Below are positions 1-64,000 of a DNA stretch of 64,000 bases, in pieces. The notes beneath the pieces are model-generated. The model did not search any database and was not told the DNA's origin. It was given only the letters and a program-made list of their open reading frames with translations. The position numbers and the translations under genes were made by a program. The stretch comes from Eubacteriales bacterium. Its GTDB lineage: Bacteria > Bacillota > Clostridia > Lachnospirales > Lachnospiraceae. Each line of letters begins with the position of its first letter. Positions within the stretch are counted from its first letter, which is position 1. Where the stretch lies: NCBI GenBank assembly GCA_044425815.1, contig JAWXVA010000003.1:17429-81428 (forward strand), written 5' to 3'.

Positions 1-1090
1 CAATATTCAAAAACATTATATAACAACTAATACACATAAGAATTACGCATAATCCCACTATCAATCCCAGTTCTTCAGCAATCGCAGAGAAGATAAAATC
101 GCTTTCTGCTACTGGTATAGTATTCGGAGCCCCTTCATTGAGTCCCATTCCTAACCAGCCGCCTGTTCCTATTGCAAATAAGGATTGTGCAACTTGATAA
201 CCACTTCCACTATACGTCGCAAAAGGATCTTGCCACGCCTCTACTCTAACACGAATATGTGAAAACAAGTGATACGCCACAACTGATGCTCCACTCCCCG
301 CCACTAAACCGCTTATCATATAAAACCAATTTTTTGTTCCTACATAGAGCATTACTAAATATACTACGTATAGTATCACTGCCGCCCCCAAGTCCGTCGA
401 TGCTACTAATATCAATACCTGAAGAGCTGCAAGGGCTGTAGTTATTACAATATTTTTGAACTTTGTCGAATAGTACAAACTTGATGCAGTAAAAAACACA
501 TAAATAATTTTAACAAATTCCGACGGTTGAATACTAAAACCTGCAATAGAAAATCCTAGCTTTGCACCAGAAGAAGTCTGTGCTAATAATGCCACCAATA
601 ACAGTGCAACAATTCCAATTCCTGCATAGACATATCGCCATTCTTTCTTCGACAGAAACCTTGCTTTTCTAATAATAACAGGTACAAACAAGCTTATTAC
701 CATAGAAATGGAAAATACCATAAACTGTTTTACTGCCAAATCAAAATCTAAGCGACTAAGCATCACCAAGCCGATACTAATTAGCATACACATATTATTT
801 AAAATTAGTCGTGACACATCCGGATATAAATTCACATAAAATGCAATTGTAGCCGCAATCATAATCACAATGGCTGCATATAACAATAAATAATGAATTT
901 CTTTTGTACTCAAATACAATGTGAAAAACGCAAGCAATTGAAACAAAAACATTACTACATTCTGCGAAACCAAAATACGATGCTTCTTCTCTATATCACT
1001 ATAGCCGAATATGCTAAAGCAGCAATACGTGTAAATCACCATCAAAATAATAATTGTATATTTAATGCAAGCACAAATAATATTTACCAC
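1..1090 (-). CDS. FtsW/RodA/SpoVE (SEDS) family protein, 3' end beyond the window edge
   Basis: Not in the ORF track; translated manually from GTG at 1090. Multi-TM protein with SEDS motifs QPSEFVK, DLG, WQDPF..SGYQVAQSLFAIGTGG and IPVAESDFIFSAIAEELG. Frame is open to position 2. Confidence 0.9.
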   Translation of the reverse strand, partial: MVNIICACIKYTIIILMVIYTYCCFSIFGYSDIEKKHRILVSQNVVMFLFQLLAFFTLYLSTKEIHYLLLYAAIVIMIAATIAFYVNLYPDVSRLILNNMCMLISIGLVMLSRLDFDLAVKQFMVFSISMVISLFVPVIIRKARFLSKKEWRYVYAGIGIVALLLVALLAQTSSGAKLGFSIAGFSIQPSEFVKIIYVFFTASSLYYSTKFKNIVITTALAALQVLILVASTDLGAAVILYVVYLVMLYVGTKNWFYMISGLVAGSGASVVAYHLFSHIRVRVEAWQDPFATYSGSGYQVAQSLFAIGTGGWLGMGLNEGAPNTIPVAESDFIFSAIAEELGLIVGLCVILMCISCYIMFLNI

Positions 1091-1098
1091 TTCTTCAC

Positions 1099-3474
1099 CT
1101 ACCTTACTCCACGTCTAAAATGACCCTTTGTTGTCTCTCTATTTCCCAAACTATTATTACTAATATCATAATAGAATTTCCCAATAGAATCAATAACCTC
1201 TTTCACTTCGAGTTTTCCCTCTACCGTAAAATCTACTCGTAAAAATGCGGGATTTATTTTTCTTATTTCTTCTTTTTCATCAAGCAAACTGGTTGGACAA
1301 GTATTATATATAATATTATAACAGTAGTCACAGCAACATTTCACCTGTATATCCTTTCCCATTCGATCTTTCATAATAATCATATCAGATTTATGTGTAC
1401 ATTGTTTGGCTGTCTTTTGCACACATTGCGCCGAAATCATGTTTGGAGTGTAACCATATACTACCAACCCTGAATTCCTTTGACTTAGCTGATTTATTTC
1501 TTTTGCTGTTAATTCCAGTGCATGCGTATTTTTACTGATTCCTAATCGCTCCCAAAACTCCATACTCCAACTATTATACGTATATACATGGTGGTCTAAA
1601 TGTATTTCGCCCTTATAATTTTCTTCCTTCAAAAACTGATAACTTTCTAGATTTCGTATCATTATTCCATCAAATGGTATCGCAAAAAATTCTTTTAATT
1701 TTCCCTTAAATACACTCGCTGTCTCATCTCTAAAAATATGTGGCATTACGATATATACTTTCTTTCCATGCCCTTTTATCCTCGATACTATAGTTTTATA
1801 TTCTTGATTTTCCCATATTTTTCTTATCGCATTGCAATCCAAATAAATACTAGAAAAAATACCGCTTTGTTCCACCTCTTCTAATTGTTCTAACGTCTCC
1901 ACGTATGCAACACAAGGAATCTCACCACCTATTATAGAACAACTTGTGCGCTCTAATGGAGATACCAGTTCTTCTACCTTTAGTTCGCGGCGAAAAGAAT
2001 CAACAATCGTTCGTTCTAATACTGCAATTCCATCTCTTCGCAATTGATTCAATTGCTGTGTCGGCACGAAAATATTATCATCCATCACTATTTCTATCGA
2101 TTGAAATTGAAATGGTGTATTTCCAGTCTTACGTATCTGTTGTGCAATCTTTTCTTTACTAGCTGGTTGCGTAGTAGCTGTTTGTACTACTTCGCCTTCT
2201 ATCGATACAAAATGCATTCCCATCTGAAGATGCAGCGCTGCTTTACAACCTGCAACTAAAACCAATGTTCCTGTCATCACTTCTTGTAATTTATTTGAAT
2301 CTAATTCTTTCTCTATTCCTTGAATAAGTTCTTGATTTCTAGTCCGATATAATACTGTACCTTTTTTTAGGATTACGCCTTTTCTGAGGGATAACTGAAT
2401 CTTTTCGTTACATTGATACGCTTGTCCCAATGTATAATTATCACCATTTTCCGTAATTTCGATGATATCCCCTTTGTTTAGGGTTCGTAGCGCTTTTCCA
2501 AATACCTGTCGCCCCATTTGATCTTGTACCTGTATACTTGGGACACCCGTATGACTTGGTTTCCCCGTTGTAATCATTTCTTTTCCGTTGTATTGTTTCC
2601 AATATCCACTATGAAAATCTCCACGATTAAATATATCTCTTAGTATATCGACATCTTGTTCTGCTACTTTATAATTCGCTTTCCCTTTTTCTAAATATAA
2701 ATCCACATATTTTCGATACATCGCCGTTACGCTCGCAACGTATTCTGGTTTTTTCATTCTTCCTTCTATTTTAAACGAAAATACTCCCGCTTCTATAAGA
2801 TCTGGAATTTCATATAAGGTACATATATCTTTTAAACTCATATAGTATTCAGTTTCACCATCCACCTTATATGGTAGTCGACATGGTTGCGCACACTGTC
2901 CTCTATTCCCACTTCTTCCACCTATCATACTACTATATAAACATTGCCCAGAATAAGAATAACATAGTGCCCCATGGACGAAACTCTCAATTTCTAGCTT
3001 TGTGCTTTCTGCAATTTCTTTCACTTCACCTAACATTAATTCTCTAGAAGTAACGACTCGCTCGACTCCTAAATCTTCTAAAAATCTAGCACCGAGTGCA
3101 CTTGTTACTGTCATTTGTGTACTTGCATGAATCGGTAAGTCCGGAAAGAATGCTTTTACAAATTGTAATACGCCTAAATCTTGTACAATAACAGCATCGA
3201 TTCCATGAATGTACAGTGGTTCTAAGTACTCATACAATTGTTCTTGAATTTCAGATTCTTTTAGAAGTGTATTCACTGTTAAATATAGCTGCTTCCCATG
3301 TAAATGCACCAAATCAATCGCCTTTTTCAATTCTTCCAATGTAAAATTATTCGCATTTGCTCTTGCGCCAAACCGATCGCCACCTACATAAATGGCATCT
3401 GCACCTGATTTCAGGGCTGCTACCAAGCAGTCAAAAGATCCTGCTGGTGATAAAATTTCTACTCGTTTTTTCAT
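1099..3474 (-). CDS. U32 family protein, long form (RlhA-like, probable rRNA hydroxylation protein)
   Basis: EILSPAGS, GADAIYVG, VHGALCYSYSGQC, GGRSGNRGQCAQPCRLPY, KIEGRMK; long C-terminal extension. Confidence 0.85.
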   Translation of the reverse strand: MKKRVEILSPAGSFDCLVAALKSGADAIYVGGDRFGARANANNFTLEELKKAIDLVHLHGKQLYLTVNTLLKESEIQEQLYEYLEPLYIHGIDAVIVQDLGVLQFVKAFFPDLPIHASTQMTVTSALGARFLEDLGVERVVTSRELMLGEVKEIAESTKLEIESFVHGALCYSYSGQCLYSSMIGGRSGNRGQCAQPCRLPYKVDGETEYYMSLKDICTLYEIPDLIEAGVFSFKIEGRMKKPEYVASVTAMYRKYVDLYLEKGKANYKVAEQDVDILRDIFNRGDFHSGYWKQYNGKEMITTGKPSHTGVPSIQVQDQMGRQVFGKALRTLNKGDIIEITENGDNYTLGQAYQCNEKIQLSLRKGVILKKGTVLYRTRNQELIQGIEKELDSNKLQEVMTGTLVLVAGCKAALHLQMGMHFVSIEGEVVQTATTQPASKEKIAQQIRKTGNTPFQFQSIEIVMDDNIFVPTQQLNQLRRDGIAVLERTIVDSFRRELKVEELVSPLERTSCSIIGGEIPCVAYVETLEQLEEVEQSGIFSSIYLDCNAIRKIWENQEYKTIVSRIKGHGKKVYIVMPHIFRDETASVFKGKLKEFFAIPFDGIMIRNLESYQFLKEENYKGEIHLDHHVYTYNSWSMEFWERLGISKNTHALELTAKEINQLSQRNSGLVVYGYTPNMISAQCVQKTAKQCTHKSDMIIMKDRMGKDIQVKCCCDYCYNIIYNTCPTSLLDEKEEIRKINPAFLRVDFTVEGKLEVKEVIDSIGKFYYDISNNSLGNRETTKGHFRRGVR

Positions 3475-3515
3475 ACTACCCTTTCTATACCCCTAAAAAT
3501 TCATCCCCTTGTTAT

Positions 3516-3548
3516 AAAATAGAGAGTGTGTCAAGACACACTCTCTAT
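3516..3548 (-). terminator. Perfect 14-bp hairpin after zapA (probable terminator or processing stem)
   Basis: atagagagtgtgtc-aa-gacacactctctat at 3519-3548, with a short T run on the minus strand. Confidence 0.6.
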
Positions 3549-3572
3549 CCGTGCGATTAGTCACCTAACCAC

Positions 3573-3983
3573 CTATTTTTTCTGTGTTTTTATCTCCGTT
3601 TCTAATTTAATCTGTTCTTTCTCCAAATTAGAATTCTGTAATTTCAGATTCTCTATTAACTTCTCTGCATTCTCCAGTTTAATCTGTATCGATATCAAGT
3701 CGTGTTTTAAATCATACATCTCTTTATCTTTTGTCTCTATATCACGCTCAAGTGCATCACTTAATTTTTTGGCTTTAAAATAGTCATCTGCTATATTCAG
3801 CGCTAATAGTGTGTTCTGCATAGATGCATTCTGTCTACAATACCCATCACTATTTCTACATTCTGTTATCTTATGATTCAAATAAGTTGCAACCTTTTGT
3901 AAGTACTCTTCCGTTTCGTATCCAGCAAGGGTAATTACTTTACCTCCTATTAAAACCTCTGTATAATTCTTTTGTGCAGCCAT
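3573..3983 (-). CDS. zapA: Cell division protein ZapA
   Basis: EVLIGGKVITLAG.E.EEYLQKVA.YLN, LLALNIADDYFK, long coiled-coil tail. Confidence 0.85.
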   Translation of the reverse strand: MAAQKNYTEVLIGGKVITLAGYETEEYLQKVATYLNHKITECRNSDGYCRQNASMQNTLLALNIADDYFKAKKLSDALERDIETKDKEMYDLKHDLISIQIKLENAEKLIENLKLQNSNLEKEQIKLETEIKTQKK

Positions 3984-4047
3984 GTAGTCCTCCTCAACAC
4001 TTTTCTATATATTTACTTATTATAAGTCTATCTGTGAATAAAAACAA

Positions 4048-5055
4048 CTATTTTTCAAGGAATTCATCTGAAATCCCTAAATGTTTGTATGTAATTTCCG
4101 TTACCATACGACCTCTCGGCGTTCTTTGGATGAATCCATTCTTCAATAAGTAAGGTTCGTAGACATCTTCTAATGTTCCTGTGTCTTCCCCTATCGAAGC
4201 AGCAAGTGTTTCTAATCCCACTGGTCCACCTTGAAATTTATATATCATAGTTGTGAGGATACTCCTATCTATATGATCTAATCCCATTCGATCCACTTCT
4301 AATAAATCCAATGCGTTCGATGCTACTTCTTCTGTAATTATACCATCGTATTTTACCTGTGCGAAATCTCGAACTCTTTTTAATAAACGATTTGCTAATC
4401 GTGGTGTTCCTCTTGATCTTTTCGCCAATTCTAGCGCGCCCTTATCTTCAATCTCTACATCTAATACATTCGCAGATCGAAGCAAGATTTTTTGTAATTC
4501 TTCTTCTGTATAAAATTCCAAATGATGCACAACACCGAATCGATCGCGAAGTGGTGCTGTTAGCATTCCAGCTCTAGTAGTCGCCCCTATCAATGTGAAT
4601 TTCGGCAATTCTAGTCTGATAGAACGCGCGCTTGCACCTTTTCCTATCATGATATCAATTGCGTAATCTTCCATCGCTGGATATAATACTTCTTCTACTT
4701 GACGATTCAATCGATGAATTTCATCTACAAACAGCACATCGCCTTCTTGAAGGTTGTTGAGAATAGCTGCCATCTCTCCTGGTTTTTCAATCGCTGGACC
4801 TGATGTAACTTTCATATTTACACTCATTTCATTTGCAATAATACCAGCTAATGTCGTCTTACCTAGGCCTGGCGGGCCATAAAACAACACATGATCCAAT
4901 GCTTCTCCACGGTCTTTTGCAGCTTTTATATATATTTTCAAAGTCTCTTTTGCTTTTTCTTGTCCTACATAATCATCTAAGAGCTGTGGTCGTAAATGAT
5001 TTTCAATCTTCGCATCTTCTACTAAATGCTCTGTTGTAATAATTCTTCTCTCCAT
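4048..5055 (-). CDS. ruvB: Holliday junction DNA helicase RuvB
   Basis: [44 protein letters not shown]. Confidence 0.98.
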
Positions 5056-5067
5056 TCTTACCTACCC

Positions 5068-5685
5068 CTAAAACATCATGTTTTTCAGTGCTTCTTTTAG
5101 TATTTCTTCTACACTTTTATTTCCATCAGCATCTTCCACTTTTCTCACAGCTTTCATACTAGAGCTCATATCATATCCTAGCGCAACGAGTGCTTGTGCC
5201 GCCTCTGTCTTATTTTCATTTCCCGTAAAGTTTGGTTGTGATGCTTCTGCTTTTTCCACGCCCATACTTTCTAATGCATCTTCAATTGACAATTTATCTT
5301 TTAACTCTATAATTAACTTTTCAGCTGTTTTCTTTCCTATACCTGGGGCAGCAGAAATTGCTTTTACATCTGAGGATGCCACTGCAAATCTAAGGTCATT
5401 TGGTGACAACGTTGAAAGAATCGCTAGACCACCTTTGGGTCCTATTCCATTGACTCCAATTACTAATTTATACACCTGCAAATCATCTCTTGTACGAAAA
5501 CCAAATAATTGCATCGCATCTTCTCTTACATTCAAGTATGTATGTAGTTTTATCTCATTTCCTAAAGATGGTAGATGATTCATAGATTGTGCTGGCATAA
5601 AAATTCCATACCCAACACCCATTACATCTACAATGACTTTCTCTTCTTCGATTGCCACTAATTCTCCTCTTATATACGAAATCAT
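5068..5685 (-). CDS. ruvA: Holliday junction branch migration protein RuvA
   Basis: MISYIRG, VMGVGY, HTYLNVRED..LFGF, GIGPKGG, PGIGKKTAEK; adjacent to ruvB. Confidence 0.97.
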   Translation of the reverse strand: MISYIRGELVAIEEEKVIVDVMGVGYGIFMPAQSMNHLPSLGNEIKLHTYLNVREDAMQLFGFRTRDDLQVYKLVIGVNGIGPKGGLAILSTLSPNDLRFAVASSDVKAISAAPGIGKKTAEKLIIELKDKLSIEDALESMGVEKAEASQPNFTGNENKTEAAQALVALGYDMSSSMKAVRKVEDADGNKSVEEILKEALKNMMF

Positions 5686-6182
5686 CTTACATCTCCCATT
5701 ATCTTTATTCTCTTTATCATCTCACTAGCCAATATACCTATAATTAGCCCTGTTACTAGTGCAGCAATTAATAATAGTGCAAAATAGTATATTACACCAA
5801 AACTTTCGACTATAATTATTGCTACTATAATTTGTCCTATATTGTGAAATACTGCACCTGCAATACTGACCCCCATAACACTAAAGGACTCCCTTTTGTA
5901 TAGTAGATTCATAACCACGAGACTCAACGTACATCCTGCTAGACTAAACAATATGCTCATAAGATTCCCAAAGAAAAATCCTGCTAGTATTACACGAGTA
6001 GTTGAAATAATCAATGCATCTCGAAATCCCATTTGATATAATGCCATTACTATTACTACATTTGCCAACCCTAATTTGATGCCAGGCACCGCAAAATATA
6101 ATGGAACCAAACTCTCAGCATAACTAAAAACCAGTGCTAGTGCAGTAATAAGTCCCATATACGCGATCTTATTTTTTAACAT
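5682..6182 (-). CDS. Gx transporter family protein (heptaprenyl diphosphate synthase component I-like)
   Basis: PGIKLGLAN and GAVFHNIGQ motifs, all hydrophobic; paired with a NusG domain II gene. Confidence 0.85.
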   Translation of the reverse strand: MLKNKIAYMGLITALALVFSYAESLVPLYFAVPGIKLGLANVVIVMALYQMGFRDALIISTTRVILAGFFFGNLMSILFSLAGCTLSLVVMNLLYKRESFSVMGVSIAGAVFHNIGQIIVAIIIVESFGVIYYFALLLIAALVTGLIIGILASEMIKRIKIMGDVR

Positions 6183-6199
6183 GTTAATCTCCCAAAAAA

Positions 6200-6559
6200 T
6201 TAGTGAGTCGTAGCGTCAAATTCAGACTCCGAATTCCCGCTACCCACGACAACGACCTCGTTAGGCAAGCAAATAATACTCTCGCCCGATTTACTAATTG
6301 CTCCTTGATGTAGGCATAATCCATCCGGACAAGTCGCTTCTATCATATACGCTTCACCATCTTGTATCAAAAGAATATTACTCTCATTAATTTCCACTAC
6401 CTGGTTTTCTTCCAATGAATATTCTCCATACAGTTCTCCATTAACAGAGACAAGTACCGAAGTACTCGTCTCTGCATTTATATTATAAAAAATATATCCA
6501 CTTATTGCTACTAGTAAAACAATACCTATTAATATAAAATCGTTTTTTTTCATGAACAT
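6200..6559 (-). CDS. NusG domain II-containing membrane-anchored protein
   Basis: MKKND N-terminus plus TM; EATCPDGLCLHQGAIS..GESIICLPN. Confidence 0.85.
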   Translation of the reverse strand: MFMKKNDFILIGIVLLVAISGYIFYNINAETSTSVLVSVNGELYGEYSLEENQVVEINESNILLIQDGEAYMIEATCPDGLCLHQGAISKSGESIICLPNEVVVVGSGNSESEFDATTH

Positions 6560-6598
6560 TCTTTTAATCCATTTCTATCCTTTATATAAATATTCACA

Positions 6599-6958
6599 CT
6601 AATACAACGCTTGCATATTACTTATCGCCACACCAATTACCACAAGTAAAATAATATATAATATAATACCTATTAGTGTAAGAATAAGGCTAGCTCTACA
6701 ATAGTTACGTCTATTTGTATTTACGCTTTTGCTAAATGCCCAATAAATATAAACACAAAAACCTACACATGGAATCACTAATACCAATATGGTAAGGAGC
6801 CATTCCATTACTGACATCGGTGTGTCATTTCCTTGTGTATCCATAGCTGAAGAATATGATGGATTGTACTGCATATCATTTCCTGATTGTTCTGAATTGT
6901 ATGTATACTCGTATTGTGTTCCTGTTGTGTTGTTATTCATTTCTTCATTATTGTTCAT
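6599..6958 (-). CDS. Small membrane protein of unknown function
   Basis: Polar N/Q/Y-rich N-terminus, then EWLLTILVLVIPCVG...YWAF..N.N..NYCRASL and a second TM. ATG 6958 follows GAAAGGTGG (track starts at 6970). Confidence 0.7.
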   Translation of the reverse strand: MNNNEEMNNNTTGTQYEYTYNSEQSGNDMQYNPSYSSAMDTQGNDTPMSVMEWLLTILVLVIPCVGFCVYIYWAFSKSVNTNRRNYCRASLILTLIGIILYIILLVVIGVAISNMQALY

Positions 6959-7098
6959 ATGATGTTCCACCTTTCACTTTTGTTCTTTTTTCTTAATCCT
7001 TATTTATAGAACTTCTCTTCTTTCATTGCCACTGTATCTTTATTTATTTTACTACAATGCAAAGAATATTACGACATAATTTATAAAAATTTGATAGT

Positions 7099-7551
7099 TT
7101 ATTTCCAAACAACCTTTCGCACATACGTATATACATTGTGATAATGATATACAACTGGCTCTACTTCTGGATAATACAGTATCATCCTATATACATAATA
7201 TCCCACCATTCCTAGTATTATCACTAAAAATATCCAACGAAGTCCTGCCATTTCTTTCCCAATTACATACCGATACAGCAACGCTATACCTACAGTTATC
7301 GCAATAGGAAATATAAACCAGTTATACTGTATCGCTTGTTCCCATTGTAATGTCAAAACACAGAGACCAGCTCTTGTCAAACCACAAGCTGGACACGGAA
7401 TTCCTGTCAAAATCACAAAGATACAAGTAGTTCCAAATATAAACTGCATAATTGCAAGTAAAGCCAGTAAGAAAATTCCTACTGGCAATACTTGTTTTAA
7501 ATCTTTTTTTATCAGTGCTACGTTTATAATAGAATACATTTTTTCGGACAT
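7099..7551 (-). CDS. DUF2752-like membrane protein
   Basis: C..VILTGIPCPACGLTRA motif, 4 TM segments. Start is uncertain (7551 or 7539) and overlaps the rnfB end. Confidence 0.75.
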   Translation of the reverse strand: MSEKMYSIINVALIKKDLKQVLPVGIFLLALLAIMQFIFGTTCIFVILTGIPCPACGLTRAGLCVLTLQWEQAIQYNWFIFPIAITVGIALLYRYVIGKEMAGLRWIFLVIILGMVGYYVYRMILYYPEVEPVVYHYHNVYTYVRKVVWK

Positions 7552-8318
7552 TTTTCTGCACACTTCCCACAATTCGTACATTTTTCTGGGTCTATATGAG
7601 CAATATTACCTTCTACTGTAATCGCTCCAAATTCACATACTTTTTCGCACATTTTACATCCAATACATCCGCCAGAACAAGCATTCATAACATCTTTCCC
7701 TTTATCTTTTGAGCTACATAACACAAGATGTTTTTGATCTACGGGTACCAATTCAATCAGATTCTTTGGACAGACCGCAATACATTTTCCACATGCTTTG
7801 CATGCCTCTTTATCTACAAATGCAATATCATCTACTATAGAAATTGCATCGAACGGACATGCTTTCACACACGTTCCAAATCCTAGGCAACCATAATTAC
7901 ATGTTTTTGAACCGCCATTTTGTACAAAGCTCATCATAATACAGTCTTTGATTCCGTAATATTTATAATCTTCTTTTGCCTTCGCACATGAACCACCACA
8001 TTTTACAAATGCAGTCATTGGTGTACTTTCTGTAGCTTCCATTCCCATGATTGTTCCAATTTTCTTTGCTACATCGCTTCCGCCTACTGGACATGCTCCA
8101 AGTTCAGCTTTCCCTTCCACGATTGCTGCTGCAAGTCCTGAACATCCTGCATATCCACAACCACCACAGTTATTTCCTGGTAATACACCCGAAATCGCTT
8201 CTTCTCTTGGATCAATTTCAACTGCGAATTTCTTTCCTGCAATTCCTAGGAAGACTCCGATGAATAATCCTGTACCACCAACAATTGCAGCTGCAATTAA
8301 TATTCCTGTAATACTCAT
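7524..8318 (-). CDS. rnfB: Rnf complex subunit B
   Basis: LPGNNCGGCGYAGC, CPVGG, several CxxCxxCxxxCP ferredoxin motifs. Confidence 0.95.
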   Translation of the reverse strand: MSITGILIAAAIVGGTGLFIGVFLGIAGKKFAVEIDPREEAISGVLPGNNCGGCGYAGCSGLAAAIVEGKAELGACPVGGSDVAKKIGTIMGMEATESTPMTAFVKCGGSCAKAKEDYKYYGIKDCIMMSFVQNGGSKTCNYGCLGFGTCVKACPFDAISIVDDIAFVDKEACKACGKCIAVCPKNLIELVPVDQKHLVLCSSKDKGKDVMNACSGGCIGCKMCEKVCEFGAITVEGNIAHIDPEKCTNCGKCAEKCPKKCILL

Positions 8319-8330
8319 AATCTTATCCCC

Positions 8331-8906
8331 CTATATTAATCCCGAAAATCCAAAGAATGCCATCGCCATAAGCCCTGAAGTAATTAAAACGATTGGTGTT
8401 CCTTGCCATGATGAAGAAACATCATTATATTCAGTCTTCTCACGAATACCTGCCATGATTACAATTGCAATCGTAAACCCTATTGCTGTAAACACACCAT
8501 TTATCACTCCTGTTAGAATACTATATTCTTTCTGTACATTCGTAATTGCTACACCTAGCACTGCGCAGTTTGTAGTAATAAGTGGTAAATACACTCCTAA
8601 TGAATTGTAAAGTGGTGGCATTACCTTTCTCAAAAACATCTCTACAAATTGTACAAGACATGCAATAATCAAGATAAATACAATTGTTTGTAAGTATTCA
8701 AATCCAAGTGGAACAAGGATAAAATTATAAATCGTTCCAGTTACAAGTGATGCCAATGTCAATACAAATAATACTGCTCCACCCATACCTGCGGCAGTAT
8801 CTACTTTCTTTGATACTCCAAGGAATGGACATAGTCCTAAAAATTGGCTAAGTACAACATTGTTTACTAATGCCGAACCTAGTGTTACCGCTAAAATAGT
8901 TTCCAT
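8331..8906 (-). CDS. rnfA: Rnf complex subunit A
   Basis: NNVVLSQFLGLCPFLGVSKK, LPLITTNCAVLG. Confidence 0.96.
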   Translation of the reverse strand: METILAVTLGSALVNNVVLSQFLGLCPFLGVSKKVDTAAGMGGAVLFVLTLASLVTGTIYNFILVPLGFEYLQTIVFILIIACLVQFVEMFLRKVMPPLYNSLGVYLPLITTNCAVLGVAITNVQKEYSILTGVINGVFTAIGFTIAIVIMAGIREKTEYNDVSSSWQGTPIVLITSGLMAMAFFGFSGLI

Positions 8907-8912
8907 ATGTAC

Positions 8913-9629
8913 TTACCCCTTTCTACTTTCTTCTTGTCCTGTAGGAAATACACTTCCTCCGCTACAGCTACCACCGCATGAACCACAACCACTTCCACAA
9001 TCACAAGTCGATTCATCTTGTGCTTTTTTGTTTTTTGGTTTTCTATTTTTTGCTTTATTCTGAATCGCTGTAAGACCAGCTAATACAAAGAATGCACCTG
9101 GTGCTAAGATGAAAATCGTTACAGGCTCATAAGAACTTGGCATGATTTGCACATCGAAGATCTTTCCTGCCCCTATTAATTCTCTTACCATACCAATCGC
9201 TGTAAGCCCTACTGTAAATCCAAGTCCCATCCCGATACCATCAAATAAAGAAGGAAGTGCTGGATTCTTAGACGCATAGCTTTCTGCTCTTCCTAGGATG
9301 ATACAGTTTACTACGATAAGAGGAATGTAGATTCCTAAAGATGCATATAAGCTAGGAATAAATCCTTCTAATAAAAACTCTACTATTGTAACAAAAGATG
9401 CTACGATAACAATAAATGCGGGAACACGAACACTATCTGGAATAATGCTTCTCAACATCGAAATAATCAAGTTGGACATTACAAGGACAGCTGTGGTTGT
9501 TAATCCCATTCCTAATCCATTCATGGCAGAAGTTGTTACTGCTAATGTAGGACACATCCCTAACATTAATACAAAGGTAGGATTTTCTTTCACGATACCA
9601 TTATAAAGTCTTTCAGTACAATTATTCAT
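8913..9629 (-). CDS. rnfE: Rnf complex subunit E with a Cys-rich C-terminal tail
   Basis: ENPTFVLMLGMCPTLAVT, IPLIVVNCIILGRAE. ATG 9629 overlaps the rnfG end. Confidence 0.95.
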   Translation of the reverse strand: MNNCTERLYNGIVKENPTFVLMLGMCPTLAVTTSAMNGLGMGLTTTAVLVMSNLIISMLRSIIPDSVRVPAFIVIVASFVTIVEFLLEGFIPSLYASLGIYIPLIVVNCIILGRAESYASKNPALPSLFDGIGMGLGFTVGLTAIGMVRELIGAGKIFDVQIMPSSYEPVTIFILAPGAFFVLAGLTAIQNKAKNRKPKNKKAQDESTCDCGSGCGSCGGSCSGGSVFPTGQEESRKG

Positions 9630-10209
9630 TTCCAGCACCTCCTAACGTATCATTAAAATAAGTAATTCCTGCATTTACGCCATTTGTTACTGCTGTACTA
9701 GTAATTGTTGCTCCGCTTAGTGCATCAATTTGATTTTCACTAGTAGATCCTGTTTTTGTCACTTCAAAACTCTCTACTGATTTATCAGCAAATTGATCTT
9801 TGAAATCTGGAGTAGATGCATTCATTCCTAGTCCTGCTGTCTCTGATAATGTAAGGAATGAAATTCCATTTATCGTTCCATCATTGCAAATTCCCATAGT
9901 AAAGGTCAGCGAACCACCGTAAGCTTCATTATTTGTCACCGTAATTACATATCCTAATACCTCAGTGCCATTCATAGCCACTACTACTTCATCAATTGAA
10001 TTACTATCCATTTCAGCAATTACAAAACCTTCCATCGTTTCAAATGTGTCCGCAGACGCGAATACTTCTTGATAAGCTTCTTGCTTTGCACTTTCTTGTG
10101 CCGCCGCTATTGGTTCTTTTGTAATTTCATAAACCAAGCCCAGACACATGCCTGCAATTACAGTAATTGCAGTTAAAATCAATGTGTTTTTCACAATTAA
10201 ATTCTTCAT
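9622..10209 (-). CDS. rnfG: Rnf complex subunit G
   Basis: N-terminal TM, ETAGLG, flavinylation motif DALSGATITS. Confidence 0.94.
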   Translation of the reverse strand: MKNLIVKNTLILTAITVIAGMCLGLVYEITKEPIAAAQESAKQEAYQEVFASADTFETMEGFVIAEMDSNSIDEVVVAMNGTEVLGYVITVTNNEAYGGSLTFTMGICNDGTINGISFLTLSETAGLGMNASTPDFKDQFADKSVESFEVTKTGSTSENQIDALSGATITSTAVTNGVNAGITYFNDTLGGAGNE

Positions 10210-11147
10210 TATTTTTCTCCTCCTTTACCAAATGGTTTTGGGAGAGTTACACGTTCAATTAGTGGAACTAATAGATTACTAAAGATAATCGCATACGATA
10301 CGCCTTCTGCGGATCCACCGAAAATTCTAAACACACCAGTTAGCACTCCTAGGCAAATTCCGTATACTATTTGTCCACGCTTTGTAATCGGTGATGTTAC
10401 GTAATCAGTAGCCATAAACCATGCACCTAGCATAAGTCCACCACCACTTAACTGTGCACTAAGGTATTGCATATCAAACCCGTGTCCACTAAATAAAACG
10501 ATAAAAATAGCAAATGTCAAAATGTATGTACCTGGAATTCTCAAGTCTATAATCCCTAATAATATCAAGAACATCGCACCTAATACGATTGCAATCATAG
10601 ATGTTTCACCTATAGTACCTGGAATAGTTCCGATAATCAAATCGATACCATCAAAGCTAGATAACACACCATCTGCTTTAAGTTCTGCTAGTGGTGTTGC
10701 TCCTGAAAATGTGTCATAGGTAAAGTTAGTCATTCTTGCCGTAAATGAAATAAGCAAAAAGCATCTCGCCCCAAGTGCTGGGTTCATGAAATTTTGACCT
10801 AAACCTCCGAATAATTGTTTTACTATTAAAATTGCAAAAACTCCACCGATTACTCCTATCCACCAAGGTGCAGAAGAAGGCAAGTTCAATGCTAATAATA
10901 ATCCTGTTACCACAGCACTAAAGTCTGTAATTGTAATTTTTTTCTTCATCAATTTTTGATAAAGATATTCTGTTAGTACACATGTCGCCGTTGTTACAAC
11001 TACTAGAATCAGTGCATTAATTCCAAAATTAAATATACCAAATATTGTTGCTGGCATTAATGCAATTACTACCATAAGCATGATATTATCCGTAGTAATT
11101 TTTGAACGAATATGTGGTGATGATGAAATATTGTAATTTTCACTCAT
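10209..11147 (-). CDS. rnfD: Rnf complex subunit D
   Basis: SSSPHI, KQLFGGLGQNFMNPA, SGATPL, FMATDYVTSP. Confidence 0.96.
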   Translation of the reverse strand: MSENYNISSSPHIRSKITTDNIMLMVVIALMPATIFGIFNFGINALILVVVTTATCVLTEYLYQKLMKKKITITDFSAVVTGLLLALNLPSSAPWWIGVIGGVFAILIVKQLFGGLGQNFMNPALGARCFLLISFTARMTNFTYDTFSGATPLAELKADGVLSSFDGIDLIIGTIPGTIGETSMIAIVLGAMFLILLGIIDLRIPGTYILTFAIFIVLFSGHGFDMQYLSAQLSGGGLMLGAWFMATDYVTSPITKRGQIVYGICLGVLTGVFRIFGGSAEGVSYAIIFSNLLVPLIERVTLPKPFGKGGEK

Positions 11148-11163
11148 TATGATTTCCTCCCTC

Positions 11164-12483
11164 CTATTTTTTTCTACGATTCGCTAATACAATCTTACGC
11201 ATAGCTCCTATAGACTGTTTCAATGGTCTCTTTGCTGGACAGACATAACTACACGATCCACATTCCACACATTCCATACCACTTGTGCTCTCGAATTTTT
11301 CTGAATCATGATGTTCTGCGTAATCAGCAAGTCTCGATGGTATAATTCTACTTGGACAGACTTCTACACAACGTCCACAATTGATACATGCACTTGGCTC
11401 ATAAAGTGCTACTTCGTCTTTGCTCATAGCTAAGATAGATGAGGAAGTTTTTGTGATAGGTGTGTCTGTTGTAAACATCGCAAATCCCATCATCGGGCCA
11501 CCAGAAATCACTTTTTCTGGTTCCACTTTAAATCCACCTGCTGCTTCAATTAATTCGTTATGGTTTGTCCCAATTAATGCCTTGAAATTTCCTGGTTCTG
11601 CAATAGCATCCCCACTTACTGTCACAACACGTTCCATAAGCGGTTGGCCGTTCATAATTGCATTGTGAATAGCAATAATTGTTTCCACATTATCCACGAC
11701 ACATCCTGCATCTGCTGGAAGCATAGAAGAATTGATCGCTCTACCTGTCGTAGCATAAATCAATTGTCGTTCTGCACCTTGTGGGTACTTCGTCTTCAAT
11801 GCCATCACTTTCATACGTGGCTCATCTTTTATAAGTTCTTTTAGTTTTTCAACACAATCTGGCTTATTGTCTTCTATTCCAAAAACACCTTTTGCATTTT
11901 CGAACAGCGAAAGTATAATACGCATGCCGCTCACTAATTCTTCTGGATACTCTAGCATCCTTCTGTAATCTGCTGTGATATATGGTTCACACTCTGCACA
12001 GTTCGCCACTACATATTCTATCTTATCTGCTTCTTTTGGTGAAAGTTTCACATGCGTAGGAAAACCTGCGCCTCCCATACCTACAATACCTGCTGCACTA
12101 ATCTCTTTGATAATAGTCTCTTTTGACACATCTTCAATCGATTCTCTCGTTACATACTCTGATTCTTTGTATTCTTCATCATTTTCAATGATAATACAAT
12201 TCACCTTTGTTCCCGTTGTGTTAAATCTTGTCTCAATTCCTTTTACAGTTCCAGAAACCGATGAGTAAATAGGTGCTGATACAAATCCACTTGCCTCTGC
12301 AATCATCTGTCCTCGTAGTACAACATCACCTTTTGCTACAATTGGACTAGCTGGTGCGCCAATATGTTGTGACAATGGAAATACTAAGTCCATTTTAGGC
12401 TTAATTGAAACGATCGCTTTGTCTTTTGCTAAAGATTTTCCATCATTTGGATGAATTCCACCTTTAAATGTTAAAAGTCCCAT
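11164..12483 (-). CDS. rnfC: Rnf complex subunit C
   Basis: FKGGIHP, QHIGAP, GIVGMGGAGFPTHVK, ECEPYITAD, CINCGRCVEVCP, CVECGSCSYVCP. Confidence 0.97.
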   Translation of the reverse strand: MGLLTFKGGIHPNDGKSLAKDKAIVSIKPKMDLVFPLSQHIGAPASPIVAKGDVVLRGQMIAEASGFVSAPIYSSVSGTVKGIETRFNTTGTKVNCIIIENDEEYKESEYVTRESIEDVSKETIIKEISAAGIVGMGGAGFPTHVKLSPKEADKIEYVVANCAECEPYITADYRRMLEYPEELVSGMRIILSLFENAKGVFGIEDNKPDCVEKLKELIKDEPRMKVMALKTKYPQGAERQLIYATTGRAINSSMLPADAGCVVDNVETIIAIHNAIMNGQPLMERVVTVSGDAIAEPGNFKALIGTNHNELIEAAGGFKVEPEKVISGGPMMGFAMFTTDTPITKTSSSILAMSKDEVALYEPSACINCGRCVEVCPSRIIPSRLADYAEHHDSEKFESTSGMECVECGSCSYVCPAKRPLKQSIGAMRKIVLANRRKK

Positions 12484-12665
12484 TCTGATTCCTTCCTCCT
12501 TTAGTATATTCTATATTTTACTATACTCGTATACAAAGTAAAAATCCATCAAAATTAGCGATTATTTTGTACTAATCGCAAAACATTCTGACAGATTTTT
12601 AACAATTTCTTTATATTTTGTACAATTATATTGTACTGTTTTTGTGCACTTATTTATGAATTTTC

Positions 12666-14105
12666 TTATTTTTCAGCTAAAATACCCAATAATAATTTCC
12701 AGATTCTTTCAGCAGAAGCAATTTCCATCTTTTCATTAGTAGAATGAATATCATTCAAGTTCGGTCCAATCGATACACAGTCCAAATCTTCGATTTTGCT
12801 AGCAAAAATACCACATTCTAATCCCGCGTGGACTGCACCTACTATTGGTTCTTTTCCTAATGTCTTTGTGTATACTTTAACAACCATTTCTCTAAGTGGT
12901 GAATCTATACGATACTGCCAGCCTGGATAATCTCCTGCTTCCGAGATACTCCCTCCCATCATTTCTATCATCGCAATGGTTCTATCTGCCAGGTGACGCT
13001 TCGCTGTTTCTACTGAACTACGTACGTTGTAATTCATTACTAACGAATCATTCTTCATTGCAAAAATCCCCATATTTGTAGAAGTCTCTACTAATCCAGG
13101 AATCGCAGCACTCATAGCATAAATACCATTCGGTAAATTCATCAATGCATTTAACAATATCACTTTGCTACTCGGTACAAGAACACGACTAGTTTCTACA
13201 GCTCCTTTTGTAACTGCTACATACACATCTGGATCTGATAGCACATATTCATTCTTAATCTCTACTTCCACTTCAGCTAATTGTTTTAACATCTGTGCTT
13301 CATTTTTTTCATCCACAAGTATGCTTGCAGCCGTAAAACTAGGAATAACATTATCTGCATTTCCACCATGTACATCTGACACTTCAATCAATGAACGAAC
13401 CGCATATAGCACTCTTCCCATCAATAAATTTGCATTTCCTCTGCCTTTGTGAATCTCAGCACCAGAATGTCCTCCTAATAATCCTTTTACTGCTATGGTG
13501 TACCCAATTCCAGATACTTCTTCAAACGAAACTGGAATATTTCCTTCTATAAATGTACCCCCTGCACAACTTGTCAAAACTTGAGTATCATCTTCGCAAT
13601 CTATATTAATTAATTTTTTTCCTTGCAAAGACGATAAATCCATATCTTTTGCTCCCAATAATCCGATTTCTTCATCTACTGTAAATACAGCTTCCAATCG
13701 TGGATGCGGAATATCCTTAGAATCAAGAATAGCCAACGCCATCGCTACTGCTATTCCATCATCTCCGCCTAGAGAAGTGTCTCTCGCCCATACCCAAACT
13801 CCATCCGTTTCAAGAATTAATCCATCGGTTTCAAAATCAAAATCACTGCCTTCCACTTTTTCACACACCATATCAAGATGTCCCTGTAATATAACGGTAC
13901 CAACTTCTTCATAACCTGGTGTTGCTTCTTTCGTAATAATAATATTATTCAAATCATCTTGAATAACCGATAAGCCTCTTTCATTTGCAAAGTTTACACA
14001 ATAATCACTAATTTGCTTCGTGTTTCTCGATCCATGTGGAATCTTACATAATTCTTCAAAATACATCATCGCTTGTTTTGGTTCAAATTGTCCTAATACA
14101 CTCAT
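12666..14105 (-). CDS. pepD: Aminoacyl-histidine dipeptidase (M20 family)
   Basis: IPHGS, LQGHLDMVCEK, LGGDDGIAVA, DEEIGLLGA, GGHSG.EIH, HAGLECG, IHS..E. Confidence 0.93.
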   Translation of the reverse strand: MSVLGQFEPKQAMMYFEELCKIPHGSRNTKQISDYCVNFANERGLSVIQDDLNNIIITKEATPGYEEVGTVILQGHLDMVCEKVEGSDFDFETDGLILETDGVWVWARDTSLGGDDGIAVAMALAILDSKDIPHPRLEAVFTVDEEIGLLGAKDMDLSSLQGKKLINIDCEDDTQVLTSCAGGTFIEGNIPVSFEEVSGIGYTIAVKGLLGGHSGAEIHKGRGNANLLMGRVLYAVRSLIEVSDVHGGNADNVIPSFTAASILVDEKNEAQMLKQLAEVEVEIKNEYVLSDPDVYVAVTKGAVETSRVLVPSSKVILLNALMNLPNGIYAMSAAIPGLVETSTNMGIFAMKNDSLVMNYNVRSSVETAKRHLADRTIAMIEMMGGSISEAGDYPGWQYRIDSPLREMVVKVYTKTLGKEPIVGAVHAGLECGIFASKIEDLDCVSIGPNLNDIHSTNEKMEIASAERIWKLLLGILAEK

Positions 14106-14145
14106 TATTAGTCTCTCCTTTAGTTAATATTAACCATTATATAAC

Positions 14146-14188
14146 AAAAATGCCCTAACAGTCTATATAAATATAAACTGCTAGGGCA
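14146..14188 (-). terminator. Rho-independent terminator after rpsA
   Basis: tgccctaacag / ctgctagggca stem followed by a T tract on the minus strand. Confidence 0.7.
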
Positions 14189-14230
14189 ATAATTTTTATG
14201 TTTTTTACACAATTTTTAGTAACTTGTATT

Positions 14231-15325
14231 TTATTCTTCTGTCACTTCAACTTCTTCATATACTTCTTCTGTTTCTGGCTCTAACGCTTTCATGCTTAAG
14301 CTGATTTTCTTATCTGCTTCATTTAAATCTACAACTTTCGCTGTGATTTCTTGTCCTACAGCTAATACATCTGCTGGTTTTTCAACATGATTTCTAGAAA
14401 TTTGTGATACATGAAGTAATGCGTCTACACCTGGTGCTAATTCAACAAATGCACCAAAGTCTGTCATTCTTGCAACTGTTCCTGTAACTACCTCTCCTAC
14501 AGCATATGCTGAAGCAGCGTTTGCCCATGGATTTGATGCAGGGAATTTAAGGCTTAATGCAACCTTAGTATCTTTAATGTCTTTAATCAATACTGTGATT
14601 TCATCACCAATTTTGAATACATTCTTTGGATGTTCAACTCTTCCCCATGACATTTCTGAAATGTGAAGTAATCCATCAACACCGCCAAGATCGATAAACG
14701 CACCAAAATCTGTAACATTCTTAACGATCCCTTGTACAGAATCTCCTATTTGTAATGTAGCGAATAATTCTTTTTGCTTCTCAGCTCTTTCTGCTACTAG
14801 TAATTGTCTTCTATCTCCAATTACTCTGTTTCTTCTTGGGTTGAATTCACTAATAACAAACTCAATTTCTTGACCTTGATATTTTGTTAAATCTTTCTCG
14901 TATGAATCCGAAACAAGGCTTGCTGGAATAAACACTCTAGCTTCTTCTACAACTACGCTTAATCCTCCACCTAGGATTTGTGCTACTGTTGCTTTTAATA
15001 CTTCTTTGTTTTCAAATGCTTCTTTTAATCTTTCGTTACCTTTTTCTGCTGCTAATCTCTTGTAAGTCAATAATACTTGACCTTCTCCGTCATTTACTTT
15101 TAAAACTTTAACAGTCATTGAATCGCCTACAGATACCATTGCAGTAAGATCAACGTTAGAATCATTTGAATACTCGCTACGAGAGATGATACCATCTGCT
15201 TTATAACCAATGTTTAAAATGATTTCTTCTGGTTTAACATCGATTACTGTACCGTCAACTACCTCCCCATTACGAATTGTTTTAAATGACTCCTCTAACA
15301 TTTGTTCAAAACTTAACTCTGACAT
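14231..15325 (-). CDS. rpsA: 30S ribosomal protein S1 (Firmicutes short form, 4 S1 domains)
   Basis: Repeated S1 motifs (DFGAFIDLGGVDGLLHISE; DFGAFVELAPGVDALLHVSQ). ATG 15325 follows GAGGAGG inside ispH. Confidence 0.95.
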   Translation of the reverse strand: MSELSFEQMLEESFKTIRNGEVVDGTVIDVKPEEIILNIGYKADGIISRSEYSNDSNVDLTAMVSVGDSMTVKVLKVNDGEGQVLLTYKRLAAEKGNERLKEAFENKEVLKATVAQILGGGLSVVVEEARVFIPASLVSDSYEKDLTKYQGQEIEFVISEFNPRRNRVIGDRRQLLVAERAEKQKELFATLQIGDSVQGIVKNVTDFGAFIDLGGVDGLLHISEMSWGRVEHPKNVFKIGDEITVLIKDIKDTKVALSLKFPASNPWANAASAYAVGEVVTGTVARMTDFGAFVELAPGVDALLHVSQISRNHVEKPADVLAVGQEITAKVVDLNEADKKISLSMKALEPETEEVYEEVEVTEE

Positions 15326-16160
15326 TAATTTGAACCTCCTCAATTATATTATTGGGCGTTGATGCCCCTGCTGTAATACCTACTGTGTCGACGGACTCTA
15401 ACTGATCTATATCCAAATCTTTAAGTGTCTGTATGTAGTACGTATTGTTACATGCTTTTTTGCATATTTCAAATAGCTTTTGTGTGTTGGAGCTCTGTTT
15501 ATCTCCTACTACAATCATCGCATCTACGTCTTTCGCAATCGCTGCGGCTTCTGTTTGGCGCTCCTTTGTAGCACTACAAATTGTATTTAAAACACTTACA
15601 TCATAACTCTTTTTCTCAATAATATCAACTATATCTTTAAATTTCTTGTAATTAAATGTCGTTTGTGATACAATACTTATTTTTTGTCCATAAGAAAGGG
15701 GAATTTCTTCCACTTCTTGTACAGATTGTACAATAAATACTGGCGTCGTCGACCACCCTACAATTCCTTGGACCTCTGGATGTGTTGGATTTCCAATTAT
15801 TATCACTTGGCGTCCTTTGCTATTTTCTTCTTTTACAATTTTATGAATCTTCTTTACAAATGGGCACGTAGCCTCCACACATTCTAATTTTTTCTTTTCT
15901 AGGATATCATAAATTTCTTTTGCCACTCCATGTGAACGTATAATAACAATTCCCTCTTCCAAAGCTTCTAGTTCTTCTTTCGTATGAAGCACTTTCACGC
16001 CTTTATTCTCAAAATCTCGAATCACTTCTTCATTATGAATGATTGGTCCATACGTATATATTTTCTTATTTGTATTTTTATTAATTTCCTCATATACCTT
16101 ATCTACAGCTCTTTTTACCCCAAAACAAAAACCCGCCGTCTTTGCTCTTATCACTTCCAT
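15306..16160 (-). CDS. ispH: 4-hydroxy-3-methylbut-2-enyl diphosphate reductase
   Basis: AGFCFGVKRAV, IIHN, RSHG, ATCPFV, HPEV, NTIC.AT..RQ, SSNT, ITAGASTP. Confidence 0.97.
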   Translation of the reverse strand: MEVIRAKTAGFCFGVKRAVDKVYEEINKNTNKKIYTYGPIIHNEEVIRDFENKGVKVLHTKEELEALEEGIVIIRSHGVAKEIYDILEKKKLECVEATCPFVKKIHKIVKEENSKGRQVIIIGNPTHPEVQGIVGWSTTPVFIVQSVQEVEEIPLSYGQKISIVSQTTFNYKKFKDIVDIIEKKSYDVSVLNTICSATKERQTEAAAIAKDVDAMIVVGDKQSSNTQKLFEICKKACNNTYYIQTLKDLDIDQLESVDTVGITAGASTPNNIIEEVQINVRVKF

Positions 16161-16817
16161 CTATTTACACGCCTCCAAGATTGTATTCACAACTTCATCT
16201 ATCGTCATATCAGAAGAATCCACTAGAATTGCATCATTTGCTTGCTTTAATGGTGCAATTTCACGATTCATATCTCTGTCGTCTCTTTCTGCAATGTCTT
16301 CTGCTATTTCTCCTAATTTACAATCAATTCCTTTTTGTGTCAATTCTTTGTATCTTCTATTTGCTCTTGCTTCCACACTAGCTGTTAAATAAATTTTAAC
16401 ATCTGCATTTGGTAGAATATGTGTCCCTATATCTCTTCCATCCATAACAACATCGTATTCTTTTGCAAGATTTTTCTGCAACTCCAACAAATGTGCTCGC
16501 ACAGCTGGAATCGTTGCTATCTTAGATGCCATATTCCCTACAATTTCTTCACGTAATTTCGCTGTAATATTCACCCCATTTAGAACGACTTGTTGCGCCC
16601 CATCTCGATACATTATTTTCACATCCGCTTCACTACAATATGCTTTAATTTTTTCTTCTTCCTGTGCCTCAAGTCCTTTTTCTATAAAAAAAACAGACAT
16701 CGCACGATACATCGCGCCTGTATCTACATATATAAATCCTTTTTCCTTCGCCACCAATTTTGCAATGGTACTCTTCCCTGCACTGGCAGGTCCATCTATC
16801 GCTATATTATATCCCAT
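16161..16817 (-). CDS. cmk: Cytidylate kinase
   Basis: IAIDGPASAGKST, DTGAMYRA, MDGRDIGT, RD..D..R..APL. Confidence 0.97.
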   Translation of the reverse strand: MGYNIAIDGPASAGKSTIAKLVAKEKGFIYVDTGAMYRAMSVFFIEKGLEAQEEEKIKAYCSEADVKIMYRDGAQQVVLNGVNITAKLREEIVGNMASKIATIPAVRAHLLELQKNLAKEYDVVMDGRDIGTHILPNADVKIYLTASVEARANRRYKELTQKGIDCKLGEIAEDIAERDDRDMNREIAPLKQANDAILVDSSDMTIDEVVNTILEACK

Positions 16818-16840
16818 AACATCTCCTTATTATTAATTTT

Positions 16841-16883
16841 GTTTCTTCTATATCAGTTTCTTCTATATCAGTTTCTTCTATAT
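16841..16883. repeat. 15-bp tandem repeat, about 2.9 copies
   Basis: gtttcttctatatca x2 plus gtttcttctatat, spanning the stop codon of the upstream oxidoreductase gene. Confidence 0.9.
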
Positions 16884-18104
16884 ACTAATAGCCGCTAAAT
16901 ACGCTGTAGACCAAGCTATCTGTAAGTTGAAGCCACCTGTCACTGCATCTAGGTCCAATACTTCACCTATATAATATACACCACTCACTTTTTTTGACTC
17001 CATCGTAGATGGGTTTATTTCCGATACTTTCACCCCACCTTTAGTGATAATCGCTTCCCTAAAGCTTCTTGTACCCGTAAGCTCCATCGTAAAGTTCTTA
17101 ATTAATCGCGCAAATTTTTGACGCTCCTCTTTGGAAATTTCATTCACTTTTTTCTCGTTATCAATACCACTAAGTTCTAGCATAATAGGTAATAATTTAG
17201 CTGGAAATAATTTTGGTATTGCGTTCTTGAACTGCTTGTTTTTGCTTTCCTCGAAATCCCTTAGAATTCGCTTGTCTAATTGTTCTAATGTTAAGGCTGG
17301 TTTTAAATCAATGCTTAATTGTAATGGAGTTTTATCTAATTGTTTCGCTACATAACTACTAGCACTCAGTATCAATGGACCACTGACGCCAAAATGAGTA
17401 AATAACATCTCTCCTTGTTCTTCGTATAAAGTTTTTTTCCCATCTGTAATTTTAGCTGTTACGTTTTTAAGTGCAAGACCTTGCAGTTCTTTTGCATACC
17501 ATTCTTTTACTTCGAGCGGTACAAGCGCTGGATACAACGGCGTAACCGTATGTCCCATGTTTTCAGCAAAACGATACCCATCTCCTGTCGACCCTGTCGT
17601 CTCATAACTGCAACCACCTGTGGCTACGATACACGCATCTCCTTTGACAATATCACCATCAGATAATAAAATCTCAGAAAACATTCCATTCTCCACGCGT
17701 ATATTACGCACTGCATCTTCATAATGGATATGCACTTTCAATCGTTTCATTTCACGAATCATTCCATTGATAACATCTGAGGAATGGTCCGAAACTGGAA
17801 AAACGCGATTCCCACGTTCAATTTTTGTCCTCACCCCTAATTCTTCAAAAAAATCAATCACTTGATCATTGGTAAAGCTATAAAATCCGCTGTATAAAAA
17901 TTTAGCATTTGTGACAACCGAAGAAAATAACACTTCCATATCACTCGCATTTGTAATATTGCAGCGCCCTTTCCCTGTAATAAATAATTTCTTTCCTAGT
18001 TTTTCATTTTTTTCAAACAAATGAACTTCATGTCCATTTCTAGCTGCAATTATAGATGCTAGCATCCCTGCTGCACCTCCGCCTATAATCAATACTTTAC
18101 TCAT
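16878..18104 (-). CDS. HI0933/YhiN family NAD(P)/FAD-dependent oxidoreductase
   Basis: IIGGGAAG, GKKLFITGKGRCNITN, ATGG.SY..TGSTGDG, GEMLFTHFGVSGP, T.GGV, GGFNLQ.A. Start 18104 overlaps the rpiR stop. Confidence 0.92.
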   Translation of the reverse strand: MSKVLIIGGGAAGMLASIIAARNGHEVHLFEKNEKLGKKLFITGKGRCNITNASDMEVLFSSVVTNAKFLYSGFYSFTNDQVIDFFEELGVRTKIERGNRVFPVSDHSSDVINGMIREMKRLKVHIHYEDAVRNIRVENGMFSEILLSDGDIVKGDACIVATGGCSYETTGSTGDGYRFAENMGHTVTPLYPALVPLEVKEWYAKELQGLALKNVTAKITDGKKTLYEEQGEMLFTHFGVSGPLILSASSYVAKQLDKTPLQLSIDLKPALTLEQLDKRILRDFEESKNKQFKNAIPKLFPAKLLPIMLELSGIDNEKKVNEISKEERQKFARLIKNFTMELTGTRSFREAIITKGGVKVSEINPSTMESKKVSGVYYIGEVLDLDAVTGGFNLQIAWSTAYLAAISI

Positions 18105-19029
18105 CTTGTACTTCCTCATCTTTGGCACTCATACTCACAGTATTCTGTGCATAATTCAATTCATCAGTACTATACACTTGATATTCGTCCCAGATTTCTT
18201 CTAGTTTTTCTAGTGTTTCTATCACAGTTTCTTGATTCTCCATACATAGTGCAACCACTAATGCATTAATGATACTTAGCGGTGCAACTAACGAATCCAC
18301 TATAGATGCCATATCGCTCTTAGCAATCAAATTACACGAAGAATATAAGCACATAGGTGAATGTACACTATCTGTAAGTGTAATAACTTTTGCACTTCTA
18401 TTGCTCGCAAATTCTAAAGCTTTTAATGTACGCATTGAGTACCTTGGAAAACTGATTCCAATTATCACATCATCTTGATCAATTCGGATTAGTTGTTCGA
18501 ATATCTCACTCGCACTATTTGTATTAACTGCACAAACATCATCAACAATCAGATTTAAGTAAAACGATAAAAATTGTGCTAACGGGGCACAACTACGAAT
18601 CCCTACCACGTAGATTCGTTTTGCATTCTTAATCGTGTCTACTGCCAATTGAAATGCCTCTTTATCCACTTGGTTCATTGTTATGCGAATTTTATCTATA
18701 TCTGCTTGGAGCACCGTCTCTATAATTTCCCCTTGGCCTATTCTTCCATATGCCACTTCCATGCGTTGAATCGAATTCAATCGATTACGTACCAATTCTT
18801 CCAGTGCTTTTTGAAACCCTGGATATCCTTTGTATCCTAGTTGACTAGCAAAACGAACAACTGTCGATTCACTCACGCCTACTGTATCTCCTAATTTCGC
18901 TGCAGTCAAAAAAACGGCTTTATCGTAATTTTCTATAATGTAATTAGCCAAAGCTTTTTGCCCCTTACTAAACGAACTGAATTGACTCTCTATAACTGCT
19001 AATAATTCATTTGTATTTCGTTCTATCAC
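18097..19029 (-). CDS. MurR/RpiR family transcriptional regulator
   Basis: HTH (LGDTVGVSESTVVRFA..LGY.GYP.FQ) plus SIS domain (ISFPRYS, ITLTDS..SP). Confidence 0.93.
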   Translation of the reverse strand: MIERNTNELLAVIESQFSSFSKGQKALANYIIENYDKAVFLTAAKLGDTVGVSESTVVRFASQLGYKGYPGFQKALEELVRNRLNSIQRMEVAYGRIGQGEIIETVLQADIDKIRITMNQVDKEAFQLAVDTIKNAKRIYVVGIRSCAPLAQFLSFYLNLIVDDVCAVNTNSASEIFEQLIRIDQDDVIIGISFPRYSMRTLKALEFASNRSAKVITLTDSVHSPMCLYSSCNLIAKSDMASIVDSLVAPLSIINALVVALCMENQETVIETLEKLEEIWDEYQVYSTDELNYAQNTVSMSAKDEEVQDE

Positions 19030-19140
19030 AATTGCCTCCTAGATAAATGATTAATGTAATTAATATAACATATTTTTTTATCCTTTACATCTTTTAAATA
19101 GTATAACTAGTTATTTAATAAACATTTAATCACTACAGAC

Positions 19141-19193
19141 AAAAAAAGATGTGTAAAACAGATAAAACACTCATCTGTTTCACAACATCTTCT
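19141..19193 (-). terminator. Rho-independent terminator after oadA
   Basis: Minus-strand agatgttgtgaaacagat / atctgttttacacatct imperfect stem plus T7. Confidence 0.75.
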
Positions 19194-19218
19194 CTCAATT
19201 TTCTTATATATTCTAAAA

Positions 19219-20622
19219 TTATACTGGATATGCACCGTTCTTTGTATCTGCAACTGTAGCATCTACTTTTGTTTTTTGTGCATCACGATATTTGAAGAAA
19301 TCTGTAGCAACTTGTGGGAATAATGCATAAGATAATACATCTTCCTCTTGTGTGCTATAAGCAGCCATTTCAGCTTTTAATGTATCAAGTTCTGCTGGTA
19401 ATGTATCAGCGAATCTACAAGTAATTGGTTCTAAATCTCCAATAACTTGTTTTTGAATCTCTGCATTAAATGGTTTAACAGTCTTACCATATTTTCCTGC
19501 AAATACATCTTTTGTTTCTTTTGTTGCCATCTTGTATCTTTCACCCATAAGCACGTTAAATACAGCTTGTGTTCCAACGATTTGCGAAGAAGGTGTAACA
19601 AGTGGGCATTCTCCAAGGTCTGCACGTACTCTTGGTACTTCTGCAAGCACTTCGTAATATTTATCTTCTGCTCCTTGTTCTTTTAATTGAGAAGTAAGGT
19701 TCGATAACATACCACCTGGTACTTGATATAATAACGTCTTGATATCAACACCCATGTTTTTAGGATTTAATAATCCAGATTCAAGCGCTTTGTCACGAAG
19801 TGGTCTGAAATAATCCGCGATTTCTGCTAGTAATGCTTGATCATATCCTGTATCAAATTTTGTACCCTTGAATGTTTCAACCATAACTTCTGTAGCTGGT
19901 TGTGATGTACCAAGCGCAAATGGTGACATCGCTGTATCCACTACGTCTACTCCAGCTTCAATTGCTTTCATATATGTCATAGAAGCAACACCTGATGTGT
20001 AGTGTGTGTGAAGTTGAATAGGGATATCTACTGCATCTTTTAATGCTTCTATCATCTCTGTTGCTTTATATGGAAGTAATAATCCAGCCATATCTTTCAA
20101 ACAAATTGAGTTTGCACCCATTTCTTCACATTCTTTTGCAATTCCTTGCCAATATTCTACCGTATAGGCATCTCCTAATGTATAAGATAAGGCAACTTGT
20201 GCATGTCCTTTTTCAGCATTCGTAGCTTTGACAGCTGTTTGTAAGTTTCTCATATCATTCAAACAGTCGAAAATACGAATAATATCCATTCCATTTGCCA
20301 CTGATTTTTGTACGAAATATTCTACAACATCATCAGCATATGGACGATATCCTAAGATATTTTGTCCACGGAATAACATTTGTAATTTTGTGTTTTTAAA
20401 TCCATCACGGAACTGACGTAATCTATCCCATGGATCTTCTTTTAAGAATCGAAGTGATGCATCAAATGTAGCTCCGCCCCAGCACTCTACTGAGTGGTAT
20501 CCTACTTTGTCCATTTTATCAATAATAGGAAGCATCTGTTCTGTAGTCATTCTTGTAGCAATCAATGATTGATGTGCATCACGAAGAATGGTCTCTGTTA
20601 ATTTAATTGGTTTTCTTTCCAT
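19219..20622 (-). CDS. oadA: Oxaloacetate decarboxylase alpha / pyruvate carboxyltransferase subunit, without a biotinyl domain
   Basis: LRDAHQSL.ATRM, ECWGGATFD, LKDMAG, HTH.T.G, PGGM.SNL, LVTPSSQIVG; no C-terminal MKM domain. Confidence 0.9.
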   Translation of the reverse strand: MERKPIKLTETILRDAHQSLIATRMTTEQMLPIIDKMDKVGYHSVECWGGATFDASLRFLKEDPWDRLRQFRDGFKNTKLQMLFRGQNILGYRPYADDVVEYFVQKSVANGMDIIRIFDCLNDMRNLQTAVKATNAEKGHAQVALSYTLGDAYTVEYWQGIAKECEEMGANSICLKDMAGLLLPYKATEMIEALKDAVDIPIQLHTHYTSGVASMTYMKAIEAGVDVVDTAMSPFALGTSQPATEVMVETFKGTKFDTGYDQALLAEIADYFRPLRDKALESGLLNPKNMGVDIKTLLYQVPGGMLSNLTSQLKEQGAEDKYYEVLAEVPRVRADLGECPLVTPSSQIVGTQAVFNVLMGERYKMATKETKDVFAGKYGKTVKPFNAEIQKQVIGDLEPITCRFADTLPAELDTLKAEMAAYSTQEEDVLSYALFPQVATDFFKYRDAQKTKVDATVADTKNGAYPV

Positions 20623-20666
20623 CTCTATAACATCTCCTTTTTCATTTAAAAATAGGTCTTATCTGA

Positions 20667-21815
20667 TTACACACCAAAGATAGCCATGAATGTTCCCGCT
20701 GCTACCGCCGTACCAATAACACCTGCTACGTTAGGTCCCATTGCATGCATAAGTAAGAAGTTGGTAGGATCCGCTTCCGCTCCAACCTTTTGTGATACTC
20801 TAGCTGCCATAGGTACAGCTGATACCCCTGCCGAACCAATAAGTGGATTGATTTTACCTCCAGTTACTTTACACATGATTTTACCAAATACAATACCTGA
20901 TGCTGTACCAAACATAAATGCTAATAGTCCAAGCACTACGATATAGATAGTTTCCATATTAATGAACGCTTCTGCACTTGTAGTAGCACCAACTGAAGTT
21001 CCTAATAAAATAACTACGATATACATCAAAGCATTCGAAGCAGTGTCCACTAATTGTCTACACACGCCTGATTCTTTGAATAAGTTACCTAGCATCAACA
21101 TACCTACCAGTGGAGCTGTTGATGGTAGAATCGAACAAACTACAATCGTAACAACGATAGGGAATAAAATCCGCTCTAATTTAGATACTGGTCTTAATTG
21201 TTCCATCTTAATTTTACGTTCTTCTTCTGTAGTAAGCGCCTTCATAATAGGTGGTTGAATAATCGGTACAAGTGACATATACGAATACGCTGCAACCGCA
21301 ATCGGTCCCATAAGTGCTGTTTGTCCTAATTTACCAGCAAGGAAGATAGAGGTTGGTCCATCTGCACCACCGATAATTGAAATAGCTGCTGCTGCTTTAT
21401 CCGAGAATCCCAAAGCCATCGCACCTAAATATGCTGCAAAAATACCAAATTGAGCTGCTGCACCTAACAAGAAACTTTTAGGATTCGCAATCAATGGTCC
21501 AAAGTCGGTCATCGCCCCAACACCTAAGAAAATAAGTGATGGAAGAATTGCCCACTCATCTAATAAATAAAAGTAATAAAGTAAACCGCCTACTCCATTC
21601 GCAGCTTCTTCTGTCGACATCATAATATCTGGATAGATATTAACTAATAACATACCAAATGCAATCGGTGTAAGAAGAAGTGGCTCAAAACCGTGTCTAA
21701 TCGCTAAATATAAGAAACCGCAAGCAACTGCAATCATTACTAGATTTCCTAAACTTAGATTAAAGAAGGCTGTTTGATGCAATAGATTGTCTAATGCATT
21801 TAAAATATAATCCAT
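20667..21815 (-). CDS. oadB: Na+-translocating decarboxylase beta subunit
   Basis: EPLLL.PI.FG, GAAAQFGIF, IIGGADGPT, AAYSYMSLVPIIQPP, GVSAVPMAAR, MGPNVAGVIG. Confidence 0.95.
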   Translation of the reverse strand: MDYILNALDNLLHQTAFFNLSLGNLVMIAVACGFLYLAIRHGFEPLLLTPIAFGMLLVNIYPDIMMSTEEAANGVGGLLYYFYLLDEWAILPSLIFLGVGAMTDFGPLIANPKSFLLGAAAQFGIFAAYLGAMALGFSDKAAAAISIIGGADGPTSIFLAGKLGQTALMGPIAVAAYSYMSLVPIIQPPIMKALTTEEERKIKMEQLRPVSKLERILFPIVVTIVVCSILPSTAPLVGMLMLGNLFKESGVCRQLVDTASNALMYIVVILLGTSVGATTSAEAFINMETIYIVVLGLLAFMFGTASGIVFGKIMCKVTGGKINPLIGSAGVSAVPMAARVSQKVGAEADPTNFLLMHAMGPNVAGVIGTAVAAGTFMAIFGV

Positions 21816-21837
21816 GTTAAAACCTCCATACTGTTTC

Positions 21838-22200
21838 TTAGTTTAATGTTGCTAATACTGCTCCTGATTCAATTGCATCGCCTACTGCAATATCAATACT
21901 TGCTACTGTTCCATCTTCTGGTGCTACTACAGGAATTTCCATCTTCATAGCTTCAATGATAATAACTGTATCACCTTTTTTCACTGCTTGTCCTACACTA
22001 GCTTCTACTTTAAATACTTTACCTGCTGCTCCTGCTGTTACTTGGATGCTTCCAGCTCCTGCTGCTTTTGCTGGTGCGGCTACTGGTGCTGCTGGTGCTG
22101 CCGCTACTGGTGCTGCTGCGATTGGTGCCACTCCAGCTCCTTTTTCTTCTACTACAACATCATATGCAACTCCGTTTACTGTAATTGTATAATTTTTCAT
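21838..22200 (-). CDS. Biotin carboxyl carrier subunit (MmdC-like)
   Basis: MKNYTITVNG..Y.V, Ala/Pro linker, EAMKME biotinylation motif. ATG 22200 follows GAGGA (track start 22299 is too long). Confidence 0.92.
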   Translation of the reverse strand: MKNYTITVNGVAYDVVVEEKGAGVAPIAAAPVAAAPAAPVAAPAKAAGAGSIQVTAGAAGKVFKVEASVGQAVKKGDTVIIIEAMKMEIPVVAPEDGTVASIDIAVGDAIESGAVLATLN

Positions 22201-22216
22201 TGAAATTTCCTCCTGA

Positions 22217-22984
22217 TTATCCATTCCATTTATTTGATTTTTTACGTTTAATTGAACGAACAACAAATCCATCTGTTGTAGTTCCTTCTGATGCAGCAAT
22301 CGCTGCTGTAATTACTGCAATTAAATCTAACTCTGCACTTACACTTGTTTCAGCTACTGCTACCACTGGTTCCACAACTACTGGAGCCGCTGCTACTGGA
22401 GCTGCTTTTTTCTTGAATTTTTCTTCCAAAGCTGGAATGTACTTAAACAGTGAAATAATAAAAGCAATAAATATTAATACTAAAAATACAGTTCCCATTC
22501 CCAATAATGTATTCAATACAGCTTTCATAATAATTTCATTAAATGAATACACTGGGTCAATAGTCAAAGATTCTAATCTTCCATCGTCAAAGATGTATGT
22601 AATCTTTGCATCTCTTTCACTATAAGAAGCTTCAGCTACTAATGTCACTTCTGTTCCATCTACTTCTGCTTCGTAATCGCCATTAATTTGGATAAATGTT
22701 CCACAATCTTGCAAGCCTGTGCTCCATGCACTTACTACTTCTGAAAAAGTATATCCATCAGATGGGATTCCTGAATCATACAATATTGTCGAGATATCAA
22801 ATTCTTCGCCTTCTATGTAATAATCCATTGATTCTTGATCCATAGAAGCAAATATAGATGTCAATCCGCTACCTAACTGTGTAATAGTGGTAACATCTTG
22901 TTCAGCGCTTTCTGAACTTGTACAACCAGCTAAACTAAATGTACAAATTAGCGCTAATAATAATAAGCTAATTTTTTTCCTCAC
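22217..22984 (-). CDS. oadG: OadG/MmdD-like subunit with an N-terminal lipoprotein extension
   Basis: Lipobox SLAGC, acidic domain, then TLLGMGTVFLVL.FIAFII TM and ELDLIAVITAAIAA..G tail. Confidence 0.8.
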   Translation of the reverse strand: MRKKISLLLLALICTFSLAGCTSSESAEQDVTTITQLGSGLTSIFASMDQESMDYYIEGEEFDISTILYDSGIPSDGYTFSEVVSAWSTGLQDCGTFIQINGDYEAEVDGTEVTLVAEASYSERDAKITYIFDDGRLESLTIDPVYSFNEIIMKAVLNTLLGMGTVFLVLIFIAFIISLFKYIPALEEKFKKKAAPVAAAPVVVEPVVAVAETSVSAELDLIAVITAAIAASEGTTTDGFVVRSIKRKKSNKWNG

Positions 22985-23000
22985 TGGACGTCACCTCTCA

Positions 23001-24437
23001 TTAAACCGTGCCATGTTTTTTACTTGGACGATCTTCTCTTTTTGTGAATAACATTTCAAATGCACCAATTACATACTTACGTGTATCAACTGGATCAATA
23101 ATTGTATCCACATACCCTCTTCTAGCTGCTGATTCCACACTTGATTGAAGTGCCTTGTATTCTGCCGCTTTTTCTTTCATAGTTGCAGCATCTGCATCTG
23201 CATACATAATCTTAGCTGCCATATTCTCATCCATCATGCCAATACTAGCTGTTGGCCATGCGTATACCATATCAGCTCCAATTGCTTTACTATTCATAGT
23301 AATGTATGCACTTCCATAAGCTTTTCCAATTACAACATTTACTTTAGGTACTGTTGCATTTGCAAATGCGTATGTTAATTTTGCTGTTGTTTTTGCTAAT
23401 AATTTTTCCGAGCATTTTGTTGCTTTAAATCCATTTACGTTTGTTAATGTAAGGATTGGAATATTGAAAGCATCACAGAACGTAACGAACTGAGCAGCTT
23501 TTCTAGCACCTTTCGCAGATAATGAACCATCAAATTCTGCTACTACTTCTGCATTTTCATCGTACACTTTTGAACGGTTAGCTACCGCTCCAACAGTCAT
23601 ACCATTCAAACGAATAAATCCTGTAACCATATCTTTTGCAAATTCTTTTTTCGTCTCTACAAAGATTCCATTATCTGAAATAGTCGCAAGTGCTATCGCT
23701 GTATCTTCTGTTGCATTTTCGATACCTGTGCATGCACGATTTAAATCATCTAAGCACTCATCATATGCATCATTATCTTCGTTATTAGCTGGAAGAATCG
23801 TAACTAATGTACGCAATTGTGCAATAATTTCTTCTTCTGTTCCTGCTGCATCTACAAGTCCTGTTTCTTCACATTGGAATGTTGCAGAAGCTGTATTACA
23901 CTTAGAAACTTCATTTCCCTCAATTGCATTTGGTGCGTTAACAAACAATTTAGCTTTTTTCTCTTCCATAAATGTAAAGTCTGTAAGAGCTGGAACTACT
24001 GCTAATCCACCACCACACATACCAAAAATAGCTGTCAATTGTGGAATCACTCCTGATGCCAATGTTTGTTTCATGTACAATGTTCCAAAAGCATTAAGCG
24101 CATCTGTTGCTTCTTGTAATCTAAGTCCAGAACAATCAACTAATCCTATAACAGGTGCACCCATTTTCATTGCCATATCATAAATATTAACAATTTTTTT
24201 CGCATGCATTTCACCCATAGAACCTTGTAATACTGTAGCATCTTGGCTATATACATATACCAAATTGCCATCAATCACTCCGTAGCCAGTTATGACACCA
24301 TCTGCAGGAGTTGCTTTCTCTGTCATGTTAAAATCAGTACTTCTAGCTGTGATTGCACCACCAATTTCAACAAAACTCCCCTCATCAAGTAACTTAGTAA
24401 TTCTCTTACTCGCTGAGCTTGCTGTGTTGTTACTCAT
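23001..24437 (-). CDS. Acyl-CoA carboxyltransferase subunit (MmdA/PccB-like, divergent)
   Basis: RI..LLD.GSF.E, DGVITGYG.IDG, QD.TV.QGSMG, FCDAFNIP, IDP.DTR, KKHG; CoA-carboxyltransferase fold. Confidence 0.85.
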   Translation of the reverse strand: MSNNTASSASKRITKLLDEGSFVEIGGAITARSTDFNMTEKATPADGVITGYGVIDGNLVYVYSQDATVLQGSMGEMHAKKIVNIYDMAMKMGAPVIGLVDCSGLRLQEATDALNAFGTLYMKQTLASGVIPQLTAIFGMCGGGLAVVPALTDFTFMEEKKAKLFVNAPNAIEGNEVSKCNTASATFQCEETGLVDAAGTEEEIIAQLRTLVTILPANNEDNDAYDECLDDLNRACTGIENATEDTAIALATISDNGIFVETKKEFAKDMVTGFIRLNGMTVGAVANRSKVYDENAEVVAEFDGSLSAKGARKAAQFVTFCDAFNIPILTLTNVNGFKATKCSEKLLAKTTAKLTYAFANATVPKVNVVIGKAYGSAYITMNSKAIGADMVYAWPTASIGMMDENMAAKIMYADADAATMKEKAAEYKALQSSVESAARRGYVDTIIDPVDTRKYVIGAFEMLFTKREDRPSKKHGTV

Positions 24438-24570
24438 AGATCTTTCCTCCATTTTCTATATAATAAAAATTTAATAAATTTTATACCTATTTTAGTATAC
24501 TCTACCGCATTAAAGTTTTCAACAAATTTCTATGGAATTATTATATTTTTACATTCCTATTTCTGAAACA

Positions 24571-24615
24571 AAAAAAGACTATAACCAGTATACCCACACA
24601 CTGATTATAATCTTT
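24571..24615 (-). terminator. Rho-independent terminator after the LRR gene
   Basis: Minus-strand aaagattataatcagt / actggttatagtcttt stem plus T tract. Confidence 0.75.
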
Positions 24616-24636
24616 TCCTACTATAATTAATTCCAC

Positions 24637-25038
24637 TTAAGATAACAGACTCGAACATTCATAAAAAACATAATTTCCCATCATCTCCACGCTCGCTGGT
24701 ATCTTTATACTCTCTAGTGCACTACATCTTGAAAATGCTTGATCATTTATTTCTTTTACTCCATATCCCAAATGCACACATCTTAGATTTTCACATTGTT
24801 CAAACGCTTCCGCACCGATCACTTCAAGGGTATCTGGGATTTTCACACTAAGTAAACTCAATTTACAAAAAGCACTTTCTTTAACCTCCACTACTGGCAA
24901 GTCATCAATAAACCATGGAATCTGGATATGTCGACGCCTTCCTTTATATCCAGTAATGGTAATGGACTCTCCGTTGCTTCTCCATTCAAATCCTTTTTCT
25001 CTAGCTTCTTCTGATGTAACTGTAATTTCTTTCCTCAT
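24637..25038 (-). CDS. Small BspA-type leucine-rich repeat protein
   Basis: ITITGYKG..IQIP, then repeats SVKIPDTLEVIGAEAF..C, SIKIPASVEMMG..VF..C. ATG 25038 has a good RBS (25056 is the alternative); no signal peptide. Confidence 0.8.
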   Translation of the reverse strand: MRKEITVTSEEAREKGFEWRSNGESITITGYKGRRRHIQIPWFIDDLPVVEVKESAFCKLSLLSVKIPDTLEVIGAEAFEQCENLRCVHLGYGVKEINDQAFSRCSALESIKIPASVEMMGNYVFYECSSLLS

Positions 25039-25147
25039 CCTTTTCCCCCTAGACATACCGCTGTAATCGTTATATTGTCACATAGCCTCATTGTAATATA
25101 GACCACTATATATAGTGATACATACCAGTGTTTCTGGGGTGCAAGCA

Positions 25148-26494
25148 CTACACTTGCGATTCTTCCCCTAATAAAGAATTTAGTTTTTTATGCATACATA
25201 ATAAGATAATACACAGAAATATCATTGCCAAGAAAATTCCTGCAAACACTGTAAATGCCTTTAGTTCGTTTACAAAGATTTGTATATAAGGACTGAGTTT
25301 ATTTGCAAAAAACGAAGAGGACGCTATCACGCCCATAAGAAGTGATAGATATTGTTTTGGTGCATATTTGCTTACCATAGCATGACGTAACGGTGAAAAA
25401 CACATTTCACCTATTGTCAATAGACTAATAAATATAAGTGGCCAAAGAACACTTACTTGAGCCGAACTACCTCCATCTGTGATACGCAAGTACTCACATA
25501 ATGCCATTACTCCAAACGCGATTCCTAGAAACGCGAAACTGTAACTGATTTTACTAAATATCGTGACATCTCCTTGTGGTCGCATTGCTAGTCGTTTCCA
25601 TATTTTAGCCATTACTCCCCCAAGTATGATACATAACAACCCATTCCAAGATGTCGTAACCCACGAAGTAGGTATGACAAATCCACATACATTCATATTC
25701 ACAAACTCGCTCATATATATCACAAGCGACAAGTCTTGCTGAAAATAAAACAACCAAAATATCACGGATAGAAAAGCTACTATTACTATAGATATAATAT
25801 GCTGTCTCTCTATTTTTGTAAGCATTCCTCGTTCTGCACTCAAATATTTATTCGGCTGCATCCCTTGTCCTTGCAGTTTTTCCCAGTGAATTACAAACCA
25901 AATAGCCGCTACCACACAATAACAAGCTGCTACTAGAAAGCATTGCCTGAATCCTAGGATTTCTTCCTGCGCAAAAACATGTAAATACAAGTACCCTGTC
26001 ACTAGAGATCCTACAAATGTCCCTATATTTATATAGGAATATTGTATCGAAAATGCAGCATCTAATTGACTTTGTTCCTTATATTGACATCCGATTAATG
26101 TATTAATATTTCCTTTGAAGAGACCTGTACCTATAGAAACGAGCAATATCATGAGATTAATTCCTGCGATGTCTGCTGCTAACCACCCCATGCCATATCC
26201 AACTGCCATTAATAAAATACCAGCTGTCACTGCATATCTTGCCCCTAACCATCGATCAGAGATAACTCCTCCTATCATCGGTGCTATAGCAGTGTATGCA
26301 ATAAGATTCGCAGTAAGGATTGTAGCTTCTGTTGTGTCAATCCCTAAGCCGCCTTGTGCAACTGAGGTTATGAGAAATAATAATAAAATAGGTTTGATTC
26401 CATAATAGGCTAATCGTTCGAGCATCACTGTAATACAACAAACATGAAAACCAACTGGATGCGTAGTATTCGTGCGTCTAGGTAATAACTTCAT
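25148..26494 (-). CDS. Proton-dependent oligopeptide (POT/PTR2) MFS transporter
   Basis: ERLAYYG, GGVISDRWLG, GTGLFKGN, AAFSIQY..INIG, TIGEMCFSP; overlaps the cobD end by 17 bp. Confidence 0.9.
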   Translation of the reverse strand: MKLLPRRTNTTHPVGFHVCCITVMLERLAYYGIKPILLLFLITSVAQGGLGIDTTEATILTANLIAYTAIAPMIGGVISDRWLGARYAVTAGILLMAVGYGMGWLAADIAGINLMILLVSIGTGLFKGNINTLIGCQYKEQSQLDAAFSIQYSYINIGTFVGSLVTGYLYLHVFAQEEILGFRQCFLVAACYCVVAAIWFVIHWEKLQGQGMQPNKYLSAERGMLTKIERQHIISIVIVAFLSVIFWLFYFQQDLSLVIYMSEFVNMNVCGFVIPTSWVTTSWNGLLCIILGGVMAKIWKRLAMRPQGDVTIFSKISYSFAFLGIAFGVMALCEYLRITDGGSSAQVSVLWPLIFISLLTIGEMCFSPLRHAMVSKYAPKQYLSLLMGVIASSSFFANKLSPYIQIFVNELKAFTVFAGIFLAMIFLCIILLCMHKKLNSLLGEESQV

Positions 26495-27542
26495 GTGGTT
26501 CCTCCTGTCTAATTTCCTGTAATGCCATAATTAGTTTTTTATTTTCGTGGTGAAGTTTTATCGCAACTCGATAGTAGCTATCGTCTAATCCATTGTAATC
26601 ATTACACACGCGAATCATTATCCCATATTTCATCAATGATTCAGCTAAGTGCGCATGATATCGAAACAGTACATAATTTACATCACTTTCATAAACCCTA
26701 ACTCCTAGATTCTGCAAGGATTCTATCATGTAAACTCTTTCTTTCTTTATTTCCGCCAAGCTTTCTTCCAAATATATGTTTTCTTGACAGCATGCAATTC
26801 CTGCTATTTGAGCGATAGACGATACAGTCCAAGGTTGGCCTGATTGTTTGATGTTTTCAAGCACGCTCTTGTTCGACGTTATACAATATCCTAAACGAAT
26901 CCCTGCCATAGCAAATACTTTTGTAAAGGCTTTTAAGATAATGAGATGCTGAAATGTTTTTACCTCTTGTAACAACGAATATTCAAAATTTTTTTCTACA
27001 AAATCCATGAAACATTCATCTACCACTAAATAGGTTCTATGCTTTTCACAAGCTTCCATGATTTTTTTCATCAATGCATACTCACACATTTTCCCCGTAG
27101 GATTGTTCGGATTGCATATATATATTATGTTATTTTCTGGAATAGCTTCTATTATTTCTTCTGTAAGCGTGAACTGGTTTCTTTCTTCTAATAAAAAATA
27201 ACTTACTTCTGTCCCTACACTTCTTAGAGAAGCCTCATATTCGGAAAAAGTCGGTGCAAGAATCAATGCTTTTTTCGGTTTTAATGCATAGGCAATTCTA
27301 TAAATAATATCTGCTGCACCGTTACCAAATAACAGATAGTCTTCGGAAATTCCAAGGTAGTGAGCTACCACTTCTGTAAGCGCTCTGCAATTTGGATCTG
27401 GATACCGATTCAAGTAATCAATGTTTTCTAACATTGCATTTTTGACACCTACTGGCAATCCGTACGGATTTGTATTTTCCGAAAAATCAAGAGGCGTCTT
27501 TCCTGTCGCCCTTTGAAATGTATAAATGTCTCCACCGTGCAT
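26478..27542 (-). CDS. cobD: L-threonine-O-3-phosphate decarboxylase
   Basis: MHGGDIY, DFSENTNPYG, YPDP, GNGAAD, CNPNNPTG, DECFMDF, AFTK..AMAGIRLGY. Confidence 0.93.
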   Translation of the reverse strand: MHGGDIYTFQRATGKTPLDFSENTNPYGLPVGVKNAMLENIDYLNRYPDPNCRALTEVVAHYLGISEDYLLFGNGAADIIYRIAYALKPKKALILAPTFSEYEASLRSVGTEVSYFLLEERNQFTLTEEIIEAIPENNIIYICNPNNPTGKMCEYALMKKIMEACEKHRTYLVVDECFMDFVEKNFEYSLLQEVKTFQHLIILKAFTKVFAMAGIRLGYCITSNKSVLENIKQSGQPWTVSSIAQIAGIACCQENIYLEESLAEIKKERVYMIESLQNLGVRVYESDVNYVLFRYHAHLAESLMKYGIMIRVCNDYNGLDDSYYRVAIKLHHENKKLIMALQEIRQEEPHEVIT

Positions 27543-27569
27543 GATTCTGTGCTCCTTTTCTTCTGTCTT

Positions 27570-28511
27570 TTAAAATATGATAATTAATATGATCGTAATG
27601 ACCAATATTTCTGCTGATGTAAAATACATCAATTTAATCGCATGTTTAATATCTTCTGCTTCAATCTGGCGGATATCGTTCCCAATTGTTGGTTTCTGAT
27701 ACAATTCCCCAAAGTACATTGCATCGCCTGCCAACTGGACATTTAGTGCTCCTGCACACACAGATTCTGTCTGCGCTGCATTGGGACTTTTATGATTTTT
27801 CCTATCTCGCTTATATATTGTAAACGCACCTTTCCCATTGTAATTCAGGATATGCGCCGCTATTATCATAAATATCGCTGTAATTCTAGCTGGAATATAG
27901 TTTGCTATATCGTCTACTTTCGCTGCGCATCTTCCAAACAAGATATATGTTTTATTTTTGTATCCTACCATGGAATCCATTGTATTAATCGCCTTATACA
28001 TAAAGGCTAGAGGTGCGCCTCCTAGCGCCATAAATAATAATGGTGCTATCACTCCATCTGTTGTGTTTTCTGCAACCGTTTCCACTGTCGCTTTTATAAT
28101 CCCTTGTTTCTCTAAGTTCTCTGTATCTCGCCCTACGATGTAAGAAAGGTATTTTCGTGATTCTTCCATGTTATCTTCGTTTAATGGTTTATACACTTGA
28201 AGCGCTGCCTCTTTTAATGATTTTGCCGCAAAGATCTGGTAACACCATAGAATTTCTACTACAACACCTAAATAATAATTCCATCTATAACAATAAAACA
28301 AAGTAAAGTATGGAACGCTAAATGAAAGTGATATCATAATGACAACTAATAAAAATCCTCCTACTAATTCATTCTTTATTACTCGCCGCAGAACATTTTC
28401 TAATTTATGTATTACAGTTCCAATAAGACAAATCGGATGATACATCCACCTTGGATCCCCAAATAGCATATCTAGTACAAATGCAATTCCTATTATCATT
28501 GCAATCTTCAT
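27570..28511 (-). CDS. cbiB: Adenosylcobinamide-phosphate synthase
   Basis: GDP...HP, YIVGRDT, TVAEN..DGVIAP, YKAINTMDSMVGY, SPNA...E...AGAL. Confidence 0.96.
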   Translation of the reverse strand: MKIAMIIGIAFVLDMLFGDPRWMYHPICLIGTVIHKLENVLRRVIKNELVGGFLLVVIMISLSFSVPYFTLFYCYRWNYYLGVVVEILWCYQIFAAKSLKEAALQVYKPLNEDNMEESRKYLSYIVGRDTENLEKQGIIKATVETVAENTTDGVIAPLLFMALGGAPLAFMYKAINTMDSMVGYKNKTYILFGRCAAKVDDIANYIPARITAIFMIIAAHILNYNGKGAFTIYKRDRKNHKSPNAAQTESVCAGALNVQLAGDAMYFGELYQKPTIGNDIRQIEAEDIKHAIKLMYFTSAEILVITIILIIIF

Positions 28512-29071
28512 TCACTTCGCCCCCGTATCAACAACATGTCATCTTCCATATGATATTCGCATTCATACACGCCACCATTTGGTATCTGATAATCGTAAAA
28601 ACTTCTATGCTGTACCTCTAATTTCTCCATAATAGCCATGATTGTTCCACCATGGCAGACAATTACAATCTCATCTTCTGGTTTACATTCTGCAGTAATC
28701 TCATGAAATACGCGAAGGCATCTCTCTTTGAAACTAGTTCGGCTTTCTCCACCTATGGGGTTTTCTATTCCTTGTATGAAATCTTGATAATTCTTATTAT
28801 CTTTTAATTCTTCATAGGTGTGATTTTCAAACTCTCCAAAATTCATTTCCTTTAACCATTCTTTGGTACATACTTTTCTTTCTGGATATAAGAAATGAGC
28901 AGTCTGGATACAGCGCTTCATTGGACTTGCATATATCTTATCTGGATATTCTGGTAATTTGTAATTTATTTGCTCATCTCCATTGAACGCTATCGATTCA
29001 TCCGTGCAACCAATATATCTTTTCTCATAATTTCCTTTTGTTTTTAGATGTCTTACAAAATACAATTTCAT
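28508..29071 (-). CDS. cobC: Histidine phosphatase, alpha-ribazole-phosphate phosphatase-like
   Basis: FVRH..T..N, SPMKRC.QTA, EMNFGEFE, VCHGGTI; cob context. Confidence 0.8.
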   Translation of the reverse strand: MKLYFVRHLKTKGNYEKRYIGCTDESIAFNGDEQINYKLPEYPDKIYASPMKRCIQTAHFLYPERKVCTKEWLKEMNFGEFENHTYEELKDNKNYQDFIQGIENPIGGESRTSFKERCLRVFHEITAECKPEDEIVIVCHGGTIMAIMEKLEVQHRSFYDYQIPNGGVYECEYHMEDDMLLIRGRSE

Positions 29072-29433
29072 TTGATTTTCACCGCAATCCCTGATTCCAT
29101 TTTATATACTTCTTCTGCATGACTCGCTATCATACATGCAATGCGCCCTGCCAGTTCTCTCCAACGGACTTCCGTTTTCTCTATAGGTATAATTCCACAC
29201 CCTATTTCTCGCGATACTACAACTACATTTTGCTTCCACATCGTTTCTGTCGTTGCAGTATTACAAATCTGGCGAACTTCTTGTTCTATCTGTAGTAGTA
29301 TATCAGATTCTGTATCCAGTCCTTGCGTTATCCAATTTTGGATATTCATCTCTAAATCATCCAGAATTGGATAACAAAAGCTTTCTGCAAACGCTGTCTT
29401 TCCTTGTGCCATCCCCCCTGTTATAAATATCAT
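29068..29433 (-). CDS. Short CobU-like protein (P-loop plus C-terminal motif, no guanylylated-His segment)
   Basis: ITGGMAQGKT; VSREIGCGIIP....RWRELAG; SGIAVKIK. Overlaps cobS and cobC by 4 bp each. Confidence 0.8.
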   Translation of the reverse strand: MIFITGGMAQGKTAFAESFCYPILDDLEMNIQNWITQGLDTESDILLQIEQEVRQICNTATTETMWKQNVVVVSREIGCGIIPIEKTEVRWRELAGRIACMIASHAEEVYKMESGIAVKIK

Positions 29434-30206
29434 AGCAACACACCTCCTATCGCCATACTAAACGGCAGTAATAGCTCTAATAACGATATAATACATCCCG
29501 TGAGATCGCCTGTGATTCCACCAAATTTTTTCACGTACAGTGGCAAGATCCCCAAAAGAAATACGGCTATCGTTGCAACAAATATCATGAATATATTCCT
29601 GTCTGTTGCACATAAGATTACCCCACTGGCTACTATCCACATGCCCAATATTCCAACTACTATATTCTGCGCAGCAGTATTCGAAAATTCTGCTCCTAAT
29701 CCATCTTTTTTTGCATTGGGCATTTTTATCATACAGATAGCACCCACAGCACGACTTATGATAAAGATTATGGGTAAGACTATCACTTGTAATGTTTTTG
29801 TTTCTATCAGTTGTACATAGATTCCATACAAACACACAAAATATACAATTGCACCAAGCACCCCAAAAGCACCTGTTCTCGGATCTTTTAGAATTTCCAA
29901 TTTCTTTTCTCTATCACCATAGGAAAAATACGCATCGCAAGTATCAATCACCCCATCAATATGGATACCGCCTGATAGAATTACAGGTATTAGTAGTAAT
30001 GCTATCGCCTGAAAAGTAACTGTAAAACTTGTGAGTAAAGGATAGACTCCTATCATACAACTTCCGATAATCCCACCAATCACCGGTAAAAAACACAACA
30101 TATATTTCATGCTTTTTTCTTCCCATTCAATCCGAGGCATCGGGATAATGGAATACATAGAGATACATATAATCAAACTATTACACATTTGTTTTAATTT
30201 CCCCAT
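29430..30206 (-). CDS. cobS: Adenosylcobinamide-GDP ribazoletransferase
   Basis: SGGIHIDG.IDTCDA, LEILKDPRTGAFG, FGGITGD..G. Confidence 0.94.
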   Translation of the reverse strand: MGKLKQMCNSLIICISMYSIIPMPRIEWEEKSMKYMLCFLPVIGGIIGSCMIGVYPLLTSFTVTFQAIALLLIPVILSGGIHIDGVIDTCDAYFSYGDREKKLEILKDPRTGAFGVLGAIVYFVCLYGIYVQLIETKTLQVIVLPIIFIISRAVGAICMIKMPNAKKDGLGAEFSNTAAQNIVVGILGMWIVASGVILCATDRNIFMIFVATIAVFLLGILPLYVKKFGGITGDLTGCIISLLELLLPFSMAIGGVLL

Positions 30207-30735
30207 TTAGTTTCTCCTGCCCTTTGTGAATCACTGGAATTCCACAAACAATTTCTATTACTACATCTGCATCTTGAGATAATCTCCTGTTGATTTCTCC
30301 CAGGTCTTTAATATACCCTTTTGTTTCATCCGCATATTCTACACCATCGTCAAATATCTTATTGCTCACAAGAATTAGATGCTCACTGCGACTTTTTAAT
30401 GTTTCGATTCCGCGCAATATCGATTCTACGTAGTTACCCTTGTTCTTCTCTTCTGCGAATCGTTCATTTGCAAGAAGCGTGGACATACATTCTAATAAAA
30501 TTGTATGATACCCCTCTTCTTTTATTTCTTTTAGGTTTCGATACCGCTCTAGCGTATGAAATCCTTTATTCTTGCGAAGCGCATGATGTCTCTCTATTCG
30601 ATATTTCGCCTCTTCTCCGAAGGGTTCCATTGTGGCTATATATAGCTTGGGTGCTTCTTGCGCAAGTCGTACACTCAAATTTTCTGCATATTCTGATTTT
30701 CCTGAAGCGGATCCCCCTATAATGAACACAACCAT
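30181..30735 (-). CDS. cobU: Adenosylcobinamide kinase/guanylyltransferase
   Basis: GGSASGKS, YIATM, RIERHH, LLECMSTLLAN; C-terminal EVGxGIVP motif degenerate. Confidence 0.88.
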   Translation of the reverse strand: MVVFIIGGSASGKSEYAENLSVRLAQEAPKLYIATMEPFGEEAKYRIERHHALRKNKGFHTLERYRNLKEIKEEGYHTILLECMSTLLANERFAEEKNKGNYVESILRGIETLKSRSEHLILVSNKIFDDGVEYADETKGYIKDLGEINRRLSQDADVVIEIVCGIPVIHKGQEKLNGEIKTNV

Positions 30736-30749
30736 ATTTTTATTCTCCT

Positions 30750-31796
30750 TTAATCGAAGGGCTCGTATGCATCGATTTCTATTTCTTGAAAATTACACAT
30801 TTCATTATAAATCAAGCTTGCTGTTTCCAATATATTAAACGCCATTACTGCACCTGTCCCTTCTCCTAGACACATATGCAAACTTAGCATCGGCTCTAAT
30901 CCTAGCGCATCCAACAACATTTCACCAGCTGGTTCCGCCGATACATGCGTTGGAATCATGAATGCTTTTGTACGAACATCTATAGTCTGTGCAACCAAAG
31001 CGGCTGTTGCCGAAATAAATCCATCGATTAAAATCGGAACTCGATAGATTGCACCTCCTATGAACATTCCACACATTCCCGCAATGTCTAACCCACCTAT
31101 TTTAGCAAGAATATCGATTCCATCTTCTCGATTGGGGTTATGCTTCGCTAATGCTTCTTGAATAAGTTGGGTTTTTCTCAATAATCCGCTAGCACTAAGT
31201 CCTGCACCTTTTCCTGTCACAATCCCTGGATCTTGATTCAGAATACACGAAGCAATTGCGCTACTCGTGGTTGTATTCCCAATCCCCATTTCTCCTGTAG
31301 CTATTACATCATATCCAAGTAATTTCAACTGCCTTACCATGTCGATACCTACTTGGATTGCTGCTTCCACTTGTTCTATAGTCATCGCACATTCTTTCGC
31401 GAAATTCTTTGTACCATACATCACTTTTTTGTTAACAATATCTGCATTTTCAGAATCAGATGCCATACCAATATCTATTACAATGAGATCTGCTCCACAA
31501 TGTTTGCTCATAAGTGCTACAGTGGCCTTATCCGTTGTCATATTTTCTGCTACGATTTTCGTTACCTCTTGTCCTACTTGTGTAACGCCTTCTTCTACTA
31601 TCCCATTGTCTGCGCACATAACTACTACTGCTTTTTTCTGGATTCGAACTTTATCTGTTTCAAAAATCCCAGCACATTGAACGATGACATCTTCTAGCTT
31701 CCCTAAGCTATTTAATGGGGTTGCAATTCCATCCCAATTACGCTTTGCTTGATGCATTGCTTCTAAATTCAATTCTTTTATTTGATATTTATTCAT
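30750..31796 (-). CDS. cobT: Nicotinate-nucleotide:lower-base phosphoribosyltransferase
   Basis: P..SLGKLE, ADNG...EGV, GEMGIGNTT.SSA, GG.DIAGM.G, DGFIS, LGEGTGA. Confidence 0.96.
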   Translation of the reverse strand: MNKYQIKELNLEAMHQAKRNWDGIATPLNSLGKLEDVIVQCAGIFETDKVRIQKKAVVVMCADNGIVEEGVTQVGQEVTKIVAENMTTDKATVALMSKHCGADLIVIDIGMASDSENADIVNKKVMYGTKNFAKECAMTIEQVEAAIQVGIDMVRQLKLLGYDVIATGEMGIGNTTTSSAIASCILNQDPGIVTGKGAGLSASGLLRKTQLIQEALAKHNPNREDGIDILAKIGGLDIAGMCGMFIGGAIYRVPILIDGFISATAALVAQTIDVRTKAFMIPTHVSAEPAGEMLLDALGLEPMLSLHMCLGEGTGAVMAFNILETASLIYNEMCNFQEIEIDAYEPFD

Positions 31797-31839
31797 CGCA
31801 AAAACTCCTTGCTATCCTCTTTCGTGCTATAAAGATTCC

Positions 31840-32478
31840 CTAACTTCTACTTGGATTTTTCATATACATCAGTGCATTAATAATGGCTGCTGCTACGTTA
31901 CTGCCGCCTTTTCGTCCTTTTGCCACAATATATGGAACAGAGCTTTGCATAATCAATTCTTTCGACTCCACTACATTTACAAATCCTACTGGTACTCCAA
32001 TAATAAGTCTCGGTGTGATGGCACCTTGTTCTATCATTTCGTGCAGTTGAATCAGTGCCGTTGGTGCATTCCCTATTACAAGGATCAATGGCTTCTCTAC
32101 TTCAGACGCTTTTATCATGGACTGTGTCGCTCTTGTAGTTCCATTTTTTTTAGCTCTTATTCGTACATCTTCGTCCGCAATATAACAATACGCTTCACAG
32201 CCTAGTTTCCCCAGACAAGGTTTGTTAATTCCGGCTAGCGCCATATTGGTATCAGTAACAATTACACACCCTTCTGATAAAGCTTGTAGCGCCGCATCTA
32301 CAGCAGTTTCTGAAAACACTAGATTCTCTACGTATTCAAAATCTGCGGAAGTATGTATGACACGCTTCAATATCGGTGCTGTTTTTTCCTCTATTTGTAC
32401 TTCCATATCTTCCAATTCTTTTGTAATGATCTGAAAGCTTTTATCTTCAATTTCATTTGGTAAATAATAAGTTATCAA
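31840..32478 (-). CDS. cbiC: Cobalt-precorrin-8 methylmutase
   Basis: P.EIE..SF.II, RVIHTSADF, IGNAPTAL, PVGFVNVVESKE, GRKGGSNVAAAIINA. Confidence 0.95.
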   Translation of the reverse strand: MITYYLPNEIEDKSFQIITKELEDMEVQIEEKTAPILKRVIHTSADFEYVENLVFSETAVDAALQALSEGCVIVTDTNMALAGINKPCLGKLGCEAYCYIADEDVRIRAKKNGTTRATQSMIKASEVEKPLILVIGNAPTALIQLHEMIEQGAITPRLIIGVPVGFVNVVESKELIMQSSVPYIVAKGRKGGSNVAAAIINALMYMKNPSRS

Positions 32479-32514
32479 AGCTATCCCCCCCTTGTTGCAA
32501 GAATTTACGTTCCT

Positions 32515-34029
32515 TTAAATTCCTTCTTCTAGTATCTGATAAATGTGCTTCATATCTAAGCTCTCTCTCACAATATCCGCTAATTTATCATATTCGCGAT
32601 TCTTAAATTCCTGAAGGCTTCCTGTTGTATGCGCTTCAAATGTGATTCCTTTCTTCGCAGCAAGCGCTTGCACCATGGTAATTACTATTTCTTCGCTATC
32701 AAATAGTCCATGAATATAACTACCATAAATATTCCCAATCGATACGCCGTCCGTTCCCACTTGTTGCTTTTCTTTGCTTTCGCTTCTATTTCTATAGGTT
32801 AAATGATTCATAGGTTTTGTCACTTCTGTTACCCCCATATGAATTTCATACCCTTCAAATGTCTTATGATTCAAATTTGCAAAAATTCCTTGTGCATTCT
32901 TAATAACGCCTTCTACTTGGGTTCTTGTTTTCTCTTTCTGGAAAATGGTATCTGCGTTAATCAATCCTAATCCTCGTTGCACGCCGCCACCTTCTACGTT
33001 AAAAGGGTCTTGGAGGCTATTGGTTAATATTTGGTACCCGCCACAAATTCCAAAGATGGCGCCTTCAGCACTTGCATATTTTAGCACTTGAGATTCCACT
33101 CCTGATTCTCGCATCCATTTCAAATCCTCTATTGTATTTTTAGACCCTGGAATGATTAATAAATCTGGTTTTCCAAATTGACTAAGATTTGAAATATAGC
33201 GCACCTTTATTCCAGCAAATATTTCAAATGCATTGAAATCTGTAAAATTAGAGATCTTGGGTAATCGAAGTACTGCAATATCTATCTCCCTCACTCCTTG
33301 GTTTGTTAACGACTCTGATAAACTATCTTCCTCATCAATCTGCAAATGAAAATAAGGAATGGTTCCAACTACTGGTACTGGTACTAGCTCTTCCATCATA
33401 TCAATTCCCGGCTGTAGAATCTTCAAATCACCACGGAATTTATTAATGATATTGCCTTTTATGTAGGATTTTTCTTCTTCCTTCTGTAACATATATGTTC
33501 CATATAGTGCCGCAAACACACCACCACGATCAATATCACCTACCATGAGTACCGGCGCTTTTGCCATCTTAGCCATCCCCATATTAACGATATCATTTTC
33601 TTGCAAATTAATTTCTGCTGGGCTACCTGCTCCTTCAATTACAATAATATCATTTTCTTCTGCAAGGGATTCGTAGGCTTCCATAATTGCTGGCACATAT
33701 GCTTTTTTATTACGATAGTACTCCACCGCTTTCATATTCCCCATTACTTCCCCATTTACAATCACTTGTGATCCTTGATCACTCGTTGGCTTTAATAAAA
33801 TAGGGTTCATACGTACATCTGGAACTTTATAAGCCGCCTCAGCTTGTACTACTTGCGCTCGTCCCATTTCAAGTCCTTGCTCTGTTATATAAGAATTCAA
33901 CGCCATGTTTTGGGATTTAAATGGAGCCACTTTGTATCCATCTTGTGCGAAAATTCTACAAAGTGCTGCTGCTACGATACTCTTTCCTGCATTTGAAGTT
34001 GTGCCTTGAATCATAATTGCTTTTGCCAT
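32515..34029 (-). CDS. cbiP: Cobyric acid synthase
   Basis: [59 protein letters not shown]. Confidence 0.97.
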
Positions 34030-34030
34030 T

Positions 34031-35416
34031 CTAGTTCTCCGTTTCTTTATATTCCTTACATTTCGTTAAAAATTTCTTGGCCAATTCCACTTGTCCTGAA
34101 AAATGGATGTGTGGGTACTGGGCAAATATATTCCCTTCACTATATCCTGTTTCCCATGATTTCCCTGTCGTTTTTTTTGCTTGATATGCAAATGGTTCCA
34201 TATCACTTTTTGAATAATGAAATTCATGTGCATGAACTGATTCCTCAATGAACGTTCCTTCTCTAATCGGTGTAAGTTTCACATATCCAAACTGATTTAA
34301 TTTCGTAGTCATCTCACAATGCATATCGATAATGCCTACCATTCTATGTCCTTCTATCGATTTTCCCAAATACATAAATCCACCGCATTCTGCGTATATT
34401 GGCATACTTTTATGATGCGCGTTTCGAATACAGGCTTGCATTGATTCATTCTTACTAAGGGTTTCTAGATAGAGTTCTGGATATCCTCCCCCTAAAATTA
34501 TCCCGACTACCTCTTCTGGCAATTCATCATCTTCTAGTGGTGAGAAATAATGCAGATGTGCTCCTAATGTTTCTAGCGTATGGAGTCCATCTTCATAATA
34601 GAAACAAAACGCTTTATCCCTTGCCACTGCAATATGTATTCCGTCGAATTCCTTCTCTGCCTTTTCATCGATTGGATATCCCACTCGATTTGCTTCATAT
34701 TGAAACGGAGCTGCCGTATGACCAATTGCAAGGAGTCTATCTACATCTATATATTGTTCTACCAATTCCCCTAACACCTCAATTTTTTGATTTAAATGCT
34801 CAATTTCCTGAGCTGTTACGAGTCCTAGATGACGACTCTCTATCATTGCCATTGGTTCCTTTGGTAAACAGCCTAATACTTCTAACCCTGTTTCTTTTTC
34901 AATCATTTCACGATAAAATGGTAACATCATCGGTGTTACTCTATTTAAGATAACTCCGACAATATGATTTTCTTTATAATTTTGGTACCCCTGTATCATA
35001 GCCACAATAGAGATAGATGCCCCTTTGCAATCTACCACTAGTATGGTTGGAATCTGAAACTCTTCTGCTATGTGATAAGTAGAATTCTGAACTGTATTTC
35101 CACCCAATCCGTCATAGTATCCCATGACCCCTTCTACCAAAGATAGGCTATTTTCATTCGTACTACTATTCTCAGCAAATAGAGCCTTCGTTATTTCTTT
35201 CGGGCATAGAAACATATCAATATTGCGGGACTTTGTGCCAATCACTTCACTATGAAACATGGGATCGATATAATCTGGTCCACACTTAAATGCCCGAACA
35301 TCTATCTTTCGTTTTTGTAATGCTCGTAAAATCCCACATGTCACCGTCGTTTTTCCGCATCCACTATGAGTTCCAGCTATTAATATACGGTTGATTTGAT
35401 CTTTACATTTGCTCAT
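34031..35416 (-). CDS. cbiA: Cobyrinate a,c-diamide synthase
   Basis: [54 protein letters not shown] 35416 overlaps the cbiET stop (ATGA). Confidence 0.96.
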
Positions 35417-36645
35417 TCTAACGCCTCGCCTTGTCTTGCCCATATTAGATAAACTGGATTATTAGCCATCATAAGATGATAACTTCCAAGTTTCTTACTA
35501 CACGAACTATTGATGCAACTCACTTCATAGTCTAGATTCCGTTCTTTTAGTGCTTGCATTGACACATTTAAAGTCTCTAGCGTAATTGCGGTAATCAATA
35601 GCTCCACTTTCGGATTTCTATGAAATAGTACTTCTAACATTTGTGGAATATCACCTGAGCTTCCACCTATGAACACCTTGTCTGGAATTGGTAACTCCCC
35701 CATTTTATCCATAGCGTTGCATAAAAGAGGACACACATTATAACTTCCAAATCTCTTCACATTCTGCTGGATTGTTTCATAGGCTTCTGGATTTTTCTCC
35801 AAGGCATACACCATACCTTCATGCGCAAAACTAGCTAATTCCACTGTAACAGACCCTGTTCCCGCACCGATATCATATACGATATCGTCCTTTTTAATAG
35901 TTAAATAGTCCACTGCAAGGCTACGAATTTCTCGTTTACTCATGGGTACATTACTGCGTATAAATGCTTCATCTCTATAATGTTGGCACTTTGGTTTATG
36001 ATTGATATGATGCACGAACATTACGGTTAAATCTGAGAAGTCTTTATACTGTAAGAGTTCTTTTATACTTCCAGTTATTACTTTCTCTGTGTCCATAGAT
36101 AAGCTATCGCCAATTGTAATGATAAAATCTGACTCTGTATATGCTTGTAAGTGCTGTTCCAAATAATCCAATATCACAGCAGTAGTATTGTAACCACCTG
36201 TTAGTAGGAAAGTGTGTTCGTGATAAGCAATCGTTCCTAAGAGCTTTGAAATGGAATTTCTTCCATGGAGACTTAACACTTTGATGTTCTCATAGGAAAT
36301 TCCAAGCTTTGCACACAAATATTGCATAGAATTAATTCCAGCAATATTTATAACTTCGAATCGATCTTCAAAGTAGTTACGAAGCGTTTTTGCCATACTA
36401 AAAAACCCAACATCTCCAGACACCAAAACTGCAACATTGTCGTTTTTCTCTTGATGAAGTTTCTCAATGAGCGTTGTGTATTCACAAGAAATAATATTAG
36501 GATATGTTTCTCTATATAAAGCCGAAATTCGTCCAAATGCATAAACGACATCTGCTTGTTCTAATACTTCCACCCCCTGCCCTGTAAGCTGGGTTTCGTG
36601 TCCCATTCCTGCACCAATAATATAAAGCAATTTTTTTGTCATCAC
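35413..36645 (-). CDS. cbiET: Fused CbiE/CbiT cobalt-precorrin-7 C5 / 6B C15 methyltransferase
   Basis: IIGAG.G, SGDVGFFS, SLHGR; then PMSK.EIR, DIGAGTGS, FIGGS.G, NP. Confidence 0.9.
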   Translation of the reverse strand: MMTKKLLYIIGAGMGHETQLTGQGVEVLEQADVVYAFGRISALYRETYPNIISCEYTTLIEKLHQEKNDNVAVLVSGDVGFFSMAKTLRNYFEDRFEVINIAGINSMQYLCAKLGISYENIKVLSLHGRNSISKLLGTIAYHEHTFLLTGGYNTTAVILDYLEQHLQAYTESDFIITIGDSLSMDTEKVITGSIKELLQYKDFSDLTVMFVHHINHKPKCQHYRDEAFIRSNVPMSKREIRSLAVDYLTIKKDDIVYDIGAGTGSVTVELASFAHEGMVYALEKNPEAYETIQQNVKRFGSYNVCPLLCNAMDKMGELPIPDKVFIGGSSGDIPQMLEVLFHRNPKVELLITAITLETLNVSMQALKERNLDYEVSCINSSCSKKLGSYHLMMANNPVYLIWARQGEALE

Positions 36646-36664
36646 CTTCTCCTACTCTACTATA

Positions 36665-37027
36665 TTATAACGCCGCTTTTACGCGATCTACTAATACAGC
36701 TGCTAATCGTTCATCTACGCCCAACGTTTGCCCCATCGTTATGGTTACATCACTGTGCTTTTCTGTGAATTTTGCTAATTCCTCTGGGATATCTTCTCGA
36801 ATATGAATGCCACTAAACAAAAAATATGGTACTGCCACAATTTCTTTGATTCCTTTTGCTACTAAATTCTCTAATCCCACCTCTATACATTTCCCTGAAA
36901 ATTCCATAAATGCGTATTCTATTTCATAATCTACGACTTGTTGTTTTACCATCTCTACAATCTGAATTAATGTACTTTCTGTTGATTTCTCCCTACTTCC
37001 ATGGGCTAAAATAATAATACCTTTCAT
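36665..37027 (-). CDS. cbiX: Sirohydrochlorin cobaltochelatase, short single-domain CbiX(S) type
   Basis: AHGSR, PYFLFSGIHIREDIP, LG.D.RL; 120 aa. Confidence 0.88.
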   Translation of the reverse strand: MKGIIILAHGSREKSTESTLIQIVEMVKQQVVDYEIEYAFMEFSGKCIEVGLENLVAKGIKEIVAVPYFLFSGIHIREDIPEELAKFTEKHSDVTITMGQTLGVDERLAAVLVDRVKAAL

Positions 37028-37029
37028 AA

Positions 37030-38529
37030 TTAACGCTCCTTTTTTTCTAATATTTTTTCCACCATACTATGTACTGTAGCCACCTCTGAGACTTCATATG
37101 CTATCCCATACTGTTTTGCCATTGTAGCTGTTTGTTCTCCAATACAAATTCCCAAAACATTTGTTAAATTTGGTTGATTTTGCATAAAACTCTCCACTGT
37201 GGATGCACTTGTAAAGCATACTATGATTTTTTCTTGTGTGATTTGTGCTACGCTTCCTTGATTAATCTGAGTAGTTTTATATAATTTCAGTTCTTTATAC
37301 TTTATATTTTTCTTTTCTAATTGTTGAAGCAATTCATAATTTCCTTTTTCTGCTCGAAGAATCAGCACTTTGTCATTCTCTTCAATTTCTGGAATCAATT
37401 CCTCGGCGAGACTATATGCATTATATGTCTTTGGTACGAAATCTGCTCGTACTCCGTAGCTTTTTAACACGGTAGCTGTGGAAGGTCCTACTGCTACGAT
37501 TTTTGTATGGTACAAACATCTTGCGTCTTTCCCCATTTTCTCTAAATGCTCAAAAAATTGGATAACACCATTTTTACTTGTAAAGACAAGATACCTATAC
37601 TCTGAAATACCATGAATTTCTTTTGTTAACGATTCTTCTACAGGCAATGGTTCTATTTGTATCATTGGTAAATCAAACACTTCTGCACCAAATGCTCTTA
37701 GCTCTTTTTGAAGTTGTTTTGCTGAATTAGTAGGACTTGTCACTAGGATCCGTTCTCCATGTAGTGGTCGTGTTGTGAACCAATCAAATTCGTGTGATAA
37801 CGCGCATACTTTTCCTACAATAATAATAGAAGGCGATTGAAATTTCTCTTGCACTGCTTTCTCATAAATCGATTCGATTGTTGCAACTACTTTACGCTGA
37901 TTCGAACGGGTTCCATTTTCTACTAATGCTGCTGGCATTTTTCCTTCCATCCCTGCTTTGATTAACCCTTCACAAATTTCTTTCAAAGTGCTAATTCCCA
38001 TCAGAAATATTAAAGTTCCTTTTGTCTGCACTAGACTATCAAAATCAACCTTCAATGCTTCATTTTTCTTTTGGTGTCCCGTAATCACATGAAAACTACT
38101 ACAAAAATCTCTATGGGTGACGGGAATCCCTGCAAAGGATGGTGCTGCAATAGCTGAAGTAATTCCTGGCACTACTTCATATGGAATCTTGTGCAGTAAT
38201 AGTGTTTCTATTTCTTCACCACCTCGTCCAAATACGAAAGGGTCTCCACCTTTTAATCGAACCACCAAATTTCCCTCAAGCGCTTCTCTAACTAGGATTT
38301 GATTGATTTCTTCTTGCGGTATGCGATGGTGATTATTTTCTTTCCCCACATTAATTAATTTCCTACCGCATGGTATTAATTCCATAATTTCCTGAGAAAC
38401 TAAGCGATCAAAAACTACTACCTCTGCTTGTTCTAATAATTCTTTCGCTCGTAGTGTTAATAAGGATACTTCTCCAGGTCCAGCCCCTACTAGTGCCACG
38501 AACCCTACCTGACCTGTTGAATTATTCAT
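37030..38529 (-). CDS. cobA-hemD: Uroporphyrinogen-III C-methyltransferase / uroporphyrinogen-III synthase fusion
   Basis: [34 protein letters not shown]; C-terminal HemD ([19 protein letters not shown]). Confidence 0.95.
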
Positions 38530-39442
38530 ACGACTCTGTTCCTTTCAATCGCTCTTTTTTATCTATTTCATCTAAGATACTCTGTGCTAATGTTTTCCCT
38601 AGCGTCTCTGCTTCCTCTAATGTCCCTTTTATTTGTTTGATTAGAAGCTCATTCGTATCACTTTGGAATAGACCAGTTAATAACAATTCACCTGCTTCTA
38701 TCACCCCATAGGCAGCAGTTGGTGTACTGCAACCTCCATCTAATTTACGTACAAAAGCTCGTTCTGCCTTGGTTACAATATACACACTTGGATCATGAAA
38801 ATGCTGTAGGTAACTGTAATCTTGACCAGCTCTTCCTTGTACAGCTAGTACACCTTGACCTGCAGATGGTATGATCTCTTCCACCGAAAAATATTCAGAA
38901 ATACGGTCTTCTAATCCACTTCTTTTTATTCCTGCTGCAGCAAGAACAATCGCATCGAATTCACCTTCATCTAATTTCTTAAATCGTGAGACAAGATTTC
39001 CTCGAATTGGTTTGATATTCTGATAGCCTAATTTCTCTAATTGTACTTGACGACGCTTGCTAGATGTTCCTACCAAAAGGCTCTTTTTATCCAACTGGTC
39101 TGCATCGATGTTCTCCTTATTTAGAATCAGCACATCCCTTGGGTCTTCCCTCCTTGATACAGCAACGATCGGTAATTCTGGATTCTCATCCATAGGCATA
39201 TCTTTGAAGCTATGAACAGTAATGTCCACCATATCCTTCTGAAGTGCCTCATCTAATTCTTTAACAAACAACCCTTTTCCGCCAATTTTATCTAAGGTTA
39301 CATCTAATATTTTATCTCCTGTCGTTTTCATTGGTATAATTTCTATCTCAATGCTACTGTCGTATTGTTTGATATTTTCTACCACAATTTCTGTCTGAAT
39401 CATAGCTAATTTGCTATCTCTTGTACCTACTCTAATCTTCAT
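38522..39442 (-). CDS. hemC: Hydroxymethylbilane synthase
   Basis: GTR.SKLAM.Q, GKGLFVKE, VHS.KD.P, REDPRD, GTSS.RR, RGN, GGCSTP. Confidence 0.97.
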   Translation of the reverse strand: MKIRVGTRDSKLAMIQTEIVVENIKQYDSSIEIEIIPMKTTGDKILDVTLDKIGGKGLFVKELDEALQKDMVDITVHSFKDMPMDENPELPIVAVSRREDPRDVLILNKENIDADQLDKKSLLVGTSSKRRQVQLEKLGYQNIKPIRGNLVSRFKKLDEGEFDAIVLAAAGIKRSGLEDRISEYFSVEEIIPSAGQGVLAVQGRAGQDYSYLQHFHDPSVYIVTKAERAFVRKLDGGCSTPTAAYGVIEAGELLLTGLFQSDTNELLIKQIKGTLEEAETLGKTLAQSILDEIDKKERLKGTESYE

Positions 39443-40644
39443 AATATGTCCCTAATAGCCTCTACTGTATTTTTCACTACATTATGTTTATCTCCATCTT
39501 TCGAGACAATTCCTCCTATCAAATCATGATTGTCAAAAAGTGCTGGAAAATAAAAATCACATTGTTTTGGATTGTCACACACATTTACCAGAATTCCGCG
39601 CTTTTTACACGCTTGATAAATTGCATCGTTTACCATCCTATCATTCGTTGCTGCTATAACAATATCACAATGTTCTAAGTGTTCTTCTTTAAATTCTGAT
39701 TGAATATACTGCACATGATCCGCTTCCAAAGCATCCCTTTCTTGTGCGACTACTTTTAGTGAACATGCGAATGAAGCAAGTTTCTCTATTCTACGCATGC
39801 CAACTTTACCTGCACCAACCACTAATACTTGTTTCCCTTTCATATCAAGAAATAGAGGGAATACCTTGCATTTCTCGTTATTCGTTTGGATGTGGAGTTC
39901 TTGTAGAAAAAATTGTTTCACTTCTTCTAATGTCAGTCCTTGTTCTACTGTTGGTCTCCCAACTGTTAGCAAGGTAGCTCCTGTAATCTTTGCTGCTTGA
40001 AATTTCTCTGGGAATCCACCATTTCCGCCTGTATCTTTGCTCACTACATACTTGATTTGAGCTCTTCGCATCATAGCTACATTCATCTCGATTGAAAATG
40101 GTCCTTGCATACAGATAATATTGGATGGTTGAAATCCTAAGTGAATCGCTTTTTCTAGTGATTCCATCGCCGGCAATATTCTAGGGTATACTCTAGATTC
40201 ATACGCTTTTATCTGTTGAAAATGATGCAAATCTTTGCTTCCTGTAGTCAACAAAATGTTACCTGTTTTATTCGATAAATATTCACAGAGTGTGATGATA
40301 TTATCAAAACGTATTCCTTGTTCTTTTGCACTTTCTCTGACGATTCTAATTTTCTTTGGACGCTTGTCCTTTAATGTTTCATACGCTGTGTTGATATTTT
40401 CGCTTACCACTTGCGCATACGGATGACTTGCATCTACAACATAATCATACTGGGCAATTAAATCTCGTATTTCTTGTGCTTCTAACCTACCTTCCAGTAC
40501 ATTTAACCCTGTGATATTTTCTATACAGAAGCTTCCATATTTTGTTGCTACACAAGCTGTAGTCTCTATATGATTTTGGCATAAATATTCGCAGATTTCT
40601 CTTCCTTCTTGTGTCCCTGCAAATACAATTACTCTTTTATTCAT
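39439..40644 (-). CDS. cbiJ: Cobalt-precorrin-6A reductase fused to a precorrin-2 dehydrogenase (SirC/CysG-N) domain
   Basis: N-terminal FAGTQEG, DASHPYA, MQGPFS, K.TG..GG..EK; C-terminal FPLFLD.KGK.VLVVGAG.VG.RR, AAT.D..VN, VNVCD.P..CDFYFPA. Confidence 0.85.
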   Translation of the reverse strand: MNKRVIVFAGTQEGREICEYLCQNHIETTACVATKYGSFCIENITGLNVLEGRLEAQEIRDLIAQYDYVVDASHPYAQVVSENINTAYETLKDKRPKKIRIVRESAKEQGIRFDNIITLCEYLSNKTGNILLTTGSKDLHHFQQIKAYESRVYPRILPAMESLEKAIHLGFQPSNIICMQGPFSIEMNVAMMRRAQIKYVVSKDTGGNGGFPEKFQAAKITGATLLTVGRPTVEQGLTLEEVKQFFLQELHIQTNNEKCKVFPLFLDMKGKQVLVVGAGKVGMRRIEKLASFACSLKVVAQERDALEADHVQYIQSEFKEEHLEHCDIVIAATNDRMVNDAIYQACKKRGILVNVCDNPKQCDFYFPALFDNHDLIGGIVSKDGDKHNVVKNTVEAIRDIL

Positions 40645-41368
40645 GAATCCGATACCCTCTAGGTGTTACTAATTTCCCTTGAATCACTTTCGTTGTTTCA
40701 TTTCCTATAATGACAGTGGTAAACATGTCTACCTTCTCTTCTTTCAACTCAGACAATGTCAGTATCTTGTGACCTTGTCCCTCTCTTCCTATATTACGCA
40801 CATAACCACACATCGTATCATCTGCAATATTTCTCATGATGATTTGACATGCTTTTTCTAAGAAATCATGCCTTTTTTTACTACTAGGATTATATAAAAC
40901 AATTGTAAATCCAGCCTGTGATGCTAAATCCAACCGTTTCTCGATTTTTTCCCAAGGTGTTAATAAATTACTCAATGAAATCACTGCGAAGTCATGCGTA
41001 AGTGGAGCACCTAATACTGCCGACGCACTCGTTGCTGCCGTAATTCCAGATACCACTTCAATCTCTGTATCCACATTTAATTCTTCACAGATTTCTATTA
41101 CTAGCGATGCCATACCATATACTCCTGCATCACCGCTAGAAACCATCGTAACAATTTTTCCTTCCCTTGCTTCCATCACTGCCATTTTGCAACGCTCTAC
41201 TTCTTTCATCATTGCTGTAGAAATGATTTCCTTTCCTTTGATTAGCTCTTGTATCAAGTCAATATAAACCGTATATCCGACAATAACTTCTGATGCTTCA
41301 ATGGAATCCAATGCTTTCTGAGTCATTTGTGATTGTTCCCCTGGACCCAATCCTACTATATATATCAT
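40637..41368 (-). CDS. cbiH: Cobalt-factor III C17 methyltransferase
   Basis: VGLGPG, VGY..YI, SSGDAGVYGMA, GAPL.HDF..ISLS.LLTPW, YNP.S.KR, TPRGY. Confidence 0.95.
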   Translation of the reverse strand: MIYIVGLGPGEQSQMTQKALDSIEASEVIVGYTVYIDLIQELIKGKEIISTAMMKEVERCKMAVMEAREGKIVTMVSSGDAGVYGMASLVIEICEELNVDTEIEVVSGITAATSASAVLGAPLTHDFAVISLSNLLTPWEKIEKRLDLASQAGFTIVLYNPSSKKRHDFLEKACQIIMRNIADDTMCGYVRNIGREGQGHKILTLSELKEEKVDMFTTVIIGNETTKVIQGKLVTPRGYRIHE

Positions 41369-41387
41369 CGTGCTACTCCCTTTCTTC

Positions 41388-42389
41388 TTACCATTCTATC
41401 GTACAACAACACTTTACACATACGGCCATTGTCATTGCGTTTATGATTGTTTTTTGTATGGTTAATTCCTTCGCACCACTCGCTACTATTGCACTTCTTT
41501 CACACACATTATCCACCCCAGTGATGGATTCAACGAATTCTGATTTCGAGAATTCTCCTTCTATATTCTTTAGTTCTTCTGCTGAATACGTAAGAAATTC
41601 TATCCCAAATTTCTTTGTAAAATGCAAGATTGCTTCTTCTTTTGACTTCAAGTCAATACTAGCAACTGCTGATACCAAGTGTAACGGAATCTGATTCTTT
41701 TCCAGTAATTCTAATAATTGACGCTCGAATAGCTGCGAATCTATACCTTTTCTACAGCCTATCCCAAGTACATATTTCTTTGGTGTCATCCATAGCGTCT
41801 GTTCAAAAACGCTCTTATAAGTTTCAGAAATCAAGATTCCTATCTTTCTATCTCTCTTATATGTCTCTTCTATAAAATCTGGTAAATTATGAATAGGATA
41901 GTCTGATACAACACCTACCTTTTCTCCTGCTAGCATTGCGGAAGAAATGCATTTGATGCGGTCTACATTCTGAATAAATAGTTGCTGTTTCTTTGCCCAT
42001 ACATCTACCGCAAACACATGATTAATATCTGTAGCTGTAGTGATAACTGGGGTTGCAGATATCACTTCGGCAAGTGTTTCTCCATACGCATTAGCGCCTC
42101 CAAGGTGTCCCGATAGAATAGGTATCACAAACTGCCCCAATTCATCCACCACCAATACAGCAGGATCCCGATCCTTCTCTTCTACAAATGGTGTGATTCC
42201 CCGAACGGCAATCCCCACTGCACCTACGAATATTAATAAGTTATTCTGTTTAAACCACTCTCCGACCTGCTCTCGCAAGCGTTTTGTTTTATAGTCTTGA
42301 ATTTGAATGGCACCAGAATATTCTCTAGCTATTCGCCCTGCCAATTCATGCCCTTTCGCACTAAAACTAAATATTACAATCGTATTCAT
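41388..42389 (-). CDS. cbiG: Cobalt-precorrin-5A hydrolase
   Basis: GAVGIAVR, DPAV.VVDE.G, LSGHLGGAN, VITTATD, GIGCRKG, NVCE.SA. Confidence 0.94.
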   Translation of the reverse strand: MNTIVIFSFSAKGHELAGRIAREYSGAIQIQDYKTKRLREQVGEWFKQNNLLIFVGAVGIAVRGITPFVEEKDRDPAVLVVDELGQFVIPILSGHLGGANAYGETLAEVISATPVITTATDINHVFAVDVWAKKQQLFIQNVDRIKCISSAMLAGEKVGVVSDYPIHNLPDFIEETYKRDRKIGILISETYKSVFEQTLWMTPKKYVLGIGCRKGIDSQLFERQLLELLEKNQIPLHLVSAVASIDLKSKEEAILHFTKKFGIEFLTYSAEELKNIEGEFSKSEFVESITGVDNVCERSAIVASGAKELTIQKTIINAMTMAVCVKCCCTIEW

Positions 42390-42411
42390 TATATTTCCTC
42401 ATACACCGTGT

Positions 42412-43164
42412 TTATCTTCCAGTTCTAAATTCATGGGTAAAACTTTCATCGTATAATTTTGATAACTCGTATTCATTTCCTAATATGTCACCAATCACAA
42501 TCAGTGCTGTCTTCGTGATATGATGTTCTTTTGCACAGGCTTCTAATTCACCTATCGTTGTGCGATACACGCGTTCGTCTGGCCAAGTTGCTTTGTACAC
42601 AATGGCTGCCTTTGTACACTCCTTGTATCCACCTGCTAAGAGCTCTACAACTAATTCTTTAATCAAAGATGAAGTTAAAAATAATACCATCGTTGCTTGG
42701 TGAGATGCCAGCAACCGTATCTTCTCTTTTTCTGGAACAGGGGTTCTACCTTCCATCCTTGTAAGAATGACGGTTTGACTCACAGCTGGTAACGTATATT
42801 CTACTTTAAGCGTTGCCGCTGCTCCACAGAAAGAACTAACACCTGGCACGACTTCATACTCCAACCCAAACGCATTCAATCGATCCATTTGCTCTCGAAT
42901 TGCTCCATAGATACTTGGATCTCCTGTGTGTAAACGTACGATAATCTTATCTTCCCCATCATCATTCTTTAGCACTTCCATGACTTCCTCTAATGTCATG
43001 CTTGCACTATTATGTATCTGACAGTTGGATTTACATGCTGTTAATAACTCTGGATTCACTAAAGAACCTGCATATATAACCGTATCTGCCTCTTTCAGTA
43101 GATTTGCTCCTTTTACAGTAATTAAATCGACTGCTCCTGGTCCTGCTCCGATAAAATAAATCAT
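42412..43164 (-). CDS. cbiF: Cobalt-precorrin-4 C11 methyltransferase
   Basis: GAGPGA.DLIT.KG, YAGSLV, RLHTGDPSIYGA, T.PAVSQTVI.TR, ATWPDE, S.LYD..F.H. Confidence 0.96.
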   Translation of the reverse strand: MIYFIGAGPGAVDLITVKGANLLKEADTVIYAGSLVNPELLTACKSNCQIHNSASMTLEEVMEVLKNDDGEDKIIVRLHTGDPSIYGAIREQMDRLNAFGLEYEVVPGVSSFCGAAATLKVEYTLPAVSQTVILTRMEGRTPVPEKEKIRLLASHQATMVLFLTSSLIKELVVELLAGGYKECTKAAIVYKATWPDERVYRTTIGELEACAKEHHITKTALIVIGDILGNEYELSKLYDESFTHEFRTGR

Positions 43165-43850
43165 GCTTGTCCTCCGTTTTCTCTTACTATAACGACTGAA
43201 AAATAACTACTTTCTTCTACTTCTTCTAAATTCGTATAAATCTTTTCGGTATCCATGCAACAGCATTCAACCATTTTTGCGTGCTGTATGAGTTCTTTCT
43301 CTTTCAACAGCTCAATAACTGGACCCAATTGTTTTCCACTTTTCATCAAAACTTTATTTCCATCTAATCCCAGTAGCGCCTCTGTATTTTCATACGATGC
43401 TGGAATAATATGCAGTGCTTCCTCTCTATCACAAAGCGATATATTCAATCTTGCTGCTACGGCACAAAAAGAAGGGATTCCATTAATAATAGTAGCTTGA
43501 TATCCTCGTTCTAACACCATACGATGCAGATACATATAGGTTGAATAAATAGTCGGATCTCCCAATGTGATAAACGCTAAATTATATCCGTTTTCTAATT
43601 CTTCGCAGATAATATCACAAGCTATTTTATGTGCTTTTGTTAAGGCTTCTTCATTTCTCGTCATAGGTAAATGACAAAATACCTTCTCTTTCTCTTGAAT
43701 GTAATCTTCCACGATTTTTAGTGCTGTTTTTTCTCCACCCATATCTGGGACGATGATTTTATCTGCATTCTGCAACGTTTCCACCGCCATTAACGTTAAT
43801 AACTTCTTATCTCCAGGTCCTACTCCTACTCCATACAATGTTCCACGCAT
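43161..43850 (-). CDS. cbiL: Cobalt-sirohydrochlorin C20 methyltransferase
   Basis: LYGVGVGPGD..LLT, PMT, TLGDP.IYST, GIPS, VLMK, YFS. Confidence 0.93.
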   Translation of the reverse strand: MRGTLYGVGVGPGDKKLLTLMAVETLQNADKIIVPDMGGEKTALKIVEDYIQEKEKVFCHLPMTRNEEALTKAHKIACDIICEELENGYNLAFITLGDPTIYSTYMYLHRMVLERGYQATIINGIPSFCAVAARLNISLCDREEALHIIPASYENTEALLGLDGNKVLMKSGKQLGPVIELLKEKELIQHAKMVECCCMDTEKIYTNLEEVEESSYFSVVIVRENGGQA

Positions 43851-43885
43851 GCTATTTCTCCTTATTTATCATCATTTAGACTACA

Positions 43886-45073
43886 CTAATGTACATCTTC
43901 CTGATGCTTGATTTGTTCTATAAATCGTCTCGCTTCTGGACTCTCAATTAGGATTCCATAACGATTAGAAAAACCTATAAATTCTATTTGCATCTCTTGT
44001 TTCACTCGATATGCTACATGAAACGCAATTTTTTCTTGAATGCGCTTATAAATTTCTCGCTCCAATCCTGTTCTTGAGATAATTTCATGCATATCATCTA
44101 CTGAAACAGTATCTTCAAGCTCTTTCAAATAGTCTAATTTCACTCCACACATCGCACTATGTGCAATCATAATTTCATGCCGCCCATCGGTCACTTTAGA
44201 ATGCGTATTCGTTGTTCCCGCCGCTAATTTTATCATTTTCCCTATGTGACCAACTACTAATACTTTTTTAAATCCACAATATACTGCATGATCCAGAAAT
44301 TCTCCCAGATAATTCGAATATTTCACCGCTTGATTCATATCAAGATTCAGAAATTCTCGTGCGAAATCTATCCCATAATTTCCTGGAGAAGCTAGTAATA
44401 TTTTATTTCTATCTTGTTGGTTCATTTCGATTTTGATTGTTTCAATAAGTGCAGATTCACTCATAGGTTCAACTACACCACTTGTGCCAAGAATCGAAAT
44501 GCCTCCGAGTATTCCCAGTCTCTCGTTGAATGTTTTTTTCGCAATCTTCTCACCTTCTGGAGCCCAAATCATTACACTTAATCCGCCTTTGTACCCTGCA
44601 AGATCCATTTCCTCTAATACGGCATGTTCTATCATTTTTCTAGGAACCTGGTTGATAGCCGCGGTTCCAACCTCACAAGATAATCCTCGTTTAGTGACTT
44701 TACCAATCCCTTCTCCCCCATCTATTATTACAAGGTTCGTATGGAACCCTTGGTTCTGTTCTATTTTACATTTCTCTATCCTTAATTTTTCTACCGTTGC
44801 ATAAATAAGCATCCCGTCTGTGACATCTGGGTCATCTCCACTATATTTTCTCACAGCACAAGTTGCTTTTGTTACTTCTAATTCCCCTTCCAATTTCCCT
44901 TCTAATATTCCAATATCAAAGGTAATTCCAGCGGGAACCTCTAGATTTATTGTTTGCACGAAGGATCCTGTAAAAATAGCTTTAGCAGCCGCTTTCGCCG
45001 CTGCTGTTGCACAACTTCCAGTTGTATAACCAATTTTCAACTTTTTTCCTTGCTTTACAATAAAATCCCTCAT
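43886..45073 (-). CDS. cbiD: Cobalt-precorrin-5B C1 methyltransferase
   Basis: GYTTGSCATAAAKAA, K.SGDDPDVTDG, AAIN.VPR, TFN.RLGI.GGISILGT.G.V.P.S, GH.GK..KLA.G..NTHS. Confidence 0.96.
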   Translation of the reverse strand: MRDFIVKQGKKLKIGYTTGSCATAAAKAAAKAIFTGSFVQTINLEVPAGITFDIGILEGKLEGELEVTKATCAVRKYSGDDPDVTDGMLIYATVEKLRIEKCKIEQNQGFHTNLVIIDGGEGIGKVTKRGLSCEVGTAAINQVPRKMIEHAVLEEMDLAGYKGGLSVMIWAPEGEKIAKKTFNERLGILGGISILGTSGVVEPMSESALIETIKIEMNQQDRNKILLASPGNYGIDFAREFLNLDMNQAVKYSNYLGEFLDHAVYCGFKKVLVVGHIGKMIKLAAGTTNTHSKVTDGRHEIMIAHSAMCGVKLDYLKELEDTVSVDDMHEIISRTGLEREIYKRIQEKIAFHVAYRVKQEMQIEFIGFSNRYGILIESPEARRFIEQIKHQEDVH

Positions 45074-45092
45074 TTGTATTCCTCTTTTTTAA

Positions 45093-45935
45093 TTAACAGC
45101 ATTCTTCTATACACTGTGTTAACTCTTGCATAGACCTTGGTTGTTCAATCGTAGAATCTAAGATTCCTTTTTTTTGTAGTCTCTTGAATATCTGAATCAC
45201 CATTGGTTGTTCTAGATTACACTGCTGTAACAAGGCTACATCCTCAAATACTTCTAGTGGATTTCCTGCTTTTAACAACATCCCCTCATGGAATAATAAT
45301 ACGGTATCTGCCCACTGTAGTGCATAGTCTACATCGTGAATCGCCATCATTACTGTGGTGCCTTGCTCAGATACTTGATTGATTAAACGCTTTACCATCG
45401 TTGTATGTTTCGGATCCAAGGCCGCTGTAGGTTCATCTAAAATCATCACTTCTGGATTCATTACTAAAATATCGGCAATCGATACTTGCTTTTTCTGCCC
45501 AACGCTTAATGCATGGGTTGGTTGCTGTCGAAATGGCGTGATTTCTAATTCTCTTATGACTTGTTCGACTTTCCCTCTTGCTGTCTCCTCGTCTACCCCC
45601 ATATTCAATATCCCAAATGAAATTTCTTGATAAACACTAGCAGAAAACAATTGAATATCTGGATCTTGGAACACAATTCCAATCTTACTTCTTAGATTCA
45701 ACAGTCCTTTCTTCGAATACTCAATCGGCTGTCCATGAAAGTACAGTACGCCACTTGATGGTCGATTAATTCCATTACAACACAAGAAAAATGTGGATTT
45801 TCCAGAACCATTGGCTCCCATCACGGCAACTTTTTCACCCTTTTTGATTTCTAATGTTAACTGGTTCAACGCATTTCTATTATCATTATCATAAGAATAA
45901 CAGAGCTTCTCTGCTTTAATAATTACTTCTTCCAC
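45093..45935 (-). CDS. cbiO: Cobalt ECF transporter ATPase
   Basis: GANGSGKST, VFQDPD.QLF, LSVGQKK, ILDEPTA.LDP. Confidence 0.92.
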   Translation of the reverse strand: MEEVIIKAEKLCYSYDNDNRNALNQLTLEIKKGEKVAVMGANGSGKSTFFLCCNGINRPSSGVLYFHGQPIEYSKKGLLNLRSKIGIVFQDPDIQLFSASVYQEISFGILNMGVDEETARGKVEQVIRELEITPFRQQPTHALSVGQKKQVSIADILVMNPEVMILDEPTAALDPKHTTMVKRLINQVSEQGTTVMMAIHDVDYALQWADTVLLFHEGMLLKAGNPLEVFEDVALLQQCNLEQPMVIQIFKRLQKKGILDSTIEQPRSMQELTQCIEECC

Positions 45936-45937
45936 TA

Positions 45938-46717
45938 TTAGAACACTCCCATCTTCACTATGATTCCAAGACCTATCAGTACTATCTCGAACATAACTAT
46001 CAGCATTGTGACCCTATGATTTGGCGGATTACTCTCATTTAGCACACCTAATTTCCCATTGTATCCACGAGACTCTATCGCATCAAATTGTTGGTTCGAC
46101 TTCTTAATTGCTCGAATAAATAAGATACTCACAAGTTGTGCAAATGAGCGCACGGATGTTTTGTAATCTTTATTTCCTAATCTTGCACGTTGTGCTATCC
46201 CTATGTTTGCTGCAACCTCTAATAAAATAAATATATATCGATACATAAGCATCATTAATTCCACAAATAAGCTAGGAACCTTCCATTGTTGCATCACTTT
46301 GAGTATCTCTGTCATAGGTGTTGTAAATGACACGAAATACAAACAAGTTACACTAGCAAGTGCAGTTAGTATTAATCGCCCTGCAAATCGTAAAACTTCT
46401 ACACTACAAGTGATATACATATTATGCATAGGTATGGCAAAAGCATCCATCGGTGTATGGGCGAAATTAGTAATCATTGCAAGGGTACTAAGAATCAAAA
46501 ACACCAAGGGTATCTTCAAATAATATAGAAAGCGGGCAAAAGACATCCCACTTTTTTCTATAATCAAATAGGTGTTTATAGACAAAACTACTAGTGCCAC
46601 GATACTCAATTGGCTTGCTACACACAAAAAAAGCGTCGTAACTGCATAAAGTATTTTCTGCTCTGTGTTCGAATATCTCAAGTTAGAATTATAGCATATT
46701 TTGTCTATTGATAACAT
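45938..46717 (-). CDS. cbiQ: Cobalt ECF transporter T component
   Basis: RALASV.CLYF..TTP, YRYIF, Q.ARLG, A.ESRGY.G. Confidence 0.9.
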   Translation of the reverse strand: MLSIDKICYNSNLRYSNTEQKILYAVTTLFLCVASQLSIVALVVLSINTYLIIEKSGMSFARFLYYLKIPLVFLILSTLAMITNFAHTPMDAFAIPMHNMYITCSVEVLRFAGRLILTALASVTCLYFVSFTTPMTEILKVMQQWKVPSLFVELMMLMYRYIFILLEVAANIGIAQRARLGNKDYKTSVRSFAQLVSILFIRAIKKSNQQFDAIESRGYNGKLGVLNESNPPNHRVTMLIVMFEIVLIGLGIIVKMGVF

Positions 46718-47055
46718 TATTTTTCTTCCCCGTACTTATCTATCCATTTTTTACGTTCCACGAAACCACCCATAATAAATGCTATGATTCCTACTCCGAT
46801 TCCCGTCTGAATGCAAAACAAAAGACTTTCAATTTCTCCTGGTATTTCTCCATCTAAATATGTTTCCAAAATCGGAGTAAACCATGGTTCATACTCCCCA
46901 TCAATCTCTGCTACCATTTGGCTTCCAGCGTCATCAGATCCACCAAATTCTGCTCCTTTTAACGCTAAGAAAGGAACTGCTGTAATCAAAACGGAAATGA
47001 TTATTAGTAAAATTATCAGTTTTTTATTGCTCTCATATTGTAATTCTTTCTCCAT
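46717..47055 (-). CDS. cbiN: Cobalt transport protein CbiN
   Basis: FGGSDD, Y.PWF.P, GEIESLLF..Q..IG.G.I. Confidence 0.92.
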   Translation of the reverse strand: MEKELQYESNKKLIILLIIISVLITAVPFLALKGAEFGGSDDAGSQMVAEIDGEYEPWFTPILETYLDGEIPGEIESLLFCIQTGIGVGIIAFIMGGFVERKKWIDKYGEEK

Positions 47056-47057
47056 TT

Positions 47058-47816
47058 TTATTCCTCTCCTTTCCAGTATCCAACAAGACGTAGCTCCGGC
47101 TTTGCATAGGTTTCTAACATTAAAATAATAATGACAGTTACTACGCCTTCTAAGATTGCAAGTGGTAATTGTGTTGGTGCAAATACACCGAGGAATTTCA
47201 AAAAGGAAGCTATCACGCCACCTTCTTGTGCAGGATAAGCAAGCGCTAATTGTAAACTAGTTACGCAATATGTAATTAAATCTCCCAAGGCTGCAGCTAA
47301 GAAAATACTTACTTTTTTATTTACCTTCATCTTCTGACATAGTTTGTATACACCATATGTAACAAATGGTCCTACAATTGCCATCGAAAATGTATTCGCA
47401 CCAAGAGTAGTAAGTCCTCCATGCGCCAATAAAATCGCCTGAAATATTAAAACTATAATCCCCAAAATACTAACCGAACTTGCTCCTAATAGAATTGCGC
47501 CAAGCCCTGTTCCAGTCATATGTGAACAACTTCCAGTAACTGAAGGAATCTTTAAGGATGAAATCACAAAAATAAAAGCGCCTGACATGGCAATCAGTGT
47601 CAATACTCTTCGATTCTCATCCACCTTTTTCTGGAGAGATCTAAACCCTATCATCAGCACTGGTATACATAGAATTCCCCATGCGATACAATAATTAATA
47701 GGTAGATACCCTTCCATAATATGCATTGCATTTGTTACTGGCACAACTACTTGACTCATTGCAATTACTCCTAATAAGACAATGACTCTTTGTTTGTTTT
47801 TACTCCACTTCTTCAT
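47058..47816 (-). CDS. cbiM: Cobalt ECF transporter S component with a leader peptide
   Basis: Leader then MHIMEGYLP, SVTGSCSH.TG.GL, AHGG.TTLGAN, FA.TQ.PLA. Confidence 0.96.
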   Translation of the reverse strand: MKKWSKNKQRVIVLLGVIAMSQVVVPVTNAMHIMEGYLPINYCIAWGILCIPVLMIGFRSLQKKVDENRRVLTLIAMSGAFIFVISSLKIPSVTGSCSHMTGTGLGAILLGASSVSILGIIVLIFQAILLAHGGLTTLGANTFSMAIVGPFVTYGVYKLCQKMKVNKKVSIFLAAALGDLITYCVTSLQLALAYPAQEGGVIASFLKFLGVFAPTQLPLAILEGVVTVIIILMLETYAKPELRLVGYWKGEE

Positions 47817-47881
47817 CCTTCTTTACCTCAACATCAAATATTTTATACTACTGACTCAGAACATAGAGCGATTTTCATTGC

Positions 47882-47917
47882 AATAAAAATAAAAAATCCA
47901 AGGAAACATTCCTTGGA
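47882..47917 (-). terminator. Attenuator terminator of the cobalamin riboswitch
   Basis: tccaaggaa-aca-ttccttgga stem plus a long T tract, about 65 nt before the cbiM ATG. Confidence 0.85.
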
Positions 47918-47974
47918 CGATAATCATATAAATTAGGATACAACAAAATGATGTCGTATGACCAATATGTACGC

Positions 47975-48165
47975 TCTTCCCTCACCGTCCGATTGCGATA
48001 TACATTTATCATAGGCAGGTTTCCTGACTTGGCTTCTAACCTACTCTATGCACCTTCCCGATTTCATCAGTGGTAACGCATATTTCGTAGCCCTTACAGT
48101 AGAGTGAGCTGTTCTGGATTTTGACCAGATTCCCTAATACTAAAAGTAACCTATACATGTATTCT
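47975..48165 (-). promoter_or_regulatory. Cobalamin (AdoCbl) riboswitch
   Basis: Minus strand: AGGTT...AGGGAA-TCTGGTCAAAATCCAGA-ACAG..ACTGTAA...CCACTG..GGGAAGG...AAGTCAGGAAACCTGCC (B12 box), directly upstream of cbiM. Confidence 0.93.
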
Positions 48166-48225
48166 AAACAATTATTAATACAATAACACACCGTAACTAA
48201 ATTCGTCAAGTTAGTGGTTTTCAAT

Positions 48226-49092
48226 TTACCAAGCTCCCGATGGCGATAGGTATTTATCAATCTGGGTTAATCGATTTTCTATAGAACTGCCTAAGGTTTG
48301 GCTTATCGCATTACACAGTACTTCTGTCACAAATTGCACTCCTATGTAAGAGTTAAAAAACGTATTACTATCGACTGACACTGTAAATAGTACCGTCGCA
48401 TACTGGGACAACAATGCACTCTGCTTATCTGTGATAACAATGATTTTAGCACCTTGTTCTACTGCCATTTGAATTGCTTGTTCATCTGTTTTTGAATACC
48501 GTGGAAACGAAAATACTATTATGCAATCTTCTGGTCCGATGTCACATATATGGTCTATGATATTGATTGCACCATAACTAGTGGAAATTACATTATCGAG
48601 CATATGCTTCAAATATAAGAGGCAATAATCACCTTGGCATGTATTGGCGCGTGATGCAAGGATGTATTTTCGTTTACTCTCTATAATCATTGTTGCTGCT
48701 TGGTCAAATTTTTCCTTACAATTATTTACGATACCATTTTCCAAATTATTTAACGTATTTTCAAAATGCGCCTCTATGTAATGTACCTGTTCTCCATCAT
48801 TCGAATGATTAATATACGCCAATCGTTCTGCTGGTACTGTAATCGCACTAGAGATACTGTTTACCTTGGTCTTGTAATATTTCTGTAGGTTCTTCTGAAA
48901 ATCTGCATAGCCATAATAACCTAGCGCTTTACTAAAACGAACCACTGATGATTCACTCACATTTAATTTCTGTGCGACATCTGCTGATGTCATAAAACAT
49001 ACCGATGCATAATGATCTAGTATAAATTCCCCTATGATTTTTCCTGTTTTCGTAAGCTTCGCTTCGTTAATTTCCGTCCTCAATGCTTTCAA
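48226..49092 (-). CDS. MurR/RpiR family transcriptional regulator, divergent from ald
   Basis: LTKT.K.I..FI, A..LNVSESSVVRF.K.LGY.GY.DFQ, FSFPRYS, ITD...A.L. TTG 49092 follows GAGGGA (track start 49191 is probably too long). Confidence 0.9.
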   Translation of the reverse strand: MKALRTEINEAKLTKTGKIIGEFILDHYASVCFMTSADVAQKLNVSESSVVRFSKALGYYGYADFQKNLQKYYKTKVNSISSAITVPAERLAYINHSNDGEQVHYIEAHFENTLNNLENGIVNNCKEKFDQAATMIIESKRKYILASRANTCQGDYCLLYLKHMLDNVISTSYGAINIIDHICDIGPEDCIIVFSFPRYSKTDEQAIQMAVEQGAKIIVITDKQSALLSQYATVLFTVSVDSNTFFNSYIGVQFVTEVLCNAISQTLGSSIENRLTQIDKYLSPSGAW

Positions 49093-49202
49093 TGTTAATC
49101 CCTCTTTTCTTGAAACCTTATCTTTATTTAAACATAAATGTGCAACAATCGCAACATCTGGATCACGCACAAATATTTCTCCGATATTCATTGTGAAATA
49201 TG

Positions 49203-49255
49203 TTGTATTTTTATATCTTATATGCTATTATTTCATCATAAATGATTGAAATAAT
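49203..49255 (+). promoter_or_regulatory. sigmaA promoter of ald with an overlapping inverted repeat
   Basis: TTGTAT(49203)-17 bp-TATTAT(49226) with TG extension; ATTATTTCA...TGAAATAAT at 49227-49255. Confidence 0.55.
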
Positions 49256-49306
49256 TCATTAATCTTAAAAAATGACTGTTAACATTCACAAATTGGAGGA
49301 ACAAAA

Positions 49307-50419
49307 ATGAAAGTAGGATGTGTAAAAGAAATTAAAAAACATGAGTATCGTGTAGGGATGACACCTGAGAATGTAATCGATTACAAAAATGCTGGTCATG
49401 AAGTTTGGATTGAGAAAGATGCTGGAACTGGTTCTGGATTCACAACAGAAGAATACGTAGAAGCAGGTGCGAAAATCTGTGATTCTGCCAAAGATATTTG
49501 GGACAATGTAGATATGTTAATTAAAGTAAAAGAACCATTGCCTGAAGAATATGCACTCTTCCATGAAGGTCTCATTCTATATACTTACCTTCATATAGCT
49601 GCAGATAAACCACAAATGGAAGCCTTAATGGCTTCTAAAGTAAAAGCAGTTGCATACGAAACACTTATGGAACGCAACGGTTCTCTTCCACTTCTAGCTC
49701 CAATGAGTCAAATCGCTGGACGCTTAAGTATTCAAGAAGGTGCGAAATACTTAGAAAAACCACTTGGCGGATCTGGTGTATTATTATCTGGTGTTCCTGG
49801 TACTCCAAGAGCGAATGTTCTAATTCTAGGTGCTGGTGTTGTTGGTCTTAATGCTTGTAAAATTGCTATCGGTATGGGAGCAAATGTTACAATCACAGAT
49901 ATCAATCTTGAAAGACTCGCTTATATTGACGATATCTATGGAGCAAAAGTACAAACAATGTATAGCACAGATGCAGCAATTGCAAAACTTGTAAAAACTG
50001 CTGACTTAGTAATCGGTTCTGTATTAATCCCTGGAAAACAAGCGCCAAAACTTATGAAAGAATCTTACTTAAAAACTATGAAACCAGGTTCGGTTATCGT
50101 GGACGTTGCTGTTGACCAAGGTGGTTGTTGTGAATCTACTAAAGTAACCTATCATGATGATCCAACTTACGTAGTTGACGGTGTGATTCACTATTGTGTT
50201 GGTAATATGCCAGGTGCTGTTCCAAGAACTTCTACTATCGCATTGACAAATGCCACATTAAGATACGGCTTACAAATTGCTGCGAAAGGGTTAGAAGATG
50301 CTTGTAAAGACAATCAAGTTATCTACTCTGCAATTAATACATACGATGGAAAGTTAACTTGTAAAAACGTAGCATTAAGCTTCAATATGGATTATGCAAA
50401 TCCTGCAGATTTATTCTAG
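49307..50419 (+). CDS. ald: Alanine dehydrogenase
   Basis: KEIK.HEYRV, KVKEP, TYLH.A, PLLAPMS..AGR, GAGVVG, DVAVDQGGC, HYCV.NMPGAVP.TST.ALTNAT. Confidence 0.97.
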   Translation: MKVGCVKEIKKHEYRVGMTPENVIDYKNAGHEVWIEKDAGTGSGFTTEEYVEAGAKICDSAKDIWDNVDMLIKVKEPLPEEYALFHEGLILYTYLHIAADKPQMEALMASKVKAVAYETLMERNGSLPLLAPMSQIAGRLSIQEGAKYLEKPLGGSGVLLSGVPGTPRANVLILGAGVVGLNACKIAIGMGANVTITDINLERLAYIDDIYGAKVQTMYSTDAAIAKLVKTADLVIGSVLIPGKQAPKLMKESYLKTMKPGSVIVDVAVDQGGCCESTKVTYHDDPTYVVDGVIHYCVGNMPGAVPRTSTIALTNATLRYGLQIAAKGLEDACKDNQVIYSAINTYDGKLTCKNVALSFNMDYANPADLF

Positions 50420-50467
50420 TTTGAACTAACTACTATTCATTACTTTCAGATACTTATTATAGCCACT

Positions 50468-50516
50468 AAAAAACTCCAACTAGTATGATGAATCAATCAT
50501 TACTGCTGGAGTTTTT
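50468..50516. terminator. Bidirectional terminator between ald and the nuclease gene
   Basis: aaaaaactcca...tggagttttt long imperfect hairpin with A and T flanks between convergent genes. Confidence 0.7.
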
Positions 50517-50524
50517 CTACGGTA

Positions 50525-51418
50525 TCACTCTAAGCTGCTTTCCCCTGTAGCATAATCAATCACCACTCCTGGTTGTACATTATAGCAGTACATATAGAAG
50601 CAAATCCCTGCTCCTTCATCTTCTACGGAATAAGCTTCGATTGATATGCCATTTGCCAAAAGATTCTCACCTTGAAAATGAGGTGTTATGCGATACATGA
50701 CGTGATTCTCTGTTTCTTTCACATAATCTGCCACCATATTTTCAAATGGTAACATTCCATCGACATTGAAATATCGCGTTCCCGTTATTAAGTTCAATTC
50801 ATTCGCATCTTCCCCGCTTAATTGCCACCCAATCAGATGGCTTCTATTATATAGCCACCCACCATCTACTATATCATAACTCGCTTGAATCCACCCTGTT
50901 GGCGTTACGCTTGAAATATCATCTCGTTCTTCTGTCGGCATTAAGTCAACACCTACACAAGCTTCTACAACACCTACTCGCCCCAAGTAATCCAGCTCAC
51001 TATACATTTCATATGATGTAACACAGGATAATTCCTCTGCAGTAAATAAGGGCACATTATTATTTAGAACTACATAGGCCTCTCCAGTGTAGACTCCTAC
51101 TTCATCTAAATTTGCAACGCCTTGTTCACTCGCAGAATCAACTTCTTCCGACTGATCTAGTATCGAAAAGTCGAACGACACATTATACTCTTGTACAATA
51201 TCCGTTATGGTCTGAAAATCTTTGGTATCGTATTCTACTATCTGATTTCCCAAGAATATTAACGCAAATGCCATTAGCGTAGATGCTAGTGACAATCCTA
51301 ATAATCTAAGTCTGCTATTTGGAACATTCTTTGTATTACTCTTTGTATTACTCTTTGTATTACTCTTTGTAGCACTCTTTCTCTTCTTGTAATTCTTTCT
51401 AGTTCTTTGTTTGCTCAT
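50525..51418 (-). CDS. Membrane-anchored DNA/RNA non-specific endonuclease (EndA/streptodornase-like)
   Basis: Basic N-terminus plus TM; YSELD.LGR.G, P.GW, YNRSHLIG.QL.G...N..NLITGTR..N..GM..FE, Y.VTP.F.G.NL. Confidence 0.88.
   Translation of the reverse strand: MSKQRTRKNYKKRKSATKSNTKSNTKSNTKNVPNSRLRLLGLSLASTLMAFALIFLGNQIVEYDTKDFQTITDIVQEYNVSFDFSILDQSEEVDSASEQGVANLDEVGVYTGEAYVVLNNNVPLFTAEELSCVTSYEMYSELDYLGRVGVVEACVGVDLMPTEERDDISSVTPTGWIQASYDIVDGGWLYNRSHLIGWQLSGEDANELNLITGTRYFNVDGMLPFENMVADYVKETENHVMYRITPHFQGENLLANGISIEAYSVEDEGAGICFYMYCYNVQPGVVIDYATGESSLE
51329..51376. repeat. 12-bp in-frame tandem repeat encoding KSNT x3 plus KSAT
   Basis: ctttgtattact x3 plus ctttgtagcact. Confidence 0.92.
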
Positions 51419-51560
51419 TGCTATATCATTACCTTCATATGAATTGTTTTTGATGCCCCTTATTGTAACAAACTACTCATACAATTACTAGCTAAGTCCC
51501 TGATTTTATCACTGTAATCCCACTCTCTACAATTATAAATATTAAAAAGCAATAAATTCA

Positions 51561-51589
51561 TTGTACATTTGCATTGAAAATGCTATATT
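51561..51589 (+). promoter_or_regulatory. sigmaA promoter of the EIIC-EAL gene
   Basis: TTGTAC-17 bp-TATATT with TGn extension. Confidence 0.55.
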
Positions 51590-51672
51590 TGAAGTCAGGT
51601 TTTCTTTCAAATTTCGTTACTATTTCCTTTCGATAATAGCAACGAGTATACTAATAAAGGTAGGATATAATT

Positions 51673-53754
51673 ATGCGTACTAAGATTTGGAGCTTTTTAT
51701 TTGTTTTAGAAAAAAATGCGGTGTTCTCTTCTGTGAAGAAGGGATTAATGCTTTCTTTTCTTATCTTTTTATTTGGATCTGTATCAAGATTAGTCTATGC
51801 TCTTCCATATGAAAATGTACATAATTTACTCTATGTCTGGCATAATGGCTTAATAGATAACACATTGACAGCACTTCTGACTGCTACTGATAGTCGACTT
51901 TCGCTTTATCTAGTAATTGCGATTAGCTATTACTATGCTCAAAGTAAAAACCTACAAAATTCCGTACTGCTTTTAATGGCTATTACTGTTTCTGTGATTA
52001 ACTTTATGATGATAGCTAATATAATGGGCGGATCTGATTATATGACACTGCTAGGAATATCTGGAATCGTCTTAGCGATATCCTCAGCTATTATCTCTAC
52101 ATTATCATTCACATTTTTCACAAAACTCATTATGACTCGCCGCCATCTAACAGATCTAGGATCAGATGACAACTTAAAAATGTCCTCGCTGTCTGTGCTC
52201 CCTATGTTATGCACACTAATTCTTAACGCAATCTTTTATTCTTTTATTGCAGATTTTTTAGACTTTACAAGTATCTATGACAATGCGCTAAATCAAATCA
52301 TGAACTTTTTTAACAATTCAAACAATGAATATTTTAGTGGGTTAATCTATTTACTTCTTATAAATTCGCTTTGGTTTTTCGGTATCCATGGTGGCAACGT
52401 ACTACAAACGATTACTGATCAAGTTTTTATTCCTAACGTTATAGACTCTAGTAGTATAATTTCTAAAAGCTTCATTACTACCTTTGCACACATTGGTGGC
52501 TGTGGAACTATGTTCTGTTTAATGTTAGCCGCTATTGTTGTTTCTCGCCGGCGAGGACGCAGTTATAAAGGAATGATTCGTTGGTCTTTCATTCTTGTCC
52601 CTATAAATATTAGCGAATTAGTAGTTTTTGGCTTCTCATTTATCCTGAATCCTATTATGCTAATTCCTCTTATTTTAGTACCATTGGTCTCTCTTTCTAT
52701 CGCGTATTGGGCTACAGTTATTAATTTTATGCCTATTGTCAATAATTCAATTGGTTGGGCGATACCCGTCTTCTTTAGTGGTTATCTCACCACGCACAAT
52801 ATAACAGGCGTTGTTGTGCAACTATTAATTCTTATATGTGGTACTTTGATTTACATTCCTTTTGTAGATCTTCATGAACAATTTCAGGAAGAAAGAGAAT
52901 CTCGTATTTTAGAACTACTGATTAATGATTTTCAACAACATGAAAAAGATGGTCTTGAATTTTCGCTCTTGTCACGTAGTGATGTTGGCGGGCAAATTGC
53001 TAAAGCTGTTGCTAAACGTCTCAGAAGTGATTTAGATAACCACTCAATCCCAATATACTATCAACCTCAATTAAACCAAGACGATAGTGTCATAGGTGCT
53101 GAAGCTTTACTTCGTTGGCGTTATCAAGATAAGGTACTCTACCCACCTTTTGTAATTGCACTAGCTCAAGAAGAAGGGATTCAGGACGCCTTAACATTAG
53201 AAATATTAAATACTGTAGCTTCTTCTATCAGTGAAATCACTAATATCCTCAAACAGGATTTACATTTTTCTATGAATTTCGGAGCATCACAAATTAATAA
53301 TATTGTATTTGTTAACAAAGTAATTGATATTATTCAACAACATGGCGTAAACAATCAAATCTACTTAGAGCTTACGGAAGAAACATCCATAAGCGGATTA
53401 AAGCAGTTGAAATCCAATATTATGCTTCTATCGGAAATGGGAATCGATATGGCTATTGATGACTTTGGTATGGGACAAACTTCTTTGAATTATTTAAAAG
53501 AAAATAACTTTAAATATGTAAAACTAGACGGCGAACTAGTCAAGCATTTGCTAGAACAACCTCGCTGTGCTGAAATCATTACATCTATCATCAATTTAGG
53601 AGAAACCTTAGAATATAAAGTAATCGCTGAATTTGTAGAAACAAAAGAATTAAAAGATAAACTATTAGATCTTGGATGTTTTATTTATCAAGGCTACTAT
53701 TATAGCCCTGCACTTCCAAAAGAAGACTTTATTGTATATTGCTCCAAGTATTAA
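51673..53754 (+). CDS. PTS EIIC (lactose/cellobiose family)-EAL phosphodiesterase fusion
   Basis: LWFFGIHGGNV, GGCG, ILNP, PVFFSG in the TM part; YYQPQ, GAEALLRW, LELTE, IDDFGMG, VKLD, IAEFVE, YQGYYYS in the EAL part. Confidence 0.9.
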   Translation: MRTKIWSFLFVLEKNAVFSSVKKGLMLSFLIFLFGSVSRLVYALPYENVHNLLYVWHNGLIDNTLTALLTATDSRLSLYLVIAISYYYAQSKNLQNSVLLLMAITVSVINFMMIANIMGGSDYMTLLGISGIVLAISSAIISTLSFTFFTKLIMTRRHLTDLGSDDNLKMSSLSVLPMLCTLILNAIFYSFIADFLDFTSIYDNALNQIMNFFNNSNNEYFSGLIYLLLINSLWFFGIHGGNVLQTITDQVFIPNVIDSSSIISKSFITTFAHIGGCGTMFCLMLAAIVVSRRRGRSYKGMIRWSFILVPINISELVVFGFSFILNPIMLIPLILVPLVSLSIAYWATVINFMPIVNNSIGWAIPVFFSGYLTTHNITGVVVQLLILICGTLIYIPFVDLHEQFQEERESRILELLINDFQQHEKDGLEFSLLSRSDVGGQIAKAVAKRLRSDLDNHSIPIYYQPQLNQDDSVIGAEALLRWRYQDKVLYPPFVIALAQEEGIQDALTLEILNTVASSISEITNILKQDLHFSMNFGASQINNIVFVNKVIDIIQQHGVNNQIYLELTEETSISGLKQLKSNIMLLSEMGIDMAIDDFGMGQTSLNYLKENNFKYVKLDGELVKHLLEQPRCAEIITSIINLGETLEYKVIAEFVETKELKDKLLDLGCFIYQGYYYSPALPKEDFIVYCSKY

Positions 53755-53765
53755 CTATCTCTAAC

Positions 53766-53809
53766 AAATAGAATCATGATACAATTTCATGATTCTATTT
53801 CTTTTTTTT
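53766..53809. terminator. Perfect 14-bp hairpin between the convergent EAL and nth genes
   Basis: aaatagaatcatga-tacaatt-tcatgattctattt followed by a T run; contains the nth stop. Confidence 0.8.
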
Positions 53810-54439
53810 CTTATATTGCTCAAATTGCTCTCGCTTACATTCCTTTGCAAATACACACTCCTCACAATTTGGACGTAAAGCTTTACAATGGTAACGACCA
53901 AAAAAGATGAAACTATGGTGGGCTTTATTCCAGCGATTCCTATCAAGTTTTCGCTTTAATTTACGCTCTACATCTTCCACTTTATCATCGAACTTTGCTA
54001 GTCCCAAACGTTTCGACACACGTTCCACATGCGTATCCACTGCAAATGCTGGTATATCATAGGCTACGGACAGAACCACATTAGCAGTCTTTCTCCCCAC
54101 GCCAGCTAGGCTAGTTAATTCTTTCATGGTCGCTGGCACTTGACTATTATATTCGAGAACCAAGGTGGTAGATAAAGATTTAATCATTTTAGATTTATTG
54201 CGATATAGTCCTATCTTCGTAAGATAACTTTCTATTTCTGTGATATCACCTTCCATTAAATCTTCTGGTGTTGGAAAACGCTGAAATAACGCTGGTGTCA
54301 CCTTGTTCACCGCTTCATCCGTAGTTTGTGCACTGAGTACTACTGCTATAATTAATTCATATGGATTCCTATGGTGCAATGCACATTCTGCATCTGGAAA
54401 CATTTTGTCCATTTCATCTAAGATATAATTAGCATCCAT
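53795..54439 (-). CDS. nth: Endonuclease III
   Basis: LSAQTTD..VN, L.GVGRKTANVV, AVDTHV.RV.KRLG, GRYHCKA.RP.C..C....C Fe-S motif. Confidence 0.96.
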   Translation of the reverse strand: MDANYILDEMDKMFPDAECALHHRNPYELIIAVVLSAQTTDEAVNKVTPALFQRFPTPEDLMEGDITEIESYLTKIGLYRNKSKMIKSLSTTLVLEYNSQVPATMKELTSLAGVGRKTANVVLSVAYDIPAFAVDTHVERVSKRLGLAKFDDKVEDVERKLKRKLDRNRWNKAHHSFIFFGRYHCKALRPNCEECVFAKECKREQFEQYKKKKK

Positions 54440-54565
54440 TTCTACTCCCCTTTTCATCATATAATATTATCAACCCTATTGTACCATAGTATATATATTA
54501 GTAAATAAATATTAAGGTATTTTCTTTTCACTAATCATCATACTAGCAGTTACCGGCATAATAAT

Positions 54566-54609
54566 AGGAAAGGCTAAATAGATATTTTCTCATCTATTTA
54601 GCCTTTCCT
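54566..54609 (-). terminator. Terminator of the iron uptake operon
   Basis: Perfect 18-bp stem aggaaaggctaaatagat / atctatttagcctttcct. Confidence 0.8.
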
Positions 54610-54635
54610 TTATTTTAAAAAACTTAATTTTTTTC

Positions 54636-55697
54636 TTAGTTTTCTAAGTAATCGTATCTATTTGTTACTTGTGTTCCATCAAGTACGAAATTACTAACAT
54701 CTGTTACTCTCATGTACGCTGCCATAGAACCATTTGAACGATTCCATACGTTATGCGCAAATTCAAATACATTTCCGTTTTGAACTGCTGTTAAATTTTG
54801 CCAGATTGGAGATGCTTCGTACTCTGCGAAATCTTCCCAGCTCTCTACGTTAATGAATAAGTAATCTGGATCAAATTCTAATAAGTTCTCAAGTGCTAAG
54901 TATCCACTCTCTTCTGGGAAACCTTCTGGAAGTGATAATCCAAGGTTCACATATACGTGTGGATGTGATGTTGCAAGGCTGTATTGAACCCCTTTTGTAG
55001 AAATTTGTGTTACAATTGCTGTCTTTCCTTCTAAGTCAATTCCTGCTTCTTCGATTAATGTGTTGTATTCTTCTACTGTTGCATCATACGCAGCGATATT
55101 TGCCTCTGCTTCTTCTACTCTATCAATCAATAATGCTAATGTTTCATGGATTTGCTTCCAGTCTTTGTATCCTTCTTCATCTGTGCTTAATGCTGATGGT
55201 AGGAAATATGTTGGAGCAATTGCATTTAACTTATCTGCATATTCAATATTTGACTCACTTGTAATAATATAATCTACGTTAAGCTCTAATAATTGTTCGA
55301 AATCAATTCCATCATCTGTTGCATTAATTGGAATAATATTTTCTAAAACACTTCTATCTGGATAGAATCTTCCATATCCATCTAAATAAGAAACTATTTG
55401 TGCATTTGTAGCATCTTCTGCTGGTTCATTTGTAATTGGTGAAGCTACTGGTGTTACACCCATGTGTAGACAATGATCAAGGTATCCCCAATCAAGAATC
55501 GCGAAATTACCGAATTCTTCTGGAAGTTCTTTCTCTCCATCTGCCATTGTTACAGTTGTTCCTGAAGCTTCTGTTGAAGCAGAATCTGCTTCTGCTACTA
55601 CTGTTGTTTCTGTTGCAACTTCTTCTGTTTTACCACAAGCTGCGAATGCACTTAATGAAAGTGCTGCTACTAATACTGCTGAAATAATTCTTTTCAT
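54636..55697 (-). CDS. Fe-siderophore/heme-type ABC substrate-binding lipoprotein (FhuD/FatB-like)
   Basis: Lipobox SAFAAC, L.MGVTPVA, IDFEQLLEL..DYII, PIWQNL.AVQNGNV. ATG 55697. Confidence 0.85.
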   Translation of the reverse strand: MKRIISAVLVAALSLSAFAACGKTEEVATETTVVAEADSASTEASGTTVTMADGEKELPEEFGNFAILDWGYLDHCLHMGVTPVASPITNEPAEDATNAQIVSYLDGYGRFYPDRSVLENIIPINATDDGIDFEQLLELNVDYIITSESNIEYADKLNAIAPTYFLPSALSTDEEGYKDWKQIHETLALLIDRVEEAEANIAAYDATVEEYNTLIEEAGIDLEGKTAIVTQISTKGVQYSLATSHPHVYVNLGLSLPEGFPEESGYLALENLLEFDPDYLFINVESWEDFAEYEASPIWQNLTAVQNGNVFEFAHNVWNRSNGSMAAYMRVTDVSNFVLDGTQVTNRYDYLEN

Positions 55698-55769
55698 ATT
55701 ATGTTTTCCTTTTCTTTCTTGATTTTTTTTATTATAATTATGGATTTCCATAGATTATACAAGTTATAT

Positions 55770-56786
55770 TTACCTATCTTGTGCATACAATAAATACAAT
55801 AGATACGGTGCGCCTAGTATTGAAATCGTAATTCCTACTGGTACATAGAGGGCTGCGTTAATATCATTCACAAGAATCTTCGCTACGATATCCGCTAACA
55901 TCACTAATCCTGCGCCAAATAGCATCGAAATCGGTAAGAATAATTTGAAGTTCGACCCTACTAGCCTCTTAGCAATATGTGGTGCAATCAAGCCTACAAA
56001 ACCAATGGTTCCTGCCACATACACTGCTACTGAACTTAGAATAATCGTAATATACAATAATTTTCTTCGTTCTTTCCTCAAATCAATTCCTAGTCCTACA
56101 GACATCTCATCACCTAGATTCAAGATGTTTAGTGTGAATGTTTTATAGAAAATGTAGATAAAACAAGGAACCGCTCCTGCTATTCCAATAAATATCATTT
56201 TCCATGTTGCATAGGTTAGATTCCCTGCTTGTGATAAAGTAAGCATGAGATAAGCATCCGCACTTAATTTCATAGTGAGAAGCAACGATACTGCTCCAAT
56301 ACAAGAGTTCACTGCAATACCATTTAGAATTAACTTTGTTGGAGATAAATTATGTTTCATAGCCAATCCATATACGAGACTGAACACAATAAATCCGCCA
56401 ATAATAGCTGCAATTGGATATGGTACCAACATTGGGAATCCTTTGTCAAATAGGTAAACTACTATCAGGATTCCAAAGCTCGCCCCTGATGATACACCTA
56501 TCATATTTGGTGTTGCTAACGGATTTCTAGTTACACCTTGCATCACTGCTCCTGCAGCTGCTAGGCAAACCCCTACGAAGATAGCAACCACTGTTCGTGG
56601 AATACGAAGCTGCCATATGATGAAATTTTCTTGATCTGTTCCTTGTCCGAATAACGTTGCAATAATTCTTTCGATTGGTAGCGGTGTATATCCTATATTA
56701 ACAGACCAGATCAGTCCTACGATGAGAAGCACGATTAATGTAGGAAATAGTATCCTGGCTCTCTGCTTATTTGATAAATGTTTCAT
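55770..56786 (-). CDS. FecCD family iron-chelate ABC permease
   Basis: LRIPR, QGVTRNPLA.P..IGVSSGA, GTIGFVGLIAPH.A, GAPY. Confidence 0.93.
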   Translation of the reverse strand: MKHLSNKQRARILFPTLIVLLIVGLIWSVNIGYTPLPIERIIATLFGQGTDQENFIIWQLRIPRTVVAIFVGVCLAAAGAVMQGVTRNPLATPNMIGVSSGASFGILIVVYLFDKGFPMLVPYPIAAIIGGFIVFSLVYGLAMKHNLSPTKLILNGIAVNSCIGAVSLLLTMKLSADAYLMLTLSQAGNLTYATWKMIFIGIAGAVPCFIYIFYKTFTLNILNLGDEMSVGLGIDLRKERRKLLYITIILSSVAVYVAGTIGFVGLIAPHIAKRLVGSNFKLFLPISMLFGAGLVMLADIVAKILVNDINAALYVPVGITISILGAPYLLYLLYAQDR

Positions 56787-57793
56787 TAGAATACTCCTTT
56801 CGCTTTTTTCGAATTAATAAGATAAAGGAATATTGGAATACCAATAATTGAAGTAATCAATCCGACTGGTGTCTCCACTGGCATATTGACCAATCTACTT
56901 ACCACATCTGCAATCACAAGTAACATACTTCCAAATAGTGCAGAATACGGAATTACTTTTCTATAATCTTCTCCTGTGCTCATCTTCACAATATTTGGAA
57001 TTATCAATCCGATAAATCCAATATTTCCGACAACACTTACCGTAGAAGCTGCGATAAATACAACGCTAATTACACCTAACAATTTTGTAAGCTTTACATT
57101 CTGTCCTAGTGAAATCGCCGTTTCATCTCCCATCCCAAGTACTGTCAATCTTCCTGAAATACAAAATGCAATCACGACTCCTACAACTCCTAGCATTAGA
57201 ACCCCTATTCCAATCCATCGTATTCCTAATAACCCTGAATTGTTCCATAGATAAATCCCTGCTCCTTGCTCTGTATAAGACCATAATGTAATCGCTGTAC
57301 TAATTGCTGAAAACAATGTTCCAAGTGCTGTTCCTGCGAGTAAGAGCTTAATTCCCGACTCATTTCCCTTTATTCTTGAAGATAAGCTAAAAATAATGAT
57401 AGTGGATATAGCTGCACCAATCATTGAAAACGTAAGATTCGTAACATAAGTATTCGCTCCTAAGTTGATGGAATATGCAATAGTTAAACCTAAATTTGCT
57501 CCACTGCTAACCCCTACCACATCTGGACTTGCAAGATAGTTTCTTGTAATCCCTTGCATCACTGCACCACCTACTGCTAGAAATCCTCCCACTAATAACG
57601 CTCCAATGATTCTCGGAAACTTAATGGTTCTATTTACATAATGAATTAAATTCTCTGGATCATAATTGAAAATCGAATCCTTTACTTCCTGCAATGTTGA
57701 CGCAGGCGATAAGTACGTCAATGTAGTATACGCACAAACTAGAAATATTCCCAAAAACAGAATAACCCACGCCCTTAACGAAATTTTCTTCAT
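56786..57793 (-). CDS. FecCD family iron-chelate ABC permease
   Basis: FPR..GA, QGITRN.LASP...GVSSGA, GNIGFIGLIIP, P.ETPVG. Confidence 0.93.
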   Translation of the reverse strand: MKKISLRAWVILFLGIFLVCAYTTLTYLSPASTLQEVKDSIFNYDPENLIHYVNRTIKFPRIIGALLVGGFLAVGGAVMQGITRNYLASPDVVGVSSGANLGLTIAYSINLGANTYVTNLTFSMIGAAISTIIIFSLSSRIKGNESGIKLLLAGTALGTLFSAISTAITLWSYTEQGAGIYLWNNSGLLGIRWIGIGVLMLGVVGVVIAFCISGRLTVLGMGDETAISLGQNVKLTKLLGVISVVFIAASTVSVVGNIGFIGLIIPNIVKMSTGEDYRKVIPYSALFGSMLLVIADVVSRLVNMPVETPVGLITSIIGIPIFLYLINSKKAKGVF

Positions 57794-57798
57794 TTATC

Positions 57799-58596
57799 TT
57801 ATCCCTCCTTCTGTAGCAATTCATAAGAAATGCACACAGGAATATCTGTATCTGGTAGGTTCATAAGATGAGCATCTATGTTAAATACTTTCTTTAGTGC
57901 TTCTTTAGTCATTACTTGAGATGGAGCGCCTTGCTCCACGATAGTCCCTTTCTTTAGCATTACGATTTCATCTGAAAATCGACTTGCTTGGTTAATATCA
58001 TGAAGAACCATAATTACTGTGATTTTCTTCTCTTTATTTAATGCCTGTACTAATTGAAGAACTTCTAACTGGTATGCCATATCTAAATATGTAGTTGGTT
58101 CATCTAATAAAATCACCTCTGTCTGCTGCGCTAATACCATGGCTATCCAAACACGTTGTCTCTGTCCACCTGATAAAGAGTTAATGTTTCTATCTTTGAA
58201 TTCTTTCAAATCTGTTTGTTCTAGTGCCCATTCCACAATTTCGTGATCTTCTTTGTTTAATCGACCATTACTTTTCTTGTGCGGAAATCTTCCATATTCC
58301 ACAATTTCAGAAACCGTAAGTCCATTTGGTGCTTTCGGACTCTGCGGAAGCATTCCTATAATTTGTGCTATTTTCTTTGTATTTGTTTTATGTACATTGA
58401 ACTCTTCCACCATAATCTCACCTTGTTTCGGCTTCAAAATACGTCCAATTGATTTTAATAGCGTTGATTTTCCACAACCATTTTCACCAATAATCGTTGT
58501 GACTGTCCCTTTTTTGATTGTTAAGGATAAATCATCAATAATAATATTGTTTTCATATCCTACCTTAATCCCATTTATATTGATTATACTTTTCAA
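57799..58596 (-). CDS. Iron-chelate ABC transporter ATPase (FhuC-like)
   Basis: GENGCGKSTLL, LPQS, GRFPH, LSGGQRQRVWIAM.LAQ, LDEPTTYLD. Confidence 0.95.
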   Translation of the reverse strand: MKSIININGIKVGYENNIIIDDLSLTIKKGTVTTIIGENGCGKSTLLKSIGRILKPKQGEIMVEEFNVHKTNTKKIAQIIGMLPQSPKAPNGLTVSEIVEYGRFPHKKSNGRLNKEDHEIVEWALEQTDLKEFKDRNINSLSGGQRQRVWIAMVLAQQTEVILLDEPTTYLDMAYQLEVLQLVQALNKEKKITVIMVLHDINQASRFSDEIVMLKKGTIVEQGAPSQVMTKEALKKVFNIDAHLMNLPDTDIPVCISYELLQKEG

Positions 58597-58608
58597 GTTC
58601 CCTGCTCC

Positions 58609-59418
58609 TTATATTCCAGACTTGCCAAATGACAATGCTGTTAAATTATTGTTTTCTTTGAAGTATGCGTTGTTTGTCGCCTTTAATTTTTCAAAAATCT
58701 CATCCTTCTTCTCATCTACAATATGAATTGTTGTTTCAAAATGATTGTCTTTCCCATCATAGATTTTGCAGATTCCACCATTCTTAATGTGTCCCATTTT
58801 ATTGGAATCACTTTTTGCTAAACAGTAGTAAGTTCCATCTGCGATGAACACACTAAAGATTACTTCTCTTTCTTCTTTCGCATCACCGTTTGGATATGTC
58901 ATAAGTACTTGACGGCTATTTTCAAATCGCTCTTTTCCATTTGCTGTGAACTTTGCAAATGTTAGATTTAATTCATCATCGATCTCATACACTTGAGCAC
59001 CACTAAGCGTTACTAGTGCTTGATTCATATGAAGCTTTAAAAACTTCGCTCCATGTGATCGCATTTTCCCTATCATTGGATAACTCTTTTCTAATTCATC
59101 TAAGACTGTCGCTTCTGCCGAAAGCAAATGTGAAGTTAATTGTCCGTGGAATTTCTTAGCACCTTTTCCCACTCCATCTTGAATAAAGGCTGCGAACTTA
59201 GTTCCTTCCCCTAACACCTTCACAAATTGCGACATAGGTGGAACGACTGCAATATGTTGTCCTTGACAATAAAAATAATCAATCGCCTCAACTGTTGGGT
59301 ATTCTGTATCGTTATTCATTGCAACGTATAACAATCTTTGATTTTGGAAAAACTCTTCTACCAATGGTTTCGCCTCTTCAATAGATGGTCTAGTTTTAAA
59401 AATTTCTTTATGATTCAT
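58609..59418 (-). CDS. Uncharacterised protein with two probable PNPOx-like split-barrel domains
   Basis: Two repeats of the split-barrel pattern (LYVA...YP....Y...G..; REVIFSV...GTYYCL....S.KM..I..G). Confidence 0.55.
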   Translation of the reverse strand: MNHKEIFKTRPSIEEAKPLVEEFFQNQRLLYVAMNNDTEYPTVEAIDYFYCQGQHIAVVPPMSQFVKVLGEGTKFAAFIQDGVGKGAKKFHGQLTSHLLSAEATVLDELEKSYPMIGKMRSHGAKFLKLHMNQALVTLSGAQVYEIDDELNLTFAKFTANGKERFENSRQVLMTYPNGDAKEEREVIFSVFIADGTYYCLAKSDSNKMGHIKNGGICKIYDGKDNHFETTIHIVDEKKDEIFEKLKATNNAYFKENNNLTALSFGKSGI

Positions 59419-59457
59419 TTTTTGCTCCTTTTATTTAAAAGTTTAGTTTAAAACTCC

Positions 59458-59546
59458 AGTTAGCTTAAGCTAACTCATTCCCTTTAAAAAAGTGCGAAAA
59501 GTTTTTTTGATTTCACTTTATCACACGCAGTTAGTGTTTTCTAACC
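59458..59546. promoter_or_regulatory. Twin operators AGTTAG-N6-CTAAC
   Basis: AGTTAGCTTAAGCTAACT (59458-59475, perfect palindrome) and AGTTAGTGTTTTCTAACC (59529-59546). Confidence 0.7.
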
Positions 59547-59553
59547 AAGTGCA

Positions 59554-59582
59554 ATTGTATCAAGTGTTAAATCATTTGTCAA
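59554..59582 (-). promoter_or_regulatory. Near-consensus sigmaA promoter of the iron uptake operon
   Basis: TTGACA(59582-59577)-17 bp-TACAAT(59559-59554) with TGn extension. Confidence 0.85.
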
Positions 59583-59658
59583 CTCTTTTCCGCACTTTTA
59601 TTTTTCCATTTTCAGGTTGTATTTAACTTATTTCCATTTTATTATCAGATTATTGATG

Positions 59659-60180
59659 TTATTTGTCAGATATATTCCTTTTATTTTCATACAATTTATC
59701 CATAAGATTATGAAGGTTCTCCATCTCTTCTTCTGTAAATCCTGCAAATAATTCCTCCGCATATTTCTGTGTTTGCGTCTCTATTTCATTTGCAATTTCC
59801 ACTCCTTTTTCAGTAAGAGAAATGATATTTTCATTATTGATTTCTCCGTTTCCTTTTTGGATTAATTCTTTTTGCTCTAACTTTTTAATTATTTCAGATA
59901 CTGCTTGTGCCGTAACATTAGTCATATTTGCGATATTTCGCTGGTTCAAACTACCTTCACGAAGTAGCACACATAATAATTTTCTTGCAGACGGTGGGAT
60001 TCGTATTCCATCATCTGGTTTTTGCTTACAATGGCATTCTCCTTCTCCACGAGCTCTCTCCCCATGCCCTTTGTGCCTCTTACCATGTGGACCGTGTCTT
60101 CTTTCCCCTTCCGGTCTGATGTTTTCTAGAACCTCGAACATTCTCATCATTTCGTCTTGCTTACTTCTCACTTCGCTCAT
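59659..60180 (-). CDS. MarR family transcriptional regulator with a His/Arg-rich N-terminal insert
   Basis: LNQR.IA....VT.QAVSE.IKKLE.K.LI, ISLTEKG. ATG 60180. Confidence 0.88.
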   Translation of the reverse strand: MSEVRSKQDEMMRMFEVLENIRPEGERRHGPHGKRHKGHGERARGEGECHCKQKPDDGIRIPPSARKLLCVLLREGSLNQRNIANMTNVTAQAVSEIIKKLEQKELIQKGNGEINNENIISLTEKGVEIANEIETQTQKYAEELFAGFTEEEMENLHNLMDKLYENKRNISDK

Positions 60181-60222
60181 AACATCTTCCCCTTTTCTAT
60201 GTGACATTCGTTTTATAGTAAC

Positions 60223-62061
60223 CTACATCAACTTCTCCATACCTGTGTATAAGCTATAATATTTTCCTTGCAGAGATAACAATTCTTCATGACTTCCCAT
60301 TTCTATCATTTCACCTGCTTCTAGCACGATAATTTTATCAGAATTTCTAACGGTTGATAATCGATGTGCTATTACAAATGTTGTTCGCTCCCGCATTAAT
60401 CGGTTCAACGCTTCCTCAATATGTCTTTCGGTTCTGGTGTCTACTGAACTTGTCGCTTCATCTAATACGAGAATCGGCGCCTTAGAAATCGCTGCTCTCG
60501 CTATATTTAAAAGCTGCCTCTGCCCACCGCTTAGATTCGATCCGTCTCCTGTTAGGATCGTTTGATAGCCATCTTCTAAGCGCCTAATAAACTTATCCGC
60601 ATTAGCCACCTTGCACGCCTCTATCACTTCTTCATCTGTTGCATCTAATCTCCCATAACGAACATTCTCCATAATGGTACCTGTAAATAAATGAGTATCC
60701 TGTAGCACCATTGCAATATTCTCTCGCAAAAATGCTTTATCTAGTTCCTTAATATTATAACCATCAATCATAATGGCACCTTCATGAATATCATAAAAAC
60801 GATTCAATAAATTCGTAATCGTCGTTTTTCCTGCGCCTGTAGAACCTACGAAGGCTATTTTCTCAGACTTCTTTGCTGACAATGAAATATTTTTCAAGAT
60901 TTTTCTATCTCTATGATAGCCGAAATCTACTTGCTGAAATACAATATTCCCTTCTATTTTCTCTAGAACAGCTCCGCCATCCTGTTCTGGTTCATGATTC
61001 ATCACTTCAAATACTCTTTCCGCTCCAGCTAATGCAGAGAATACTGCATTTATCTGTGAAAAGATTTCATTTATCGGTCTCGAAAAGCTCTTAGAGTATC
61101 CCAAGAAAATAGTAAATCCGCCAATATCAAATGACCCTAATATGCATAGTAATCCACCTGCACAAGCTGTAACGATATAACCCATTTGAGCAACCGTTCC
61201 CATTATTGGTCCCATAATTCCACTTAAGAATTGTGCTTGAAAAGATTTATCACGATAACTTTTATTTAATTCTCTAAATTGATGAATCGTCTTTTCTTCA
61301 TGGTTAAATACTTTAATTACTTTTTGGCCTGTTACTTGCTCTTCGATATATCCATTTAACTTTCCAATACTTGCTTGCTGACCTTTATAAAACAGCATCG
61401 ATTTTTTAGAAATGTATTTCGTTAAAAATGAAAATAAAGGTGTTATCGACAATGTTATAATTGCCAGCATCCAATTGGTATACACCATAATCACAACAGT
61501 AGTACATAACGTAAATATACTAGATACCAAGCTAACCGCTGTACTTGATAGCATCTGATTCACAATATCCACATCATTGGTAAAGCGACTCATCAAATCC
61601 CCATTTTTATTATTATCAAAGAAGCGAACTGGCAGTTTTTGCATAGTTTCGAGCAAATCTTCTCTTAATTTAGCTAGTGAATTCTGTGCGATTTCCAACA
61701 TAATTCGAGACTGAATATAATTACTAACTACTGCCACCAAATATACCACTACCATAATTCCAAGATATCTTAGAATCGTTTGAACCTCTGTTCCTTCTAT
61801 TAGTCCGTTAATGATAGGACGAATCATATAGGATGCTAATATGGTAAATGTACTACTAATTACTACGAAGATCATAGCCAATAATAATAACAGCTTATGT
61901 CTACCAAGGTATGTTAATAATCGTTTGATTGTTTCTTTCGTATTTTTCGGTTTCACTTTCTCTCGAAATCTTCCGCCTGGACCTCCTGGACCTCCTGGCC
62001 CGCCTTTTGGCCCCATTCCTATAGGTGGTGTCACTCTCGAGAAATCTTTCTTTTCACTCAT
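60223..62061 (-). CDS. ABC exporter half-transporter with the consensus ATP site (TM288-like)
   Basis: G.LMSRFTND, GSTGAGKTT, LSGGQRQ, LDEATSSVD, IAHRLST. Confidence 0.93.
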   Translation of the reverse strand: MSEKKDFSRVTPPIGMGPKGGPGGPGGPGGRFREKVKPKNTKETIKRLLTYLGRHKLLLLLAMIFVVISSTFTILASYMIRPIINGLIEGTEVQTILRYLGIMVVVYLVAVVSNYIQSRIMLEIAQNSLAKLREDLLETMQKLPVRFFDNNKNGDLMSRFTNDVDIVNQMLSSTAVSLVSSIFTLCTTVVIMVYTNWMLAIITLSITPLFSFLTKYISKKSMLFYKGQQASIGKLNGYIEEQVTGQKVIKVFNHEEKTIHQFRELNKSYRDKSFQAQFLSGIMGPIMGTVAQMGYIVTACAGGLLCILGSFDIGGFTIFLGYSKSFSRPINEIFSQINAVFSALAGAERVFEVMNHEPEQDGGAVLEKIEGNIVFQQVDFGYHRDRKILKNISLSAKKSEKIAFVGSTGAGKTTITNLLNRFYDIHEGAIMIDGYNIKELDKAFLRENIAMVLQDTHLFTGTIMENVRYGRLDATDEEVIEACKVANADKFIRRLEDGYQTILTGDGSNLSGGQRQLLNIARAAISKAPILVLDEATSSVDTRTERHIEEALNRLMRERTTFVIAHRLSTVRNSDKIIVLEAGEMIEMGSHEELLSLQGKYYSLYTGMEKLM

Positions 62062-62064
62062 CTT

Positions 62065-63825
62065 CTACACCTCTCCTACTTCTAGTACTCTATTATCGCT
62101 CTCTCCATTGTCCATCTGAGAGTTATAAATTTCTCTATATACTGAAGATACTTCTAGCAACTCTGCATGCGTTCCCATATCTACAATCTGACCTTCATCC
62201 ATAACAATAATATTATCGCAATTAATAACAGAAGAAATTCTCTGTGCAATGATAATCTTGGTCATAGCTTGTAAATCTTCTGTAAGATGTCTTGTGATTT
62301 TTCGTTCTGTTGCTGTATCTACTGCACTGGTGGAATCATCTAGAATTAATACCTTTGTCTTCTTTAACAACGCTCTTGCTATGCAAAGTCTTTGTTTTTG
62401 TCCACCTGATAAGTTCAATCCACGTTGATTCAAATCCGTGTCAAATCCCTCTGGCATTTTTTCGATAAATTCTCCTGCTGCTGCATAATCCGCTATCCGA
62501 ACTAATTCTTCTTCTGTGGCAAATTCATTTCCCCAAAGAAGATTATCGCGAATCGTTCCTGAGAACAATAAATTGTTCTGTAGTACCACTGCCACTCCAT
62601 CACGTAAATTTTTCAACGAGTACTTCTTTACATTCACTCCATCTACAAAGATTTCTCCGCAATTCACATCATATAACCTAGAAATCAAATGAACTAATGT
62701 GGTTTTTCCACATCCAGTAGAACCTACAATTCCAATGGATTGTCCCGATTTAATATCTAAATTGATATTTGCAAGTACCTGCTCTTCAGAATTCGCATAA
62801 TATTTAAAGCTGACATTTTCAAATCGAATATCCCCAGTAGTTACCTTTTTATCTGCGTTTGTTTCCGCAGAATCTGAAATATCCACATTTGCATTTAATA
62901 CTTGTGTAATACGTCTGCCACTTACACGCGATCTTGCGCTTTGCAAAAATACATTTGCAATCATATTTACTGACATCAGTATCTGAGTTAAATACGTAAT
63001 AAATGCGCTCATGTCTCCAATTTGAAGTTCGCCCTTGCCTAGCGCCTTACTTCCAAACCACAGAATCGCAATGGTCGCCATATTGACTGCAAATGTCATA
63101 ATAGGTCTCTGCAATATATTGATACGATATGCTGATAAGCTTGTATCTTTCAAATCATGGTTTGCCTTCTCGAATCTGTTCTTCTCAAATTCTTCTCGTG
63201 TGAATGCCTTGATTACACGAATGTTAATCAACCCTTCTTGGATTGTAGTGTTAAGTGTATCGATTTTCTCTTGCAGTTTCGCAAATCTTGGATATGAGAC
63301 ATTTAAAACCAAAAATACGATTACTCCTAATACGGGAGTTAATACAAAGAAAATAATCGACATATCTGGACTAATGCTATATGCCATAATCATGGCTCCT
63401 ATAAGCATTCCAGGTGCTCGAAATACCATTCTAAGGGACATCACAATAATCTGCCCTACCTGTGTTACATCATTAGTCAATCTCGTCACCAACGAACCTG
63501 TGCTGAATTTGTCAATATTATCAAACGAAAAACTCTGTATCTTTACAAAGAGTTCTTCGCGTAAATCATGACAGAAATTCACCGATGCTTTCGTTGCTGA
63601 ATAAGAAGAACCAATCCCTGCCGCTACTGCAACTAATGCAAATGTTAACATTTGAATTGATATAAGGATAATCCCTCGACTATCTCCACCTTCTACTGCT
63701 AGATTTACAATCTCTGCAGAAAGGGATGGGATTCTAACATCACAGTATACCTCAATTAACATTAGTAACGGCGCCATAATAAAATACGCTATATATGGCT
63801 TTGCGTGTTTGTAGTATAAATTCAT
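62065..63825 (-). CDS. ABC exporter half-transporter with degenerate Walker B/switch (TM287-like)
   Basis: SL.TRLTNDV, GSTGCGKTT, LSGGQKQR, LDDSTSAVD (D for E), IAQRISS (Q for H). ATG 63825 follows GAAGGAG. Confidence 0.93.
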   Translation of the reverse strand: MNLYYKHAKPYIAYFIMAPLLMLIEVYCDVRIPSLSAEIVNLAVEGGDSRGIILISIQMLTFALVAVAAGIGSSYSATKASVNFCHDLREELFVKIQSFSFDNIDKFSTGSLVTRLTNDVTQVGQIIVMSLRMVFRAPGMLIGAMIMAYSISPDMSIIFFVLTPVLGVIVFLVLNVSYPRFAKLQEKIDTLNTTIQEGLINIRVIKAFTREEFEKNRFEKANHDLKDTSLSAYRINILQRPIMTFAVNMATIAILWFGSKALGKGELQIGDMSAFITYLTQILMSVNMIANVFLQSARSRVSGRRITQVLNANVDISDSAETNADKKVTTGDIRFENVSFKYYANSEEQVLANINLDIKSGQSIGIVGSTGCGKTTLVHLISRLYDVNCGEIFVDGVNVKKYSLKNLRDGVAVVLQNNLLFSGTIRDNLLWGNEFATEEELVRIADYAAAGEFIEKMPEGFDTDLNQRGLNLSGGQKQRLCIARALLKKTKVLILDDSTSAVDTATERKITRHLTEDLQAMTKIIIAQRISSVINCDNIIVMDEGQIVDMGTHAELLEVSSVYREIYNSQMDNGESDNRVLEVGEV

Positions 63826-63857
63826 CAGTTCTCCTTCGGTGTCAATATTCTTTCCAC

Positions 63858-63914
63858 TATCAAGTGGTTGATACCAATTTAACACCTGCCCAGTTCGGTG
63901 TCAAGTACTTGATT
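63858..63914 (-). promoter_or_regulatory. sigmaA promoter with two palindromic, probably MarR, operators
   Basis: TTGACA(63904-63899)-17 bp-TAAATT with TGn extension; TATCAAGTGGTTGATA (63858-63873) and TGTCAAGTACTTGATT (63899-63914). Confidence 0.7.
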
Positions 63915-64000
63915 CGAGATTTATTGAAAAATATATTGAAGTATCTCTTTCAGTAACACTATTTTTTTGTTAATATATATATAATAAAATATGTACGAAA

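Follow-up and report, generated by a model that had tools for sequence, protein, structure and literature searches.

Bacterial carriers of the POT/PTR2 family usually have 14 helices, consisting of 12 TM helices and the pair HA/HB. POT carriers bind and transport 5-aminolevulinate (5-ALA), and PepTSh is among those that transport it (PMC6338836), in line with what an earlier note on this DNA had stated. The same note had pointed out that some clostridia salvage 5-ALA for cobamides, which has been shown experimentally (PMC6461909). Shelton et al. (2019) defined the salvager genotypes and verified 5-ALA salvage only (PMC6461909). Salvagers of the porphobilinogen (PBG) type are a predicted class in that study (PMC6461909, Supplementary Table 10), and a transporter has not been proposed for them. 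In the literature that we searched, no paper connects PBG salvage with a transporter, be it a POT carrier or another. The dipeptide ABC permease Dpp of E. coli, a general peptide permease, reportedly serves opportunistically as an importer of ALA and haem.

In the window, which is the whole stretch of 64,000 nucleotides analysed here, a POT gene is the last of 25 genes in a cob operon. We consider it slightly better than an even chance that the encoded carrier is an importer of PBG for cobamide synthesis, because the genome lacks hemA, hemL, and hemB, the linkage of the gene to cob and hem genes is conserved, the binding pocket is substituted at specific positions, and unrelated importers converge on hemC in other genera. 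Like Dpp, the carrier would be a peptide-type importer for a tetrapyrrole precursor, and the Opp/Dpp-type ABC systems that adjoin hemC in hemB-less relatives belong to the same superfamily as Dpp. Unlike Dpp, these candidate systems appear to be dedicated, as they are located within cob or hem operons, and the window POT is a secondary carrier. The known context of bacterial POTs is peptide use, whereas the window POT is embedded in a riboswitch-controlled cofactor operon. The genotype of the window genome is exactly that of the PBG-type salvagers (PMC6461909), to which the locus adds importer candidates based on linkage.

The promoter-proximal part of the locus and the operon are composed of the following features.

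48180..48209, minus strand: promoter-like site upstream of the riboswitch (TTGACG, 18-nt spacer, TG, TATTGT; consensus match only)
47997..48169, minus strand: cobalamin riboswitch aptamer (RF00174, 82 bits, E 1.2e-18)
47896..47918, minus strand: terminator between the aptamer and cbiM, a 10-bp hairpin and a T-run (from the sequence)
25148..47816, minus strand: cob operon, 25 genes, 22.7 kb (ORF lists, Pfam matches)
38522..39442, minus strand: hemC, porphobilinogen deaminase, intact (PF01379, 1.1e-71; PF03900)
37030..38529, minus strand: cysG/hemD fusion, uroporphyrinogen-III methyltransferase and synthase, with no hemB behind it (PF00590, PF02602)

The genes are arranged in the order cbiM, N, Q, O, cbiD, L, F, G, H, a cbiJ-sirC fusion, hemC, cysG/hemD, cbiX, cbiET, cbiA, cbiP, cbiC, cobT, cobU, cobS, a short cobU-like gene, cobC, cbiB, cobD, and POT. 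The earlier note had the cluster start at hemC without hemA, hemL, or hemB. The missing hem genes are confirmed, but the operon starts at cbiMNQO, and hemC is the first tetrapyrrole step that the genome encodes. The terminator hairpin behind the aptamer is probably the expression platform, which would act on the whole unit by transcription attenuation. In the genus of the window genome, the cob proteins are only 30-61% identical to those of the window, and a foreign origin of the window operon within the genus is therefore possible. The POTs of the same genus are 36-43% identical to the window POT and have no cob linkage.

The promoter-distal end of the locus contains four further features.

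26478..27542, minus strand: cobD, L-threonine-O-3-phosphate decarboxylase (TIGR01140, 289.8 bits; PF00155)
26478..26510, minus strand: cobD-POT junction, with AGGAGG 6 nt before the ATG, both within cobD (minus-strand read)
25148..26494, minus strand: POT/PTR2-family MFS transporter, 448 aa, 12 TM helices (Pfam and NCBIfam matches, AlphaFold2 and Foldseek, tree, gene contexts)
24572..24617, minus strand: first strong terminator-like hairpin downstream of POT, after a 139-aa LRR gene fragment (from the sequence)

The cobD and POT frames overlap by 17 nt in the minus-strand sequence cAGGAGGaaccacATGaagttattaccTAG, where CobD ends with EIRQEEPHEVIT* and the transporter starts with MKLLPRRT. The minus-strand read bears out the ribosome-binding site, start codon, and overlap described in the earlier note. 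The overlap is read as translational coupling of the two genes. Given this overlap and the spacing of the 25 genes, which are separated by gaps of 43 nt at most from cbiM to POT, the POT gene is likely co-transcribed from the riboswitch-controlled promoter. The hairpin behind the LRR gene fragment is probably the transcript end. An intrinsic terminator immediately behind POT was also considered and was dropped, as the stop codon of POT is not directly followed by a significant hairpin on its 3' side (z -0.97). In metatranscriptomes of fish-gut samples, short contigs match POT, cobD, and cbiB over parts of their length with 100% identity, and none of the matching contigs crosses the cobD-POT junction.

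The earlier note had proposed a whole-genome search for hemA, hemL, and hemB, and this search finds none of them in the window genome, which is 96% complete and consists of 228 contigs. In particular, neither hemB (PF00490) nor hemA (TIGR01035) is matched, and the hemL-like matches, from distant aminotransferases, reach at most 143 bits compared with a cut-off of 527. In accordance, tblastn of the window genome with HemB of a congener and with putative HemA and HemL from the loci of relatives upholds the absence of the hem genes. The genome contains one hemC, the gene at 38522..39442, and one cysG/hemD, both within the cob operon. In hemB-positive relatives, hemB and the putative hemA and hemL cluster with hemC, and hemB occupies the slot after cysG/hemD. 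The window contig is intact across this slot and across the hemC cluster, and the gap is therefore visible on one contig. Overall, the genotype fits a PBG salvager, with hemA, hemL, and hemB absent and hemC, hemD, and the genes for the corrin ring and the nucleotide loop present.

The gap constrains the cargo. Of the intermediates, only PBG both feeds HemC and has roughly the size of a dipeptide. With hydroxymethylbilane or uroporphyrinogen III as cargo, hemC would be superfluous, and both molecules far exceed the size of POT substrates. Therefore, PBG is the logical cargo. 5-ALA, named in the earlier note as a possible cargo beside PBG, would be useless after import because hemB is missing too. 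The rest of that proposal, a dedicated and B12-repressed importer of a tetrapyrrole precursor, gains from the hem gap, the conserved linkage, and the unrelated importers at hemC. PBG carries two carboxylates, which we count against its import, and to our knowledge it is not among the known substrates of POT carriers.

5-ALA could be of use as cargo if an unrecognised, non-homologous enzyme converted it to PBG. Such a 5-ALA importer would have precedents in the transport of 5-ALA by POT carriers, for which a structure of PepTSh with the ligand exists (PMC6338836) and is matched by our model in Foldseek (6h7u), and in the 5-ALA salvage of clostridia (PMC6461909). However, hemB is absent not only from the window genome but also from 41 of the 168 hemC-positive genera of the family, and the sampled loci contain no hemC-linked candidate for a replacement enzyme. 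In addition, the Tyr-to-Ala substitution in the pocket described below probably enlarges it, and a ligand below dipeptide size would have no need of this. We therefore consider 5-ALA import very unlikely and retain PBG as the candidate cargo.

The POT gene encodes a true member of the POT/PTR2 family, with a profile match above the curated threshold and an MFS fold that is superposable on solved POTs. The protein matches PF00854 (PTR2) with 1.4e-28 and 100.3 bits (cut-off 27) and TIGR00924 with 162.9 bits (NCBIfam cut-off 130.2), and it also matches MFS_1 of Pfam. The AlphaFold2 model, calculated with 24 homologs, has a mean pLDDT of 83.9 and a pTM of 0.83. It consists of 12 long helices, and the HA/HB pair is absent between TM6 and TM7, which are connected by a loop of 20 residues. 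In Foldseek, the model matches GkPOT, PepTSt, and PepTSh (4ikz, 6fmr, and 6h7u) with TMq of 0.85-0.87, and 6h7u is the complex of PepTSh with 5-ALA. The window POT thus shares PF00854, TIGR00924, and the MFS fold with GkPOT, PepTSt, PepTSh, and YePEPT. Unlike these carriers, to which it is ~25% identical, it has 12 TM helices without HA/HB and lacks the first Glu of ExxER (Val23), the Glu of TM7 (Phe251), and the pocket residue Tyr78 (Ala69).

The ten proteins closest to the window POT (P0001-P0010) are 61-68% identical to it and are encoded on metagenome contigs, mostly from fish gut. In the tree, the eleven proteins form a monophyletic clade with a long stem. The sister clade (P0011-P0042) comprises POTs of Dorea and other human-gut Lachnospiraceae, which are 57-60% identical to the window POT.

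Pocket residues were mapped by alignment to GkPOT, which places K127, N156, F251, and N284 of the window POT opposite positions 136, 166, 310, and 342. We take these positions to be pocket residue numbers of GkPOT and the mapping to be reliable. The residues for the peptide termini are kept, with Lys127 (TM4), Asn156 (TM5), and Glu363 (TM10) corresponding to GkPOT Lys136, Asn166, and Glu413. In GkPOT numbering, the window POT keeps Glu35-Arg36, Lys136, Asn166, Asn342, and Glu413, and in its own numbering Arg27 and Lys34 are kept as well. The ORF contains the three motifs given in the earlier note, namely VMLERLAYYG, GTGLFKG with the carboxylate-binding Lys, and IGEM with the amine-binding Glu.

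The ExxERFxYY motif is incomplete in VMLERLAYYG, as the first Glu is replaced by Val23 and Glu26, Arg27, Tyr30, and Tyr31 are kept. The replacement was correctly seen in the earlier note but does not serve as a clade-specific argument, and we have dropped it as such. In the sister clade, the first Glu is also lost (Phe takes its place), as is the Glu of TM7, and the architecture has 12 helices. These features are family-wide and are therefore not markers of a new function.

Other changes are specific for the cob-linked clade. In TM2, Ala69 replaces the Tyr at the position of GkPOT Tyr78. In TM7, Phe251 occupies the position of GkPOT Glu310, where the sister clade has Tyr. Ile65 replaces Thr, Cys136 replaces Arg, and in TM11 Ser392 and Ser394 replace Val and Thr, respectively. 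The central cytoplasmic loop is shortened by a deletion of ~22 residues. The sister clade, by contrast, keeps the pocket Tyr and the longer loop. GkPOT Tyr78 presumably corresponds to Y79 of PepTSh, a Tyr of the binding site. Removal of Y79 improves the affinity of PepTSh for valacyclovir, a bulky non-peptide (PMC6338836). PBG would be suited by a pocket that has become larger and less acidic and can still hold both an amine and a carboxylate.

The linkage of the POT gene to cob genes or hemD is conserved across relatives in four different arrangements. In five of the 11 clade genes (those of the window, L098, L099, L108, and L111), POT directly follows cbiB-cobD with short overlaps or gaps, although the CobDs of these loci are only 56-62% identical to the window CobD. 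In one (L102-104), the order is hemC-cysG/hemD-cobO-POT, and in another (L202), POT follows hemD with a 3-nt gap. In the remaining arrangement (L110), POT is located immediately upstream of a cobalamin riboswitch, which thus lies downstream of the POT gene. The contigs of three clade members, L109 (7.3 kb), L113 (3.8 kb), and L203 (2.5 kb), contain no cob gene, and the POT gene of L113 adjoins an M20 peptidase. These three of 11, and the almost exclusive occurrence of the clade in fish gut, are counted against PBG import. The ten relatives are a narrow sample, with nine from two sets of run accessions and two from NCBI metagenome assemblies, and fish gut is the label of the sequencing runs in which the window itself is found. 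The relatives are known from contigs, and the absence of hemA, hemL, and hemB is established in the window genome.

Outside the clade, the gene contexts are different. The genes of the sister clade, which shares the 12 TM helices and the Glu losses with the window POT, are located beside genes for peptidases of the M20 and M18 families, for an amino-acid permease, and for a GntR-type regulator. Among 79 genome loci of wider relatives, none has a cob gene within 10 kb. A scan of metagenome contigs with a profile of the cob-linked clade adds no clade member and finds only sister-clade genes with at most 61% identity, and all of 80 metagenome loci fall in the sister clade or among relatives further removed. 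On genome contigs, the best match outside the window genome is from Dorea (58%), in the sister clade. No cobalamin riboswitch precedes the POT homologs of Dorea, of Peptostreptococcus, or of the human-gut sister-clade loci.

These contexts bear on the simplest alternative, namely that the window POT is an ordinary di/tripeptide:H+ symporter for general amino-acid supply that landed by chance at the 3' end of the cob operon, so that the linkage is meaningless. The protein is a bona fide POT with Arg27, Lys127, Asn156, and Glu363 kept, its sister clade is linked to peptidases, and so is one member of its own clade (L113). Passenger genes are readily accepted at operon ends, and the ease with which any gene can land there is a further point counted against PBG import. 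However, a chance landing would hardly explain four arrangements of cob or hem linkage, one of them shared by loci with CobDs as divergent as 56-62% identity, nor the long stem branch and the substitutions at pocket positions, nor the unrelated importers at hemC that occur in hemB-less genera and never in the hemB-positive genera sampled. We consider an ordinary peptide symporter unlikely.

The position behind cbiB-cobD in five of the 11 clade genes could also point to a molecule of late cobamide assembly as the cargo. Examples are threonine, threonine phosphate, or Thr-peptides as precursors of the aminopropanol linker, or a lower-ligand precursor. Such a cargo would explain why POT is next to cobD and nucleotide-loop genes. 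In two clade members, however, POT is joined to hemC/hemD, far from cobD. The pathway has a single demonstrable gap, which lies upstream of hemC, and the convergent importers of other genera are located at hemC/hemD, in the hemB slot of relatives. A late-assembly cargo is thus quite improbable.

We also compared the hemC loci of relatives. Among 40 close relatives, the genomes with hemC and without hemB are the window genome and its congeners G004 and G005. In G004 and G005, the slot after cysG/hemD is occupied by an Opp/Dpp-type ABC importer with two permeases, a fused ATPase, and a binding protein of family 5. The same slot is occupied by hemB in the congeners G002 and G006. In a sample of the family with one genome per genus (400 genera), hemC is found in 168 genera and hemB in 130, and 41 of the 168 have hemC without hemB. 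For 30 hemB-less and 40 hemB-positive genera, we then compared the region from 5 kb upstream of hemC to 15 kb downstream of it. The same Opp/Dpp-type ABC system is joined to hemC/hemD in nine of the 30 hemB-less loci, and its binding protein is 64-73% identical across genera. In six others of the 30, a BioY-family protein (PF02632, 185-208 aa) is encoded on the same strand beside hemC or sirC-hemC. Neither type of importer is found at hemC in any of the 40 hemB-positive loci (737 kb). The difference, 15 of 30 versus 0 of 40, is significant in Fisher's exact test (p = 2e-7). In addition, hemA is absent from all 18 importer-bearing genomes that were checked.

CbiM is present in ten of 11 ABC-bearing genomes, usually in the same cluster, and the ABC system is therefore unlikely to be a cobalt importer. 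Its binding protein scores 282 bits with OppA and 129 bits with NikA. On both grounds, cobalt or nickel import was rejected as the main role of the Opp/Dpp-type systems. The BioY-hemC operons are not preceded by a cobalamin riboswitch. Orthologs of the ABC binding protein and of the BioY-like protein are both absent from the window genome, whose POT is therefore the only importer candidate linked to the cluster. Together, the loci raise the possibility, to which we assign a little less than an even chance, that three unrelated transporter types (the POT clade, the Opp/Dpp-type ABC system, and a BioY-type ECF substrate-binding component) have been recruited independently to hemC clusters as dedicated PBG importers, with PBG as a public good that is exchanged in gut communities. 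The loss of hemA, hemL, and hemB in about a quarter of the hemC-carrying genera is a part of this public-good reading.

In the proposed mechanism, a proton-coupled POT-type carrier would have been re-purposed from the uptake of di- and tripeptides to that of PBG. With hemA, hemL, and hemB lost and hemC, hemD, and the corrin and nucleotide-loop pathways kept, the cell could make cobamide only from imported PBG, presumably supplied as free PBG by the gut contents. As the last gene of the cob operon and translationally coupled to it, POT, and with it PBG uptake, would be shut down along with the pathway whenever B12 is abundant. The substrate, the direction of transport, the proton coupling, and the co-transcription are all points that we infer. 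On this basis, the window POT is most likely the first candidate for PBG uptake.

The POT locus and the convergent genes of the ABC and BioY types provide concrete and clonable candidates for PBG importers. With them, the "PBG salvager" is no longer just a gap in a pathway chart but becomes an uptake system that can be tested. Should the proposal be true, a cheap early intermediate, and not only finished B12, would be traded in gut microbiomes, and predictions of which bacteria are cobamide producers would be altered. In addition, a bacterial POT carrier would gain a physiological substrate that is not a peptide.

Directly 3' of hemC-cysG/hemD, 9/30 hemB-less genera (one genome per genus) carry an Opp/Dpp-type ABC importer. 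Its components are two permeases, a fused ATPase, and a binding protein of the SBP_bac_5 family, which shows 64-73% identity between genera. The importer likewise follows hemC-cysG/hemD immediately in two genomes from the same genus as the window genome, and it is found at the hemC loci of 0/40 hemB-positive genera. The Opp/Dpp-type system is a second candidate porphobilinogen (PBG) importer, commoner than the POT.

Opp/Dpp-type ABC importers at hemC loci
L128 3903-9307, congener G005
L129 11068-16317, congener G004
L136-L141, L143, L145, and L153, hemB-less genera

In one further hemB-less genus, a CUT1-type ABC system (L147 7886-10921), made up of an SBP_bac_1 protein and two permeases, replaces the Opp/Dpp-type system after cysG/hemD.

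In 6/30 hemB-less genera, hemC or sirC-hemC has as its neighbour, on the same strand, a gene for a membrane protein of the BioY family (PF02632; 185-208 aa); such a gene adjoins hemC in 0/40 hemB-positive genera. None of the NCBIfam models gives these proteins a name. They may represent a third kind of precursor importer.

BioY-family proteins adjoining hemC or sirC-hemC
L132 13411-14004
L135 3807-4397
L148 4357-4983
L150 4418-4990
L151 13076-13648
L157 2642-3199

The POT encoded at 25148-26494 belongs to a local family of proteins of ~460 aa from Lachnospiraceae and Peptostreptococcaceae (alignment A1). Bacterial POTs usually contain an HA/HB helix pair. Judging from a model of the window protein, and from length and alignment for the rest, the whole local family appears to have 12 helices and to lack this pair. 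The first Glu of the ExxER motif and the TM7 Glu, which are thought to couple protons in POTs, are both missing in most of the closer clades.

The window cob proteins share only 30-61% identity with those of same-genus genomes (L128-L131), in which the genes are arranged differently; with the metagenome contigs L098 and L099 they are colinear and share 50-83% identity. The cob-POT operon may therefore have been acquired laterally. Separately, in a common human-gut species, a peptidase-linked sister POT (L219 13990-15806) lies 2.6 kb from cbiG-cbiJ, an arrangement also present in ~25 near-identical human-gut loci. The intervening genes are an HGD-D gene on the opposite strand and those for an ABC ATPase and a c-di-AMP receptor, and no riboswitch is found at the sister-POT locus. 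The proximity may be a chance neighbourhood, or may hint at how the POT gene entered the cob operon.

Two features lie downstream of the window POT gene, the first of them between that gene and the first strong terminator.

24637-25056 (-), 139-aa ORF matching only a piece of a BspA-type leucine-rich repeat (PF13306)
23001-24452, same strand as the POT gene, mmdA-type carboxyltransferase

The ORF appears to be what is left of a larger gene encoding a surface protein. In several Lachnospiraceae (L011, L013, L036, L039, L043, L045, L056, and L087), more distant POT paralogs (32-42% identical) have divergent mmdA-type carboxyltransferase neighbours, which are 72-80% identical to the window's carboxyltransferase. 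The same-strand, downstream position of the latter, as opposed to the divergent one elsewhere, suggests a local rearrangement.

In the family-level survey, hemB is missing in 41/168 hemC-positive genera (24%). Shelton et al. (PMC6461909) put precursor salvagers overall at 1.7% of all genomes; in this family the PBG-salvager genotype appears to be far commoner than that.

Follow-up and report, generated by a model that had tools for sequence, protein, structure and literature searches.

We report that the two CobU paralogues that flank cobS in the 64,000-nt stretch of Lachnospiraceae DNA analysed here (below, the window), which comes from a gut-type member of the Clostridia, retain complementary sets of the canonical CobU motifs, as had been claimed in an earlier note on this sequence, and that over 100 lineages show the same complementary retention. 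CobU is a textbook enzyme in B12 nucleotide-loop assembly. From the sequences and from predicted structures, we think it somewhat better than an even chance (about 55%) that the 2 copies derive from one duplication, diverged in complementary ways, and act together as a hetero-oligomeric CobU composed of a long subunit, CobU-L, and a short subunit, CobU-S.

The 2 genes belong to a minus-strand cob operon that is headed by a cobalamin riboswitch at positions 47997..48169 (minus strand; Rfam RF00174 at 82 bits, gathering score 31.5). All of the genes described here are on that strand. The next gene upstream of the long cobU is cobT, for the NaMN:base phosphoribosyltransferase, at 30750..31796 (Pfam DBI_PRT, 399 bits; NCBIfam TIGR03160, 371 bits, above its cut-off). 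The long CobU gene itself (184 aa) occupies 30181..30735, and cobS, which encodes the membrane protein cobamide 5'-phosphate synthase (29430..30206; Pfam CobS, 159.5 bits), is placed between it and the short CobU gene (121 aa; 29068..29433). Further downstream are a cobC-type gene for an alpha-ribazole/cobamide phosphate phosphatase at 28508..29071 (Pfam His_Phos_1, 107 bits; best NCBIfam model TIGR03162 at 106.7 bits, below its cut-off), cbiB for AdoCbi-P synthase at 27570..28511 (a 313-aa ORF), and a cobD-type gene of the aminotransferase fold at 26478..27542 (a 354-aa ORF), the last 2 with PF03186 (CobD_Cbib) and PF00155, respectively, at the orthologous positions in two other loci, L001 and L003. 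The CbiB product is the substrate for the guanylyltransferase step of CobU; the cobD-type gene, judged from its operon context, probably specifies an L-threonine-phosphate decarboxylase. As had been noted before, the short CobU gene overlaps both of its neighbours by 4 bp, with an ATGA at the junction to cobS upstream and another at that to cobC downstream, and we observed a GGAGG Shine-Dalgarno sequence a few bases 5' of its ATG. The genome contains two CobU homologues only, the long and the short copy. Relatives keep the order cobT-cobU(L)-cobS-cobU(S)-cobC, and 103 fetched loci contain the long, cobS and short genes together; there are also genomes in which the short gene comes directly after the long gene, not after cobS.

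The long copy was identified by its Pfam CobU match (110.4 bits), which spans profile positions 1-166 of 168, by its motifs, and by alignment to the CobU structures 9VIO and 9VIT. Its ORF carries the Walker A sequence GGSASGKS, RIERHH, LLECMS and LVSNKIFDDGVEY, the P-loop, RIERHH and LLECMS all being present where they had been described. We interpret the LLEC/LLDC motif of the long and canonical copies as Walker-B-like. Within the RIERHH loop, which holds His50 and His51, His50 aligns with the 9VIO histidine that is replaced by alanine in 9VIT, a PDB entry with the title 'CobU H49A'; the RI.RH sequence is conserved in the approximately 107 long orthologues of our motif comparison. The guanylylation site of Salmonella CobU is His46, according to the reference cited for it in PMC8749415. 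CobU-L retains the P-loop and the equivalent of His46, which are all of the catalytic elements established by experiment. The C-terminal motif of this copy, SNKIFDDGVEY..TKGYIKDLGEIN in the window (pattern SNKIFDDGVEY..T..Y), had been read as degenerate. We found instead that it represents a conserved variant, N[EK][IV]F[SD]DGxxY..T..Y..LG.IN, shared by the same approximately 107 orthologues; the canonical C-terminal module, NE[VI]GxG[IV]VP..RxFRD..GR, is absent from CobU-L.

In the short copy, the Pfam CobU match (60.7 bits; gathering score 27) is limited to profile positions 82-168, and the segment with the guanylylated His is therefore absent. Roughly profile positions 20-80 are missing, about 60 internal residues that include the His loop, such that the membership of CobU-S in PF02283, by sequence, is partial. 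The ORF carries GGMAQGKT, SREIGCGIIP, RWRELAGR and SGIAVKIK, which bears out the description of a 121-aa copy with a P-loop and a near-canonical C-terminus and without the His segment; the comparison drawn with Salmonella likewise holds, since NEVGMGIVP..RHFRDIAGR..SGIGVKIK of 1C9K aligns opposite the CobU-S C-terminus. The short family as a whole keeps the first strand, the P-loop Lys (206/218 sequences) and the ancestral EIGxG[IV]VP..RxWRE..GR module, and residues G6, G7, G11, K12, G80, P83, R92 and G96 are invariant. The Walker A Ser/Thr, which normally binds Mg2+, is present in just 90 of the 218 sequences, and unrelated residues are found at the LLEC/LLDC position. With these 2 features not kept, CobU-S looks unpromising as a general Mg-NTP kinase. 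Nor can it be the guanylyltransferase, because the nucleophilic His segment is missing; we have rejected that assignment, and the clean division into a kinase-only and a guanylyltransferase-only protein that the earlier note had offered is unsupported. Against the NCBIfam equivalog model NF004469 (PRK05800; cut-off 161), CobU-L scores 89.9 bits and CobU-S 56.1 bits, so that neither window copy can be filed alone as the bifunctional equivalog. In NCBI records, at least 3 of the short genes found are given the full name of the bifunctional CobU.

The motif comparison included approximately 107 long, 112 short and 26 canonical sequences. The C-terminal module, or a close form of it, was seen in all 20 canonical CobUs newly fetched from the same class. 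A model specific for the short family matched the C-termini of canonical CobUs at 31-66 bits; 2 of the paired long copies scored above threshold (~35-36 bits) and the others gave no match. In a tree of the C-terminal module, the long copies formed one clade (SH-aLRT 99), as did the short copies (SH-aLRT 90.8). From the phyletic pattern and this tree, we infer one cobU duplication within Clostridia that was followed by complementary divergence. The later history is one of re-fusion in some lineages and loss of one partner in others, and the copies in Treponemataceae are an apparent case of lateral transfer. A mirror-tree analysis gave r = 0.60 for the long and short copies versus r = 0.77 for the long copy and cobS; with cobS used as the operon background, the partial correlations were 0.26 (long-short) and 0.64 (long-cobS), and by this measure long-short co-evolution did not rise above that background.

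The distribution of the 2 genes ties them closely to each other. Among 200 sampled genomes of the class, the short gene accompanied a divergent long CobU in 15/15 genomes and a canonical CobU in 0/46 (Fisher p = 1.4e-14); calls in this sample were made with the short-specific model at ≥89 bits, and for 12 of the 15 the match covered nearly the full length of the model. Of 121 genomes from the window's own family, 63 gave the short gene at E <= 1e-20 and 4 more gave weaker matches. Neither sample yielded a case of the short gene together with a canonical CobU, or of the short gene without a long-type CobU. The pair is the norm in Lachnospiraceae, where at least 63 of the 76 sampled CobU-bearing genomes have it, and Ruminococcus and Oscillospiraceae, major groups of the gut and the rumen, often carry it as well. 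The carriers of the short gene number at least 325 species representatives; they comprise members of these 3 groups, Hungatella and Clostridium symbiosum among the carriers, and extend to some Treponemataceae. In 6 genomes from the window's own family, a long-type CobU lies beside cobS, within intact cobT-cobU-cobS-cobC/cbiB operons, and the short gene was undetected; some lineages can therefore do without the short partner.

Loss of the catalytic His by internal deletion might suggest that the short gene is a functionless, decaying remnant of a duplicated cobU, and its dN/dS (0.17-0.21, at dS of ~0.6) is somewhat above the 0.08-0.14 of neighbouring genes. These values are nevertheless far below 1. 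The ORF is intact in all of the species representatives counted above, in many protein clusters and down to approximately 30% identity, with 8 invariant residues, and the gene is translationally coupled to both neighbours. In addition, AF2 modelled CobU-S as a compact CobU-like domain with confidence (pLDDT 88.9, pTM 0.82), and the top 24 Foldseek matches of this model were all CobU structures. Decay is in our judgement effectively refuted, in agreement with the view taken in the earlier note; the short gene is under purifying selection and appears functional.

Evidence that the 2 copies work together comes from gene fusions. In more than 80 of the best 120 listed 90%-identity clusters, a long module, a linker and a short module are found in one chain, and these fused chains show the same motif pattern as the separate long and short genes; KGMB01110_18140 of Mediterraneibacter butyricigenes is one natural fusion. 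AF2 modelled one such fusion at pLDDT 90.5 and pTM 0.88, with low confidence in the linker only; such a pTM implies that the 2 modules are packed together with confidence. The fusion's long module also matched CobU structures best by Foldseek, and RecA, RadA and KaiC were the next fold neighbours after CobU. Simple gene adjacency could account for part of the fusions. Fusions of the short CobU to CobC were also observed (P0102, P0143 and ORFs in L120 and L035), and are far outnumbered by the long-short type. Apparent CobS-short fusions, which are open frames of 260-370 aa in 6 loci (L057, L058, L060, L083, L087 and L130), were rejected because they had the look of read-through: the upstream parts of these frames, which are in high-GC loci, are rich in Arg, Gly and Pro and appear to be read out of frame over cobS.

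The mechanism that we propose on this basis can be stated as follows. An ancestral cobU would have been duplicated once in Clostridia. CobU-L keeps the full CobU fold with Walker A GGSxSGKS, the RI.RH loop and LLEC, and has exchanged the ancestral segment after the fourth strand for its own conserved variant motif; CobU-S retains exactly the ancestral segment that CobU-L is missing. The 2 proteins would form one hetero-oligomeric CobU, probably at a 1:1 ratio, in which CobU-L would carry out the chemistry (GTP binding and formation of the His-GMP intermediate) and CobU-S would contribute its conserved loop and its arginine helix, either to bind substrate or to complete the active site. The complex would convert AdoCbi-P, and possibly AdoCbi as well, into AdoCbi-GDP for CobS. 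A hetero-oligomer had been among the suggestions of the earlier note, which called it obligate; association of the 2 chains is plausible in light of the fusions and of the pTM of 0.88, but the word 'obligate' is weakened by the 6 long-only relatives. A more specific version, in which the GxGVVP loop and arginine helix of CobU-S would be inserted in trans into the P-loop/His site of CobU-L to give a heteromer like that of the F1-ATPase, is argued by analogy and seems to us possible but doubtful.

An alternative reading keeps the 2 proteins as separate enzymes. CobU-L would be an AdoCbi-P guanylyltransferase of the de novo pathway, with its retained His for guanylyl transfer, and CobU-S, alone or as a homo-oligomer, would be a minimal NTP:AdoCbi kinase that serves only in salvage. 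Consistent with such a kinase, CobU-S has its widely kept P-loop Lys, with a full GKT in the window copy, together with a conserved acidic residue and loop after the fourth strand and the arginine helix, at a position that in other P-loop kinases would correspond to the lid (shikimate and thymidylate kinases are among the Foldseek neighbours). A role in cobinamide salvage would also make loss possible, and absence of the short gene from 6 relatives with intact operons fits a dispensable function. CobY shows that nature can separate the two CobU activities, as a guanylyltransferase-only enzyme that acts at the same pathway step without a kinase (PMC7242693), although this archaeal-type NTP:AdoCbi-P nucleotidyltransferase is unrelated in sequence and fold, whereas both window proteins are of the CobU family. 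We nonetheless consider separate enzymes unlikely. The Mg2+-binding Ser/Thr is kept by fewer than half of the short sequences, which also lack a conserved counterpart of LLEC/LLDC; the frequent long-short fusions and their confident predicted packing point to joint action; and a self-sufficient kinase would not be expected to be confined to genomes with a long-type CobU, as the short gene was in both genome samples.

Rather improbable, in our estimation, is a role for CobU-S as a non-catalytic adaptor that would bind AdoCbi-GDP or cobamide phosphate and dock on CobS and CobC. Canonical-CobU genomes are expected to carry CobS and CobC as well, and an adaptor of this kind would leave unexplained both the perfect pairing of the short gene with the remodelled long copy and its absence from those genomes. 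Moreover, long-short fusions are much commoner than short-CobC fusions, and in the genomes where the short gene directly follows the long one it is not next to cobS. Yet in the window the gene has cobS on one side and cobC on the other, with ATGA coupling to each, the cobS-short-cobC order recurs in close relatives, as does the company of long and cobS genes across the fetched loci, and the short-CobC fusions do exist. The weak conservation of the Walker A Ser/Thr would suit binding more than catalysis, and an adaptor would fit the proposal, made for Salmonella and E. coli, of a CobS-anchored multienzyme complex that also contains CobU and CobC (PMC8749415).

Compared with known systems, both window proteins are homologous to the bifunctional CobU/CobP (PF02283; EC 2.7.1.156 / 2.7.7.62), of which the structures include Salmonella 1CBU/1C9K, Akkermansia 9VIO and Methylocapsa 8YEP. 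They resemble it in Pfam score (110 and 61 bits), in the best fold matches of the short model and of the fusion's long module, in their usual operon place by cobT, cobS and cobC, and, for CobU-L, in the P-loop and the His that matches the residue mutated in 9VIT. In contrast, a canonical chain of about 180 aa has all of the motifs that are here divided over 184 + 121 aa. Canonical CobU has been published as a homotrimer, and chain numbers in its PDB entries are multiples of three. The fusions, on the other hand, indicate modules at 1:1, a ratio that a simple C3 trimer cannot accommodate and that suggests an assembly other than the homotrimer; as a 1:1 heteromer cannot rebuild the trimeric ring, a new quaternary structure must be assumed. 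A second comparison, offered as analogy and with no claim of homology, is with the F1/V1-ATPases, RecA-like P-loop oligomers in which beta and alpha are a catalytic/non-catalytic pair of paralogues and in which, for F1, the non-catalytic alpha subunit completes the beta site. Here too, a P-loop oligomer would have been duplicated with the catalytic residues kept by one paralogue, and CobU-S has a P-loop with relaxed catalytic positions and an element that may complete its partner's site; unlike alpha, CobU-S is short of a large internal segment and differs by more than point residues. In the literature searched, which lay apart from the CobU structure papers, we found no description of a two-gene CobU or of a short CobU paralogue, and as far as that search extends the conserved two-gene CobU is an undescribed arrangement of a known enzyme.

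If the proposed two-subunit CobU is correct, a new quaternary structure would stand in place of the C3 trimer. If the trans reading is correct, the C-terminal module may act in trans in the classical homotrimer too, and the pair would be, to our knowledge, the first catalytic/non-catalytic pair of paralogues in cobamide biosynthesis. We know of no experimentally assigned role for the conserved CobU C-terminal motif, and its presence on a polypeptide of its own lets each CobU subunit be mutated independently. The pair also provides a clean, datable case of duplication with complementary divergence. Finally, genome-based predictions of B12 synthesis or cobinamide salvage that count 'cobU' equate the 2 genes, and may for that reason misjudge the kinase or salvage capacity of the organisms that carry them.

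The two CobU-like genes lie in a minus-strand cob operon that is headed by a cobalamin riboswitch (RF00174, 47997-48169, 82 bits) and that runs through cobT (30750-31796), the gene for a 184-aa CobU (CobU-L, 30181-30735), cobS (29430-30206), the gene for a 121-aa CobU-like protein (CobU-S, 29068-29433), a cobC-type phosphatase gene (28508-29071), cbiB and cobD to a final gene for a POT/PTR2-type MFS transporter (25148-26494). The same transporter gene, carrying PF07690/PF00854, follows cobD in the relative L001. These coordinates, together with Pfam CobU matches to both proteins, confirm the earlier note's two CobU paralogues flanking cobS, and the 4-bp overlaps it described are ATGA sequences that the short gene shares with cobS and with cobC; a GGAGG stands a few bases 5' of the short gene's start codon. 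If cobS is taken to start at its first ATG, it shares 26 nt (30181-30206) with the 3' end of the long cobU, against 14 nt in L001; the actual cobS start may be further downstream.

Pfam CobU matched the long protein end to end (110 bits) and the short one over profile positions 82-168 only (61 bits), though the N-terminus of the latter is a P-loop. At 89.9 bits (long) and 56.1 bits (short), both proteins fell well short of the cut-off of 161 set for the NCBIfam equivalog of the bifunctional enzyme, and the window's genome contained no further CobU homologue. Alignments to solved CobU structures bore out the motifs previously read in both copies: His50 of CobU-L aligns with the Akkermansia CobU His that is changed in 9VIT ('CobU H49A'), and the last 54 residues of CobU-S align with NEVGMGIVP..RHFRDIAGR..SGIGVKIK of Salmonella CobU.

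We compared about 107 long, 26 canonical (same class) and about 112 short sequences. Long and canonical proteins share GGSxSGKS, YxATM, RI.RH(R) and LLEC(M)SN; after the fourth strand, canonical CobUs carry TNE[VIL]GxG[ILV]VP....R.FRD..GR.NQ and long copies [TS]N[EQNDK][VI][FG][SEC]DGxxY...T..Y...LG.IN. Short copies have GG[AY]xQGK, a short middle region, and then [DN]E[IVL]GxG[VI]VP...[ED]R.[YW]R[ED]..GR...CGI...IK. The C-terminal motif of the long copy had been called degenerate, wrongly, since it recurs across the ~107 long sequences and is a conserved replacement, not decay. A model built specifically for the short family (A2) matches canonical CobU C-termini at 31-66 bits, and only two paired long copies reach its threshold (~35-36 bits); the short copy has therefore retained the ancestral C-terminal module. 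Each type is a single clade in a tree of this module (SH-aLRT 99 for the long copies, 90.8 for the short), which is consistent with a single duplication behind both.

The short gene belongs to a conserved gene family and is no remnant. Protein searches, both word-indexed and exhaustive, returned many 100-150-aa proteins of the same architecture (1491 matches at E <= 1e-3, most of the best 150 being the short form), and 34 diverse short copies are invariant at G6, G7, G11, K12, G80, P83, R92, G96 and V109 (window numbering). The window's subclade has another residue in place of the first helix Arg (E88-V89-R90-W91-R92), only R92 being invariant. Of 218 distinct short sequences, 206 retain the Lys of the P-loop, 181 the Gln preceding GK and 207 the Glu of (D/N)E(I/V)G; only 90 retain the Ser/Thr of Walker A, and the window's copy has GKT. 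Pairwise dN/dS with the closest relative (79% identity) was 0.17-0.21 for the short gene, at dS ~0.6, compared with 0.08-0.10 for the long gene, 0.14 for cobS and 0.09 for cobT. AlphaFold2 modelled the short protein as a four-stranded mini alpha/beta domain (pLDDT 88.9, pTM 0.82), and all of its best 24 PDB matches were CobU structures. Family-wide conservation, low dN/dS and a confident fold exclude decay, against which the earlier note had argued from the 4-bp overlaps.

Most CobU-bearing genomes among 121 of the window's GTDB family show a full-length match and a second, C-terminal-only match, either across cobS or directly adjoining. A cross-match between L015 and L084, a locus with an NCBI label, identifies this family as Lachnospiraceae. 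Pfam CobU scores from a class-wide sample of 200 genomes were bimodal: canonical CobUs scored 167-215 bits and were the sole type where present (two genomes having two canonical copies each), and divergent long CobUs scored 82-138 bits. A2 detected a short gene at no less than 89 bits in 15/15 genomes with a divergent long CobU (one being a fusion) and in 0/46 with a canonical CobU (Fisher p = 1.4e-14); its match spanned essentially the whole model in 12 of the 15, and in the window's copy and G289 the C-terminal two-thirds aligned. Motif-based scanning, with each species represented by one genome, gave 325 loci with the short gene, some in Treponemataceae and Spirochaetaceae MAGs and others in taxa including Hungatella hathewayi DSM 13479, Clostridium symbiosum ATCC 14940, Oribacterium, many Ruminococcus (R. 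flavefaciens among them), Oscillospiraceae, Peptostreptococcaceae and Eubacteriaceae. A long copy lay upstream within the 3-kb flank in 70 of 80 fetched loci, and long, cobS and short genes were all present in 103 fetched loci.

The same pair occurs in Treponemataceae/Spirochaetaceae MAGs (L069, L090, L108, L122, L125), which points to the nucleotide-loop module having moved horizontally between these and Clostridia, and also in L113, labelled Prevotella sp. CAG:279, which may be a mislabelled bin. In some genomes (L081, H. hathewayi DSM 13479; L062, H. effluvii; G096, G047, G040) the two genes are not neighbours: the long copy is missing from the surrounding 3 kb, or lies on another contig or at a distant chromosomal site. 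MAG GCA_044425825.1 has two differing cobT-cobU(L)-cobS-cobU(S)-cobC clusters on separate contigs (L001, L152), their short copies sharing 53% and 79% identity with that of the window; either the bin is mixed or the genome has two operons. An 86-aa frame (L042:5595-5852, genome G126) ~2 kb from a canonical 164-aa CobU repeats that protein's C-terminal segment almost exactly (LLASISSKEIIVTNEVGFGLIPADKTARLYTE) and is probably a partial duplicate or a pseudogene, outside the short family.

Six family genomes (G005, G032, G044, G091, G050, G120; loci L154-L159) carry a long-type CobU followed directly by cobS and then cobC or cbiB, with no short gene at the locus and none detected elsewhere by A2 at E <= 1e-3; therefore the short partner can be lost. 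Their CobUs are further diverged and represent a third CobU type in the same family: the P-loops are altered, as in GTPDSGKS (IGTPDSGKS) and GPNNSGKS, and most of these proteins also have a divergent C-terminus such as EGEWISYENN. A mirror-tree comparison detected no long-short co-evolution beyond the operon background.

More than 80 of the best 120 listed protein clusters join long copy, linker and short copy in one 314-429-aa chain, some clusters holding hundreds to thousands of members, and the two halves show the same complementary motif pattern as the separate proteins. For one of these fusions, encoded in a genome of the window's family, AlphaFold2 gave a model with pLDDT 90.5, pTM 0.88 and low confidence in the linker only. 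So high a pTM for a chain of two modules suggests a defined packing between them; the N-terminal module of the model can be superposed on solved CobU chains (TM 0.75-0.81). Fusions of the short copy to CobC-type histidine phosphatases also exist (L120:2956-4092, the L035 short ORF, P0102, P0143) and are rarer.

The most likely reading, to which we assign a probability of roughly 0.55, is that CobU-L and CobU-S form a two-subunit CobU. The lack of the His segment rules out the guanylyltransferase-only short copy envisaged in the earlier note. The converse division into independent enzymes, CobU-L as guanylyltransferase and CobU-S as a minimal salvage kinase, would fit the dispensability of the short gene; however, the Walker A Ser/Thr of short copies is not conserved, their LLEC/LLDC motif is lost, and long-short fusions exist, and we consider it unlikely. 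Somewhat more doubtful still is that CobU-S serves as an adaptor for CobS/CobC within the membrane-anchored complex that the Escalante-Semerena laboratory has proposed (PMC8749415).

In NCBI records at least 3 short genes are named as the full bifunctional enzyme, and neither a short CobU paralogue nor a heteromeric CobU was described in the open-access literature searched; the pair is a variant of a known enzyme with no earlier description there. As a two-subunit CobU, CobU-L would carry the catalytic P-loop, His and LLEC motif, CobU-S would supply the ancestral loop and the arginine helix lost from CobU-L, and together they would make AdoCbi-GDP for CobS.

Follow-up and report, generated by a model that had tools for sequence, protein, structure and literature searches.

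The operon described here is led by the gene of a 269-aa protein, SB269, which by profile comparison appears to be a fusion of two different split-barrel lineages rather than a duplicated pseudo-homodimer, and which would assist, in the cytoplasm, a siderophore-type FecCD ABC importer induced by metal starvation. The host is a fish-gut anaerobe, and the window (the whole stretch of 64,000 nucleotides that was analysed) carries the following features around this gene, given from the upstream exporter genes to the end of the operon:

60223..63885, minus strand: two ABC_membrane+ABC_tran half-transporters of heterodimeric exporter fold (domain matches)
59659..60207, minus strand: regulator of the MarR family, extended N-terminally by a His/Cys/Lys-rich stretch (MarR/HTH_24 match)
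59554..59582, minus strand: promoter-like site, TTGACA, 17 nt, TG-TACAAT (sigma-70-like, 11/12 consensus matches)
59530..59545, minus strand: putative operator 1, GTTAGAAAACACTAAC, of the form GTTAG-N6-CTAAC, beginning close to where transcription is predicted to start
59459..59474, minus strand: putative operator 2, GTTAGCTTAAGCTAAC, in the 5' leader (sequence and genome-wide operator scan)
58609..59418, minus strand: SB269, two-domain protein of 269 aa (ORF), leading the operon
57799..58596, minus strand: ABC importer ATPase, FecE-like, 265 aa (ABC_tran 1.4e-35)
56786..57793, minus strand: FecCD-family permease A, 335 aa (FecCD 7.9e-76)
55770..56786, minus strand: FecCD-family permease B, 338 aa (FecCD 9.5e-83)
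54636..55751, minus strand: substrate-binding lipoprotein of siderophore/ferric-citrate type, 371 aa (Peripla_BP_2 1.9e-10)
54566..54609, minus strand: intrinsic-terminator-like hairpin with a 19-pair stem, 3' of the binding-protein gene

A preliminary description of this DNA had given the gene order as SB269, ATPase, two permeases and binding protein, without any classical siderophore reductase or heme oxygenase. Both points are borne out: the open reading frames lie exactly at the coordinates it gave, with Pfam and NCBIfam in agreement, and none of the operon proteins matches the SIP/ViuB, FhuF or heme-oxygenase families (Pfam, E <= 0.1). The SB269 stop codon and the ATPase start are 12 nt apart, and the ATPase, the FecCD permeases and the Peripla_BP_2 protein together make up a type II (FecCD/BtuCD-type) importer set.

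SB269 itself has no Pfam or NCBIfam match, a single sub-threshold one to DUF4468 (E 0.055) being noted, and PDB sequence searches with the whole-SB269 and C-half profiles yield nothing significant. In the AlphaFold2 model of the full-length protein (pLDDT 88.2, pTM 0.74), residues ~6-155 form a split barrel, followed by a linker (~154-169) conserved as FAKF..NGKERFENSR and by a second split barrel (~164-266). The first aligns to ChuZ, Pden_1323, HOZ and PA 2arz with VIA Z scores of 14.4, 14.2, 13.6 and 13.5 (next match listed, 12.5), with a Foldseek E of 4e-7; the second aligns to Ddn (Z 10.7). When the C-half is modelled alone (pLDDT 87.4, pTM 0.80), split-barrel proteins are 49 of the best 50 matches listed, with VIA Z reaching 11.1, alignments that cover 97-103 of the 114 residues and a Foldseek E of 4.9e-5. 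The models and fold searches thus assign both halves to the fold superfamily of FMN-binding split barrels (PNPOx-like), as had been proposed from the sequence. Flavin_Reduct/FeR proteins are not among the best 50 matches listed for either model, which does not exclude this family. In the ESM Atlas, feature scores for SB269 (<= 0.86) are a lead only, and structure matches there comprise PNPOx_N/HugZ/CREG-type clusters and radical-SAM fusions.

An internal duplication was considered and rejected, as the two halves align to each other in hhalign with a probability of just 0.1 %; SB269 is therefore not a recent tandem duplicate. Of the single-chain pseudo-dimer put forward earlier, the two barrels in one chain stand, while a duplicated pseudo-homodimer is contradicted by this value and by the two lineages to which the halves are assigned below.

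The N-half is a divergent barrel of HutZ/HugZ type. Its alignment with nine HutZ-like single-domain proteins of related Clostridia reaches 98.6 % in hhalign (E 1.3e-15, 144 columns), and 97.8 % (E 8e-13) in a local rerun. Eight of these nine relatives were scanned, and all eight match the NCBIfam HutZ/HugZ models, with E values from 5e-22 to 2e-38 and scores under the equivalog cut-offs; SB269 of the window matches none of these models, and the PDB profile search reaches HutZ (3tgv) at no better than E 0.12. The structural likeness to HutZ, HugZ, ChuZ and HOZ (same fold, Z 11.8-14.4 among the matches listed) is accompanied by a likeness in gene context, since five of the nine relatives belong to uptake operons of the FecCD type and four of these five stand last in theirs. 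HOZ/HugZ-like genes adjoining FecCD and siderophore genes have already been described (PMC11602992).

The heme cleft of HutZ comprises Ser42, Tyr43, Pro45, His63 and Arg92, according to PMC3472187. In the hhalign register, equivalents of Ser-Tyr-x-Pro and of His63 are each found in 0/35 family members, and the Arg92 equivalent is mostly kept (R in 24/35, K in 6/35). None of the 19 columns invariant among HutZ-like proteins is identical in SB269 of the window. The C-terminal axial His (HugZ His245/HutZ His170) also sets the two apart, as in the alignments no His is conserved in the stretch that leads from the last N-barrel strand to the C-barrel, and residue 167 is N in some members and H in others. 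All these results suggest that the N-barrel descended from HutZ/HugZ-type heme-utilisation proteins and lost most of the heme-cleft residues. For the HugZ superfamily, PMC13715372 and PMC11602992 describe the architectures Core-only, N-fusion and C-extension, the last with a DUF2470/DRI domain. The SB269 combination, in which a HutZ-like barrel is joined to another split barrel within one chain, is not among the three presented in the consulted sections of the 2026 survey (PMC13715372), and no report of a tandem or pseudo-dimeric split barrel is found in the literature searched.

The C-half is a remote relative of a separate lineage, that of PNPOx_N single-domain proteins, to which it aligns over a YY-x-[LI]-T..SNK..HI core (hhalign 92.8 %, E 3.9e-7). 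A HutZ-like origin of this half was also considered and is rejected (probability 0.5 %). The core motif can also be aligned with general stress protein 26 (PDB 3ec6, E 0.34), with which the C-half has [TA]-x3-S-x-K in common; the S-x-K motif of PNPOx proteins has an FMN-phosphate role. Nearly all the residues invariant among 20 diverse members fall in the C-half (Y175, Y197, S205, K207, D221, F227 and F253). Like PNPOx_N/general-stress-protein-26-like barrels and the FDOR enzymes Ddn, Rv2991 and TA1372, the C-half has the split-barrel fold (Z 10.8-11.1). It differs from them in remaining below the Pfam gathering threshold in all 32 members scanned (Pyrid_ox_like in 5/32, best E 0.015; PNPOx_N in 1/32, E 0.034) and in being fused to a HutZ-like barrel instead of forming a homodimer. 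No close stand-alone relative of the C-half is detected by profile search in 300 genomes of the order, where the three matches are all weak and all to PNPOx_N proteins. MSMEG_4975 and Anf3, which hold flavin and heme, match both halves (4ybn, Z 9.6 and 10.8; 6rk0, Z 8.0 and 10.0) and set a precedent for a split-barrel dimer that carries ligands of two kinds, but they are homodimers of a single barrel type and no sequence relation to SB269 is detected.

The importer subunits miss every NCBIfam equivalog cut-off, and these models thus assign no cargo. The best match of the ATPase is FecE (6e-95, 317 bits against a cut-off of 375), those of permease A are FhuB and FecC, and permease B is FhuB-, BtuC- and FecD-like. 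The binding protein falls in the FecB-like subfamily (3.5e-16) and does not match IsdE at E <= 0.1. Its best PDB sequence match is YfmC (Fe-citrate, 8.8e-8), followed by FhuD, FeuA, HtsA, YfiY, YclQ and CeuE, and neither heme nor B12 binding proteins are matched at E <= 0.01. A B12 importer was considered and is unlikely, because the genome has its own cbi cluster and the locus lacks a cobalamin riboswitch (Rfam scan of 53000..61000 at E <= 1, one chance miRNA match only). The binding proteins linked to SB269 homologues are siderophore-like and not IsdE-like in 4/4 scanned: FecB/YfmC-like in the window, SstD-like in L037 (158.7 bits), FecB/FepB/SstD-like in L008, with weak SstD/FecB matches in L014. 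In this they differ from the HutZ-like relatives, which adjoin IsdE-like binding proteins (211-249 bits).

One alternative to be weighed here is that SB269 keeps the ancestral job of the HutZ-like proteins, as a cytoplasmic chaperone or store of heme or another iron-tetrapyrrole carried by the importer, without being an oxygenase and perhaps with Tyr ligation. The profile homology of the N-half, its best structural neighbours among the matches listed (heme proteins, ChuZ foremost), the retained Arg92 equivalent and the invariant Y175 and Y197 agree with it, as does the statement, in PMC3472187, that His63 or Arg92 alone is enough for a Soret band in HutZ. The loss of Ser-Tyr-x-Pro, of His63 and of all 19 invariant columns, the lack of a conserved His after the N-barrel and the siderophore-like binding proteins nevertheless argue against it. 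Moreover, the best genome match to HutW/ChuW, the anaerobic heme degradation partner, is below the cut-off (186.6 against 400 bits). We consider this alternative rather unlikely.

The SB269 family is tiny, with 53 clusters among 5.8 billion, and an exhaustive phmmer search yields 23 representatives, the short ones being pieces of 60-135 aa. The one long match (2017 aa), examined as a possible fused form, is an ankyrin-repeat protein matched spuriously. Among 38 loci, a FecCD-type importer adjoins the SB269 homologue in 22, in two phyla and two gene orders: the homologue lies directly ahead of ATPase-FecCD-FecCD-binding protein in 20 and after such an operon in two (Anaerolineales, 27-29 % identity). 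In 11 of the 38, no FecCD neighbour is found despite several kb of flank, so that the function of SB269 cannot depend strictly on this transporter. Exporter half-transporter genes are linked to the homologues in 15/38 loci.

The second alternative regards SB269 as a flavoprotein of the starvation regulon, with a metal-sparing or general redox function comparable to that of flavodoxin, and its adjacency to the importer as a matter of co-regulation only. The stand-alone copies lend themselves to this, all the more as several carry the GTTAG-N6-CTAAC operator (exact in L019, L020 and L035, with one mismatch in L026 and L031; L007 also has an exact site, with a flank too short to judge its neighbourhood). 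So do the five loci with separate exact operators for the homologue and for the transporter (L012, L014, L015, L022 and L029), the presence of a flavodoxin gene in the same regulon and the PNPOx_N type of the C-half. The adjacency kept in 22 of 38 loci, in two gene orders and two phyla, argues against it, as does a HutZ-like ancestry, which again suggests a link with uptake operons; this explanation seems improbable to us.

The SB269 operon is predicted to be under a metal-starvation operator. Exact GTTAG-N6-CTAAC sites occur 11 times in the genome against about 3 expected, 10 of the 11 being intergenic (P 1.6e-7), and an exact site lies upstream of the SB269 homologue in 17 of 34 related loci. 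In this genome, the operator is also found upstream of feoAB, flavodoxin, a znu-like operon whose ZnuA-like binding protein has a His/Asp-rich loop, zupT (product at 384.7 bits, above the equivalog cut-off of 252) and two COG0523 GTPase genes, as well as in one divergent region of unknown genes. As zinc-type genes share the operator, the cargo metal may not be iron. The MarR gene is the last one of the upstream exporter operon and is single-copy in the genome; no operator with <= 2 mismatches is found within 500 nt upstream of that exporter operon. Its product has a weak AdcR-family match (5.5e-8, below the cut-off), and MarR relatives adjoining SB269 homologues bear similar N-terminal extensions. 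The window MarR is a candidate regulator only.

A further reading makes a metallophore of zinc, or of mixed metals, the cargo of the operon, its chelate being bound or unloaded by SB269 and the response of the regulon to zinc passing through a MarR/AdcR-like sensor. It would account for the operator before the znu-like operon, zupT and the COG0523 GTPase genes, for the His/Cys-rich extension and AdcR-family match of the adjacent MarR, and for L021, where the homologue and a ZnuA operon share a divergent operator region; the only Fur-family gene of the genome, which is PerR/Fur-like, is also compatible with it. On the other hand, feoAB and flavodoxin, typical iron-starvation genes, bear the same operator, the nearest relatives of the window binding protein bind ferric complexes, and SB269 has no conserved zinc-binding motif. 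Such a zinc-centred operon has, in our view, a low probability.

The preliminary description had also proposed that SB269 is a cytoplasmic handler of the imported iron chelate. This idea is strengthened by the FecCD linkage, by the HutZ-like relatives of the N-half, which stand last in heme-uptake operons, and by the metal-starvation operator, but iron itself is not secured, the operator being common to zinc-uptake genes. The reading we prefer, tentatively and at somewhat less than even chances, is that SB269 forms a hetero-pseudo-dimer within one chain, to which the imported chelate would bind and by which it would perhaps be reduced. The two barrels would pack like the subunits of a split-barrel dimer, a packing deduced solely from the pTM of 0.74, and would leave a single asymmetric cleft in place of two equivalent ones. 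This cleft could receive the ferric chelate after import, or a metal chelate related to it, and the C-barrel may hold a flavin-type cofactor, so that reduction would release the metal without oxygen. Two points count against this reading: the closest structural neighbours of the N-half, among the matches listed, are heme proteins and not reductases, and a chelate of zinc could be unloaded without being reduced. In proposed role and in position beside a siderophore importer, SB269 resembles SIP/ViuB/YqjH, FhuF and FeR, but it matches none of these families in the Pfam scan. The cytoplasmic ferric-siderophore reductases (SIP/ViuB/YqjH, FhuF) differ from it in fold.

To our knowledge, metal release from imported chelates in strict anaerobes is poorly known, because SIP, FhuF and O2-dependent heme oxygenases are absent here; SB269 is a defined, small and expressible candidate for this step. 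It would also illustrate an evolutionary route in which a homodimeric heme-utilisation barrel joined a foreign barrel, an asymmetric one-chain protein arising from a symmetric two-site dimer, while the partner transporter switched from heme-type to siderophore-type alongside the fusion. The shared operator could offer a tractable entry to a combined iron/zinc starvation regulon in uncultured gut symbionts, including Epulopiscium relatives. In its most extended form, which is doubtful, SB269 would represent a new class of cytoplasmic proteins by which strict anaerobes process metallophores. As a heterodimer in a single chain, it would combine a degenerate HutZ-derived barrel and a flavin-type one into one asymmetric active site, where the metal would be stripped reductively from a siderophore-like chelate after import. 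The gene would belong to a joint Fe/Zn starvation regulon acting through GTTAG-N6-CTAAC, with the neighbouring MarR, its His/Cys-rich tail serving as sensor, as a possible regulator, and horizontal transfer would have carried the whole module to unrelated Clostridia of fish guts.

Traces of expression are found in metatranscriptome contigs (two runs of one study), to which parts of the SB269 gene are identical. These RNA-library contigs cover the operon partially, and uncovered stretches carry no evidential weight. One contig of run X3 terminates at 59535, close downstream of the promoter-like site, which is a weak hint only. Another, 58522..58665, bridges the SB269/ATPase junction.

The operon consists of five tightly packed open reading frames, which fill exactly 54636..59418 on the minus strand in the ORF listing, and on its upstream side, in the same orientation, come a MarR gene and a pair of ABC genes of exporter type. 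The features of the region are the following.

60223..63885, minus strand: two exporter-fold ABC half-transporters, upstream of the MarR gene
59659..60207, minus strand: MarR-family gene adjoining SB269, single-copy in the genome, with a His/Cys/Lys-rich N-terminal extension
59582..59554, minus strand: predicted strong sigma-70-like promoter (TTGACA, 17 nt, TG-TACAAT) upstream of the operon
59545..59530, minus strand: operator 1, GTTAGAAAACACTAAC, directly after the -10 box
59474..59459, minus strand: operator 2, GTTAGCTTAAGCTAAC, the second copy
59418..58609, minus strand: SB269, the product of the first operon gene, 269 aa; no Pfam or NCBIfam family
58596..57799, minus strand: ABC ATPase, 265 aa; best NCBIfam model FecE at 317 bits, missing the cut-off of 375
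57793..56786, minus strand: FecCD permease, 335 aa (Pfam/NCBIfam)
56786..55770, minus strand: FecCD permease, 338 aa (Pfam/NCBIfam)
55751..54636, minus strand: Peripla_BP_2 lipoprotein, 371 aa; best NCBIfam match a ferric-dicitrate binding-protein subfamily at 59 bits
54609..54566, minus strand: 19-pair hairpin 3' of the operon

The promoter is flanked by an inverted repeat of 14-15 nt (59488..59502 and 59586..59599), whose downstream arm falls within the 5' leader, with a T run after it. An Rfam scan found no element around the operon, and specifically no cobalamin riboswitch. Two metatranscriptome runs belonging to one study contain contigs that match parts of SB269 and the ATPase gene identically; of these, one crosses the junction of the two genes (58522..58665) and another stops at 59535, beside the predicted transcription start, such assembled contigs indicating presence and not transcript ends or expression levels.

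A full-length AlphaFold2 model of SB269, built from an alignment of 32 homologues, has a mean pLDDT of 88.2 and a pTM of 0.74. Its residues 6-155 align to heme-related split barrels, as Foldseek against the PDB and the Foldseek-independent VIA agree (VIA Z of 14.4 for ChuZ, 14.2 for Pden_1323, 13.6 for At3g03890/HOZ, 13.5 for PA 2arz and 11.8 for HutZ), and residues 164-266 align to the Ddn split barrel (Z 10.7, rmsd 2.7 Å, 98 residues). When the C-half is modelled alone, from 35 sequences drawn from related loci (pLDDT 87.4, pTM 0.80), split-barrel proteins make up 49 of the 50 matches listed, with 97-103 of 114 residues aligned; among these listed matches, Z reaches 11.1 for TA1372, 11.0 for Atu2129, 10.9 for Rv2991 and 10.8 for Ddn. 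Foldseek gives the same assignment (best E 4.9e-5). As both halves match split barrels in the models and fold searches, the preliminary description was right in proposing that a single SB269 chain contains two of them. Among solved chains none extends over both halves (highest TM-score, normalised to the query, 0.44 in Foldseek against the PDB), and the predicted packing of the two barrels is judged by the model pTM only.

The sequence comparisons point to a fusion of two different barrels and not to a duplication. A duplicated barrel was considered and rejected, the comparison of N-half and C-half profiles finding nothing (probability 0.1 %). When a 20-member SB269 profile was run against 300 genomes of the same order, the only genomes with a full-length match were the window's own and two more; 31 other genomes of the window's family had none. 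N-half-only matches are single-domain ORFs of 153-229 aa, present in 12 of the 300 genomes (E 1e-24 to 1e-7). Nine such loci, from eight genomes, were examined further: all nine proteins match PNPOx_N, five of them also CREG_beta-barrel, and the eight that were scanned all match the HutZ and HugZ NCBIfam models, at E 5e-22 to 2e-38 and below the equivalog cut-offs. The SB269 N-half aligns to these nine HutZ-like proteins in hhalign (98.6 %, E 1.3e-15, 144 columns; 97.8 %, E 8e-13 in a local rerun), and the C-half does not match them (probability 0.5 %). The C-half matches other PNPOx_N proteins, of 138-171 aa, encoded by three genomes of the order (92.8 %, E 3.9e-7, 63 columns, 25 % identity). 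This match centres on the motif YY-x-[LI]-T..SNK..HI, which can be aligned, but not significantly (E 0.34), with general stress protein 26 (PDB 3ec6).

Conservation is unevenly distributed over the two barrels. Among 32 close homologues, 23 positions are invariant, across both halves; in a more diverse set of 20, the invariant residues besides the start Met are reduced to Y175, Y197, L200, K207, D221, F227 and F253, all in the C-half. The C-barrel is likely the functional centre of SB269. In PNPOx-like proteins the phosphate of FMN is held by a [TA]-x3-S-x-K element, which provides the sole hint of a flavin in SB269. As to the N-half, at not one of the 19 positions invariant among the HutZ-like relatives does the window's SB269 carry the same residue in the hhalign register. 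According to the accessible part of the HutZ study, Ser42, Tyr43, Pro45, His63 and Arg92 line the docked heme, and only the H63A/R92A double mutant loses the Soret band (PMC3472187). In the same register, equivalents of Ser42, Tyr43, Pro45 and His63 are found in none of 35 family members, and the Arg92 position holds R in 24 and K in 6 of them; nor do the family alignments show a conserved histidine where HugZ/HutZ have their C-terminal axial His. With its homologous N-half, its lost heme-cleft residues and no axial His, SB269 is thus related to HutZ, yet lacks two defining features of the HugZ/HutZ family.

The SB269 family is small: 32 clusters in a word-indexed search, 23 representatives among 1.84 billion in an exhaustive phmmer search (one of them a spurious ankyrin protein), and 53 clusters among 5.8 billion in a profile search. 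Its members, of about 255-285 aa with one partial sequence excepted, are without exception unnamed or called 'hypothetical protein' and without a precomputed Pfam domain. The GTDB-representative records are MAGs labelled Lachnospiraceae, Oscillospiraceae, Eubacteriales, Peptostreptococcaceae, Erysipelotrichaceae, Holdemania and Epulopiscium; two further records, at 27-29 % identity, are from Anaerolineales. The sequencing runs in which the window's sequence occurs carry the label fish gut metagenome. Because the distribution is patchy across families sharing one habitat, it suggests horizontal spread.

Gene context was established at 38 loci by tblastn with the window's proteins, and by Pfam for the remaining genes. 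The homologue lies directly 5' of ATPase-FecCD-FecCD-binding protein at 20 loci (three of them cut by contig ends) and follows FecCD-FecCD-ATPase-binding protein at two, both from Anaerolineales. Eleven loci have no FecCD-importer neighbour despite kilobases of flank, and at one of these, L021, the homologue is divergent to a ZnuA operon; at the other five the flank is too short to judge. An exporter-type ABC gene pair, mostly with a MarR gene, is present at 15 of the 38 loci, and the pair of the window could be a metallophore exporter or importer.

In each of the four SB269-linked operons scanned, the binding protein is siderophore-like. That of the window matches YfmC (8.8e-8), FhuD, FeuA, HtsA, YfiY, YclQ and CeuE in the PDB, with no heme or B12 binding protein at E <= 0.01 and no IsdE match in NCBIfam; those of other loci are SstD-like (L037, 158.7 bits), FecB/FepB/SstD-like (L008) or weakly matched by SstD/FecB (L014). 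Five of the nine HutZ-like genes also lie in FecCD-type operons, as the last gene in four of them, and the fifth, at L058, has a second FecCD-type operon directly downstream. L058, L061 and L063 combine an IsdE-like binding protein (211-249 bits), FecCD, an ATPase and the HutZ-like protein, and L063 additionally carries a ChuW/HutW-like radical-SAM gene (251.7 bits, missing the cut-off of 400). The importer type thus differs: the fused SB269 pairs with siderophore-type importers, and its single-domain HutZ-like relatives with IsdE-type heme importers. Set between its HutZ ancestry on the one hand and these partners and its lost cleft residues on the other, a retained role of SB269 as heme or tetrapyrrole chaperone appears rather unlikely. 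Among the HutZ-like loci of the same order (L055-L063), a nitrogenase-like pair adjoining a FecCD importer was also observed; a NifD/K-like Oxidored_nitro pair lies at L062, one Oxidored_nitro-type gene before the contig end at L060, and a Flavodoxin_3 gene at L056.

The operator, a 16-bp palindrome GTTAG-N6-CTAAC, has 11 exact sites in the 2.96-Mb genome, where base composition predicts about 3.3; the count is 3 in the reversed genome, 0-7 for ten control palindromes of the same composition and 0-3 for other spacings. Of the 11 sites, ten lie between genes (P 1.6e-7, with a crude gene call). Besides the window, the operator-bearing contigs are C104, C150, C152, C204, C21, C208 and C213. The operator precedes two COG0523 GTPase genes, zupT (384.7 bits, cut-off 252) and a DUF2325-ZnuA-ATPase-permease operon, in which the binding protein contains a long loop rich in His and Asp; a second operator-bearing contig is laid out like the zupT locus, its ORF being cut by the contig end. 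One exact and two one-mismatch sites lie upstream of feoAB, two sites upstream of a flavodoxin gene, and another in a divergent DUF3793/unknown/Vut_1 region. Judged from these sites, the putative regulon therefore mixes typical iron-starvation genes (feoAB, flavodoxin) with zinc-starvation genes (znu-like, zupT, COG0523). A zinc-metallophore system would suit the latter genes, and the former less well; we regard it as improbable. The link with SB269 recurs in other genomes: an exact operator lies within 200 nt upstream of the homologue at 17 of 34 loci, six more having one with a single mismatch, stand-alone copies included; five loci have a second exact operator between the homologue and the ATPase gene, and at L015 the exporter-type ABC operon also has one. 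Such stand-alone copies, together with the PNPOx_N type of the C-half, would fit a co-regulated flavoprotein unconnected with the cargo, and the recurrent importer neighbours would not; this, too, we hold to be quite unlikely.

The genome contains one PerR/Fur-like gene of the Fur family and one MntR/DtxR-like gene. The MarR protein adjoining SB269 weakly matches the AdcR family, missing the cut-off, and its relatives near other homologues have similar His/Cys/Lys-rich N-terminal extensions; it may be a metal sensor. Upstream of the homologue of L010 (Peptostreptococcaceae; about 5100..5185) there is no GTTAG palindrome; in its place is the element GATAATCGTTATC, which we take to resemble a Fur box.

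The reading that we favour, though only tentatively, is that SB269 handles the cargo of the importer in the cytoplasm. As a one-chain hetero-pseudo-dimer it would have a single asymmetric cleft, walled on one side by the degenerate HutZ-derived barrel, with the binding or cofactor site contributed by the conserved C-barrel; a chelate of iron(III), or of another metal, would be bound there as cargo and perhaps reduced. This hypothesis is directly testable. In the accessible part of a 2026 survey, about 16,400 HugZ/HutZ sequences fall into three architectures, Core-only, N-fusion and C-extension (PMC13715372), whereas SB269 joins a HutZ-like barrel to a second split barrel. HOZ-like genes adjoining FecCD and siderophore genes, and FepB/FhuD-like domain fusions, appear in the accessible part of a 2024 study (PMC11602992). 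Literature searches turned up no report of a fusion between a HutZ-like and a second split barrel, though the supplements of these two papers might list such forms.

Elsewhere in the window, on the minus strand, are an Rnf complex operon (7527..12483), a Na+-translocating decarboxylase-like cluster (19222..24452: carboxyltransferase, OAD gamma, biotin carrier, OAD beta and PYC_OADA) and a complete anaerobic cobalamin biosynthesis cluster (26481..47816: cbi/cob genes, hemC and hemD-cobA, with a CbiMNQO cobalt transporter). On the plus strand, 51673..53754 encodes an unusual 693-aa protein, in which a PTS EIIC-like membrane domain is combined with a C-terminal EAL (c-di-GMP phosphodiesterase) domain.
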